This document shows, one piece after another, positions 1 to 64,000 of a stretch of 64,000 nt of DNA. The DNA lies in assembly GCA_043228905.1 (NCBI GenBank), contig JBHGNT010000010.1, positions 17,112,001 through 17,176,000 of the forward strand. Reading direction: 5' to 3'. The stretch comes from Azolla caroliniana (lineage: Eukaryota; Plantae; Polypodiophyta). Position 1 is the first letter of the stretch, and each line of letters starts with the position of its first letter. The translations under genes were made by a program, and so were the position numbers. The notes beneath the pieces are model-generated. The model was given only the letters and a program-made list of their open reading frames with translations. It searched no databases and had not been told where the DNA came from.

Positions 1-1066
1 GCATGTGGTCACTGAGTGGCATCCAAGATTTCTTCTTTCCAATGTGGATAGGGTAAGTCTAGGTAAGTATCAAACTTTTGGTGAGTATCATTAATATATA
101 GTCAGATCAGTGATAAACGACTTAGTGGACGAATTCTACTATTCCTCACAATAAATACCACAATAACCATGGCCACCGATCATTCCTCGTAGTTAGGTTC
201 AATTATTATGAAGAATTACCATATAGGAATGATCCTATTATACCTCCATTGAGTTGTAATCACCATGCCTTACTAAACATGGGCATTAACAAGGATGACT
301 TCAAGATCGTATCTATGTCCCCCTTGAGCATGTACTTATTGGCTAAATAATTTCTTGTTTTGCCGAGATCTTCTCTTCCTTATCTTTCTCGTTATCTTGT
401 TACCTCGTCATGGTCTAGGCCATATCCCATAGATCACAATTGGTTTTCCATGGACATTAAAAAGATATCTAACTATCTATCTCTACTAATACTCCTTGTT
501 CTTCTCATAAGTGTGAAGATGGTTGCAATCTTAGACAAACTTGGACTTGGCTCCTAGACAATGACTTGGAGAGCCGAATTTGATGTCATGATGCAAATGT
601 TCATGGGGAGATAATAGGTGAAGTCATCAAGTTCTGTTAGAGTTTAAGAAATATTAAGAAATAATGTACATAATAACAAGGAAACAGTTCAATTGGATAA
701 AGTGCATTGTTACTAGATCAATTGTCATGATAGAAAAGCAAACTCTAATTTTGGCAAAGAGGGAAAGCGTCCAATTTGCCATGAAGAGGATGCCTAGGGA
801 AAAATTTAGAGGACATGAATTTTGGAGGATTAATACACGAACAATTGTATCTCATTATCAACGTAAATTCTACGTTTGTCTTTTTATTTCAATTATTGTC
901 ATTTATTTATGTTGTGTAGTAATGTTTTATCTATTGTCTATGAATTCTTGAACAATCTCCATCTCTTCTCTTCATGAAGAACCTCACATCCCTATTCATG
1001 GAGAGAAGCCCAACAACCTTATCCAAGATATGATCCCTCACCTTTGCCAATAGTCATGCCTCACCG

Positions 1067-1092
1067 CCCCCCCCCCCCCCCCCCCCCCCCCC
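1067..1092. repeat. poly-C homopolymer (C26)
   Basis: Run of 26 C read directly from the sequence. Confidence 0.9.
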
Positions 1093-4000
1093 TTCTCAAG
1101 GGCAAGCCACAAGAGGCCTGCCTCCCCACCCATTTATGATCTTGAAGATTCTTGCTTATGGATTGACATGAAGTTGCGGGCCCATATACACTATGGATGA
1201 GCTTGAGGATGGTACAGTAGATAATAAAAAATTCAGTTGTAGAGAGATCGATTGCAATCTATGGGAGTGGGCCTAGCCCATGGTCCATGGTGAGAATGAA
1301 CTTGAGTTCTTTAAATTTACAATGATGTGACTAGGCTAGCAAAAGGAATCGACAAAATTGTGGAAGTAGCCTTTCAATTTGGAAGTGATGTAAATAACCT
1401 CTTTTAGTTCTACAAAAGGGAGATGCAATAGAAGGGTGCTCCAAAAGTAAAAGATGCTTTCAAGGCATATTGTTGTCCAGGTTCCAACCTTGGATTATAG
1501 AACTACAAACCATAAACAAAACTTGGGTAGGTTTTGAATAGGCTTTGCTTATTGAGTTCGGCCTTGATTATGTGATAAGGATTACCTAGTAGGATCTTAA
1601 AAATTCGCCACGTTCTCTAATAAGGACAGTGGGTGCAGAACTAATATTAAGAAAGTTTGACCAGAGGTTTGAGCAAGTTCTCAATGCTTCATAAAATGAG
1701 TCTATGACCAGACAATGTCATATTAGTCCTCAAAGTTATGAGTGTGAAGGATAGAAGGGATCTAGGAACTCGCAATCAAATGCCCTTGTCACGAACTAGG
1801 TGGAGGTCAAAAGGGCGAGTGATAATTTTGTCGAGTAACTATAGAGGCTCAAGGGTTTCCAAGCCAATAAGTCAATGTTGTTTGAAAGTAAGAACAAGTG
1901 GTGATAGTGAGAATGCCTTTTTAGCATTCAACATTAATGGTTGTTTTCCCACGGTCATTGCCCCCACAATTGGATGCTCCACTCATGCCCAACAATATAT
2001 AGGTATGCGTCCATCCATAACTGAACCATTTAATGGGTGTTGTGATTGCGGCTCCCATTGTAATACATATAAGCATGTGTAGTAATTAAGGCGACATGGA
2101 ATTGAGCAAGTGTGGAAGTGCATGATGACATATGCGGTTGTTTTAGGACATGATAAAATGGTAATGTTCTTTCAAATTCCCCTAAAAAACAAGCAACTCT
2201 TCTAAAAATCCAGCAAATTTGTAGAAATAGAAGACAAGTATCCATGTACAACGCATTGCCAACATTATTATGAAGAACATTGAAGAAAAATATACTGAAA
2301 AAAAAAAAGATTGAGCAAATTTCTTCCTTTAACTAAAATGACTCTTTGAAAGTATATAGTATACATAGCCATAAGTTTCTTTTCTAACCTAAACATATTA
2401 AAGCAAGAGGACATATGCATACAATGTGTGTGCATGGTTAGTTGCATGGGAATAACATTGGTTATCCAAATCGAACAAGAAACAAGTGCAATAACTTTCA
2501 AACATTATTAGGACACTATTAAAGAAATATCAACAATATTTCAACAACTCAAAACCAAGAAGTAACATTTTGCTTCCGTTGGATGAGGCATCCTCCACCA
2601 TACATTTCCACAACTAAGAGTACCTTATGATGGAAATTAGTGTTCCATTCTAAGAGGAAATCATTCACATATGAGGCAGCATGTGTTAGGCCTTACTTGT
2701 TTGTACTCATGGTTTGACACATGTTTGGACACCATTAACATACATAAAACATGAGTTTGTTAACATTGTTGACATGGAAGGAATGAAAAGCAATAACATG
2801 CAACAATGATGGCACATAAAATAGATTCAGTGAAATGGACACACTAAGGTTATGGACTTCATTATGGGTATTCATCTTGTGACATTTCAATATGAAGTGA
2901 TCTATTTGCAAATCAGTTGGGCACTTGAAACAAGACTTTTGTGGCTAATTGTGCATGCTTAATTTTAGTGGCCACTACACATACTATATTTCTGATCTTT
3001 TCTAAAACAAAAACAGACAAAATAGAATTATCAACGTTCTTCAAATGTTATAAGATAGAAAAATATATATCTATCACTTTCAAAGAATACTTTAAAACAT
3101 GGAATTTGACCCCTTCAACTCCCTATCCCATAGATGATAGCACCCACAACAAAATGGGGAAGCTAAGAGAAAGAATAAGACTCTTATATGTTCATCTAGA
3201 CCATGATCACAATGACATTACTCCAAGGGTCATATTTGGGAGAGCCGGTGTCTATACATCATGTTGTCTTCAAAATTGCTCATTAAGAGCAAGCATAACA
3301 TATCAAAGTTAGTGTAAATTGGTAGACATACATAAAGCCTAATTTTAGTCGTTTAAGTAAAGTTGGCTCCATTTTATATGCTAACGTGCCACATGTGAAG
3401 AAAGAGAAACAAATATAAACTTGAAAAAAGCATTCTGCCAACCATAGAGATAGTTTTGGCATCAACCTAAAAAACCATACATTCTCTTTTTCCACATTTG
3501 ATGATTTTCTTGTTCCCTTGAATCCTATTGCTACTCAAACTCTGAAGAAGCCAAATTGCCGCAATGTAGACGATGACAAGAAAGATGGATCATGTCCTAG
3601 TGGTGTAAAATAAAAAGCATGCATCCAAGGGACGCATATGTTTTTGAATGTTGCACAAACACATCTTTCCACGAGGATATGGCTCGCTAGAGAGTGGGTG
3701 TCGTTGAGGCACATCGCAAACTTGAACTATTTGATTTGGATTTCCTATGACGAAACCTGCTTCTATCGAAAATCAACATTTTCTTTCTTTCAAGATGTTC
3801 AATTGCGGAAAAGGAAATATGTCTCCATCGTAGAGAACAATTGAACAAAAGGGAATTGTTCGGTTGCAGCAATGCGTATCGACGACCAATCATGTGATGG
3901 AAGTCCCTCGCACGCAGGTTATAACAGGTCATTGGCGATAAAAAATATGTATATAAATTGGATTCGATCGATGATGGTGGCGAGGCCTCAAAGATCTTTT

Positions 4001-4134
4001 TACATACATATGAGAGGAGATGGGTAGCATCCGGTGTAAATAGACTGTAAAGTTCGAAGGGATGCCCGGACATTATACACTTACGTAGGATACGAGAGGG
4101 GCAGCTGCCTGTGTAAATAGACTTTAAAATTTGG

Positions 4135-4136
<2 letters not shown>

Positions 4137-4174
<38 letters not shown>

Positions 4175-4199
4175 GACACACACAGACACACACAGACAC
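4137..4199. repeat. (CT)n followed by (CA)n/(CAGA) microsatellite upstream of the Rab-GAP gene
   Basis: Direct reading. GA/CT repeats are typical of plant promoters (BBR/BPC-type sites). Confidence 0.85.
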
Positions 4200-4213
4200 T
4201 GCACATACATATG

Positions 4214-4435
4214 TATAAAAAAAAGCTTCACTTCTCCTGGCTTTCTTGAGCTCCCATTTCCATCTTCCCTGCTCCTTGAATTTTTAGGGTTTCTCGGTGG
4301 AGCTCGCCATTCCTGTTTGCCCCCTCCCTCCCTCCCTCCCTCCCTCCCCTCCTCTTCTTCCTCCTTTCATTACCCTTCTTTTCCTCCATCTCCCCCCCTT
4401 CTAATCCTTAGCTCCCCCTGAATTTTCTCCTTCTT
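4214..4435 (+). promoter_or_regulatory. Putative core promoter / 5' end of the Rab-GAP gene: TATAAAA box followed by a pyrimidine-rich Y-patch
   Basis: TATAAAA at 4214-4220, then a long C/T-rich tract (about 4230-4435) leading into the repeat array and the gene. Confidence 0.5.
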
Positions 4436-5853
4436 GTTCCGAGAAGGAGAATCCATTGCCGTTTGGTGCACTGCTTCGTTCTTACGCTTCGTGGGAGGTA
4501 TAATTATACTTTGGAAGGAGGCGTTTCCCCCTCTCCTTCCTTCTGTTTTCTTTTAGAGCTATGCAAAATTGTGGAAGTCTTTGTATCAACGTTTCCGCAA
4601 TTCTTACAGTTTACAGTTCTGGTCCGAGGAGGAGAATCCGTTGCCGTTTGGCATTGATCTCCGTTCCTACGCTGCCTGGAAGGTATTGTTTTACTGCGGA
4701 AGGAGGTGTTTCATTCTTTCTTCTATTTCTTTTAGAGCCATGCGGAATTGTGGAAGTCTTCATGTCAACGTTTCTGCAATTCTTACAGTTCTGTGCTGAG
4801 AAGGAGAAACCATTGCCGTTTGGCACATTGATTTGTTCCTACGTTGCCTGGGAGGTATTAATTTACGGTGGAAGGAGGCGTTTCCGTCTTTCTTCTATTT
4901 CTTTTAGAGCCATGTGGAATTGTGGAAGGCTTCATGTCAACGGTTCTCTAATTCTTACAGTTCTGTTCTGAAGAGGAGAATCCATTGCCGTTTGGCACAG
5001 ACCTTCGTTCTTACGCTGCCTGGGAGGTATTATTTTACTGCGGAAGGAGGCGTTTCAGTCTTTCTTCTATTTGCTTTAGAGCTATGCGGAATTGTGGAAG
5101 TCTTGATGTCAATTTTTCTGCAACCCTTACAGTTCTGTTCTGAGGAGGAGAAACCATTGCCGTTTGGCACAGAGCTTTGTTCCTACGCTGCCTGGGAGGT
5201 ATTCAGTTACTGCGGAAGGAGGCGTTTCCCTCCTACTTCTACTTCTTTTAGAGCCATGCGGAATTGTGAAAGTCTTCATGTCAACGTTTCTGTAACTCTT
5301 ACAGTTCGGTTCTGAGAAGGAGTATCCATTGCCGTTTGGCACAGACCTTCGTTCCTAGACTGCTTGGAAGGTATTAAGTTACTGTGGACGGAGGCGTTTC
5401 CGTCTTTCTTCTATTCTTTTAGAGCTATGCGGAATTGTGGAAGTCTTCATGTCAACGTTTCTGCAACTCTTACAGTTCTGTTCTGAGGAGGAGAATCTAC
5501 TGCCGTTTGGCACAGAGCTTTGCTCCTACGCTTCCTGGGAGGTATTAATTTACTGCGGAAAGTGGCGTTTCCCTCTTTCTTTTATTTCTTTTAGAGCCAT
5601 GCCGAATTGTGGAAGTCTTCATGTCAACGTTTCTGCAACTCTTACAGTTCTATTATCTGGAGGAGAATCCATTGCTGTTTGGCACAGAGGCTCGTTCCTA
5701 GACTGCCTGGGAGGTATTAATTTACCGCGGAAGGAGGCGTTTCCATCTTCGAGGTATTTTTATTCTGTGAAAGGAGACGTTTGTCCCTCTTCTCTGTTTC
5801 GTTTAGATCTATGCGGAATTATGGAAGTCTTGATGTCAACGTTTCTGCGACAG
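4432..5853 (+). repeat. Tandem array of 8 units of about 172 bp in the putative 5' leader of the Rab-GAP gene
   Basis: The motif AG|GTAT recurs with GT at 4498, 4683, 4855, 5027, 5199, 5371, 5542 and 5714 (spacing mostly 172). TTGCCGTTTGG and ATGCGGAATTGTGGAAGTCTT recur with the same period. Confidence 0.95.
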
Positions 5854-5876
5854 GCTTGAAGGTGAAGCTGCTGGCA

Positions 5877-8247
5877 ATGACAATCAGCATTATATCCCTA
5901 AACGGTAGAAAGTAAGTAGTCTACAGAATCTTCTTTTGATTCTAGAAACCTCCTATTTCTTGGTTTGTATTCTCCATCCCCTTTCGAAGTTTCAAGAGGT
6001 GTTTTTAGTCGGGTTTTCCTGTCTTCTGTAAGTTTTCGCTGTGCATTGACATTCTCCAAGGATCTGAACAGTTCTAATAAGGTTTTCTGATCAAAGACTA
6101 TGTGTTTTTTGCAACGGGAAAGGAAGGTTTCTGGTGTTTTAGGTATTTGTGTAGACTTGTGAAAGAAAGATCTTTATTTTATCTCTTTCTTCTTGTGAGC
6201 TATATACATGGGGAATTGCTTGCGTAATTCTTTCCGTTTTGTATGTGTCTTCGTGCTTATAAATTCTCAAACAGCTAATTATCATCTTCCGAACTCAATT
6301 ACTATATATACTGTGAAAGAAAAGCTGTGTCTGTTTGTGCGTGAAATTTCTTTCACAGTATATTTCTTATTCTGAACATAAAAGCAATTTGCATTCCCTT
6401 TGTACCTATGTATGCTTTCTAATTGTCAAATGGCTATACGTAAATATTGTGTAATGAAAGCTCTGTCTGTTTGTGGTTGTGAGTCCTTGAACAGGTATGT
6501 TTCTTATTCTGAAAAGAGAAGGTGTTTGTTTTACCGTTTATGTCTACGTATGCAAATCGTCAAATAGTTGTATATCTATTGTAAAAGAAAAGCGTTGTCC
6601 ATGTATTTCATTTGTAGTAAATTATGTCTGTGCAGCAACTCTTGTTAAACAGTTGATGTATCTTCTGAAAACAAAAGCCTTGTTTGTTTTTTAGAGAAGA
6701 TATTAGAGGAAAAACCTTTACTTTATACTAAATGTATGCGGCTTTATTTTTTCTGTTTGTTAAGGTTATGATAGAGTTTATCTTTCTTTTGTGAATATGA
6801 TAGGCACCTGCCTAAGAATGGTAAGAAGAGCTGCCTCCCCCTCACACCAAAGCAATGGAAGAATGCATTTGACAAAGAAACAGGGCGATTACTCAATGGT
6901 GACAAAATTTTGCAAAGGGTTCGCCATGGGGTGCGTACATATTCTATTTATTTTGTTTTGAGACTATAGGTCTGATAATAGTGAATTGCAACTTACATCT
7001 TTATTTGAGCAGGGTGTGGAAGCCAGCATACGGGCTGAAGTCTGGCCTTTCCTATTGAACTTGTATGGAATTTCTCTCACACAGAAATCTTTTCTGTTTC
7101 TGGCTTGATGAGTCTCTGTCTCATCCAATTTGTTTTGTTTTGCAGCTACGGATTGGAAAGCACACAGAAGGAAAGGGAGGAAGAAAGACTTGTGAGAAGG
7201 TAATAATATAATTATTAAAGGAAATTAAAGAAATGCAAACTCGCACGATTCACACTCCAGATTGTTTCTTCGTCTATTTGTAGCCAAGTGTACGAGGATT
7301 TGAAATGGAGATGTAAAGTCGTACGCGAGAGTATCTCATCCCAGAGAAAGATGACCTCTGAAGATGTAATCCCATGTGAAGGAATGGAAGCAGACAGATT
7401 GGTGGCATTTCAGAGAAGCAAGTCCGGTTTGGTCGAAATGGATGCCAAGGCGAAGCAAGAATTTATCAATTGGCAGCGAATTATGAGGCTGGATGCAGTG
7501 CGCATAAATGCTGACTGGGTTCAACTCTCTTCCTCTCAAGCAAACATATCAAAAGGAGTAGCCAATCAACTAGCTATGGAGGTGGGCTTGAGGGATAATA
7601 TATTAGAGCCATCCTTGCAACATCACGCTGCAAGATTGGTGTCCATACTGGAAGTATATGCCTTATATGATCCTGAGATTGGATACTGCCAAGGAATGAG
7701 TGACCTTCTATCACCATTCGTTGCCCACTTAGATGAAGATTATCAAGCCTTCTGGTGCTTTGCATCATTTATGCATGCTGCTCGGCACAACTTCAGGATG
7801 GATGAAGAGGGTATTAAGCGGCAATTGCAAACAGTTTCCCGAATTGTGAAGCACAGTGATCCGCAGCTTTACAAGCATTTTGAGAAGATTGGTGCTGTTG
7901 ACTGCTATTTCATCTACAGAATGGTAGTGGTCCTCATGAGGAGAGAACTGTCCTATGAGCAAACAATATCCTTCTGGGAGACTCTCTGGGCAGATCGAAC
8001 TGCAGTGAGGCTTGATAAAGTGAAGATGTCCTGCAGGCGAGGTCGGGGTAAAGCCCCACCCACTAATGATCTACTCCTTTATGTCATAGCTGCTGCAATA
8101 AGGCAGAAACGAAGGGTGATCATGGACAACTGCGTGTGCATGGAAGAGGTGCTTGAAGAATGCAATGGCATGTCAGGAAATCTGAATATATGGGTCCTCT
8201 TGGATGATGCACGGAGTCTAATAGCATCGTTTCATCATAAAGTCTGA
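5877..8247 (+). CDS. TBC-domain Rab GTPase-activating protein (GYP7/RabGAP22-like). Exons 5877(or 5811)-5911, 6804-6930, 7013-7062, 7146-7199, 7284-8247; 409 aa (431 aa from ATG 5811)
   Basis: GT-AG junctions give one continuous frame: ...LTPKQWKNAFDKETGRLLNGDKILQRVRHG|GVEASIRAEVWPFLLNF|YGLESTQKEREEE... The arginine finger (IMRLDAVR) and glutamine finger (YCQGMSD) are intact. The first exon is inferred from donor AA|GTAAGT at 5912, whose phase matches the acceptor at 6803. Confidence 0.88.
6290..6600. repeat. Degenerate ~137-bp tandem duplication in the first coding intron of the Rab-GAP gene
   Basis: GTAT(A/G)TTTCTTATTCTGAA at about 6358 and 6495; CTA(T/C)GTATGC...GTCAAAT at about 6406 and 6544. 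Confidence 0.5.
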
Positions 8248-11200
8248 CGATTTATCTAATGGAGTCCTCGTCAGAAAAGAAGGATGACGACATACACACA
8301 AACAACACACAGGCATTTCTAATTGCTGCCCGCCTGCCTTCAGTATTGGAAAGAGACGGAACTAACCGCATGATCTTTCTTCTACTTTTTGGTCTCATCT
8401 CGAGTCCTACAATTTTGCTCCGCACATACATACATACATACTTGCACATGTATAAGCTTCTACTAAATATGCTTATAATGTCTCATCAAAGGTTAGGTAG
8501 GCGAGGCGCCTCTTGTAAATAAAATGTGTATATATAATGAATGAGGAAATGCACCTTGCTTTGACTCCAATTTGTCTCTGAATCTGTGTGGGATAATTTA
8601 AGTAATGAGCTCCAGCAATAACATTTAACATATGTATGGATGAGTCACTGCCCTGCATTGACACTCCAAACCTCATCTCAGAATATCTGTGATTGTTTGG
8701 GTGAGAGAATTATGTTCGTAGCAAGGAAAGGATACATGCACCATTAGTCCAGCAATTGCTTTCACTGTAAGCGTTGAGCAACATAATCTCCAGTGATGCT
8801 AGCCAAGGATTTATGCATATCATTGGTTGTCTTGATTTGCAATTCTAATATCTCACACCCATACCGTACCGTACCTTTGCTTTTCTTATTTTGTTGAATG
8901 CCATGGCCGATATGAAATTCGAATACGATCTTTAGGCCCCTTAGTATGTACTATGTACTATGTAAGGTAGAAACCACCTTTCACATGTTAAAGTATAGAA
9001 TGGGATGGGGTGTTTCACATCTAACATAGACGCTGGGATGGAGTGAAGCACTTGTTTTATGAGTTAAAAGCTTGCTAATGAATCAATGATATTATAAAGA
9101 GAGGGCACCAAGCAAGCAAGCACGGAAAGTGCAAATTTGTATATGATATTTAGGTTTCAATGACTAGAAACATTAGAAATATGCCATCAATTTACAGGTG
9201 GTTATTAAGTAAAAGGCGTAATTTAAATGGTTATGAAACCAAATATTTCTTTTAAACTCTCAAGGAGACCTCAATACTCTTGGATTATTATACTATAATA
9301 TTTAATGAGATTGCTGACATTTTGAATTGCCAAAATGTAGAAGGAATGTGCAAGGAGGCAAGGCAATCTGTTTTGGTCTTAATTTCCAAATTCAACAAGC
9401 AACATACCACTATTGTTCTCACTTCATAGAAACAATCTTATGAGGGAAACAACCCAAATCATATGCTAGAACTATTAAACAATGACTTGGCGGAAAATGA
9501 ATAGATAGAGCAATGACAACCAAGACGTTGGCGTTGAAACAACCATCCTTCGAAGAAACTGTAATAGCTCAATGTTCTAGCTTCATGGCGTTGCAAAGAT
9601 TTGAGGCCTCAAGTGATTTTTGCTAAAATGACTAAACCTTGAAAGAAGCTTTTTCAAGTGTCAAGACGGGAATATTCCGACAATCGAGGAAGGTCGTGGG
9701 TGATAGATTTTGAATATTCCGAAACATGAGGATTTTGAATCATGAGAGATGACTTGATGGTAAATCGTTGAGGTTGTTAGGATATTACCTAAGTTTGCAA
9801 GATTCAATGAGATCTATTAATCGTCCATGTCAGAGGATGTTTTGTTAGATTTGGACAATTTGTCAAAGTTGGATGTGGACAATAAGTATAAGTTTGATGA
9901 CATGTCGAAGTTATAGACAAATTGAACATAACATATACCCCCATCAAACCTATACATCCTTCGGTATGTGCCAATGTTTGGGAAACGTTGATGTATCATG
10001 ACGAGTTTTTACTTTTTGAACCGCCTTGCCATATTTATTTTCTCTTCTTATGTTATAACTTATTAGCAATATTGATTGATGTTGCATCCCTTCATACACC
10101 CCAACTTCTAGTTTGATTCACCATCCCCACTCTATAAACTAAACCTAGGCAAACTAGACACTATGAGCTTCACCCACTTGTTGATAATTTTCCACACCGA
10201 CCCTTCAGACCAAATTTAACGAACAACTAATTGGTTTTGGGTCAAGTATCTTTAAGGTCATCCCCTTTTTTTTCTCGCATCTCTTCAATATCTCCTCTTT
10301 TTTGTTCACTTTCCTATGTATTCCATTTTCTTCCTCGAGTGTTTTGCAACTTGGGCATGAACCTTCAACAATGTTTATTAAAATATTATCTAGTCTACTC
10401 AAGTCAACAAAGACTAAATTCTTTACAATTGACCGCATTTCTAGCTCATGTTCCTCATCATTGTGAATGGCACCCTATTCATTTATTTGATCAAGGAATA
10501 AATCACTCTTTGATCAAATAAACTCGTGTACTTGTATGGAAATCGCAACAACCTAATCACTAAGACGATTCTTTGGAAAAGAAACAAATATACCTGCACA
10601 TTCCAACTATGAATAAGAATAATTCAAAGTTCTTTTGATTTTCTTAACGTAAATGTGGAAAGCTAGCCTCTTGTTAAGTTGTTTGTAGTCGATGTGATGA
10701 AGTGAAGGCTCTATTGCATTGTTGTGATTGGTTAAAGGAGTAAGTTTAACTGCGTTACTTATTGAGGAGAGGAAAAATGGAAAAAATTGAACACGGGTTT
10801 TGTTTTAACGGACCATTTGTCTAAAGCATTCTGTAAAAAGAACTAATGACCATGGGTTTAGTCCAAGGTATATAGTCGTAGTGTGTGTTTAGAGATAAAA
10901 ATGTCCAATGTAGAAGTTTCAATAAATGAATCCGATAGTGTAGTCAATACGGTTATATTCTTTATATATCTAATATTCCTAAATAAATTGGAGGGGTGAA
11001 GATTGTAACTAATAATATCCTTTTTATTTCATAAAACAATGTTCATGCAAACAAATAACTTTGATTTAACAGATTCCAGGGTATTGAGAGCATGCATACC
11101 TCAATTGTAATGTTTTCTAGAGTTTGTGAAAATGAAAGAAGGGATTCAGTGAAATTTCAAAATAAACTAATTACTTTAAGCTAGATAGAAAGTAAGAAAA

Positions 11201-13705
11201 TTTTGATGATTTGAGGGCATTCATGCCTCAAACATAATGCATGCCAATAAGAGGGCATATATAAGGATTGGGGGTTCCTACATGATGGGGAAATTTGGTT
11301 CATGATGGCAAGGTTTGATGATATGAGATTCAAACAACTATTTCAGATAGTAAATTAAGGTGGGAGATCAAGGGAAAGACCAAAATGGAAATGGTTTGTA
11401 AGATACTGGGTGGTTATTTATTAGCGTCCACATTTAATATGCACTGCTATCATTTTAAACTCTTTATGTTAGGGGAAATCTATCAATGTCCATGCGATGA
11501 AGTCATTTATTGAGGGAACTCAGATGTGTGCAATATATTGAAAATTATGATAAAACACACGATCAAGTCCATAGGGGCAAACAATCGTACCAAAATCTTA
11601 AAACGCATTGCTTAATCTGTCTATGTCTTTGAAGTTTTTAAATTTATGGATTCATTGGTCTAGCAATGGATCTAAAATCTCCTAAAAATTTATATAGGTG
11701 ATGCTTTCACATTAAGTTTTAGCAAGTAATTTCTTGTTTTCACATATGTTGTTTTTGCTAGTAGCCACTTTTCCAATAACCAATGAAGTGGCTAAACTAT
11801 AGTTCCTTACATAAGTGGTTTACATACCTTATTTAAACATCCTCCTCCCCTAGATAAACTAGGTTTAGAAGATATGATAACAACGGTGGTTATTTTTGTT
11901 TAGCCCAACAATTATCGTATCCCATTGAAATATTTGGTAAAGACGTCAGCCAAGCGTCCTCTTTGATAAGCAATCATTGAGTCTAGTGTTTTCTAAAGCT
12001 AGATCTATTGGACCAAGACCAACTTGAGAAAATGATGTATCCCGATAAGGTAAGAACCAATTTGTGACATTCATAAATGTACTTAGGTAATCCTTCCTAT
12101 TAAAACAAGTGTCGTGTCACGAGAAAACATGAACATTTCGATAGATTCAAGCTAGTCATATAAGCAAGGTTATGTGGTGTGCACTTGTTCTCAAGTATAG
12201 TATGTGGTGGACACCATATATCCATATGAGGTCAAGGGTGGATTGTCAAAAGGATTTTGTGAAGTTTAACTTTGTATACTTTTAGATGAGGATAATTGTC
12301 TGTTTCAAATATTCTTGACCTTGATTGCCCAAGTTCAGAGACATTGACCAAATAAAGATTTCAAATGCATTCATTTTGAGTATAAAAGGTGTATTTGGAA
12401 AACAATGCACGATGATCACCAACACTTTTCTTTCCTGAAAAAGTAGGTCATGAAAGAATCTAGAAGTTGGAAATGTTTCTTGAAATAGTCGAATCAATAA
12501 CCCCTATAGGAATAAATGACCAAACATCATATAAAACTAATGTTGCTTCAACTAAGGCACCATGTCCAAGAGGAATTCGTTATGATTATTACAAGATGAT
12601 GATTGCCCCTAGGTTGGATTGGCTCAATCTCATGTCATGACTTTAACGTCTACAATGTAGACGGCACGACTCTAGTGTTTACGACTTAGCAGGTTTTAAA
12701 AGGCATTGTCATAAATAAGCAAACCCTAAACTAGCATGATATTTGAGAGTCACAATTTAGTCAATTATGAGTAATCATGACATGTAGAAGCACAAGTTTG
12801 AGTAGTTCCCAATTGGGTTATTCTTTTGTTGCATTTAACCAATTGTTGATTCTCATTGTAAATATAGTAAGATTCTCGTTGTTGATTTAAGGTCTTCAAT
12901 GTAAGATGTTTTGGATGACATTTTTGTTGTTCATTAAGGGGAACGTGGCCATTTTAAACAACTTGAGTGAGAAGAAACCCTAATCTACTTCTTCTAATTA
13001 GGTTAACAAAATTAAGATACCCAATCCAATCCAATCCAAACCTTCCACATGAACTATGGTTTCATCTCATATCCAAGTTTATGTTATCTTTTCCAAATGA
13101 ATATTACACCATAGTGTTCCCAAGTTCTAACCTAAATTGGGTATGATGCCTCCATGAAAATATGACAGTGAAGAAATAGAAATGGAATAGAAAACAAATA
13201 GTAAAGAATAACTTTGGCGAGGGAGGGCTAGCAAAGAAACACCATGCATCAACTTGGGCTAAAAGTATAGAATAGAATTCTTAAGACACAATAAGATGCC
13301 ATCTATTGAAGCAGTGGTTTAGTACGATGCAACAACCATATTGGCATGTCATTGTGATCAAGAACCATGTATGGCACCCAACTATTAGAAATAAGTTCCG
13401 TGGTTATTATGGAAAAAGGGACCTAGGTGGTGGACAATTACATTTATTCGTATAAAAGTGAAAAACAAAATGACGATCCTTTTTAGAGGTACATCAATAG
13501 AAATTTATTGATAGGGGTGGAGTAAGACAACAACAAAACCTTCGTTGATTGCTACAAGATATCCAAATAACTAGCCAATTGGTACAGCATCATCAGCAAG
13601 CACCCCATAATTTGTCGATAGAAATTTCCTCATACAACATGTGTCACGCAAAGAATATATGTACAATCTTTGAACAACAGCCTTGAAAAGAAGAGATGAG
13701 AATAA

Positions 13706-16399
13706 TTATAGAATGTCAACATCGTCTCCGTATATGATTCTCATATAACGCTTGATCGTTGCTAATGTGAGTGAAGGTAAACGGACAGGAGCAGTTGGTG
13801 CGGTATCAACCTTCACAAATGGCCACTCAAGAGCCTGCGCAGCTTCACACTCGTCTAAACTGTCCCCAATCGCACAAAACTTTGGGCTCGAATTGTTAAA
13901 ATGTTCTTTTATCCATTTGAAGCATTGAAGTTTCCCAACCTCTGTGGAGCTGTAGACTGCAACCCATCAAGCACATGATAAGTACATAATGTTTTTATCA
14001 ATATGAGCACACTCTGTAGAAATTGAAGAATTTTCATACAATGCATTTGTAGCAATAAAATGTGAAACTTGAATTTGTGACAGATAAAAGCACACAACGG
14101 AGAGTCAATCATCTTTTGCCCAACAATCAAATATCGATGCGTGAACATGTTTACAAACAGAAGAACAATCCAGTTCCATAATATGTTAAGAATCCATTTG
14201 CATGGCATGGCATCACATTCATCTACGTAATAGTGATGAATCCAAATACGTAAGTATTAACGAGGACTCATGCTTCCAGAAGCACAACCATAGCAAGAGA
14301 ATGATGGGCAGTCACTAAAGTTTGTCATTACTTTTCTAAAACATGAAGTAAATCCTCCAAATGATTTGGAAATGAGGTCCAATGTCTTCGATTTCTATCA
14401 TAAATTTATAAATGAATGATTACATTGACCTACAGATTTAAGACATTTATGTAGTCCACATACAGCAAAATGCAAAGCCAAATCAGGTCAGTTAAACAAG
14501 AGCCATAGATTTGTGAAACAAAGATGGTTTCTTAATGCCAAGATGAGTGATGTATAATTAGCTCATTGCAATTGAGTATAGGGAAACAGAATTCCTCATA
14601 TAAAAATGCGTGAATCAAACTATTTAAATTTTAGTTTGCATTATGGAAAATGTACACATACCACTAGCAGTCAGAAACTCAGGTGTAAAGTGACTAAACA
14701 ACTAACCATTCTCGTGAGAGATGAACTTGTTGAGTTTGAAGAGTAAAATCTTGACAAGACTTGGAACTAAGCTCCCTGACGTCACAAGAACATTCACTGA
14801 ACTTGTTGAGTTCAATGCAGTGTCTTCATCACCATTGGTTACTGATGTATCACTTGGATCTGATTCTAGGCAGCATTTCAAAATATTCCTTCCTGAGTGA
14901 AAAAACAAAGAAATCACGCAATGTATGGATTGATCTTTAATCATGATGAATGAATTCAATCCATCCATTTTCACTTCGCTACGGATAGCTGGCTAGCCAA
15001 CATAACAACTTGCTCACTATAATTTTGTTGATACAATTATGTCTAATTGCAATACTTGATAGCAGTCAATGTTGGTATAAGTGATGCAGTGACTATAAAG
15101 TTAACAATATGGCAGATGAAATTATAACTAGACTTGCTCAATTCAATAAATGATGTAGTGAAGTAATATAGTGAATGAGAATACCAGCTGTAAGCCAATG
15201 ATCAGTGTAGGTATCTGTCATTTCATACAGCTCTTTCCACTCTTGTAGCTGTTCATCATTTAGCAGTGTTTCTAGGCCCTGCAAATCATATGAGAAGGGA
15301 TAAGCATAGCGTTGAAGTTTCATTTAAGTTAACCAACAATTTCATTCAAATGAAACCTGAGGACGAAACCCCTGTAATTCTTCAAAGAACATACCTATAA
15401 TAGAAATTTATGCAGCTAGCATACAGAATATGTGTACTTGATTCCAAAAATGGTAGGGTGTTTTGGTTTGTATGAAAGAATCAAAAGAATACACATATTG
15501 CGAAGAGATTGAAAATCATTATACTGCTGGTTGTTAATTCCATTTTTGTTTGTAGAAATGATTTGCTTAACATAGATGATGTGCATTTGATTTTAATGAT
15601 GGCTGCATGCTCATATAAATGATTCTTGCCTGCCAAAAGGCTAAGATCCTAGCTATCATAGAGGAACAAAACACACTTGATCGTAAAGTTGTGATATTTT
15701 CCGATGTCGATAAGCAAGCTTCGTTTTGTCCACTTCGATCGAACTCTCACAAGAAAATCCATCTGCTTCGAAGTTATAACTTGACAAATCTCTTTCATCG
15801 TCATATTGCCTCCATGTCTCGAGTGTAGGTTGATTGTAGTCCTCGACCTGGTCATGGTACAAAAAAGGAAAGAAGAAAAGAGTTTGCAATCTGTAGAACT
15901 ATGGAAGTATATTTGAATTTTGACATATGGGAAATTGTATCACACAAGGATTGTGATTGCTAGCTATATTATGCTCCAAAAACACAGAAATAGCAGTGCT
16001 AGAATTCAGCAGTAAAGCAAAACCTTAGAAGAAGAAAAAATTCATACAAAGATGCAGTACGTTGTCCATCCCCATCCATTTTGATTGTTTGAGCACAAAA
16101 AAAGACCAGTGAAAAGCCAGGTCAAGCAGGCCACAACCTTTTTTCTTTTCTTTTTTTTAAATGTTCGTTCAGAAATTGGAAATGCAAGAAATGATTTGAA
16201 CCTGATCATAGAAGAAGTAATCATCACAGACTTGAATGATAAGCTTCTCCCATCGCCTCCCAAGCTTGACAGCAAAGAGAGGATCTTTGAGACCATTAAA
16301 ATGGTGGGCGTACCTGCCATTGCTGAGGGTCTGGAAGATGATGAGGGTCTCGTCCAGATCCCACACCAGCACTCTCTTCCCATTCTTGTGGTCTGTCAT
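13706..16399 (-). CDS. EYA: Eyes absent homolog (plant EYA, HAD-family protein tyrosine phosphatase), 299 aa. Exons 16399-16202, 15847-15677, 15278-15185, 14892-14707, 13956-13706
   Basis: Five GT-AG exons sum to 900 nt in one frame. Motifs: VWDLDETLI (HAD motif I DxDxT), LAYRHRKI, NVLVTSGSLVPSLVK, VYSSTEVGKLQCFKWI, AIGDSLDE. Confidence 0.93.
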
Positions 16400-16407
16400 T
16401 CTCTGTA

Positions 16408-16409
<2 letters not shown>

Positions 16410-16458
<49 letters not shown>
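16410..16458. repeat. (CT)n/(GA)n microsatellite immediately upstream of the EYA start codon
   Basis: Direct reading. Confidence 0.9.
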
Positions 16459-16463
<5 letters not shown>

Positions 16464-17364
16464 CTCTCTCCCACTCAGAATGTCATACACAAAACATACA
16501 CATTAATTCCTTCCTTCCTTAATTCATTCTACTTAGATTTGTGTGAGCTTTTTCTATAGACTTTCATATGGCCGGCCGGCCGGCCATTACTGCCTCGGAT
16601 ATTTCCCGCCCGCCCGCCCATCCATATGTGTGGAGTCTCTTGCATATTGTGTTGAATGACTTATCGGAAGTCCCATGAGCACATTGAGTTATGTGTATCT
16701 CATCTGCTCTCATTGGTTAGTACCACACACATTTGTCGTGATGTGGCGGGCATGAATGTAGAAAGTGGACAACTACAGGGCCTAGCCATAGCCGCAAAAA
16801 CGTAAATATAAATAAATATATACATATGAAACGGAATATTTATATAATTATATGATAAAGAAAAGTAAATGGCCTGGTAGTGTAGAGTTCGAATCTCTAA
16901 GAACGCATATAATGGAATTGTTCCCTTTTTTGCATTTTCGAAGCAAAAAGGGGGGAAAAGATAGGCAACTAATGCAAGTGCATGAAGCCTAATCCCATGT
17001 GATAATTGCTCCCAAATCTTCATGGAAGAGAGAGAGAGAAGAGGGAAGATTAATAGCCTTTCGAACAACAAGATCAACGTTTCATATTCTAAAAGGATAT
17101 ACCTTTATTTGGAATAAGTTGCAAGAAACATTGTCTTCGTATGAGCCAATTCCTAATTTAGATGGAGGATCTCAAGAGCTTGATTGAAGGTTTGTTGGAA
17201 ATAAGGGATTGACTATGATTTTAACAAGTGTTGCTTATCACAAGTTGATTGACAAACATAAGTGGTTGGAAGAAAGAGTTATAAAGATATGGGGTTTTCA
17301 TAAGCCCATTACTTGGTGGTTTCATGTGATCAAGGTAGGTTGGTGTTCTCAATGGATGTTACGA

Positions 17365-20300
17365 TGTTGTGAAGATTTTCAGCAACGGTGAGAAAATCGG
17401 GTACGGCGAATAAAATGGGGATGTTCAACAACTTGCACATGCACATTAGAAAATGTGTGTAGAAATAAGAAAGGGGGAAAAATAAAGTTGTAAGAGGCAC
17501 CTCTCCCATTGGGCTATAAAAGGGGAGGGGTGCTTACAAGAAAGGGGTCGTCCATTTTGAGTTGGGATGGTGTACCACTTAGATATAGGGTTTGGTAGTT
17601 TTTTCTTGTTCCCCCTATTTAGGGTTTAGGGTTTCTCCTATCTTGTCGTCTTGGTGGGAAGAAGTAGGTTTTGTTGTTGATAGGGTTTGTGTTCTTCACT
17701 TTGTGAGTTAGGGTTCGTGAGGTTCTTTGTTTCGTGTGAGTTAGGGTCATGCTAGGGTTTTGGGTGTTACTCTCTTCTTCTTCTTTGTGTGAGATTTTGG
17801 TTTGGTTTGGGTTTCTACAATGACAGCTTTTTCGGCATTCCGGTGGTGGACTTCTCGGTGGTTCGGGCATCCTCTCCTCAACGGAGAGTGTTTGGTGCGG
17901 CCACGGTTTCAACAAAGGAAAACTAACTCGGCGGCCGATTGTTGAAGGGAGACCGGAGTGGCATGGGAACACTCCACCGTCTTTGGGGCTTGACCAACAG
18001 TGGGAGTTGTGGTCCCGACGGCTCACTCGACTCGCCTTTATCGGTCTCGTTTAGCCCTTTGTAGTACCTTAAATAGCTTATTATTTGTAAAAGCCACCAG
18101 AATCGTGGTGCTAAGCTAGTTCATTGTAAACCCATTTTCTTGTATCATAAATCGTGTATATTCTTTTCCCAAGAGTTTTGTCTAATCTTGTGCTTGATCC
18201 CTAACCACGGGTTAATCTTCATAATGATCAAGTGGTGCTTATTGAATAGAAACCCTAGGTTTGTTCGAGGGGAGGAAAGCCGACGTGGCCGAGTCGGAAA
18301 ACGACACGAGCCGAAAGCCGAAGGGACAAATCCCATAAACACAAGACCTTCGCCCCATCAACTCCCTAGTCCAAGACCCCGGCGGGTCCCACCCAAACCG
18401 ATCCGTAAGCCGCGGATATCTGTGACATCTTTGGTGAACCCGACATGAAAGGGTGGCAAGGGAGGATGGAGGTGGACGAAGAAGACTTCATGGTGAAGGC
18501 AAAGTCGAAGGCGATGACGGACATACGTGGATAAGGGACGACGAGAAACGGCTAGGAAGCCATCAAGAATGCGGTCAAAGAAGTTGACTAGTTAAACGGG
18601 ACGGAATCCCACTAGTTTCAAAGCCTACGTGAGAAGTATACGAGGCAACAGGGCTAGGTGTTTGCCGTATGGACATGAAGAGGATGAAGAGCTTCGAGAA
18701 GCTCACAGTTCGGGGTCCTTCGAGGGAGTTCACCGGAGAGGCATGGGCACGAGGGATCGAAGGAACGGAGGCAACATGAGTTCGACCGAAGGGGGCATCG
18801 TCGACAAGCACCCACCAAAGCGCAATACGTGTGCTTCCGAGAGGTTGAGTCTTGCTTGCTAAATTCTCAGGGTGGAATTGAGATTGGAGGGGGTGGACGA
18901 GGCCTTGAAGATTTGGGAAGAGGACTAATCGAAGGGAAGGGAGACCATTAGAGTCAAACTCGAGGATGATGATGGTGCGGATGACCTCACTAAGTAAGAC
19001 CGACACGAGAATCGGTTGCTAACAAGGTGATATGACGAAGAAGGAGTTATAGTCGACAACTACACGATCCACAAAAGACGGTCGGAGGAGGTCGGGATGT
19101 GGGTACGAACAACCACCTAAGCAAAGAAGCTCGAAACGGAAAGGTTCGGCGGTATTTGACATAGAAGCTTGGCGAGGTAGGCGTACGAGAGCTCAAAGTT
19201 GAAAGTTGAGGATGAAAGAAAGGTTATGAAGGAGCCAAAGAAGGCAAATGGAGATCGAGGAGGAAGCCGCCTTCTCGACGGATGCGGAATAATGATGAGG
19301 TCGTGGGAAGGCTCGGGTTCGTTACAACAGTACTGTGAAGTCAATTTTTGCTGTAAGAAAAGACTGTGGCAAATACATCGAATACTAAGCTCTATAAGAA
19401 TAAAGCACAATGTGAAAGTCTCAAGAGTTAAGAGAAGAAGAAAATTGAAGGGATATGAAGTTAGAGGTGTTTTTCAAAAGTAAAAAAAGCAAGAGAAAAG
19501 ATAGAAGGAAAAAAACGCATAATAAGGCAGAGAAAGCAGGGCAGAGAAAAAAGCTAGCTCATAACTTCTGCATCTCTTATCCAAATTTCAAAAGGGGAAG
19601 CATGAGGTGTGGTCATTCGAGGACCTTGAGATGAGCATGCACAAAAAGGGACTACGAAGGGTGGTAGTCAATGTCGGCATTTGAAAGATGGTATTGGGAA
19701 GGCGAGCACGATTCGGGGAATGACCAAGGGTTGAAATGCTTTGCCCAAGGGAGATGGTCAGAGGGAAGGTGGACGACAAGGAGACCAAGGACGAGGCCGC
19801 AGGAAAACTTCGATGGAGAGGTGGGAAGCAACAAGAAAGGAAGAGTCGAGAACCGGTCTGACTCGGATGGAAGACGATCCGGCTGGTATTTCGACCCGAA
19901 CGAAAGGAGATCCAAACCAGAGTCAATTGATTGAGCCCGACCCGGATGAAAGCCGACTCCATCGAAATCGGTCGGTCGAACCAGACGCGGAAGGACACTG
20001 ACTCGACCGAAACCCATTTGGAATGAGGCCGACGCAGTCGGGGTGGTAGGGACGTAAAGAGACATGCATAGAGGACAAAGATGGAAGGGTCGACGAGGGT
20101 GTGGAGGAAGCCGGTTAATCGTTGTTGCCGAAATCTGACCTCTTCCCCTTTCTTGGCACATATTGGAGGATGTGCGGTTTCGTGGGGCTGGATGTTGTGA
20201 AGATTTTTGACAATGGTGAGAAAGTCGGGTACGATGAATAAAACGAGGATGTGCAACAACTTGCACATGCACATTAGAAAATGTGTTTAGAAATAAGAAA

Positions 20301-20882
20301 GGGGGAAAAATAAATTGTAAGAGGCACCTCTCCCCTTAGGCTATAAAAGGGGAGGGGTGCTCACAAGAAAGGGGTCGCCCATTTTGAGTTAGGAGGGTGT
20401 ACCACTTAGATCTAGGGTTTGGTAGTTTTTTTTTCTTCTCCCTATTTTGAGTTTAGGGTTCTGGGGGTCCTAGTGGTCCCGGCGGCTCACTTGACTCGCC
20501 TTCACAGGTCTCGTTTAGCCCTTTGTAGTACCTTGGCTTATTATTTGTAAAAACCACCAGAATCATGTCATTAAGCCAGTTCATTGTAAACTCATTTTCG
20601 TGTATTTAATCGTGTATATTCTTTTCCCAAGAGTTTTGTTTAATCTTGTGCTTGATCCCTAACCGCGTGTTAATCTTCATAATGGTCTCGGTGCTAATCG
20701 AATAGAAACCCTAGGTTTGTTCACGGAGATGAAAGTCGATGTGGATGAGCCAAAAAACGACGCGGGCCGAAAGCCGAAGGGCCAAAGTCCATAAACACAA
20801 GACCTTCGCCCCACCGACTCCCGAGTCCAAGACCCCGACGGTCCCGCCCAAACCGACCTATAAGCTGCGGATATCCACGACA
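17365..20882 (+). mobile_element. Element A: non-autonomous tRNA-Trp-primed LTR element. 5' LTR 17365-18427; 3' LTR 20193-20882 with an internal deletion
   Basis: Both LTRs begin TGTTGTGAAGATTTT and end GACA. PBS TGGTGAACCCGACATGA at 18432; PPT-like GTGGGGCTGGA before the 3' LTR; 4-bp TSD ACGA/ACGA. The ~1.76 kb interior has only a decayed gag-like trace and no pol. Confidence 0.85.
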
Positions 20883-23173
20883 ACGAGCTAAGGTATTTAT
20901 TTGGAGAGTTATGGTTGGAGTTTTACCATTGGGGGATGCACTAAAAAAAGAAACATTACTAAAGGATCGTGTTTCTTTTGCTTGGTGGAATTGGAACTAG
21001 TAGGCATCGATTTCTTTCATGCCCGATGGGAAGGATGGTTTGGAGGTGTATCAGTTTAGTGTCACGGATGTCTGTAACTAGAGTAAGCATATCTTCCTTA
21101 AATTGGGTTTGTGTACATATGGAGAACAATGAACCGGTGCCTCATTTCCAAATTATTTTTGAGTTCTTGAGGTAATGGGGGGGCTATGGTTCAATTGGAA
21201 TATGCGGAATGCCTTCACTTTTGATTCGCAAGTTGGGGAGAGAAAATATGTTCTAAAGTTAAAATGATTTCTTTTGTGGCAATTGATAGTGCTAGAGAAG
21301 TCGCGAAATCTCAAGCATGAAGAGAGAGAACTTTACAAGATCACATATCATCATATTCGCCATTTCAATTGGTGTGTACGGTGGCATTGAGTTTGAAGTC
21401 GTAGTAGTCTTTAGATCCCTAGATACATAGAAGGGTTCTATACTTTGTAGTAAGTTAGTCATGGTGGTGTTTTTTCTTTCGTAATGAAAGCCATTATTTA
21501 CGAAAAAAAGAGAGGGAAGTCGCTCGAAGAGCTTTGTGGCCACATGTGTATTCAACTCTCCTTTAACTGCCAATATCTTTCCCACACATCCGTATCAACA
21601 TGTTATGTCCTCAAGCAATAAAGATAAAGATGAATATTGAGTGTTCAAGAATCAAAACAATCAAGGGAGAAGAAATTTAAATGGGGTGTTTCCAAAATAC
21701 AAAAATACAAAAATATAAGAAGATTGTCATAGCAAAAAACACAAGAAGCATGACAACATATGGTCTTTGAGCAAGTGCCACCTCCCCAATGGAGCATGGA
21801 ATGGTCGTAGCTTGGGTGAACAATTCATAATTAGATGGGATACCATACTCTCTAGAAATATAGAACTACGAAGAGCGATTGGAATTAGGGCCTAGCCCAT
21901 CGCGAGGATCATGGGCTAGAGAGGACCGAACCTAGGTTCACTCAATTTTATGATGTGATACTATGGTGTAAACCACGAAGACGACATTCAAAGAAAAATA
22001 ATACGAATGAGGTCTAAATTAAGAATTGAAAATGGACAAGCTGACTACCAATGATTTTTGAAATGTTGTTTTAATTAGGTACATTGCCAGTGTCAATGAT
22101 GCTTCTTCAGAATAGATGCACATTGAAATTCAAATGAAGTCATATTGATAGTTTATTCCAAATACTTTGCAAATCTAGGAATGACTACGAATGGGTTTAA
22201 AGGCAAAGAAATATAAGCTCAAGTGACTTGGGTACTTTAATGTCCTATAGAAAGAGAGGAATAATAGGATATGATGTGAGAGAAAATTGAGGAAGAATCG
22301 TTGATAGAAAACGGTTGCCATTAAGCATGATATAACGACCTCCCCTTGTGCTATAATAGGGGAGGTTTTGAATTGTTGTAGGGATTCATTGTTTTGGAGG
22401 GAGAAGTGTTGTCGGTTTGAGATCTGGAGCTTTGTTGTTCTCCTTGTTTCGCTCTGTACTAATTTGGAAGGGAGCTTGGAGCTCTGTTACCAGCCAAGTC
22501 CGGTTGTATTTCTCTCTATTTTAAGTTAATCCATTATCTTTGTTGCTTTCGGATTCTCTGTGTCATCACGAGTCTCTTTGTTTCTGCCTACGCTCTTAAC
22601 TCCGCTTCCTTCCATTTGCGTGCTTATCTGAGTCTTCGAGCCCACGGGCCCATTGTCCGGTATCCGGGAACAAGTCTGGAACAATTCACATATCCGAGCT
22701 TGTGCGTTCATCATCCGGTATCCAGCAACAGGTCCAGAATAGTTCATGCACCTGAGCCTGTCCGTCCGTCATCCGTAGTTCGGCGATAGGTCTGGATCAG
22801 CTGTGTGCATGATCCTGCGTTTCGGTAACGATACCCTGCAAGAGATCCGGAAAGCACCTCTCTCCCTTTCCCCTCTCTATCTGCTCCTTGGTACAAGACC
22901 CCGTCGGTCCCGCCCCGATCCGGCACGTACCCTCGGAATACCACGAAATCTTTGGTGAACCCGACGTGAAAGGGGCAGCAAAGTAGTTCAAAATGAGGGG
23001 AAGTGAGCTTGCAGAAGCAATGGTGGTGGTTGTCGACCGCCATGTGACTGCACGAGAGAGCACAGGTGGCCTCGATAGGACCATAGAAATGGTAGTCAGT
23101 ATGATAGACCGATTTAATGGAAACGACGTGACAAGCTCCCTGGAGACCTACAAGTCTGAAATGTTAATGAGGG

Positions 23174-23599
23174 TGTTGAGAGATCAAGCTTAACTTAGTT
23201 TAGTTTAGTTAGTTAGTCAACCATTTAACTTCGTAATTACCTAGATAGAATCTAGTTAGAAGTGTTGACAATAACACCTTAAATAGGACCTTGTACTTAA
23301 GTGAGATATTCTAGATCCTCCACTCCCAAGCACATTTAATATAGGACTTACACCCTTGTACCTATGTTCTCCTCACACGTGTGCACCCTTGCACATGAGA
23401 TCTATATATACATCATTGTGGGTATTTTTGTATTTGATGATGTTAATTTAATATAGAGTTAAACATCCCCCATCTTGTGTTGTTCATAAGTGTAACTTCC
23501 TCTCACACACATACACACACATATCACTTAATCTTCTGCTTAGCTTAATCACATAATTAGGTACTAATTAACTTGTAGTAAATTACCTAATTCTTAACA
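23174..23599. mobile_element. Solo LTR (426 bp, AT-rich, unknown family) inserted in the gag of element B
   Basis: TGTTGAGA...TCTTAACA termini; 5-bp TSD GAGGG on both sides; gag frame rejoins as ...MLMRD IPEDRR. Confidence 0.9.
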
Positions 23600-24894
23600 G
23601 AGGGACATCCCGGAGGACAGGCGGCCACTTGGATTCCCGCGAGTCGTAACCCCAAGCATCCACACGGAAGTGCTCGAGGTTCAAGCTGACTATCGAAACT
23701 GGTCAGAGTTGGAGGGTTGGCTCCTCGAAAGATACAAATTTGACGACTCGCTCCGGTTGTCGAAGAGGGAGCTCATGGAGTGGGTTGAGCTCCCTGACAA
23801 AGGTCGGAATACATCAACTCTTCTCCAAGAATTTGAGAAGCGATTCGCACAACTTTCGGCACTAGACCAGACCGTGCTCGATACGAGCAAGGTCTTGTTA
23901 TTTATCAAGTCGAACCACTTGATCGGGAGAAGGTAGATCTCCTCTTGGAGACAGATGAAGGGCTCACGACTGACTAGGCAGTACGGTGCGAATGGAACGT
24001 CGTGGGGTCCTCGTCGGCCGGCCCGACAGCTGGGAGGATGACAAGAGAGGTGCTGACTCGGTCGGACAAAACGAGGAGAAGACTCGAGTCAAGCCTGACT
24101 CTAACCAACGTGGCTGACGATTCGTCGGGAGGAGTGGCTCTGGAAGAACTGACCAAGATGGTGCACAATCTCCAGATTGTGCAGGCCTGAAGGGAAGGCG
24201 GGGGTCAATTGCATGACCGACACCTACCAAACGACCTTAGATGCATGTGGTATGACAGGGTCGGCCACATCCGTAGAGACTGCGTCGACTTCGCCGAGGC
24301 GCTTAAGAACAATGTGGTGTACCTTTGGAACAGTCGAGTACACGTGAGCGAGACACAAAGGCCCCTGGAAATAAACACCGGCCGGGGTGGGATGAAAAGG
24401 TTGATGGAGGAGGCTACGGTGTAGCACACAGAGACCGTTTACTACTCGGCCTCAGCAGGCATTCGGGTTGGGGGTGAGAAGAGCATCGGCTCCGGAGGCG
24501 AAGCCGGATTCTAGCCGATCGTACTCGATAGCTTATGTGGAAAGAAGCTAAGTAAGGATGAGGCGGACCGCATGGAGAGGCGGGTACAGGAGGTCACCGT
24601 ATTGAGTGATCCAGTTGAGGAGAAAACCGACTTTGTAGAAGTCGCGTGCCAGAATGAAGATTAAAGGGGATGGATGAATCAAGAACGCGGGTCGCCATCC
24701 GAATCGGTGTGAAGGTGTTAAGTGAGCGACAATGAGGGTACGCCCAAGTCAAGCGGGAGTTGTAGGCATAAAAGGCTAACTCCTTCCACTTTGTATCCTA
24801 GTGTGAACTCGTCCATATAGTTAGGGTTGCGTACATAAGCGATAACCTAACATTCTAAAGAAATGATCGCTCGATCATCCTGTACATCGTGTCT

Positions 24895-24937
<43 letters not shown>

Positions 24938-26090
24938 TAGAAATAAAGAGAGCTTCCATTAAAGCTTCATCCGTGTGTGTTTATTATCTGTCTATATCTT
25001 CTTGCCTTTCCTTTGTGTTTTTTGCTGAGCATAACCGACAAGTCCTCACATACGCTTCCGCGCATATCTATACTTCAACTGGTATCAAAGTGATCCACAA
25101 CTTGGCGGCAACAAACAGCCAAAACAAAAAAAAGGGCTGAAAGGAAAAAGACTAGGTTAGCAAATCTCACTTTCTAAAGAATCATGGCATCAACATCTGG
25201 TACAGTAGTTGAGATCCAAAAATTTGACTACAAAAACTTTGCCCTATGGAAGGAGATGATGCAGGATGTTCTGATTATTCAAAGACAGGTCGAGACCATT
25301 CGACACTCCAAAAAGCCTGCTTTAATGTCAGCCAATGAGTGGAGATCAATGGACGAAATCGCACGCTGTCGTGAAGATTTTCGTCCACAAGCGGAAACTC
25401 GAGCAACGAGAGCCAAAGAGTGATGTGCAACGTTGCACACGTACATAATGTATTTGTAATAGTAATAAAGGTATAACGATGATGTGGTTGTACGCACATC
25501 CACGCGAGAGAGAGAGAGAGAGGTACTATGCGGTACATAGGTACCTAGTTGTTTGTGAGGAGGTGGGAGTTAAGGGGCCATCAATCTCACCCCCCCCCCA
25601 AATCAAGGCAAATATCCTCTTTGAATGAAAGGGGATATTTTAGTCTCACTTTTGTAAGCGGTCTGCCCTCCTTGTGCTATAAAAGGAGAGAGAAGGCACC
25701 ATTGTGGGGGTTGCCTATTTTGTGTGAGTAAGGTATACCACTTAGTCGAGGGTTCTACTTCTTCCCATTTCGTTTTAGGGTTAGGGTTTCGGTTAGGGTT
25801 TTCTTCTTGGGTTTTCCTTTAGGGTTTTTCATATAGTCGTTTGGTGCGGCCATGGCGGCCACCATTTGTTGTAATCATTCATTTCTTAATAGAACTTCTT
25901 GTTGAGTATCTTGATTGCATCTTCTTCTTCTATCATAATGTCATATTCGTTCTCTTCTCCTCTTGAGCTAATCTTTCTCCTCCACTCCCTAGTCCAAGAC
26001 CCCCGTGGTCCCGCCCTTCTACACGCACGCGCGTAACAACGCGACATATTTGGTGAACCCGACGTGAAACAGGCGGCAGAGGAGCAGAAG

Positions 26091-28217
26091 ATGAGGGGTT
26101 CGGATCTTGCAGAGGCCATGGCTTCGGCCGTGGACCGGATAGTGAGCGCGCTCGAGGGCACCAGCGCCCTTGACAGGGCTATTGAGGCGATCGTCGGTAC
26201 GATCGGCCAGTTCAGTGGAAAGGATGCCACGAGTTATTTGGCGTCCTACCGGGCAGAGATGTTGATGAGGGATATTCCGGAAGAGAGGCGTCTTGCCGGA
26301 TTCCCTCGAGTGGCGATGCCAGGCATCCATGCGGAGGTGCTCGAGGTCCGAGCGGAGAGCCGGACTTGGGAAGAGTTCGAAGGACGGCTCTTGGAGAAAT
26401 ACGGGTTGGATGATGCGCTTCGACTTTCGAAGCGGAGCTTCATGGAGTGGGTGGAGTCCCCCAACAAAGGAAGAAATGCGTCGGTACTCCTCCGGGAGTT
26501 TGAGGAACGCTTTGCGCGCCTTTCGGCGCTCGATCGGACTGTTCTGGACACATGTCGTGTCCTACTATTTGTCAAATCGGTTGACACACGGGATCGGGGG
26601 CAAGTTGGCTCCTTACTGGAAACCGAACACGGGCTGACGACCGACTGGGCCGTGGTAAAGAGAGTCTACGGCCGTTTTGACAAACGGTGGGAGTGGGCTA
26701 ATACAGAGGCGACCGGGGCGGGACCTGTCGCAGCAAGGAAGCTCAAACCGATACCGCAGGCACGAAGGGAAGAGACCCGGGAGTGGCTCGAAACCAGTTC
26801 GTCTTCGACCGGCATGATCAGAGGCTCGTCCGGGGGAACAACTCTGGAGGAGTTGACACGAGCGGTAAAGGATCTCCAAATCGCCCAGGTTCGGAGGGAA
26901 GGCGGCGATCAAGCTCGTGACCGACGGCCTCCGGCAGGAAGTAGGTGCATGTGGTGCGACGAGGTCGGCCACATCCAGAAAGACTGCGGGGACTTTATGG
27001 AGGCTTTGAGAAGCCGGGTAGTGTACATGTGGGAGGGTCGGGTGCACACCAGCGATACCCGGAGGGCCCTGAACCGAAACGACAGGAGAGGAGGAATGAA
27101 AAGGCTGATGGAAGAGGCGGCAGCCCGGCACGCGGAGACCGTCCACTACTCAGCATCAGCCGGTATTCGGGTCGGGGGCAGCGGGGTCCGGAAGGAGAAC
27201 AAAGCCGAGTTCTGGCCGACGGTGCTGGAAGGCCTCGCTGGTGCCCGACTAAAGAGAGACGAGGCGGACCGCGCGGAGAAGCGGGTCTAGGAGGTAACCG
27301 GGTGGAGTGACCCGGTCGAAGAAAAGACGGGTTTCGTCGAAGCAGCTTGCCAGAACTACGAGGCTCTGGTTGAAGACAAACGGGTAGGTAAAGACGGAGG
27401 GGCCGGACCCTCACAGAGATACGAAACCCGATTCGGGCCGAAACGGAACGAGGTCGGTGAGTCCAATGCCCGGGATAACCACAAGAAGGGCGGATATCGG
27501 TTGAGCATGGAGATCGAAAGGACCATGGACCTATGAAAGGTCCTGGAAGAACGAATCCTCGACAACAAGGTGGAACTGTCGTTGCGAGAGGTGCTCGGGA
27601 TAACCAAGAAGGAGTTCCACGACTCCATCGTGGACTTGGTGAAGAGGAAGAGGCTATCGACGGAGGTAGAACCGGACAGGCCGGTGGAAGTGCGGACGGC
27701 GCACATAGAGGACATGGCACTGGAAGACGAGTGGGCGGAGAGCCACTATTCGAGGCCACACTGGGCCCGAGCGACCACAGAAACCCCGGTGAAAATCGGA
27801 GATGTTCAGGAACTGGTGGTGGCACTGGTGGACCACGGTTCGGAAATAAACCTGATGTCCATGGACTTCTACAAAAAGGGGAAATGGCCGATCAACACTA
27901 AGCACGGGTGGAAGATACAGGCGGCGACGCGCGCCACCGAGGAACTACACGAGGCCTGCCCAAACGTGCGAGTCAAGATCGGCGACGTCGAAATAGACCA
28001 GCACTTCTTTGTGCAAGAAACGTCCTTGCACCCGGTCATTCTAGGGGAACTGTACATTACGGCGGCGCGAATGGAGACCAAGGTGCTAGACAATGGGTCG
28101 GCTTACGCGAGGGTCAAGAGCCAGGACGGGCGTCATTCGGTCCAGTTCCTGACGGTACGACCCAACCACGAGTGAAACTGCGAGTCCCTCGGTGGCGAGA
28201 ACTGAGAAGATTTTTAG
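26091..28217 (+). pseudogene. gag-pro: Element E ORF1: gag (CCHC knuckle) + linker + aspartic protease, several in-frame stops
   Basis: CMWCDEVGHIQKDC; ALVDHGSEINLM; premature stops near 27288, 27534, 28173 and 28203 relative to the copy in element H. Confidence 0.85.
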
Positions 28218-31200
28218 AGAGGGCTGCCAAGGCGTGGGGCCGCGATAGTCCGGACACTCCGGGAAAACCCCACAAATGTACGATAAAAGCGAAACCAAAG
28301 AATCCTTGTACGATAAGTAGGAAGTTTTGATTCTCCGACAATGGAGGGTGTACGATAGTCGGCGTCGTAGGCCGAGAAAAGACAAGGGCGGAAGAGCGAC
28401 TTCGGGCGTGCGGAGTTCTCGGGCCCAGCGAGGAAATCAACAGAGCCGTGGAGGCGGTCTCCTTCGATGATACCTTGGGAATACTACGAGAGGTGGTCGG
28501 AGAGGGCCTTAAAGAGGACCGGACGATACCGGTTTGTTCAGAAGAGATGTATGAAGTCATCGCGGACTTCAGTCGAGGGCTCGAGTCGGATCGGATGGCC
28601 CGGGTTAACACGAAGTACAAGACTGTGGACCGGAAGGTAAGGCCAGTCGCGGCACCCTTACCGGAGGGCAGCGAGTTGCGAATCGAGGGGGTCGCGTTGG
28701 ACCCCAGTTTACGTGATCCGGCCTGCATAGGATACACCTTCACCGACAGAACGCTACGGGAGCTCAAAATCGGTGGGGGCGGGTTCCTACTGTCGGCGGA
28801 AGAAGACGGGTTTCGGAGAATGCTCGGAAGGCACGGGAAAGCCTTCGCATTCTCGCCGGAAGAAATCGGGTGCGTAGACCCGACAGTCGTGAAGCCGATG
28901 GTGATATTCACGGTACCGCGTGTACCATGGAATCTCAAGCCAATTTCGGTACCGAGAGCTCACATCCCGGAGCTGATGGAGCTATTGAGGCAGAAAGTTA
29001 ATATGGGCATCCTCGAACCGTCGAGTGCCCCGTACTCGAACCGGTGGTTTACTGTACCGAAGAAGAACAGGACGTTGCGCTTCATTCAAGACCTGCAGCC
29101 GGTCAACAGAGTGACCATTTGGAACGTAGGAATCGGACCAACGATAGACGAGTTCGCGGAGGCCTTTGCCGGATGGTCGATCTACTCGGTCGGTGATCTG
29201 TACTTGGGGTACGATCAGTTCCAACTAGCCGTAGAGAGCAGAGACATTACGACGATGCGGACTCCTCTCGGCCTAGTGCGGATGTGCACCCTGCCGCAAG
29301 GAGGGACGAACTCGGTGGCCCACCTGGTGAATGCGATGAACAAGGTGCTGAGGGATTGTATCCCGGACATCACCATGCCATTCTTGGATGACATCCCAAT
29401 CAAGGGATGTCTGGTGGAGGAAAAGGACGAAACGATCAGACCGGACGGATGCTGGAAATTCGTGGCAACACACATTGACGACTGCGAGAGGGTGCTGCAG
29501 AGGCTAGAGGACGCGAGGCTCACCTTCTCCGGGGAAAAATCGGCCTTCGGGCAATCAGAGATCATGGTCGTCGGACATCTATGCGGATCGTATGGCCGGA
29601 AACCGTCTCCAACAAAGGTGGAAGCCATCTCTGCTATGAAGCCCGACTGTAACTCGGTCACGGAGGTACGGAGGTTCTTGGGAGCATGCGCGTTCTACCA
29701 CATATGGATCCCGCATTACGCCCACGTTGCCGAGCCGCTATACGTGTTGCTGAAAAAGGGGCAAAAATTCGAGTGGCGAGACGAGCATACGGAGACGGTG
29801 CGAAAGATGAAGGAGGCTCTTGCTGCGGCTCCGGCACTCCGGAAGGCTGTCTACGAGAAAGGCACTCCCGTCTACATAACGGTAGATACGAGTCCGACCA
29901 GGATCGGATGGGTTGTCAACCAAGAAGACGAGGACGGCATCCGGTTCCCAATCCGGTTCGGCGCGAAGGTCCTCAGCGAGCGACAGCGAGGATACGCCCA
30001 GGTTAAACGCGAACTCTGGGGTATCGTTTCGGCGGTAAAGGCCGATAAAGACTATCTGATTGGGACAGAGGTGATTATCGAGACAGACTGCCTGCCGATT
30101 CTCGGCATGGTTTCCGGATGTGCAACCCCGGACCTGGCGATGCTCAGGTGGATAGCGTACATCAAGTCCCTGGATCCGGAAATACGACACATTTCCGGGA
30201 AAGACAATGCAATGGCCGACATGCTTTCGAGGGCGCGATTCAACGACGAGGGCGGCATGGTTTCGGATGACAAGGAAGTCGGCGTAGACTTCTTCGAGGC
30301 GGCTTACGTAAGAACCGAGGGGGGGAGCACTCCGGCGCTTAACGATTTCAACGAGAGCAAGTACGATGGGGAGTGGCTGCAGATTGGGGGATTCTTAAGG
30401 ACAATGATGCCGGACGTATCGTGGACAAGGGACGAGGCCAACCGGATCCGGAAGAAAGCATACCGGTTCTTTCTCCGGGACGGATACTTGTGGAAGCACC
30501 CGAAGAAGAGGAACGACATCCCACTCCGAGTAGTGGCGACAAAGGAGGAACAGGAGGAATTGCTGAAGGCCTACCACGACAGCCCTGGGCTGGGCATCGT
30601 GGGATGTGGGCTACGTTCGAGAAGCTGAAGGGGAAGTACTGGTGGCCGGGACTGTACCGGGACGTGCATCGGTTCGTGACAACTTGTGACAGCTGTCAAG
30701 TGCACTCCATAGTCCGACATCGAGACGAGCTTCACCCCACATACCCTCCGGCCATCCACTTCAAATGGATGATAGATTTGGTGACGATGCCGATGGGCGT
30801 AGGGCAGATGCGATATCTGGTGCTGGCCCGGGAGGACCTGACGAACCAGGTGGAAGGCTGAGCCCTACAGAACAAAATGACCGTGGCCGTGTGTCGGTTC
30901 CTGATCGAGGACGTGATATGCCAGTACGGGTGCGTCGGAAAGATCGTGGCTGACCGCGGGGAGTTGGACGCCGAAGAGGCCGAGGAGCTGTTCAACCGGT
31001 TTGGGGTCAAGCTCTCGCTCACCACAGCGTACAATCCGGAGGCAAACGGGAAGGTAGAGCGCGGGCACGGGCCAATCGTCAAAGCGCTAGTCCGGGCATG
31101 CGGAGACCAGGTCGGGAACTGGCCACGGTTGTTACCTTACGCCTTGTGGGCGGACCGGACAATGCACAGTTCGGTAACCGGGTTCATGCCGTCAGAGCTC

Positions 31201-31794
31201 ATGTTCGGACAGAAGCCGATCATGCCGATGGAACGGACGATCTCCTCTTGGGCGACAGTAGACTGGAGTGACGAAATGAGTCGGGAAGAACTGCTAGCGG
31301 CGCGTATACGGCAGCTCGAGCGGAGGCCAGAGGACGTGGAACGAGCGGCGGAGAGACTTCGGGCGGCGAGGATGAAGAACAAAGCCCGGTTCGACCGGAC
31401 GCACCGGCTCCGACCGAAGAAAATCGAAGAAGGCGACTGGGTGCTAGTTTACGACAGCAGCCTCGACAACCAGCACCGAGCAACACGGAAGTTCGCGAAG
31501 CGATGGTTCGGGCCTTACGTGGTAATGAGCGCCAACGACAACGGGACGTATCACCTGGCGGAACTCGACGGTACGAGGATGGCGATGCCGGTAGCAGGGA
31601 AGCAGGTCAAAGTGTTCCAGAAACGCCACGACGACGAACCGGATCTAAGAGGCTTGGACAGCGAAGACGAACAGTCCGAAATGGAGGGCGAACCGATGGA
31701 CGAAGAAACGGGACCCAGACCGGTTTTCTCCAACCAGAAACCAAATTTGGCACATACCGGTGGATGCGCGGTTAGGTGGGGGCGGATGTCGTGA
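28208..31794 (+). pseudogene. pol: Element E ORF2: RT-RNase H-integrase, in the -1 frame relative to ORF1
   Basis: LPQGGTNS, PFLDDIPI, ITVDTS (RNase H), integrase HHCC (HRG...CDSC), VADRGE, NPEANGKVERGH, WFGPYVV. One frameshift near 30585 and stops at about 28328 and 30859. Confidence 0.88.
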
Positions 31795-33935
31795 AGAAAA
31801 CCGTCCCTTGGCGCAATCGGTGAATAGCACACGTGAACCGGCCGTTCACGTGTGCGCACCCTTAATGTATATAATAGAGAATTAGGTACAGAGAGAGATC
31901 CGGGGTAGTTAGATTCGGTAGGTAGGAAGTAAATGAGGGAGACGGCTCCCTTCTAGACGCTATAAAGGAGAGGGAGACGCAAGGAGAAGGGATCGCGCAT
32001 TGAGGAGGAGGAAGTGTTGTCGGACCGGAACCGAACGCTTCTCCTCTGTCTGTTCTCTATTGCTCTTCTCTGCAGGTTTCGGGAGGCTCGCGCTGCTTCG
32101 AGGAACACCCATGTGCTTCCGGAAGCACCTCCATCCTATCCCCATTTCGTGCGCAGACGAACAGGCATCGGCATCTGTTCGCCGGCCTGTTCGGTTGTAG
32201 CCGCTCGCGTGTTCTGCTATGTACTTGTTATTCGTTAATATACAAACACTTGTCTCTCCCTGTCTCTGTGTCCATTCGCATCTTCTGTGTTGACGGGCCA
32301 CGCCCCTGCGTTTCTTTGCTCATACGTGACCGGGCGTCTCTCTCCTTCTCTTTCCCCTTCTATCACCTGCTCTTCGGTTCAAGACCCCGGTGGTCCCGCC
32401 TCGTTTCTCCACGCACACGTGTAGTAACGCGACAACGCTCCACCATTCGAATGCACCTAGCTGAAAACGTCTACTTTAGCATGACAAAAGAGACGACAAT
32501 GTTCTCATTATGGGAGAAGCTACAAGCCATGTACGAGAAAAATTCCTCATCTTCAAAACTAATATTGATCAAACAACTGTTCAACATGAAGATGAGAGAA
32601 ACCGATCCGGCTACTTCTCACATCAACAACTTCAACCGGGTGTTGTCATAACTCTCCTCACAAGGGATCAACTTCGAAGAAGAAGTGAAAGCCCTTGCCC
32701 TCCTATCTAGCTTGCCTGCGAGTTGGGAGGTATTCTGCACGACATACGCCAATAGTCGACCGATCCTAAATTTGGATGAGATGAACGGCCAAGTCCTCAC
32801 CGAGGACAATCCGCAAAAATCAATGGGACTTACCATCGATGAATCGGCAGAAGCCCGTCACTCAACCGAGTCGTTCGACCGATATAGTCGAACGAGAGAA
32901 CAAGCTGACAGAATTGGTCGGAATACCAACCGATCAAAAACTAGGGGAGACCGACAACGGTCAAAGTCGGGAATGGGCCGATCAAGCGAATTCTGCACAC
33001 ACTGCTGGAAAGTTGGCCAAAATGTTTTAGACTGTTGGTCAATCAAGAGGAAAGAGAGTGGTCGGCGATCCAAGCGAAATCCAGGCCGACTCGACTCAAA
33101 CCACTAATGTTCTTGCCTTTTTTTCTATTTGACGATGGAGTCAAATCTATGCTTAGAGGAATGGGGCTCAATCCAACCTTAGCATCATTGGACCTCTCAA
33201 GAGGATCATTCTTATCCAAATTCACATGAAATAAAAATGTGGGGAACATTTGTTTTAGTTATGCAAAGTTCAAAGCACTTGAAACATTGTTTTGAGGCTC
33301 ATAAACTGTATACATTTGATGGTCACAACCTTATATACAAGTGTATATTGTTTGCAAGACAACCTCCATAACGAGAAGTACCATGTTGTACAACTACTTG
33401 TACCCATTAGTGGTGATCAATCCATAAGGGGTCGTGAACGTAGCGGAAAAGACCGACCCAAACTTATGGCATGGCCAACTCGATCGGTTGATGGTGGTCG
33501 GCTACATGCCTAAACTCCAAGCAAAGAAGAACTTATGCGAGCATTGTCGATCTGCGAAACAGACCCGAAGTCCGCACTCTCTCCACTACGAGACAGTACG
33601 ACAACCCCTAGAGCTCGTGCACACAGATATATGTGGGCCCATGCCAGAGCGATCACTAAGAGGCTCCCGGTACTTCATCACCTTTGTAGATGAATGTACA
33701 CGAAAGGTCTGGGCCTACTCGATTACGTCCAAAGACAAAGCACTCGAGGTCTTCACTCGGTGAACATCTAGGTCGGTATGGGTGTGTCCGGAAGATTGTG
33801 ACCGACCGAGGGGAGCTGGACACGCAAGAAGCCAAGGAGCTATTCGAGCGACTAGCGGTCAAGCTTTCCCTCATGACGGCATACAATCCGGAGGCTAACA
33901 GGAAAGTTGAACACGAACACAGGCCGATCGTGAGA

Positions 33936-34240
33936 GCATGCGACAGACGAGTTGGAAATTGGCCGAGACTTCTTCCATATGCTTTGTGGGTTGACCGAAC
34001 TATGCACAGTTCAGTAACCGGATACATGCCAACGAAACTTATGTTTGGATAGAAGCCGATCATGCCAATAGAGAGAACAATAACATCATGCTGACAGATG
34101 AGTTGGAAATTGGCCAAGACTTCTTCCATATGCTTTGTGGGTTAACCAAACTATGCACAGTTCGGTAACCGGATACATGCCAATGGAACTTATGTTTGGA
34201 TAGAACCCAATCATGCCGATAAAGTGAACGATAACATCAT
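33936..34240 (+). repeat. 151-bp tandem duplication within the integrase remnant of element B
   Basis: GACAGA(C/T)GAGTTGGAAATTGGCC at 33942 and 34093; both copies carry the same GGA-TAG stop. Confidence 0.85.
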
Positions 34241-37200
34241 GGATGTCGGTCGACTGGTCGGACGAGATGAGTTGGGAGGAGCTGCTAGTAGCATGGATAC
34301 GCCAACTCGAATGAAGACTGGAGAACGTCGAATGACTGAAAGAACAGGTGAAAAAGGTGTGGATGAAGAACAAAGGACGGTTCGACCAGACACACCGATT
34401 GTGGCCAAGGAAGATCGAGGAAGGCGACTTGGTGTTCGTCTATGACAACAACCTCTACAACCAGCACCGGTTGACCCAGAAGTTTGCAAGACGGTGGTTC
34501 GGGCAGCAATGACAATGCGACTTACCACCTTGCGGAGCTCAACAGAACGAGGACCACGATACTAGTTATAGGAAATGGATAGAGGCCTTTAAGAAACAAT
34601 ACAAACCTGAACTGAAGCCGGAGATGGGAGACGAGACTGAAGGGTTGGACAAAGACTAGACTGGAGACAGATCGGACGAAGATTAGTAGTAGCAAAACCA
34701 GAACCCCCACTGCTTCACTACTCAGCACATGCCGGAGGATGTGCGGTTTGGTAGGGGTGGATGTCATCAGGGATTCCGGCCTCGGGGAGAAAGGGAGTCA
34801 CATGTGTGTGAATGGAGATGTGCAAGGATGCACATGAACAAGGCTTAATGCACATATAAACATATGTAAATATCGACAAAGACAAGTAAATATAGGTATA
34901 ATATTTATAAGTACTAGGTAGAGTAGTTAATGGGTGCTTTAATGGCCCATAGAAAGAGAGGAATAATAGGATATGATGTGAGAGAGAATCAAGGAAGAAT
35001 TGCTGACAGAAAATGGTTGCCATTAAGCATGATGTAACCGCAACCACTTGTGCTATAAAAGGGGAGGTTTTGAACTATTGTAGGGATCCATCGTTTTGGA
35101 GAGAGAAGTGTTGTCGGTTTGAGATCTAGAGCTCTATCGTTCTCCCTGTTTTGCTCTATATTGATTTGGAAGGGAGGTGAGGCCTCTACTCGCGTAAGAA
35201 GCCTGTGTGCTCCCGACCAAAGGCTCATCGTTCTGTGTGTGTGTGTGTGTGTGTGTAGAGCTTGAAGCTCTATTACCGGCCGAGTCCAGTTGTATTTCTC
35301 TCTGTTTTAAGTCAATCCATTATCTTTGTTGCTTCCGCATTCTTTGTGTCATCGTGTGTCTCTTTGCTTTTGCTTACGCTCTTAACTCTGGTTCCTTCCA
35401 TTTGCGTGCTTATCTAAGCCTTCAAGACCGCACACTCATTGTTCGGTATCCGGCAACAGGTCCGGAATAATTCATGTATTCGAGCCTATGTGTTCATCAT
35501 CCGGTATCAGGCAACAGGTTCAGAATGGTTCACACACCCGAGCCCATGCGTTCGTGATCTAGAGTCCGACGATAGGTCCGAATCAGTTGCATGCCTGAAC
35601 CCGCGTGTTGGTAACGATATCTTGCAAGCGATCCGGAAAGCACCTCTCTCCCTTTCCCCTCTCTATCGGGCTCCTTGGTACAAGACCCCCCTATCCGACA
35701 AGTACCCGCGGAATACCGTGACACTGTGGTGTAGGATTACCTACTGAGAGAGTGTATGAGACACAATATTACGGTAGTTGTACATAATATGAGGGCTTGA
35801 CCAAACTGATTAGAGAGGGTTTTGAATTATAATAGATTATAGAGACCAAGGTGGCTATGAATTAAGGAAAACAACATAAGAAATTAAGCGGGATTAGGAG
35901 ATGAAGAAGCATATAAACATATATATGGCTTATAATTTATAAATAAATAAGAAACTTTAAAGAGGATGGTTACAACCATGTAGAGAAAGCAAAAGAAAAA
36001 TTTAAAATATAGAAGTCATCAACCTAGTATAATTAAGGGTGATTTCCTCTACAAACGTTAATGATGCACATCCACCTCCCTTCAAACAGAAATTACTCTG
36101 AGGTTGTAGATTTGTTTTCCTTAAAATTTCCATTAGTTGTAAGTCTCCAAAAGATAAAGATTTTGATATATTACACGTCCAAAACAGAGCTCATACGACC
36201 TTTGTAGAATTGTTTGAAGTTTTTAGATCTGTCATCGGACCTGTCGACCTTTGTAGAGTTGTTTGAATTTAGCATGTAAGGGCTTGTTGGAATCGCCTTT
36301 TAACAAGGATATACAATAATTAGAGAGAATACAAATATATAAAGAGAAATGACGTAATTAAGGCGACTGATGAACTTCCACAAAACAACTCTATTCTCTT
36401 GAAATTCTTCAACTTCAACAACAATTTTAATCACAATTGATTCTACAATTGGATAACAACATCAGTATATAAACCACTAATATTGATTAGAATGAAAACT
36501 AATACAATAAAACACTCGCCTCTAGCTTCCCGCCACTAACTTTTAACTTCTGGCCTCTAGCTTCTCATTTTTTATAGTGCTTCCTTCCTCATACGTTGTC
36601 GTGGAGAAAACCGTCCCTAGGCGGAAATCGGGTGTAACATGCGTAAACCGGCCCTTACACATGGGCACAAGTTTTGTTGTGTAGTACGCAGATAGGTACA
36701 AGTCGGCTAAGGTGAAATCCTAGCTAACACGCATTCATTAGGGAGAAAATCGAGGCGTATCCCTATCCGAAAGGACAGGGAATAAACATGATGTAACGGG
36801 TAGTAACGGCCTCCCTCCTTGGGCTATAAAAGAGAGGGAGAAGAAAAAAAAGGGGGGGGGGATCGCGTTTTTGTGGAGGAAGAAGTGTTGCGAACTGGAA
36901 CCGAGCTCTTCTCCTTTGTCCTCTCCATAGTCGTTCTGTGCAGGTTTCGGGTGGCTAACTCTACTCCGCGGAACACGCCCGAGTGCTTCCGGCAGAGTCT
37001 CCATCTCGCGTTCTGTGTGTGAGTGTGTGTGTGCAGGTGTCGGAGCCTATCACTCGTCGGCTTGCTAGTTGTAACTCCTTGATTAATATATACACGTATA
37101 TTCATTTTGTCTCCATTGTTCGGAGTTAGTTGCAACTCCTGTAAATCTGTGTGTCTGTGTGCGTGCAGATTACATTGGTAGTTTCCTTCCCCTCTTCTCA

Positions 37201-37871
37201 TTCGGTTATTTCTCGGTCCAAGGCCCCCGTGGTCCCCCCTCGTTCTCCATGCACGTGCGTAACAACGCAACATATTTGGTGAACCCGACGTGAACAGGCG
37301 GTAGAGGATTAGAAAGATGAGAGGGTCGGATCTTGCAGAAGCCATGGCTTCGGCTGTGGATCGGATAGTGAGCGCGTGCAAAGGCACAAGCGCCCTCGAT
37401 AGGGCTATTGAAGCAGTCTTCAGCACGGTAGGCCGGTTCGCTGGGAAGGATGTTGTCAGAACCAAGGATAAAAGATAGAGTGATGGAAGAAGGATATTAG
37501 AGAACATGAGAAGAAAGGAACGAAATACTAAGAGAAGAATGGATGTATAAGATAGAGAAAGAAAGAGAATGGATACAAGATATGTAATGAGAGCTAAAGT
37601 CTGGTGTTGATTCGAATTGATTTGAGAATACATGTATGCCCTTATTTATAGGTTCCTATAGAATAGCTTAGAGATTTCTAGAATGTTCTAGACCTAGAAT
37701 GCTCTAGGACATTCTAGAACATTCTAGAATAATCTAGAGGTTTTACAATAATCAATGTAATGCAAGAAGTAGCTTTTATTGTTTCATATAACAATAAGTT
37801 GTCTTAATGGTTGAGGTTTTCAAGTATGGATTACAAGGTTCGAGGTTCAAGTCCGGGTGACGCCATAATGG

Positions 37872-40800
37872 TCATGTGTTCATGACACTATCCCTCCTTC
37901 GAGAACGCCGAGTGGAAGTCGGCGTTAACATTGTTGGTCCGGGCTTGTTTGGATAGTGACGATGGAAGTCGTTGACCAGAGCTTCAGCATTACAAACGTT
38001 ATCAATGGGTTCCCAAGTGTGATCACTCGGAGGATAGCCAAGCCAATCAACTAGATAATAAAGCTTATTGCGCACAATCTTAGAATCGAGAATAGAAGCT
38101 ACCTCGTATTCGGGGCCGTCCACAAGTTGTACAGAAGGCGGTGGTGGCACGACACGATTAGGAATTAAAGAGGTGCGGCAAGGTTCCAAAAGAGAGCGAT
38201 GAAAGACAGGGTGAAGCCGCATATGTGCAGGAAGGTTAAGATGAAATGTTGCATCATTAATCTGCGTCGTGATGACAAAAGGACCTAAGCGTTGATAGTC
38301 AAGCTTAGCACACGGTCGGGTAGTCTTGATGTGACGACGAAGCAACCATACACAGTCACCAACCTTAAACGGAGACGTAAGACGATGTCGATCGGCATTG
38401 GTCTTATGGTGTGCTTGCGCTTTCTGAAGATGTGATGATAACTCAAATTGGATTTGTTGTAGTCGATGGAGGTGATGCGCCGCACTAGGGTTTTGTGACA
38501 CCTCGGGAAGATCCAGTATACACCATCGTGGGTGGTTGCCAGTGTAGGCAAAGAAAGGTGTAACTTTGGTAGAAGAGTGGACCGTGTTGTTGTATGCAAA
38601 CTCGGCAAGATGTAAAATATTACTACAATCATCTTGTTGATAACTAATGAAACATCGAAGATATTGCTCGAGCGTTTGATTTGTGTGCTCTGTTTGTCCG
38701 TCAGTTTGGGGATGATAAGCCAAAGAGAGTTTGCAAGAGATTTTGAGGCCTGCCCATAGGTGCTTCCAAAAGTGTGAGATAAATTGAGGACCTTGATCGC
38801 TAATAATATCATTCAGGAGAGCATGATGGCGAAACACTTCACGCATAATGAGATCTGCAGTTTCTTCACTATTGATGGTCTTTACACATGGTACAAAATG
38901 TGCCATCTTGGTGAACCGATCCACTACTGTTAAAATAGTATCAAAGTCTTTGGAAGGTGGCAGATCCGTAATGAAATCCATAGAAATAGACTGCCATGGC
39001 TTGTTGGGAGGGGGTAATGGTTGTAGTAAGCCATAAGGGTGATGTCGAGGTATTTTGGCGCGACAGCAAGTGTCACAAGTGCGAACATAATCTTCGACAA
39101 ATTTTTGCAAGTGAGGCCACCAAAACGAACGTTTCACCAGCTCAATGGACTTGGAAATACCAAAATGTCCAGGCATGGGGGCATCATGACAATGTTCCAA
39201 CACTTGAAGTTGGGGTGATCCGTCAGGGACGTAAAGGATATTCTTGTAGAAGAGTAAGCCATCTTGCCACTTGAAGTCCTGATAATGTTGAGATGACCCT
39301 GGCAATGTGGAGCAAGATGGACGAGTTGAACCACAATGGGCTAAGACATCCTTAGCGAAATCATCTAAATGAAGTTGTTGCCGAATAGTGTCAAGAAGGG
39401 TAGAATCAAGTGGCGTGGCATAAATTGTTGTTACCTGTAGCTTTGATGGCCCGAGGAGAATTTGCTTTTGATTGTCAAAGGACGGATCTCCAGGTCGAAG
39501 TGCTAGATACGAACGCCGAGACAAAGCATCTGCTTTCCCTTGTTGTTTTCCGGGGCGAAAAATGATCTTGAAATCGAAACGCGTTAGAAATTGGGCCCAC
39601 CGAGCTTGGCGTCTATTTAATACTCGAGTTGTTTGAAAATATGTGAGATTTTTGTGATCACTATAAATGATAATCTGATGAGGTGATCCTTCTAGAAAAT
39701 GACGCCATTGCTCGAATGAGTCGACCACAACTAGTAACTCCTTGTCATGCACCTCATAGTTTATCTCCGAAACAGTAAATTTTCTCGAGTGAAACGCGAC
39801 TGGATGTGTCTGCTCGTCCTCGCCTGGTTGCGAAAGGATACTCCCCAATGCAAAGTCTGATGCATCTGCCTCAATAATAAATGGCTTTTTAGGATCAATA
39901 TGTGCTAGGAAGGGTGCTGATGTGAATGCCTCTTTCAGCTGCGTAAAAGCCTTGTCCGCTTCGATACTCCAAAAAAATGCTTGATTTTTCTTGCTGAGTT
40001 GAGTAAGGGGCAACACAATGCTTGAATAATTATGTATGAATTTGCGATAGAAGTTCGCAAATCTGAGGAAACACTGGACATCCCAAACTGAGCATGGGGG
40101 TTTCCATTCCAATATTGTTTGGACTTTTGTTGGGTCCATGAAAACACCCTAGGATGAAATAGTGTATCCCAAAAATTCGACTTGTTTGCAATCAAAACTG
40201 CATTTCTCAAGTTTGGCATAAAGACCATACTTCCTTAGGCGTTCAAGTACTTGCCGCACATGTATATCATGCTCCCCCTGTGTTTTAGAGTAAATCAATA
40301 GATCATCTAGGTAGATGATTAGAAAAATATCCAAGAAATCCCGGAAGATGTCATTTGCCATATGTTGGAATACTGCAGGTGCATTTGTGAGCCCGAAAGG
40401 CATGACTGTATACTCGAAATGACCATACCGAGTACGAAATGTTGTTTTCCACTCATCTCCCGGCCGAATTCGAACAAGATTATATGCACCCCTTAGATCA
40501 ATTTTGGTAAAATGCTTTGCCCCACCAATGCGTTCTAAGATATTGGAGATTAAAGGTAAAGCATACCTATTCCTTATGGTGACTTTATTTAAGCCTTGAT
40601 AGTCCACGACCAAACGAAGGGAGCCGTCTTTTTTCTTCACAAAAAAGATAGGAGCACCAGCTGGAGACTTTGAATGTCGAATAAACCCATGTGCAAGATT
40701 TTCCTCGATGTATTCTCGAAGAACCTCAATCTCAGTGGGTGATAAATTGTAAATCGGACCCCACGGTGGCTCTTTTCCTGGTTGGAGATCAATAGGACAG

Positions 40801-41534
40801 TCGTACGGCCGATGCTTTGGAAGAACACTAGCTTTGACTTTGTCGAAAACATCAGCATAGTCTTGATATTTTTTGGGAATTTGGATGTCTGAATTCCCTT
40901 GAGTGACACTAGAAGGTGTCACTGATACTGCCAATAAGAAAAGCTCCTCCTTGCCTCCCACTTGGCACAATTGTTGCAATGTGATGGTTGAAATTTGATG
41001 AGAAGGATATGGTGCATCGGTAGAACTATATACTTTAGGAAGATAATCCCGAGTTCGATCCTTGACAATGATATTTTCCACTAAAGGGCACCTAATTTCT
41101 CGCTTCCTCCAATCGATTCTAGGGTTATGTAGCTCGAACCATGGCAAACCGAGGACAATTGGATGCTCAGGACTACGGATTATGTTAAAGGAAACTACAC
41201 ATCCTAAATCACCCAAGAGTATGTGTATTGGCTCAGACTCTTCAAATATCTTCCTGGAAGCTATGGGGCGTCCATCAATCACTACTACAGAAACTGGACA
41301 AGGAAGTGTATGCAAGGATATTTGGTGTTTTAGGGCAAAATCTCTATCCATGAAACAAGAATTGGCTCCAGTATCTAAGAGGGCTTGGACTTGAAGTTGA
41401 CAACTGGGTGTCCTAACTTGTACTAGGGTTGAGAAGACTCTACTGACATGCTTGGAAGAAATGGAACCCACACTAGGTTGTACATATCTAGGGTTGTCCA
41501 ACCAAATGGCTCCTATTTTGGCCGGACTTATTCG
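37872..41534 (-). pseudogene. pol: Chromovirus pol: protease-RT-RNase H-integrase-chromodomain, one in-frame stop at about 40149
   Basis: ALLDTGA, MPFGLTNAP, YLDD, EADASDF, HCHD...GHFG...CDTC, SMDF/ISDQG, and a C-terminal chromodomain EYEVASILDSK...YYLVDWLGYPPSDHTWEP. Confidence 0.92.
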
Positions 41535-42691
41535 TTTGACTCCTCTTCTAATTCGCTTAGGACTTCAAATTTATTGGACAAGGGTGGATTATTCATAATA
41601 TTAGATTCACTAACTATTTCTAAAATGTTGGACTCATTTTTATTGTCATAGTGAATTTGATTTTCCTGACGTCTCGGCCTACGGGAGCAATGAATGGCTA
41701 TATGTCCTGGATCTCCGCAATATAAGCATAGATGGTTTGCTCGACGACGTTGCTTCTCTTCGTCTGACAACGGTCCTCGTCGTTGAGTCATATCGATCTC
41801 CATGGGTGCAGGACTATCCATTGGGATTGGACTACGTGTTTGCCTTGGAGATGGAGCAGGGCTATACATTTGCCTTGGGGATGATTATGCCATTACTGAT
41901 GCATAAGTTGGTGTGAATCTTGATCTTGTTATTTGTTGTTGTCGCTCACATCGACGCTCAAAAAGGCGATTATCACACCATATTGCTCGACTAATAGCTT
42001 CTGTAAGTGACCTTGGATCCTTGGGGAAGGTAAGAAGTAAGTCTTTGACATCACTATGAAGGCTTGAACGGAATTGCTCCATTAGGGCTTGTTCATCCCA
42101 AGGAATATCGCTTGCGATGAGACGGAAATTGGCAGCATATGTCGAAGCTGGTTGATCACCTTGACGAAGTGTACGAATCTTGTTGATAGTTGTTCTCGCC
42201 CCATCAGTATCTCCGAAACAAGCCTTAAATTCCTTGATAAATTCCTCGAAATTATTCAATAGAGGAGAATTGGTCTCTAGCAATGGAGCAAACCACGACA
42301 ACGCTATGCCAGTCAATAAGGTGCCCACTAGCTCGACACGTGATGCATCTGTTGGATAACGCGCGGGATGCATTTGAATCACCAACCGTACTTGATTCAA
42401 GAAACCTCGGAAATGCGCCCTCGACTCATCAAATTTAGCTGGGAGGCTAATTTTGGGCTCCTTGATAAGTCCCTGACCTTCAACCCTTTGTTGTTGTAAC
42501 ACTACGATTGTCGACTCTAATTGTTGCACTCGTCGCATGAACTCCTCTTGTTGTTGTTGCTTCTCTATAGTAACCTTTTGTAGATCCCCAAGTAGACGTT
42601 GATTCTCTACTTCAAGAGATGCGAACTTGGATTTAAGGTTCTCCATTTCTGCAACAAGGGAGAGATATTCTTCTGAGTTAATGGCAACCAT
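41528..42691 (-). pseudogene. gag: Chromovirus gag (coiled coil, capsid, CCHC), one in-frame stop at 41887-41885
   Basis: EPKISLPAKFD...FLNQ..., LRQG...YAANF, PMEID, CLYCGDPGHIAIHC. Confidence 0.88.
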
Positions 42692-42716
42692 GGTTTCAAG
42701 ATGGTTACAAAGGAGG

Positions 42717-42762
<46 letters not shown>

Positions 42763-44902
42763 GAATCAAATTGTCAGAACCAAGGATAAAAGATAGAGTG
42801 ATGGAAGAAGGATATTAGAGAACATGAGAAGAAAGGAACGAAATACTAAGAGAAGAATGGATGTATAAGATAGAGAAAGAAAGAGAATGGATACAAGATA
42901 TGTAATGAGAGCTAAAGTCTGGTGTTGATTCGAATTGATTTGAGAATACATGTATGCCCTTATTTATAGGTTCCTATAGAATAGCTTAGAGATTTCTAGA
43001 ATGTTCTAGACCTAGAATGCTCTAGGACATTCTAGAACATTCTAGAATAATCTAGAGGTTTTACAATAATCAATGTAATGCAAGAAGTAGCTTTTATTGT
43101 TTCATATAACAATAAGCTATCTTAATGGTTGAGGTTTTCAAGTATGGATTACAAGGTTCGAGGTTCAAGTTTGGGTGACGCCATAATGGTCATGTGTTCA
43201 TGACAGATGCCACGAGCTATTTGGAGGCTTACCGAGCCGAAATGGTGATGAGGGACATCCCGGAGGACAGGCGATTGGCCGGATTCCCTTGAGTGGTGAT
43301 GCCAGGCATCCACGGGGAGGTGCTTGAGGTACGGGCTGAGAGTCGAACCTGGGAAGAGTTTGAAGGTCGGCTCCTTGAAAAATACGGGCTTGATGACGCG
43401 CTTCGGCTATCGAAGGGGGACTTCATGGAATGGGTGGAGACCCCTAAAAAGGGGAGAAACGCGTCGGTGCTCCTTCGGGAGTTTGAAGAACGCTTCGCAC
43501 GTCTTTCGGCGTTGGACCGGACCGTACTGGACACAAGTCGTGTCCTATTGTTCGTTAAATCGGTGGACGTAAGGGACTGGGAGCAAGTGGGCTTCTTGCT
43601 GGAGACCGATGAAGGCCTAACAACCGACTGGGCCGTGGTTAAGAGAGTCTGTGGCCGTTTTGACAAACGGCATGAGTGGGTCGATAAAGGCTTGACGGGG
43701 GTGGGTTCTGTTGCGACAAGGATGGTCGAGGTACCCCCACCGACGCGAAGGGAACTAGCTCGAGACCGGCTCGACTTCGACCGGTGTGGTCAAAGGCTCA
43801 TCCGGAGGAGCGGATCTGGAGGAGCTGACTCATATGGTGAGGGACCTCTAGATTGCACAAGAACGGAGGGACGGCGACGAATAAGTTCTTGACCGAAGGC
43901 CTCCGGCTGGGAACCGATGCTTGTGGTGCGACGAGGTCGGCCACGCCCGTAAGGACTGTGGGGACTTCGCCGAAGCGGTAAGAGCTAACGTGGTGTACCT
44001 ATGGAACGGTTGAGTGCACGCTAGCGAGACCCGAAGGGCCCTGGATCTTAATGTCGAACGAGGGGTTATGAAACGACTGATGGAAGAAGCGGCGGCTCGC
44101 AACACGGAGACCGTCCACTACTTGGCATCGGCTGGAATCTGGGTTGGAAGTGATGAAGTCCGGAAGACGAAGGAAGCCGGATTCTGGCTGTTGATGCTGG
44201 AAGGCCTCGTTGGCGTACGGCTGAGGAAAGAGGAAGCGGACCACGCGGAAAGACGGGTCCGGGAGGCAACCGGGTGGAGTGACCCGGTCGAACAGAAGAC
44301 TGGCTTCGTTGAAGCCGCTTGCAAAACTACGAGGCTCTGGTGGAGGACAAGCGTGCGGGTAAGACCGGAGGGGCCGGACCCTCACAACGATATGAGACCC
44401 GGTTCGGGCAAAAGCAGAATGATGCCGGTGCGACCGGCACACCAGATAAAGCCAAGAGGGTCGGGTACCGATTGAGCACGGAGATCGAGAGGACTACGGA
44501 CCTACGAAAAGTCCTCGAGGAACGTATCCTCGACAACAAAGTGGAGTTGTCATTGAGGGAAGTGCTCGGAATCGCCAAGAAGGAGTTCCACGACTCCATC
44601 GTGGACTTGGTGAAGCGGAAAAGGCTTTCGACAGAGCCGGAGTAGGAGAAGCCAACGGAGGTACGAACGACGCACCTAGAAGACATGGCTCTAGAAGACA
44701 GTTGGCGGAGAGCCACTATTCAAGGCCACATTCGGCTAGAGCAACCACGGAGACCCCCGTTAGGATCGGAGATGTTCAGGAGCTGGTGGTGGCGTTGGTG
44801 GACCACAGTTCAGAAATCAACTTGATGTCCATGGACTTCTACAAGAAGGGGAAGTGGCCGATCAACACCAAGCACGGGTGGAAAATACGGGTAGCAACGC
44901 GC

Positions 44903-46925
44903 TGTCGCGTTGTTACGCGCATGCGTGGAGAAACGAGGCGGGACCACCGGGGTCTTGAACCGAAGAGCAGGTGATAGGAGGGGAAAGAGAAAGAGAGAGA
45001 CGACCGGTAACGTATGAGCAAAGAAACACAGGGACACGGCCCGTCAACGCAGAAAACACGAATGGACACAGAGACAGAGAGACACGAATGTTTGTATATT
45101 AACAAATGACACAAAACAACAGAGCACGCGAGCGGTTACAACCGAACAGGCCGGCGAACAGATGTCGATGCCTGCTCTTCTGCGCACGAAGGGGGATAGG
45201 ATGGAGGTGCTGCCGGAAGCATACGGGCATTCCTCGAAGCAGCGCGAGCCTCCCGAAATCCTGCAGAGAAGAGTGATGGAGAATGAACAGAGGAGAAGCA
45301 TTTGGTTACAGTCCGACATCACTTCGTCCTCCTCAATGCGCGATCCCTTTCTCCCCGCGCCTCCCTCTCTTTTATAGCTCCAAGAAGGGAGCCGCTTCCC
45401 TCATTAACTTCCTACCTACCGAATCTAACTACCTAGGATATACCTTTGTACCTAATCCTTTATTATATACATTAGAGGGCGCGCACGCGTGAAGAGCCGG
45501 TTCGCGCGCGCTATACACCGATTGCGCTAAGGGACAGTTTTCTTCACGACATCCGCCCCCACCTAACTACGCATCCACCGGTATGCGCCAAAATTGGGTT
45601 CTGGTTTGGAGAAAACTGGTCCGGGTTCCGGTTACTCGTTCATCGGTTCCTCCTCCGTTCCGGACTGTTCGTCGTCGCTGTCTAGGCCTCTTACATCCGG
45701 TTCGCCGTCGTGGCGCTTCTTGAACGCCTTGATCCGCTTCCCTGCTACCCGTACCGCCATCCTCGTACCGTCGAGTTCCGCCAGGTGATACGTCCCGTTG
45801 TCGTTGGCGCTCGTTACCACGTAAGGTCCAAACCACTGCTTTGCAAATTTCCGTGTTGCCCGGTGCTGGTTGTCGAGGCTGCTGTCGTAGACTAGCACCC
45901 AGTCGCCTTCCTCGATTTTCTTTGGTCGGAGCCGGTGCGTTCGGTTGAACCGGGCTTTGTTCCTCATCCTCGACGCCCGAAGTCTCTCCGCCGCTTGTTC
46001 CACGTCCCTTGGCCTCCGCTCGAGCTGCCGTATACGCGCCGCTAGCAGTTCTTCCCGGCCCATCTCGTCTCTCCAATCCACTGTCGCCCAAGAGGAGATC
46101 GTCCGTTCCATCGACATGATCGGCTTCTGTCCGAACATGAGCTCTGACGGCATGAACCTGGTTACCGAACTGTGCGTTGTCCTGTCCGCCCACAATGCAT
46201 AAGGTAACAGTCGTGGCCAATTCCCGACCTGGCCTCCGAATGCCCGGACTATCGCTTTGACGATCGGTCCGTGTCCGCGCTCCACCTTCCCGTTCGCCTC
46301 CGGATTGTATGCTGTGGTGAGCGAGAGCTTGACCCCTATCCGGTCGAACAGCTCTTCGGCCTCTTCGGCGTCCAACTCCCCGCGGTCAGCCACGATCTTC
46401 CTGAGCACCCGTACCGGCATATCACGTCCTCGATCAGGAACCGACACATGGCCGCGGTCGTTTTGTTCTGCAAGGCTTGGCCTTCCACCTGGTTCGTCAG
46501 GTCCTCCCGTGCCAGCACCAGATATCGCATCTGCCCTACACCCATCGGTATCGTCACCAAATCTACCATCCATTTGAAGTGGATGGCCGGAGGGTATGTA
46601 GGGTGAAGCTCGTCCCGATGTCAGACTATGGAGTGTATCTGACAGCTCTCACAAGTTGTCACAAACCGATGCACGTCCCGGTACAGTCCCGGCCACCAGT
46701 ACTTCCCCTTTAGTTTCTCGAACGTGGCCCACGTCCCACGGTGTCCAACCCAGGGGCTGTCGTGGTAGGCCTTCAGCAACTCCTCCTGTTCCTCCTTCAT
46801 CGCCACTACTCGGAGCGGGATGTCGTTTCTCTTCTTCGGGTGCTTCCACAAGTATCCGTCCCGGAGAAAGAATCGATACACTTTCTTCCGGATCCAGTTG
46901 GCCTCGTCCTTTGTCCATGACACGT
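44903..46925 (-). mobile_element. Element G: 3' remnant (integrase + PPT + 3' LTR 45551-44903) of the Trp-primed family, inserted antisense in the protease of F
   Basis: LTR closely related to the 3' LTR of E; integrase ORFs 45632-46925; flank GCGC; 5' part missing. Confidence 0.88.
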
Positions 46926-47592
46926 TGTCGTGAAGAAAACCGTCCACAAGCGGAATCGGTGCACCGGAGCGTAGGAACCGGCTCTTCATGCACGTGCGCC
47001 TTATGTTGTACATAGAAGATCCTAGGTAGGTAGATTCGGTAGGTAGGAAGTTAACGGGAAACGGCTCCTTCCTTGCCTATAAAAGGAGGGAGACGAGGGG
47101 GGGGGAAGGGATCGCGGTTAAGGAGGACGAAGTGTTGTCGGGTTGTCGGCCGAAGACTTCTCTCTCTTCCAAACTCCATAGCTTCTTTCTGTGCAGGTTT
47201 CGGGAGGCTCGCGCTGCTCTGAGGAATGCCCGAGTACTTCCGGCAGCACCTCCAACCTACTCCTTTCTTTTTGTGCGTTTACGAACAGGCATCGGCATCT
47301 GTTCGCCGGCCTATTCAGTTGAAACCGACTTCGTGCTTCTTGTTGTTTGTCCTTGTTAATATATATATACATACATTCGTGTCTCTCGGCGTCGGTGTCC
47401 CACTCGCGTCTTTGTGTCGAGGGCCGTATCCCTGAGAATCTGCGCTCGCACGTAGTGGGTCTCTTCCCTTCTCCTTTCTCTCTTGCTTTTCGGTGCAAGA
47501 CCCCCGAGGTCCCGCCTTATTTCACGCATCCGCGAGGAATACCTCGACATCTTGGTGAACCCGACGTGAAGGAGGCGGCAGAAGAGCATAAG

Positions 47593-49719
47593 ATGAAGGG
47601 GTCAGATCTTGCGGAGGCCATGGCTTCAGCCGTGAATCGGATATTGATCGCGCACGAGGGCACAGGCGCCCTCGACAGAGCCATTGAGGTGGTCGTCGGT
47701 AGGATCGGCCAGTTCAGCGGAAAGGATGCTACGAAGTATTTGGCGTCCTACGGGGCAGAAATGCTAATGCGGGACATTCCGGAAGAGAGGCGTCTTGCCG
47801 GGTTCCCTCGAGTGGCGATGCCGAGCATCCATGCGGAGGTGCTCGAGGTACGGGCGGAGAGCCGTACCTGGGAGGAGTTCGAAGTCTGACTCCTAGAAAA
47901 ATACGGGCTGGACGACACGCTCCGGCTTTCCAAACGGGACTTCATGGAATGGGTGGAGTCCCCCGGCAAGGGAAGAAACGCGTCGGCACTCCTCCGGGAG
48001 TTTGAGGAACGCTTTGCGCGCCTTTCGGCGCTTGACCGAACCGTTCTGGATATGAGCCGGGTCCTACTATTCGTCAAGTCGGTGGACAAGCGGGACCGGG
48101 ATCAAGTCGGCTCCTTGCTAGAAACCGAAGACGGGCTGACGACCGACTGGGCTGCGGTTAAGAGAGTCTGCGGCCGTTTCGACAAACGGCGAGAATGGGC
48201 TGACAACGGGGCGACCGGAGAGGGCTCTGTCACAGCAAGGAGGCTTGAACCGGCACCACAAGGGCGAAGGGCAGAAGCCCGGGAGTGGCTCGAAACCGGG
48301 TCGGCTCCGACCGGCATGGTCAATGACTCGTCTGGAGGAGCAGCGCTGGAGGAGTTGACGCGGGCGATAAAGGATCTCCAGATCGCCCAGACTCGAAGGG
48401 AAGGCGGCGAACCAGCTCGTGACCGACGGCCGGCAGCAGGGAACAGGTGCATCTGGTGCGACGAGGTTGGCCACATTCGGAAGGACTGCGGCGATTTCGC
48501 AGAGGCGTTGAGGAACCGGATGGTGTACCTATGGGAAGGTCGGGTGCACGCCAGCGATACCAGAAGGGCCCTAAACCGGAACGATGGGCGAGGAGGTATG
48601 AAGAGACTGATGGAAGAGGCAGCGGCCCGACACGTGGAGGCCATCCACTACTCGGCGTCGGCCGGTATTCGGGTCGGGGGCAGCGAGGCCCGAAAGGAGA
48701 GCAAAGACGGATTCTGGTCGGCAATGCTGGAAGGCCTCGCCGGCGCACGGCTGAGGAAAGATGAAGCGGACCGCGCTGAGAGACGGGTCCGGGAAATAAA
48801 CGGGTGGAGCGACCCGGTCGAGGAGAAGACGGGGTTCGTAGAAGCCGCCTACCGGAACTACGAGGCTCTGGTAGAAGACAACCGAGTGGGGAAAGCCGGA
48901 GCGGTCGGGCCCTCACAGCGATACGAGACCCGATTCGGGCAACGACGGAACGAAGCCGGTGGGTCCAGCGCGCAAGATAACCCCAGGAAGGGCGGATACC
49001 AACTGGGGACGGAAATAGAAAGGACCACGGACCTACGAAATGTCCTAGAAGAACGGATCCTCAACAGCAAAGTGGAGCTGTCATTACGGGAGGTGCTAGG
49101 GATCGCCAAGAAGGAGTTCCACGACTCCATTGTGGACCTGGTGAAACGGAAGAGGCTGTCGACGGAGACGGAACCGGAAAGACTGGTGGAGGTGCGGACG
49201 ATGCACATCGACGACATGGCGCTGGAAGATGAGTGGGCGGAGAGCCACTATTCAAGGCCGCACTGGGCCCGAGCGACCACGGAGACCCCGGTAAAGATCG
49301 GAGATGTTCAGGAACCGGTGGTGGCATTGGTGGACCACGGTTCGGAAATAAACCTAATGTCCATGGACTTCTATAAGAAGGGAAAGTGGCCGATCAACAC
49401 CAAGCACGGGTGGAAGATACGGGCGGCGACACACGCCACCGAGGAACTGCACGGGGCCTGCCCGAACGTGCGAGTCAAGATCGGCGACGTCGAGATTGAC
49501 CAGCACTTCTTCGTACAGGAGACATCCTCGCACCCGGTCATATTAGGGGAACCATACATCACGGCGGCGCGAATGGAGACCAAGGTGCTGGACAACGGTT
49601 CGGCCTACGCGAGGGTCAAAAGCCAGGACGGGCGCCATTCGGTCCAATTTCTGACGGTGCGGCCGAACCACGAGTGGAACCGCGAATCCCTCGGTGGCGA
49701 GAACCGGGAGGATTTTTAG
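47593..49719 (+). pseudogene. gag-pro: Element H ORF1 gag-protease, single premature stop at 47887
   Basis: CIWCDEVGHIRKDC; LSLREVLGIAKKEFH linker; ALVDHGSEINLM; ends ...ENREDF*. Confidence 0.9.
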
Positions 49720-52700
49720 AGAGGGCTGCCAAGGCGTGGGGCCGAGCCAGTCCGGACACTCGGGAAAGACCCCACAGCTGTACGATAGAACCGAAACCGA
49801 AGAAACCTTGTACGATAGGTAGGAAATTTTGCTTCTCCAACGACGGAGGGTGTATGATAGTCGGCATCGTTGGCCGAGAAAAGGCAAGGGCGGAAGTACG
49901 ACTTCGAGCGTGCGGAGTTCTCGGCCCAGACGAGGAAATCAGCGGAGCCGTGGAGGCGGTCTCCTTCGACGACACCTTGGGGATGCTGAGGAAGGTAGCC
50001 GGAGAAGACCGTAACGAAGACCGGACGATACCAGTATGTTCCGAAGAGATGTACGAAGTCATCGCGAACTTGAGTCAAGGGCTCGGGTCGGATCGGACGG
50101 CCCGAGTTAGCACGAAGTACAAGACTGTGGACTGGAAGGTAAGGCACGTCGCGGCACCCTTACCGGAGGGCAGCGAGTCCCGAATCAGAGGGGTTGCGTC
50201 GGACCCCAGTTTACGAGATCCGGTCTGCATAGGACACACCTTCACCGACGGGACGCTTGGGGAGCTCAAAGTCGCTGGGGGCGGGTTCCTACTGCCAGCG
50301 GAGGAAGACCGGTTTCGGAGAATGCTCGGAAGGCACGGGAAAGCCTTTGCATTCTCACCGGAAGAGATCGGGTGCGTAGACCCGACAATCGTGGAGCCGA
50401 TGGTGATATTCACGGTACCGCATGTACCATGGAATCTCAAGCCGATTCCAGTACCGAGAGCTCACATCCCGAAGTTGATGGAGCTATTGAGGCAAAAAGT
50501 CGATATGGGCATTCTCGAACCCTCGAGTGCTCCATACTCGAACCAATGGTTTACCGTAGCAAAGAAAAACGGAACATTGCGCTTCATTCAAGACCTGCAA
50601 CCGGACAACAGAGTGACCATTCGGAACGCAGGAATCGGACCGACCATAGACGAGTTCGCGGAGGCCTTCGCCGGAAGCTCGATTTACTCGATCGGTGATC
50701 TGTACTCAGGTTACGACCAGTTCCAGCTAGCCGTGGAGAGCAGAGACATTACGACGATGCGAACTCCCCTCGGCCTAGTGCGAATGTGTACCCTGCCACA
50801 AGGAGGGACCAACTCGGTGGCCCACATGGTGAATGCAATGAACAAGGTACTGAGGGATTGCATCTCGGACATCACCATGCCATTTCTAGACGACATCCCG
50901 ATCAAGGGGTGCCCGGTGGGAGAGAAGGACGCGACACTCGGGCCGGACGGGTGCCGGCGATTCGTGGCAACACACATCGACGACTGCGAGAAGGTGCTAC
51001 AAAGGCTAGAGGATGCGAGGCTCACCTTCTCCGGGGAGAAATCGGCCTTCGGGCAATCAGAAATCCTGGTGGTCGGACGCCTATGTGGACCATATGGCCG
51101 GAAGCCGTCTCCGGCAAAGGTAGAAGCCATCTCCGCGATGAAAACCGACTATAGCTCGGTTACCGAAGTTCAGAGGTTCCTGGGGGCGTGCGCATTCTAC
51201 CACATATGGATCCCGCATTACGCCCACGTTGCGGAGCCGCTATACGGGTTGCTGAAGAAAGGGCGAAAATTCGAGTGGCGAGACGAGCACACGGAGTCGG
51301 TCCGGAAGCTGAAGGAAGCTCTTGCGGCAGCACCGGCGCTCCGGAAGGCTGTCTACGGGAAGGGTACCCTGGTATACATAACGGTGGATACGAGTCCGAC
51401 CGGGATCGGATGGGTCGTCAACCAAGAAGACGAGGACGGCATTCGGTTCCCGATCCGATTCGGCGCGAAGGTCCTTAGTGAGCGACAGCGAGGGTACGCC
51501 CAGGTTAAACGCGAACCCTAGGGTATCGTTTCGGCAGTAAAGGCCGACAAAGACTACCTGATCGGGACAGAAGTGATTATCGAGACGGATTGCCTGCCAA
51601 TTCTCGGCATGGTTTCCAGATGCGCGACACCGGACCTGGCGATGCTCAGGTGGATAGCGTACATCAAGTCCCTGGACCCAGAAATACGACACATTTCTGG
51701 AAAGGACAACGCCATGGCCGACATGCTTTCGAGGGCGAGGTTTGATGACGAGGGCGGCATGGTTTCGGAGGACGAAGAAGTCGGGGTGGACTTCTTCGAG
51801 GCAGCGTACGTGACGACCGATGGGACGAGCACTCCGGCGCTTAATGACTTCGATGAGAGCAAGTACGACAGCGAGTGGCTGCAGATCGGTGGTTTCTTGA
51901 GGACAATGACGCCGGATGCGTCATGGACGAGAGATGAGACCAACCGGATCCGGAAGAAAGCATATCGATTCTTTCTCTGGGACAGATACTTATGGAAGCA
52001 CCCGAAGAAGAGGAACGGCGTCCCGCTCCGGGTGGTGGCGATGAAGGAAGAACAGGAGGAGCTGCTGACGGCCTACCATGTCAACCCTTGGGCTGGACAC
52101 CGTGGAACGTGGGCCACGTTCGAGAAGATAAAGGGGAAGTACTGGTGGTCGGGACTGTACCGGGACGTGCATCGGTTCGTGACAACTTGCGAGAGCTGTC
52201 AGATGCACTCCATAGTCCGACATCGGGACGAGCTTCACCCTACGTACCCTCCGACCATCCACTTCAAATGGATGGTAGATCTGGTGACGATGCCGATGGG
52301 AGTAGGACAGATGCGGTATCTGGTCCTAGCTCGGGAAGATCTGACGAACCAGGTGGAAGGCCGAGCCCTTCAGAACAAAACAACCGCAGCCGTATGTCGG
52401 TTCCTGATTGAGGACGTGATATGCCGGTACGGGTGCGTCGGGAAGATCGTGGCTGATCGCGGGGAGTTGGACGCCGAAGAGGCCAAGGAGCTATTCGACT
52501 GGCTAGGAGTCAAGCTCTCGCTTACCACTGCGTACAATCCGGAGGCGAATGGAAAGGTGGAGCGCGGTCATGGACCGATCGTCAAGGCGTTAGTTCGGGC
52601 ATGCGAAGGTCAAGTCGGGAACTGGCCGCGGTTGCTGCCTTACACGTTGTGGGCTGACCAAACTACGCACAGTTCAGTAACCGGATTCATGCCGGTAGAG

Positions 52701-53213
52701 CTCATGTTTGGGCAGAAGCCGATCATGCCGATGGAACGTACGATCTTCTCATGGGCAACCGTGGACTGGAGAGACGAGATGAGCCGGGAGGAACTATTGG
52801 CGGCGCGCATACGTCAGCTCGAGCGAAGGCCGGAGGACGTGGAGCAGGCTGCGGGAAAGCTTCGGGATGCAAGGATGAGGAACAAAGCCCGGTTCGACCG
52901 AACGCACCGACTCTGACCGGAGAAGATCGAGGAAGGCGACTGGGTGCTAGTCTATGACAGCAGCCTCAACAACCAGCACCAAGCGACATGGAAGTTCGCA
53001 AGAAGGTGGTTCGGGCCTTACGTGGTACAAAGCGCCAACGACAACGGGACGTACCATCTGGCGGAACTCGACGGCACGAGAATGGCGGTACCAGTAGCTG
53101 GGAAGCGGATCAAAGCATTCAAGAAGTGTCACGACGACGAGCCGGATCAGGTTAACCTGGACCGCGACGACGAGCGATCCGAAACCGAAGAAGAACCGAC
53201 GGGCGGGGAATGA
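49710..53213 (+). pseudogene. pol: Element H ORF2 RT-RNase H-integrase in the -1 frame; two premature stops (51519, 52914), no frameshifts
   Basis: ORFs starting at 49674, 51573 and 52944 share one frame; FLDD, RNase H, HHCC/DDE and GPY motifs present. Confidence 0.9.
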
Positions 53214-56200
53214 AGGTTGGACGGGTTTTCTCCGTCCCAACTCAATTTGGCGCATGCCGGTGGATGCGCGGTTAAGTGGGGGCGGATGTCGTGAAGAAAA
53301 CCGTCCACAAGCGGAATCGGTGCACCGGAGCGTAGGAACCGGCTCTTCATGCACGTGCGCCTTATGTTGTACATAGAAGATCCTAGGTAGGTAGATTCGG
53401 TAGGTAAGAAGTTAATGGGAAACGGCTCCTTCCTTGCCTATAAAAGGAGGGAGACGAGGAGGGGGGAAGGGATCGCGGTTAAGGAGGATGAAGTGTTGTC
53501 GGGTTGTCGGCCGAAGACTTCTCTCTCTTCCGAACTCCATAGCTTCTTTCTGTGCAGGTTTCGGGAGGCTCGCGCTGCTCTGAGGAATGCCCGAGTGCTT
53601 CCGGCAGCACCTCCAACCTACTCCTTTCTTTTTGTGCGTTTACGAACAGGCATCGGCATCTGTTCGCCGGCCTGTTCGGTTGAAACCGACTTCGTGCTTC
53701 TTGTTGTTTGTCCTTGTTAATATATATATACATACATTCGTGTCTCTCTGCGTCGGTGTCCCACTCGCGTCTTGTGTCGAGGGCCGTGTCCCTGAGAATC
53801 TGCGCTCGCACGTAGTGGGTCTCTTCCCTTCTCCTTTCTCTCTTGCTTTTCGGTGCAAGACCCCCGAGGTCCCGCCTCATTTCACGCATCCGCGAGGAAT
53901 ACCTCGACAGCGTTCTATCACATCTGGATTCCGCACTACACACATGTCGCGTAACCACTTTACGGGTTATTAAAGAAAGGGCGCTGGTTCGAATGGAGGA
54001 CGGAGCACATGGAGTCGGTCAGGAGACTGAAGGAGGCGCTCGCCGCGGCACCAGCTCTCTAGAAAGCGGTTTACGGCAAGGAAGTCCGCATTTACATGAC
54101 GGTGGACAAGAGCCCGACCGGGATTGGGTGGGTGATCAATCAGCAAGACGAGGATGGCGTACGGTTCCCGATCCAGTTCGGGGCAAAGGTATTGAGCGAG
54201 CGGCAGCGAGGATACGCCCAAATTAAGCGCGAGCTATGGGGTATCGTTTCGGCAGTCAAGGCCGACAAGGACTATTTGATCGGGACGGAAGTGATCATCG
54301 AGACGGACTACCTACCAATTCTGGGTATGGTTTCCGGATGTGCGACTCCGGACCTGGCGATGCTGAGGTGGATCGCGTACATCAAGTCCCTGAACCCGGA
54401 GATACGACACATTTCCAGAAAGGACAATGCCATGGCCAACATGCTTTCAAGAGCGAGGTTCGATGACGAGAACGGCATGGTTTTGGAGGACGAGGAAGTC
54501 GGTGTGGACTTCTTCGAGGCGGCTTACGTAACAACAAGAAAGGGGAGCACTCCGGCGCTTCACGAATTCGACTTGAGCAAGTACGATGGGGAGTGGCTCC
54601 AGATTGGCGGGTTCCTGAAGACAATGACACTGGACGCGGCGTGGACGAAGGAAGAGACTAACCGGATTCAGAAGAAAGCGTACCGATTCTTCCTACAGGA
54701 TGGGAGCATATGGAAGCACCTGAAGAAGAGAAACGGCATCCCACTCCGAGTGGTGGCGAAGAAAGAGGAACAGGAAGAATTGTTGACGGCATACCACGAG
54801 AGTCCCTGGGCCGGGCACCGCGGGACGTGCGCCACATTTGAGAAGCTAAAGGGGAAGTACTGGTGGCCGAGACTATACCGAGACGTGCATCGGTTCGTGA
54901 CGACTTGCGAAAGCTGTCAGGTGCACTCCATAGTCCGACATCGGGACGAGCTTCACCCGACTTACCCTCTGACCGTCCACTTCAAGTGGATGGTGGATCT
55001 GTTGACGATGTCGATGGGGGTAGGGCAGATGCGGTATCTGGTGTTGGCTCGGGAGGACCTGATGAACCAGGAGGAAGGTCGAGCGTTGCAGAACAAAATG
55101 ACCGCGGTTGTGTGCCGATTTCTGATCAAAGAAGTGGTATGTCGGTACAGGTGCGTAGGTAAGATCGTGGCCGACCACGGAGAATTGGACACGCAAGAGA
55201 CGGAAGAGTTGTTTGACCGGCTAGGCGTTAAACTCTCTCTCACCACAGTGTACAATCCGGAGGCTAACGGGAAGGTGGAACGCGGACACGGGCCGATCGT
55301 CAAAGCGTTAGTACGGGCGTGTGGAGGCCAAGTCAGGAATTGGCCACGGCTCCTTCCTTACGCGCTATGGGCGGATCGAACTACGCAAAGTTCGGTGACG
55401 GGTTCATGCCAGCGGAGCTGATGTAAGGGCAGAAGCCAATCATGCCGGCGGAGAAAACGATCACTTCGTGGGCCGCGATGGACTGGAAGGACGAGATGAG
55501 TCGGGAAGAGTTGTTGGCAGCAAGGATCCGGCAACTCGAGCGAAGACCGGAAGACGTGGAGCGGGTGAAGGAAAGACTGTGTACGGCACGAGAAAAGAAC
55601 AAAGGCCGGTTCGACCGGACTCACGGACTGAGACCGAAGAAGATCGAGGAAGGCGACTGGGTTCTAGTGTATGACAACAGCCTCGACAACCAGCACCGGG
55701 CAATGAGGAAGTTTGCAAGAAGGTGGTTCGGGCCTTATGTGGTGACAAGCGCCAACGACAATGGGACCTACCATCTCGCGGAGCTCGACGGGACAAGGAT
55801 GGCGGTACCGGTGGCAGGGAAAAGGATAAAAGCATTCAAAAAGCAGCACAAGGCTGAACCAGACCCAAACGACCTGGATAGCGACAATGATCGGCTCGGA
55901 ACGGATGTCGATCCGGAAGACAAAGGATAAGCGTGGGCCGGTCTTCTCTGGCAAGAGTCTAATTTTCGCGCATACCAGTGGATGCACGGTTAGGTGGGGG
56001 CGGATGTCGTGGAGAAAACCGTCCCTGGGCGGAAACCGGGTGTAACGTGCATAAACCGGCCCTTACACGTGGGCACAAGTTTTGTTGTGTAGTACGCGGA
56101 TAGGTACAAGTCGGCTAAGGAGAAATCCTAGGTAGCACGCATTCATTAGGGAGAAAATCGAGGCGTATCCCTGTCCGAAAGGACAAGGAATAAACATGAT

Positions 56201-59007
56201 GTAACGGGTAGTAACGGCCTCTCTCCTTGGGCTATAAAAGAGAGGGAGAAGAAAAAAAAAGGGGGGGGGGAGGTCACATTTTTGTGGAGGACGAAGTGTT
56301 GCAGACTGGAACCGAGCTCTTCACCTTTGTCCTCTAAATAGTCGTTCTGTGCAGGTTTCAGGAGGCTGAGTCTGCTCCACGGAACGCCCGAGTGCTTCCG
56401 GCAAAGTCTCCATCTCGCGTTCTGTGTGTGTGTGTGTGTGCAGGCGTCAGAGCCTATCACTCGCCGACTTGCCGGTTGTAACTCCTTGATTAATATATAC
56501 ACGTGTATTCATTTTGTCTCCATTGTTCGGAGTTAGTTGCAACTCTTGTAAATCTGTGTGTCTGTGCGTGTGCGGAGTACATTGGTAGTTTCCTTCCCCT
56601 CTTCTCATTCGGTTATTTCTCGGTCCAAGGCCCCCGTGGTCCCCCCTCGTTCTCCACGCACGCGCGTAACAACGCGACAATGTGTCTTTTTATTCGTTTT
56701 TAGAGTTTCTTTGATTGTGCTCCTCTTTTTCTATCTTTAGCTTGATTTTTGTGCTTCTCTATTTTTGCTTTTTCTATCTTTAGCTTTTGATCTAGAGTCA
56801 TTTCGTCTTATTTCCAATGTGAATCATGCAATTACCTTCTTCACTTTAGTAAACCTTCTTTAACCATAGTTAATGTGACGACTATTGTAAATCTTCACAT
56901 TAAACTTGAGCCTTCATGCATCTAACTCATTGAATATATTATCTCATTACAAAAATCAAAATAGAAGCACACACCTACCTTTGATAACATGATCTAAAAG
57001 AGACAATAAACATTTAGCAATTTAATTTATGGAGAAAGAGAAAGAGAAACACTTGTTGGCTACTTGGTAGTGTGTTAGAACACATCTAGTGGTGTCAACT
57101 ACTAATGAGAGATTGTTAATTTCATCAGAGAGAATAATTGTGGATGCCATGAATGTTGCAATAGATAGGAGGGTTATAATTCTTTATTACCACAATTTCA
57201 TTGGATGGCAAAGCTAGGATGGATTACGATACATGATGTTATGCCCAGTATTAAACAATGAAAAATGACACTCCAAACAATTAGGGAAAAAATTTCATTT
57301 GATAGAAATATTTTTTCTAGATATAGAGACGAATATCTTGGTCATATACAAATCCAAACTCCTTGAATCTACTTTGGAGGTTGAACATTAGTAAGTAGTT
57401 GGCATGTCCATTATGTAAAAATAAATTATTTGTATCATAAAATCATTCATAGTCACGAGTGGATGGAGGGGAATGTTTTGAGGGTGGGGAATCAGAAGTC
57501 CCATAAATTGGTTGCAAAGTGAGCTAGGAATGGGTTTTTGATCTCATCTTCCATTTAGAGTCATGTTGTCATATAATGTGTTTTTGGATTACCTTTGCAT
57601 ACTATCATTCAAACATAACACCCATTTTGGAAAAATAATATATATATATATAATATAAATATAAATAAATAAGAAAAAAAAAACACCCATCGCTTTATCA
57701 CTTGTCTACTGTCACAGTATGTTTGGACATATATATCAACAATATGAGCTCCACAATTGTAGTTTTAACGTTCTTGTTTCAATGGTTGTTTCCTCACATT
57801 GGGTTTGAGTGACCATCATTACAAGTTCAAGAAATTTTCTAACTCTCGGAATATTGGAGGTTATGGCATGTTTGGTATTTGCAAAATGAATATGTCTTTG
57901 GAGGCCTAATCTAAGGTGTGGTGACATATTCAGAGGTTGAAAGATAGGTTTCTTTGCCAATTTTGATTATTGAAAGCTTTGAGATTGTTACCTTCCAAGG
58001 ATGTTCAAATGTGTGTTTAGGTAAGAAGTAATATTCACCAACTTAATGTTGGCCTTTACATAATACAGTTATGTAGGTTTGTGGGGTATTCCTATTGTCT
58101 TTGGTAATCTATTGTGATTGATACAACATTATTTACAGAAAAAAGGATGGTATACAAGCAAGCTTCATGAAGATGATGATAAATAGTTGTTGGGAATGGC
58201 TCCAATTTGGATGAAGTGATAGGTTTATGTATGATAGAAGCTAACCAAGACTAGAAGTTTCAATCACCGCCACGGGGGCATATGCCTCCATTATTTAATT
58301 TAACTAATTGGAACATGTGGTACTGAAAAAGAAGAGGATACTTTGAATTGGAGTAACGATGAACAAGATGAAGAGAATTTACCCAACCAAATATTACGTT
58401 AATTTCTAAACACCCGACCCTCAATCCTAGACATTTGTTGTTTACTTTCACCATTGTATCAAATTTCCTTTTGTTTGTATTGAAACTCTTAATTGTTTAT
58501 ATTTAGAATATATATGTCGTATTTTGTTATTTTTTGTTTCGATATAAGTTGTCTAAGTATATTTAAATAAAATTATCGGCCTCGTGAATTGACTTGTCAA
58601 AATAAAGTTTGATTGGCTTTTTGTAGGTTTCCTTTATGTGGAATATACAATGCTTTGTTTTCCATTACAAAATGTATACCAAGAACCACTTTTGTATACT
58701 ATAGAGATTTTATGGCTATTCGCTAGATCATATTTCTACCTATATATAGAATGAGTTTTAGAATTATGTCTACACAATAGCAAATATTGTTTTGTTTGTG
58801 CATTTTTTAGATACGAATCTAATAAAACACATGTTTTCAGAAAGTAAGACATTTTTGGGGAATTTTATCATTTTTAGCTCATTAGTATGGTACACATATT
58901 TTTACGTGATTAACATGCATTGCTGATTAACCCAATATCTATCATTGCAAACAATGTCCTTCATGATAGATAAAAACAAATTAGTACAACACCGACAACG
59001 ACTAGAT

Positions 59008-59185
59008 ATGGTCAACACAAAATGGTTGTAAGTTAGAATATTAAAAAAAACATTGATATTTATTAGTATAATTATTCACTTCATTACATATTTGCTAGAA
59101 ATGGTCAACACAAAATGGTTGTAAGTTAGAATATTTAAAAAAACATTGATATTTATTAGTATAATTATTCACTTCACTACATATA
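59008..59185. repeat. 93-bp-period direct tandem duplication
   Basis: ATGGTCAACACAAAATGGTTGTAAGTTAGAATATT... at 59008 and 59101. Confidence 0.9.
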
Positions 59186-60444
59186 TATTTTCATCATTTA
59201 GACTCTAGACTATAGACTAACTCAATTTGTCAACTTCACTAAAGTTTCTCAATGTCTTTATCGCCTTTAGTAAAGATAAAGAATGATTGACATTTCTTAG
59301 CTTGAGGAACATATTAACATATTTTTTCCTTACTCTAATAACATATTAATGTAGCATAAAGTGAAAGCCACCGGGATGATGAGCATCATGGAGTTCATTT
59401 ATTATAGTAAAAATGCTAAAGTATCTTGATGTCACTAAATAGTGGCATGTTAGGGCACACACATTCCCACTGCACTGCCAGCACTTGATTAGTACGACAT
59501 TTACACACTTCAAGGTCAACTTACTAAATGTAATGAAGATACATAATTTCTCTTTCTACTATGGGTCTCACATAATCATATACGACTTTTGTATTTCAAT
59601 ACATATTTTATGAATGGAATAATTGTAGTGGTTGAGTTATGGTTATGTGACCTTGCATCAAAACATGTATGCTTATTTGCATGTGCTATAAATTCAAATT
59701 GCTCATAAGTGAATTTGTACAATGTGTTGCATTTGCATGGTGAGCTAGTTTTTTATCTACTTGTTTTTGTATAGAAATTATCCTTGCGTCAAAATTCCAA
59801 AACTGCAATTTCAAGGCTTAAGGGTCACTAATCAGTTACATCTTTTGAAATGTTGATGTTATCTTGTAAAAGAATTGGAAAGTACAATGATTGCTTCTAT
59901 GTCACAATGGTATAAATATTTATTTCATCTCCATGTAGACTCACATGTTTTTCAATAGTTAATCTCAAGAAGTTTAGAAAATAATTTGGCAATGTTCTTG
60001 TTTTGATCGCCAAATTTCAATTTCATGCTCGGCCATGTGTTAGATGACATATGCACCAAACCTTCATATCACATAACGGGAAGAGCTTTTTACATTATTT
60101 AACTTATCTAGCTTTCTTGACACATAATGTAAGAAAGGATTTGGTATATAGTTATTTTACTAATGATATTTTTAAAGTCCATCATGTGCCAAAGCCATGC
60201 ATCTCCTTATTTATAGCTAACCATGATATAAAATAATCATTAGTTATTGATGAAATATTGTGTTGGTCATAATGTGCATATGCATGTCTAGAATATATAT
60301 GCTTGAATTGAATAACCCATGGGCCAAAAGTTATTTGGAATACATGCAACACCTCTGGTTAGTCAATGTAGGTGTTGTGTGAACATATAGCAAGCATTAC
60401 TTAATATAATTTGACATAAGTGTAGAAAGTTGACATGCACATCA

Positions 60445-60666
60445 AAATTAAGGTCACATGTATGGTCAACCTTGAGTTTTTTTAGAACATTTACATTTTA
60501 TATTGTAGAATTCACCAAACTACTTTATATTCTCGATTAATCGTATTGTGGAGTATGTTGAAATTAAGGTCACATGTATGGTCAACCTTGACTTTTTTGA
60601 GAACATTTTCATTTTATACATGTATAGTTTGACAAGCTACTTTATATTATCGATCAATCATATTGT
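60445..60666. repeat. 116-bp-period direct tandem duplication
   Basis: AAATTAAGGTCACATGTATGGTCAACCTTGA at 60445 and 60561. Confidence 0.85.
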
Positions 60667-61299
60667 AATGTTGAATTTGCCGAATTTGTCTATTGTAGAT
60701 CAACAACGTCAAATTGTTTAAGTTGTGTTAAAGAATGGCAAGCATATTTTGTCACCAAAATATTATTTTAAGTTTTGTTGATTGAAAATGGATATAGAAC
60801 TTTAAATCCATGATGCTAGAAATTATGGTTGAAGATTTATTAAGGGGACGACGTCAAATATAGGGATGAATAATTATATATCTAACAACTTAAGGTATTT
60901 TTTTAAGGGCACTGATCAAAACCATTATATAGGGAATTGATAACAAAAGAAACATCTAGCTAAGTTATTTGCAACTAACCTAATTAGGGGCCATTGACAA
61001 ATCTAATGTTCAAATGTAATAGTTGAATATATTGTCATGGTAAAATGTACTAATCTTTCTATTGCTACAATGATTGCCACATGTTGATTTAGCTTTATGA
61101 TTTACAATTTTTTTATTTTTTTATTTTAAATAAAGATTCACCTTGGTATTAATGGAAAGATGCCCAAAGGCTACAACGAATTCATATAGTAAATTATAAC
61201 CAACATCAACCAACATGTCGAGTATCAAAAGCCCTCATGTAGGGTCCTTCCAAGACGGGGGGCGGAAAAAGCCATCTTGGTGGAGCATATGTCCGCTTT

Positions 61300-62010
61300 A
61301 TTCTCTTTCCAAAAGACGTGAAGACCTCTCTGCCTTTTTCCAAATTTCTCAAAACTGTTTTTGTTTACGAATCACAACATCAGGCTCACCAGTTATTGCC
61401 TCATATTGATTTCTTAGAGTATGTGGGAGCATTAACCATATCTCCTTGACTAACTCAAGTGCGTTCTGTTTGACTTTCTAAAATACGCATTTACATATAG
61501 CCTTCCACAATGCACAAACTACTAAAGAAGATATCATAGATCAGACCTTGTCCTCTTCCAAACAACATATTGTTGTAGTATAATAGACCTCCAATACATG
61601 TTTCCATTAAAGAGGAGAAGAAAATCAACATTCTCCTTTTCATAATTCGGTATTTCATCAGCCAATCTTCCCCATCTCACAAAACCCCATGTGTACACCT
61701 ATTTACCATAAATAAGATGCATAATTCTCAACATTCTTTTCCAAATTGCTCTAGCAATAGGACATATCCATAAAACATGGTGAACCGATTCAATGGGAGA
61801 ACCACAACAATCACATTTTAAATCATGGCTGCCCCCGCATCCATGCCTTCACAGGAATGCCATAATGTATCAACAACCATCCAAATATACAATGTTTTTA
61901 GGAATTTGCATGGCCCATAGCCATTTCCAATAAGCATCCACCCAAGAGTCTTGTACATTACCCGATCTCCAAAATTTACAAGCTGTTGGCGTAACAGCCA
62001 CATCCCTCAG
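61300..62010 (-). mobile_element. Possible second, inverted LINE zf-RVT remnant
   Basis: Trp-rich decayed fragments with LPLNRF- and Cys/His-like spacing on the minus strand; weak. Confidence 0.3.
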
Positions 62011-62179
62011 CAATTCTCTACCCATTTTACCGTGTATTGAAAAAATGGGATTTATTTACCTAACATTCCTTGCACTGATATGATTTGCCATTTCCACTCA
62101 CTAGGATCCCACAAAAGGTGATCAATATTGATAATAGTTGTTCCATTTTAAAGCTAAATTTAATGCTAGAATATTATCA

Positions 62180-63880
62180 TAAGAAACCATGCAACTCGGG
62201 CCAAGGTGGCATGGCATGTTCTCACATAACCCAAGTCAAGAGGAGGGATGGGTCGATTGATCTCGTCTCTCAGTCCAAAGCACTACTCACCAAATTTGTG
62301 GTGCAAGGACTCCGACCAAGGCATGACTGTTGGAAAATATTACTATGACTACACTTCGCTTGCTTTAAGGCACGGACAAGGGCTAAGTGGGCCCCTTAGA
62401 CATGATGGATTTCAAACCAAGGTTCTCACGCCAATTGGAGAATAGATTCAATGCATCCTTGTGAAAGGCGTGGTGTGACATAAGATGAGGGCTCAAGTGC
62501 GATCAACCTAACTTTAAACCTACTTGAGTCAATCAATGCATCATGTGAAACCCATGTATCTGAGATGAATCTGGTAAACTAATTGGATCAAGTAAGGGTT
62601 TGTCATGGGGAAGCATTGTAGAAGGTCTAGGAAAGAGTATAGTATGTTGGAGGCAGTTTATGTCACTGTCACTACAAGATCAAGCCAACATACTCCATGG
62701 AATCAAGGGCGGATGGACTATGAGATCTGAAATTATGAACGCTCTATTGCTTTGGGAAGTTGCTAATCCAAGGACAATAATGGAGAAGTGGATAGGCAAT
62801 GAGGAGGATGGTTCTTTGTTTCCAAGAGGTAGGGAAACACTAGATATCCAAGGCCATGAACTGCAAGACAATGAGGCACCAACAACAAAGAACATGAAAA
62901 TTCGAGAGCTTGCATATATAGGTCATAAGTGGATTATAGATCCAGATTCGATCAAAGTACAACCGGAATGGCACGTATGTGTTTATGAGCACACATGGCT
63001 ACGTAAAGTTAGTTGGAACCCTTTGCGATGGGCATGGTGCCATCCTGATGCGGGACAATGAAGCAAAGTGACCCCCTTCTTCAAATTCACGGTCACTAGA
63101 TTGGGTCGTCACATCTTAGTTGCTCAAACCTATAGAGAACTAATTGCTACAAAGATATGGCACACATACTATGTTCCCCATACAACTATTGTAACCATGT
63201 TTTGGCAGCAATTATGGAAACAACAACACGCTCGGTGAATTGCCACATTCTAATGACTATTAATATATAGGTCACTACCAGTTGGAGCGTGACAACGTGG
63301 AATTCTTAGCTCTTGTAATTGTATAGTGTGCCCCAATGCAACAGATTCAATCTGACACGCTCGGTGGGATTGCCCAGAGACCCAATGTTGAATATCACGA
63401 CGGGGAGTTGGTCACCTATTGCAATTATGTCAAGTGCAAGGCACAATCAAGTGGGGGGATGTATGTTGGTTATCATGGCAGACCCCAGTTGACAGATACA
63501 AACATCAAGAAGAGGGGATGACATTGGTGATAAAGACACAAGTGATCTCGTTCTCCATCACCAACCACTCAACTCTCATTAATGCCAACGCTCAAGTTGT
63601 GTTGGAATTGGTCAACCCAATAACACTTTGGATTCTCTAGAAACAGTGGTGTAGGTTGGTCTTCTTCAATCAAACCATCCATCAGGGGATGTTACTACAG
63701 TAAAAGATATGGAGTGAAGTTGGAGCCACAATAAAGAGCCAATACAAGGCCATCATGGGTAGAACCAATGGAGCCGAAAGAGAATGATTAGCATTCATTC
63801 AACAATGGTCCTCCTCTCCCTTTCTTGAGTCAGTGGGCCTCCACCTACGATGGAACTATCACATTCTTATTGGGATTTGT
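62180..63880 (+). mobile_element. Decayed L1-type LINE ORF2 3' remnant (post-RT region and zf-RVT-like region)
   Basis: Fragments IDLVSQSKALLTKFVVQGL...WKILL and WQQLWK...LLIYRSLPVG...CIVCP...H..WDCP, typical of the plant L1 ORF2 C-terminus; many stops and frameshifts. Confidence 0.55.
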
Positions 63881-64000
63881 ACATAACGTTCTCATCTATA
63901 AAATTTTATAGCTAATGGAAGGAGTTTTTTTATTTGAAAGAAAAAACAAAGTTTGTAGAATCAAAATTTGAGAGATACATAAAACAATGATCATGGCAAA

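Follow-up and report, generated by a model that had tools for sequence, protein, structure and literature searches.

The DNA analyzed here is a 64,000-nucleotide stretch of the Azolla caroliniana genome (the window), which carries a gene whose last exon encodes a RabGAP-TBC domain (Pfam PF00566; E 2.9e-32; score 112.5 bits, cut-off 25.2). A search with this exon recovered 822 homologues at E ≤ 1e-20, the closest named of which are fern and seed-plant RabGAP22/gyp7-like proteins. Translation of 7288–8244 reads IMRLDAVR and GYCQGMSD, matching the established motifs of both the catalytic TBC arginine finger (IxxDxxR) and the glutamine finger (YxQ). Judged by its sequence, the gene product is a Gyp7/RabGAP22-like TBC protein and a predicted Rab-GAP. 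Upstream of the start codon lies a 172-bp tandem array (4435–5749, 7.6 copies, 83% matches, TRF score 1755), which extends to 5853 when a rearranged last unit is included (4435–5853). This array probably forms the bulk of the 5′ UTR of the fern Gyp7/RabGAP22-like TBC gene, with each unit consisting of a non-coding exon and a GT-AG intron, a grading that applies jointly to our explanation of the locus as a whole.

Two cores of the unit, 27 and 25 nt in length, occur 7 and 8 times in the 64-kb window when up to 3 mismatches are allowed; every occurrence is within the array and 0.00 are expected. In an alignment of 42 units, 46 of the 172 columns are invariant, the columns of the AGGTA donor among them. 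The 66-nt exon parts are 82–84% alike (pairwise divergence 0.16–0.18), and thus represent homologous exons that lie adjacent to one another in the same gene, 5′ of ATG 5877. The eight AG|GTAT donor motifs and eight CAG acceptor motifs listed in a first-pass annotation of this DNA are all present where it had put them. We rejected a dispersed repeat or introner-like mobile element, as there are no other copies in the 64-kb window and all nine unit-bearing metagenome contigs represent this locus; a tenth 19-mer match (L015) shows neither a unit nor any similarity. A coding repeat was also rejected: a single frame of the 66-nt exon is open in 6 of 8 units (FCSEEENPLPFGTELRSYAAWE) with TAG stops in units 6 and 8, it contains no start codon, and about one third of frames are open over 22 codons by chance.

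The RNA data consist of Logan contigs from two transcriptome-like runs of two studies (X1 and X15), with X2 used for coverage. That these runs derive from RNA is a guess, the sole backing for which is that 11 canonical introns are skipped and that the 892-nt intron described below is empty, and contigs cannot inform on isoform ratios, on strand or on where transcripts truly begin. In X1 and/or X15, GT..AG joints remove 4498–4609, 4855–4960, 5027–5132, 5199–5304, 5371–5475, 5542–5647, 5754–5853 and 5912–6803 as well as three coding introns, and 7 of the 8 leader introns are accordingly seen in spliced form. The repeated GT/AG sites are thus used in splicing, as the first-pass annotation had supposed.

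All features of the gene are on the forward strand. A TATA-like box, TATAAAAA, was read from the sequence at 4214–4221, and the box together with the following GCTTCACTTCTCC is kept in 3 of 3 relative lineages. Transcription would start near 4245–4255, about 25–35 nt 3′ of the box. An X15 contig extends back to 4281 and carries 17 further letters, 11 of which match 4271–4281. Since RNA contigs reach back to ∼4271–4281, we place the transcription start site (TSS) 5′ of the array; a TSS 3′ of ∼5800, with the array untranscribed, would have refuted the first-pass annotation. Leader exon 1 (4248–4497, 5′ end approximate) is CT-rich with a (CCCT)n run, its last 63 nt are the exon part of unit 1, and a sequence scan found no ATG between 4212 and 4560. 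It is joined to exon 2 in both X1 and X15 (4497|4610) by removal of leader intron 1 (4498–4609, 112 nt, GT..AG, upstream ATG at 4561), an intron that is also present unspliced in X1 record 1 (4488–4637, 0 differences). Leader exon 2 (4610–4682, 73 nt) starts at the observed joint, whereas the conserved AG|GTATTG donor gives only a predicted end. Leader intron 2 (4683–4788, 106 nt, with a 19-codon uORF from 4740) is a predicted intron for which every relative has kept both donor and acceptor; its junction is absent among the listed joints, and it is covered by unspliced contigs only (X1 record 2 and X2 record 17).

Five regular 172-bp cassettes follow at 4789–5647. Their 66-nt exons occupy 4789–4854, 4961–5026, 5133–5198, 5305–5370 and 5476–5541, and all five of their introns (4855–4960, 5027–5132, 5199–5304, 5371–5475 and 5542–5647) correspond to GT..AG joints that skip 105–106 nt, with the joints at 4855 and 5027 found in X15 and those at 5199, 5371 and 5542 in X1. 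Leader exon 8 (5648–5753, 106 nt, joints 5541|5648 and 5753|5854 in X1) combines the exon of the terminal unit with an internal duplication of 40 nt, which is kept in every relative and which carries an unused donor at 5714; the GT at this position reads GG in L002. Leader intron 8 (5754–5853, 100 nt, GT..AG, joint in X1) contains ATGs at 5811, 5821 and 5833. The unit dimensions proposed earlier, 66-nt exons and 106-nt introns, hold for the regular cassettes (introns of 105–106 nt) but not for exons 2 and 8 (73 and 106 nt) or introns 1 and 8 (112 and 100 nt). Likewise, most of the splice sites named earlier are the ones in use, but in the RNA contigs the first acceptor is at 4609 rather than 4616 and the last donor at 5754 rather than 5714. 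An alternative TTTAG|AG acceptor suggested at the same time is used by no listed joint.

Downstream of the array, a unique start-codon exon (5854–5911, joints 5753|5854 and 5911|6804) contains ATG 5877, which opens the Rab-GAP frame (MTISIISLNGRK). This exon is conserved and its ATG kept in all relatives. An 892-nt intron (5912–6803, GT..AG joint in X1 and X15) separates it from coding exons 2–5 (6804–6930, 7013–7062, 7146–7199 and 7284–8247), which are connected by GT..AG joints 6930|7013, 7062|7146 and 7199|7284. The stop codon is at 8245–8247 and the full gene model encodes 409 aa. ATG 5877 had been described as in frame with the TBC domain, and the frame does continue through the observed 5911→6804 junction.

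One X1 contig chains 5368→5474, 5539→5646, 5751→5852 and 5911→6804 to the three coding introns, connecting leader exons 6–9 with the coding exons. This link makes the cassettes the 5′ leader of the Rab-GAP mRNA. The X1 joints from 5368→5474 through 7197→7282 share a common depth of 10.9 and are found in one contig each. Joints link neighboring units serially (5–6, 6–7, 7–8 and 8–9 in X1; 3–4 and 4–5 in X15), none of the listed joints skips a unit, and no mutually exclusive use of the copies is seen among them; serial inclusion of all eight exons in one molecule is pieced together from records of which the longest span part of the leader. Unspliced contigs with 0–1 differences also run across array introns (X1 records 1–3, X15 records 10–11 and X2 record 17). 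They cover introns 1, 2, 4 and 5, the latter two whole, and a more divergent contig runs into intron 6, so that at least five array introns are touched. The interior of the 892-nt intron has zero depth (bins 5993–6797) in X1, X15 and X2. All eight array introns start with GTA and end with CAG, as U2-type GT-AG spliceosomal introns would, and the same is true of 12 orthologous loci. Candidate branch-point motifs can be read from the sequence, such as TCAAC ∼22 nt 5′ of the AG.

The spliced leader of ∼782 nt contains 0 ATGs versus 9.8 expected. For its non-redundant 379-nt part 3.5 are expected, and 2.4% of shuffles are without any. The array introns contain 16 ATGs versus 14.5 expected, namely all of those found in 4212–5876 (4561, 4740, 4762, 4912, 4934, 5084, 5106, 5256, 5278, 5427, 5449, 5599, 5621, 5811, 5821 and 5833). 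The assertion that every upstream ATG falls inside an intron consequently holds for 16 of 16, also with the corrected boundaries, and full splicing does leave ATG 5877 as the first AUG. Each intron of the regular cassettes carries an upstream ATG, which opens a 19-codon uORF in introns 3–6 and a longer ORF in intron 7. All five 19-codon uORFs reported earlier (from 4740, 4912, 5084, 5256 and 5427) are real, and the ORF reported at 5599–5859 reaches 5859 if the RNA is unspliced. The uORF peptide has a dN/dS of ∼1.3 over 15 distinct 19-codon uORFs. Its variable columns number 7, 10 and 5 at the first, second and third codon positions, the third being the least variable; frameshifts are present in relatives L001, L002 and L011, and some first and last units of relatives no longer have the intron ATG. 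Given this dN/dS, the frameshifts and the lost ATGs, purifying selection on the uORF peptide was not found. The leader is AUG-free in the fully spliced mRNA only, a property that appears to be upheld by selection, as judged from units that are related and non-independent.

Twelve orthologous contigs, diverged by 1–8%, share a common layout with 2, 3, 4, 5, 7 or 8 units, and the earlier claim that array copy number differs among orthologs is hence correct for close relatives, with the caveat that their copy numbers come from short-read metagenome assemblies of 1.4–4x coverage in which repeat collapse is possible. Across these contigs the used donors are all GTA and the used acceptors all AG, and none of ∼58 repeat exons contains an ATG; exon 1 of L008 carries one. 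Flank divergence separates three lineages (0–1.4%, ∼5.5% and ∼5–8%). Within one lineage, at 1–3% flank divergence, copy number ranges from 2 to 5, and L001 and L002 have identical flanks with 7 versus 8 units. In a tree of the units, all lineages have u1, u2, the terminal unit and a single internal unit in common, and extra units are private to the window's lineage. Divergence between the window and L002 is 3.7% in exons, 4.4% in array introns and 3.8% in the big intron, and deeper orthologous units differ between species by 11.5% in the exon, 12.4% in the 5′-intron and 12.0% in the 3′-intron part. Neither comparison showed the exons or the uORF region to be under additional constraint. A more distant relative with 74% protein identity (L005) has no unit; it may be an orthologue or a paralogue, and it therefore gives no age for the array.

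We consider it probable, taking the explanation as a whole, that the cassettes were multiplied by tandem duplication within the 5′ UTR and that selection keeps splicing and an AUG-free leader. Transcription would start 5′ of the array, behind the TATA-like box near 4214, and the cassettes would be spliced one by one into the ∼782-nt leader of eight leader exons plus the unique start-codon exon with ATG 5877. The array probably originated from an ancestral leader segment with one exon and one intron that was duplicated in tandem time and again, and would go on gaining and losing whole units, as suggested by the range of 2 to 8 in close relatives. Because a whole unit is duplicated, each event would add one intron and one exon. 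Selection would target two things only, splice-competent units and AUG-free exon parts, with everything else in the unit presumably drifting, the peptide of the intronic uORF among it. Some transcripts retain some of the array introns and with them upstream AUGs; from such molecules the Rab-GAP is expected to be poorly translated, or the molecules to be degraded. As far as the evidence goes, intron retention is a cost of this structure rather than a demonstrated control device.

The first-pass annotation proposed a possible splicing-set translational rheostat, in which the number of retained introns, or use of the internal TTTAG|AG acceptor, would determine the uORF load and thereby Rab-GAP output, with array copy number as a heritable tuning knob. 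We think such a rheostat, with regulated retention and with selection on copy number, unlikely. Retained-intron and spliced contigs do coexist while the interior of the 892-nt intron is uncovered, all upstream AUGs are in introns with AUG-free exons over 12 loci, copy number varies between lineages, and it is established that plants can gate uORFs through alternatively spliced 5′ UTRs (PMC3315328). However, the TTTAG|AG acceptor is absent from the listed joints, the uORF peptide is unconstrained and frameshifted in three relatives, the intron ATG is missing from some first and last units, and the exon, 5′-intron and 3′-intron parts diverge alike. Moreover, 2 to 5 units inside a single lineage resemble drift or assembly noise more than tuning. 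We give a similarly small chance to the array being a selected graded control, where each cassette is independently either spliced or retained, each retained intron adds one uORF, splicing efficiency sets Rab-GAP translation in up to eight steps (for example with stress or temperature change), and a unit number that readily changes by unequal exchange moves the set point from one population or species to another.

Intron-mediated enhancement by 5′-UTR introns is established plant biology, and extra cassettes could have been favored if promoter-proximal leader introns raise mRNA levels. Eight efficiently recognized introns within ∼1.6 kb of the inferred TSS suit such an effect, yet the gene is intact in relatives with 2–4 units and we judge this very doubtful as the reason for the array. 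Even less credible is that each repeated intron houses a snoRNA or miRNA with the exons as spacers. The layout resembles imprinted snoRNA/miRNA clusters, which share with it an array of serially spliced non-coding exons and introns (PMC6346411), and conservation within the array is slightly higher in the 3′ half of the intron than elsewhere (divergence 0.09–0.12 versus 0.16–0.18), a difference that is not significant (Fisher p = 0.10). Between species that half is no better conserved, most units are without C/D boxes, an Rfam scan of 4100–6100 on both strands gave no match up to E = 1, and two introns (z −1.47 and −0.16), and likewise one exon, folded no better than shuffles. In host genes of this kind the introns carry the small RNA that explains their amplification; the searches here detected no such RNA, and the array is followed by a protein-coding ORF. 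It is also extremely improbable that the joints are genomic deletion variants or repeat mis-assemblies. The evidence does consist of contigs, repeats are error-prone, and among the joints one "goes back 66" and two are non-canonical; the joined word of the odd joints 5456/5467→6821 occurs neither in the window nor in any of the fetched loci. Against this, seven independent joints in two runs from two studies fall exactly on GT..AG and each drops precisely the 100–112-nt intron part of a sequence-distinct unit, the X1 joints in the 5368→5474 to 7197→7282 series have the same depth as the canonical coding-intron joints, and 0 of 12 genomic contigs is without the intron parts.

Duplicated leader exons have precedents, among them the nine duplicated first exons of Drosophila hydra (PMC1904467). 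In the tandem exon duplications of UTRs described by Ivanov and Pervouchine (2022, PMC9013439), non-coding UTR exons are similarly multiplied with a flanking intron and the copies recognized by the spliceosome. Those cases are mostly mutually exclusive or alternative first exons, whereas the copies here are joined serially in one leader, and the unit is of minisatellite size (172 bp) and varies in number between close relatives. Tandem genomic duplication as a route to intron gain (the Rogers model, with cases in potato RdRp, PMC4974935, and Drosophila, PMC2891723) is alike in that a recent, lineage-specific duplication bearing splice signals creates a new intron. There, a single duplication affected an AGGT-containing coding segment, in contrast to the repeated duplication of an exon plus intron unit in a 5′ UTR that we describe, with up to eight introns and intermediate numbers in relatives. 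Well-documented recently born spliceosomal introns are few (PMC4974935), and this locus is a clear recent case of intron multiplication by tandem duplication, where introns and exons are gained and lost as whole units at one locus with RNA evidence of spliced copies. The units, numbering 2–8, form a natural series for asking how much sequence suffices to define an exon or intron in a fern, how splice sites are kept up amid drift, and how expression responds when a leader intron is added or is retained with an upstream AUG.

If copy number or retention affects Rab-GAP output, the array would be an unusual and easily mutable expression dial; if it does not, the locus would still be a clean instance of tandem duplication adding introns to a 5′ UTR. 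In plant 5′ UTRs where splicing gates uORFs (Kalyna et al. 2012, PMC3315328; ZIF2, bioRxiv 10.64898/2026.02.12.705568), a retained leader intron likewise brings in upstream AUGs that the fully spliced mRNA does not have. Those examples involve a single event that experiments showed to alter translation or NMD, whereas eight parallel events, known from sequence and contigs, are present here. The MSY2 minisatellite in the testis-specific 5′ UTR of human DDX3Y (PMC3039753) is comparable as a lineage-specifically amplified tandem repeat of ∼100 nt in a long spliced 5′ UTR. Its units serve as promoter and TSS and none is spliced on its own, whereas in the fern array each unit has its own donor and acceptor.

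The gene that carries the array is identified by a RabGAP-TBC domain in ORF 7288–8247 (PF00566, E 2.9e-32), where the catalytic-finger motifs IMRLDAVR and GYCQG are both readable. With the last coding exon as the query, 822 homologues were found at E <= 1e-20; among those with a name, the nearest belong to the ferns Adiantum and Ceratopteris (60–72% identity), the seed-plant matches carry the annotation 'rab GTPase-activating protein 22' or 'gyp7-like', and the protein cluster at 99% identity comes from ENA metagenome assemblies only. The coding exons upstream of the last one were located by frame reading, giving a 409-aa model with forward-strand exons at 5877–5911, 6804–6930, 7013–7062, 7146–7199 and 7284–8247.

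Ahead of this coding part, a tandem repeat with a 172-bp period occupies 4435–5749 (7.6 copies, 83% matches, score 1755 in Tandem Repeats Finder) and extends to 5853 once the rearranged last unit is counted. Two unit cores searched for in the 64-kb window were found 7 and 8 times, in the array only, with 0.00 expected; the repetition is real and far beyond chance. The first-pass annotation had read each unit as an exon–intron cassette, and the AG|GTAT donors that it named (4498, 4683, 4855, 5027, 5199, 5371, 5542 and 5714) and its CAG acceptors are all in the sequence, as is the predicted confinement of every ATG between 4212 and 5876 to the proposed introns. Runs of (CT)14, (ACACACACAG)3.4 and (CCCT)6.8 lie ahead of the array, the first two as microsatellites at 4137–4199, directly 5' of a TATA-like box, and the third within leader exon 1 (4322–4348).

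Splicing was assessed on contigs assembled from public sequencing runs and placed on 3900–8700. Two of the runs, X1 and X15, come from two studies, are of transcriptome-like size and contained 0.36 and 0.37 of the sampled words; that they are RNA is on record as a guess. They do behave as RNA, because their contigs skip all canonical introns of the coding part (5912–6803, 6931–7012, 7063–7145 and 7200–7283) and depth is 0 in bins 5993–6797. Within the array, GT..AG joints were observed for intron 1 (4498–4609) in both runs, introns 3 (4855–4960) and 4 (5027–5132) in X15, and introns 5 (5199–5304, two contigs), 6 (5371–5475), 7 (5542–5647) and 8 (5754–5853) in X1. The repeated GT/AG sites are thus spliced at seven introns, while the listed joints include no junction for intron 2 (4683–4788). 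Two predicted sites had to be moved: the first acceptor in use is 4609 instead of 4616 (X1 and X15), and the last donor is 5754 instead of 5714 (X1), the 5714 GT being GG in the relative L002. None of the listed joints uses the proposed alternative TTTAG|AG acceptor.

In X1, all joints from 5368->5474 up to 7197->7282 have the same depth (10.9), with one contig each, which links leader exons 6–9 to the coding exons. At the other end, an X15 contig starts at 4281 and carries 17 further letters, 11 of them matching 4271–4281, indicating that transcription starts upstream of the array and not downstream of about 5800. We infer a start site near 4250, consistent with the TATA-like box at 4214–4221 (forward strand), which is conserved in relatives. 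In the contig L011 a long (CT)n run also precedes the TATA box.

Some joints do not follow this pattern. Non-canonical joints 5456->6821 and 5467->6821 (ends GT..TG and TC..TG, side 26, depth 6–12) occur in both X1 and X15, accompanied by a G>A difference at 6830. Neither the window nor any of the 21 fetched loci contains their joined word CAAC|GTAAGAAGA; the joints could come from a second allele or a paralogue, from joining at the RNA level, or from a chimeric contig. An X15 joint that goes back 66 nt (5196 -> 5131) connects the end of leader exon 5 to a start resembling that of exon 5 and could stem from an extra unit in that organism, from ambiguity with exon 7, whose first 20 nt are identical, or from a back-splice.

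Unspliced array sequence was also recovered. Such contigs cover 4488–4637 (0 differences), 4608–4886 (1) and 5169–5332 (1) in X1 (records 1–3), 4997–5160 (1), 5174–5353 (1) and 5183–5455 (18) in X15 (records 10–12), and 4604–4768 (0) in a third run, X2 (record 17). In the runs that hold these contigs, the interior of the neighbouring 892-nt intron has zero coverage, so genomic DNA or bulk pre-mRNA does not account for them. Leader forms with retained introns therefore exist, the contigs being evidence of existence and not of proportions.

To compare unit number, we collected orthologous genomic contigs from 16 samples by exact-protein look-ups and one pattern scan, and defined lineages by the substitution level across 2.7 kb of flanking sequence outside the repeat. 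Lineage A comprises the window, L001, L002 and L003 (0–1.4% divergence), lineage B ten contigs (0.6–3.5% among themselves, about 5.5% to A), and lineage C only L011 (about 5% to A, 8% to B). A unit HMM recovered one architecture at all orthologous loci: a partial unit comes first, followed by N full ones, the terminal unit and the unique ATG exon. Within the terminal unit, the 5' part of the intron is duplicated over 40 nt (5714–5793 in the window), hence two donors 40 nt apart, and every relative retains this duplication. The copy-number comparison across orthologs suggested in the first-pass annotation yielded 2–8 units in short-read assemblies at 1.4–4x coverage: 8 exon units in the window and L002, at least 7 in L013, 7 in L001, 5 in L012, 4 in L006, L008, L010 and L011, 3 in L009, L016, L019 and L021, and 2 in L017. 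Because L001 (7 units) and L002 (8 units) do not differ in their flanks, some count differences may be assembly collapse. In a tree of the units, orthology across lineages extends to u1, u2, the terminal unit and one internal unit, while u3, u4, u5 and u7 occur mostly in the window's lineage, u4 alone of these having an outside counterpart (the third unit of L011). This tree fits an expansion in the window's lineage and single-unit losses elsewhere.

The fully spliced leader (about 782 nt) contains 0 ATG versus 9.8 expected from composition; for its 379-nt non-redundant part 3.5 are expected, and only 2.4% of shuffles lack any. The array introns (847 nt) hold 16 ATG versus 14.5 expected. The spliced leader was rejected as a coding extension, having stops in all frames and no start. 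In the 12 parsable loci, used donors are all GTA and used acceptors all AG (12/12), and ATG occurs in 0 of about 58 repeat exons; in a 42-unit alignment 46/172 columns are invariant, including 5/5 of the AGGTA donor columns. Between the window and L002, leader exons differ by 3.7%, array introns by 4.4% and the 892-nt intron by 3.8%, and orthologous units of different lineages differ by 11.5% in the exon, 12.4% in the 5' part and 12.0% in the 3' part of the intron. The slightly better preservation of the intron 3' half within the array is not significant (p = 0.10), and the array sequence matched no Rfam family and showed no unusual folding. Beyond splice sites and AUG-free exons, the rest of the unit thus drifts.

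The best-supported reading is a 5' UTR of exon–intron cassettes that were multiplied by tandem duplication and are spliced in series. The only features kept by selection would be the ability to splice and a mature leader free of AUG. Retained introns would expose upstream AUGs and, as expected from what is established on plant uORFs and NMD (PMC3315328), reduce Rab-GAP output from the molecules that keep them, as a passive cost. The first-pass annotation had gone further, proposing a rheostat in which retention sets the uORF load and so tunes Rab-GAP output. Retention of one internal intron does create a 19-codon uORF, with its TGA stop in the next exon, but the uORFs stand out in none of the conservation tests: we found no purifying selection on the uORF peptide (dN/dS about 1.3, third codon positions least variable), and some units carry a 7-nt deletion, other indels or lost ATGs. 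We regard such tuning as improbable. Intron-mediated enhancement is another possibility.

Tandem exon duplications are frequent in UTRs (PMC9013439), where one copy is typically used to the exclusion of the others, as in hydra (PMC1904467); in the window's array, by contrast, use is additive. That introns can be gained through tandem duplication is a known model, for which few recent cases have been proven (PMC4974935, PMC2891723). The array locus is an example with several steps, and relatives show the intermediate stages. DDX3Y/MSY2 has a minisatellite inside a spliced 5' UTR (PMC3039753), but its units, unlike those of the array, are not individually spliced. The literature searched for such precedents described no cassette array in the 5' UTR of a plant gene that is spliced in series and varies in copy number; this does not prove that none exists.

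Three relatives merit separate mention. The more distant L005 (JGI 3300047537, 1–5942; 74% protein identity) is either an orthologue or a paralogue of the window gene; it has the same TBC-proximal exon layout and no 172-bp unit upstream, with a long (CATA)/(ACAC) microsatellite block at 2670–3535 and a (TTC)24 run at 4163–4233 instead. L008 has an ATG in leader exon 1 (about 290–310; CATCCATGTCC versus CATCCATCTCC in other loci), which would be the only upstream AUG in any mature leader among the loci and may be an error, given a coverage of 3.3x. L021:1–12071 (ERZ1034385) is a 12-kb palindromic contig in which two inverted whole-locus copies, each with the gene and a 3-unit array, point outwards from a 1.4-kb centre; an assembly artefact is the probable explanation, a genuine inverted duplication a possible one. 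In the window itself, blocks of 56–60% G+C lie at 26000–32000 and 44000–56000 against a 33–45% background.
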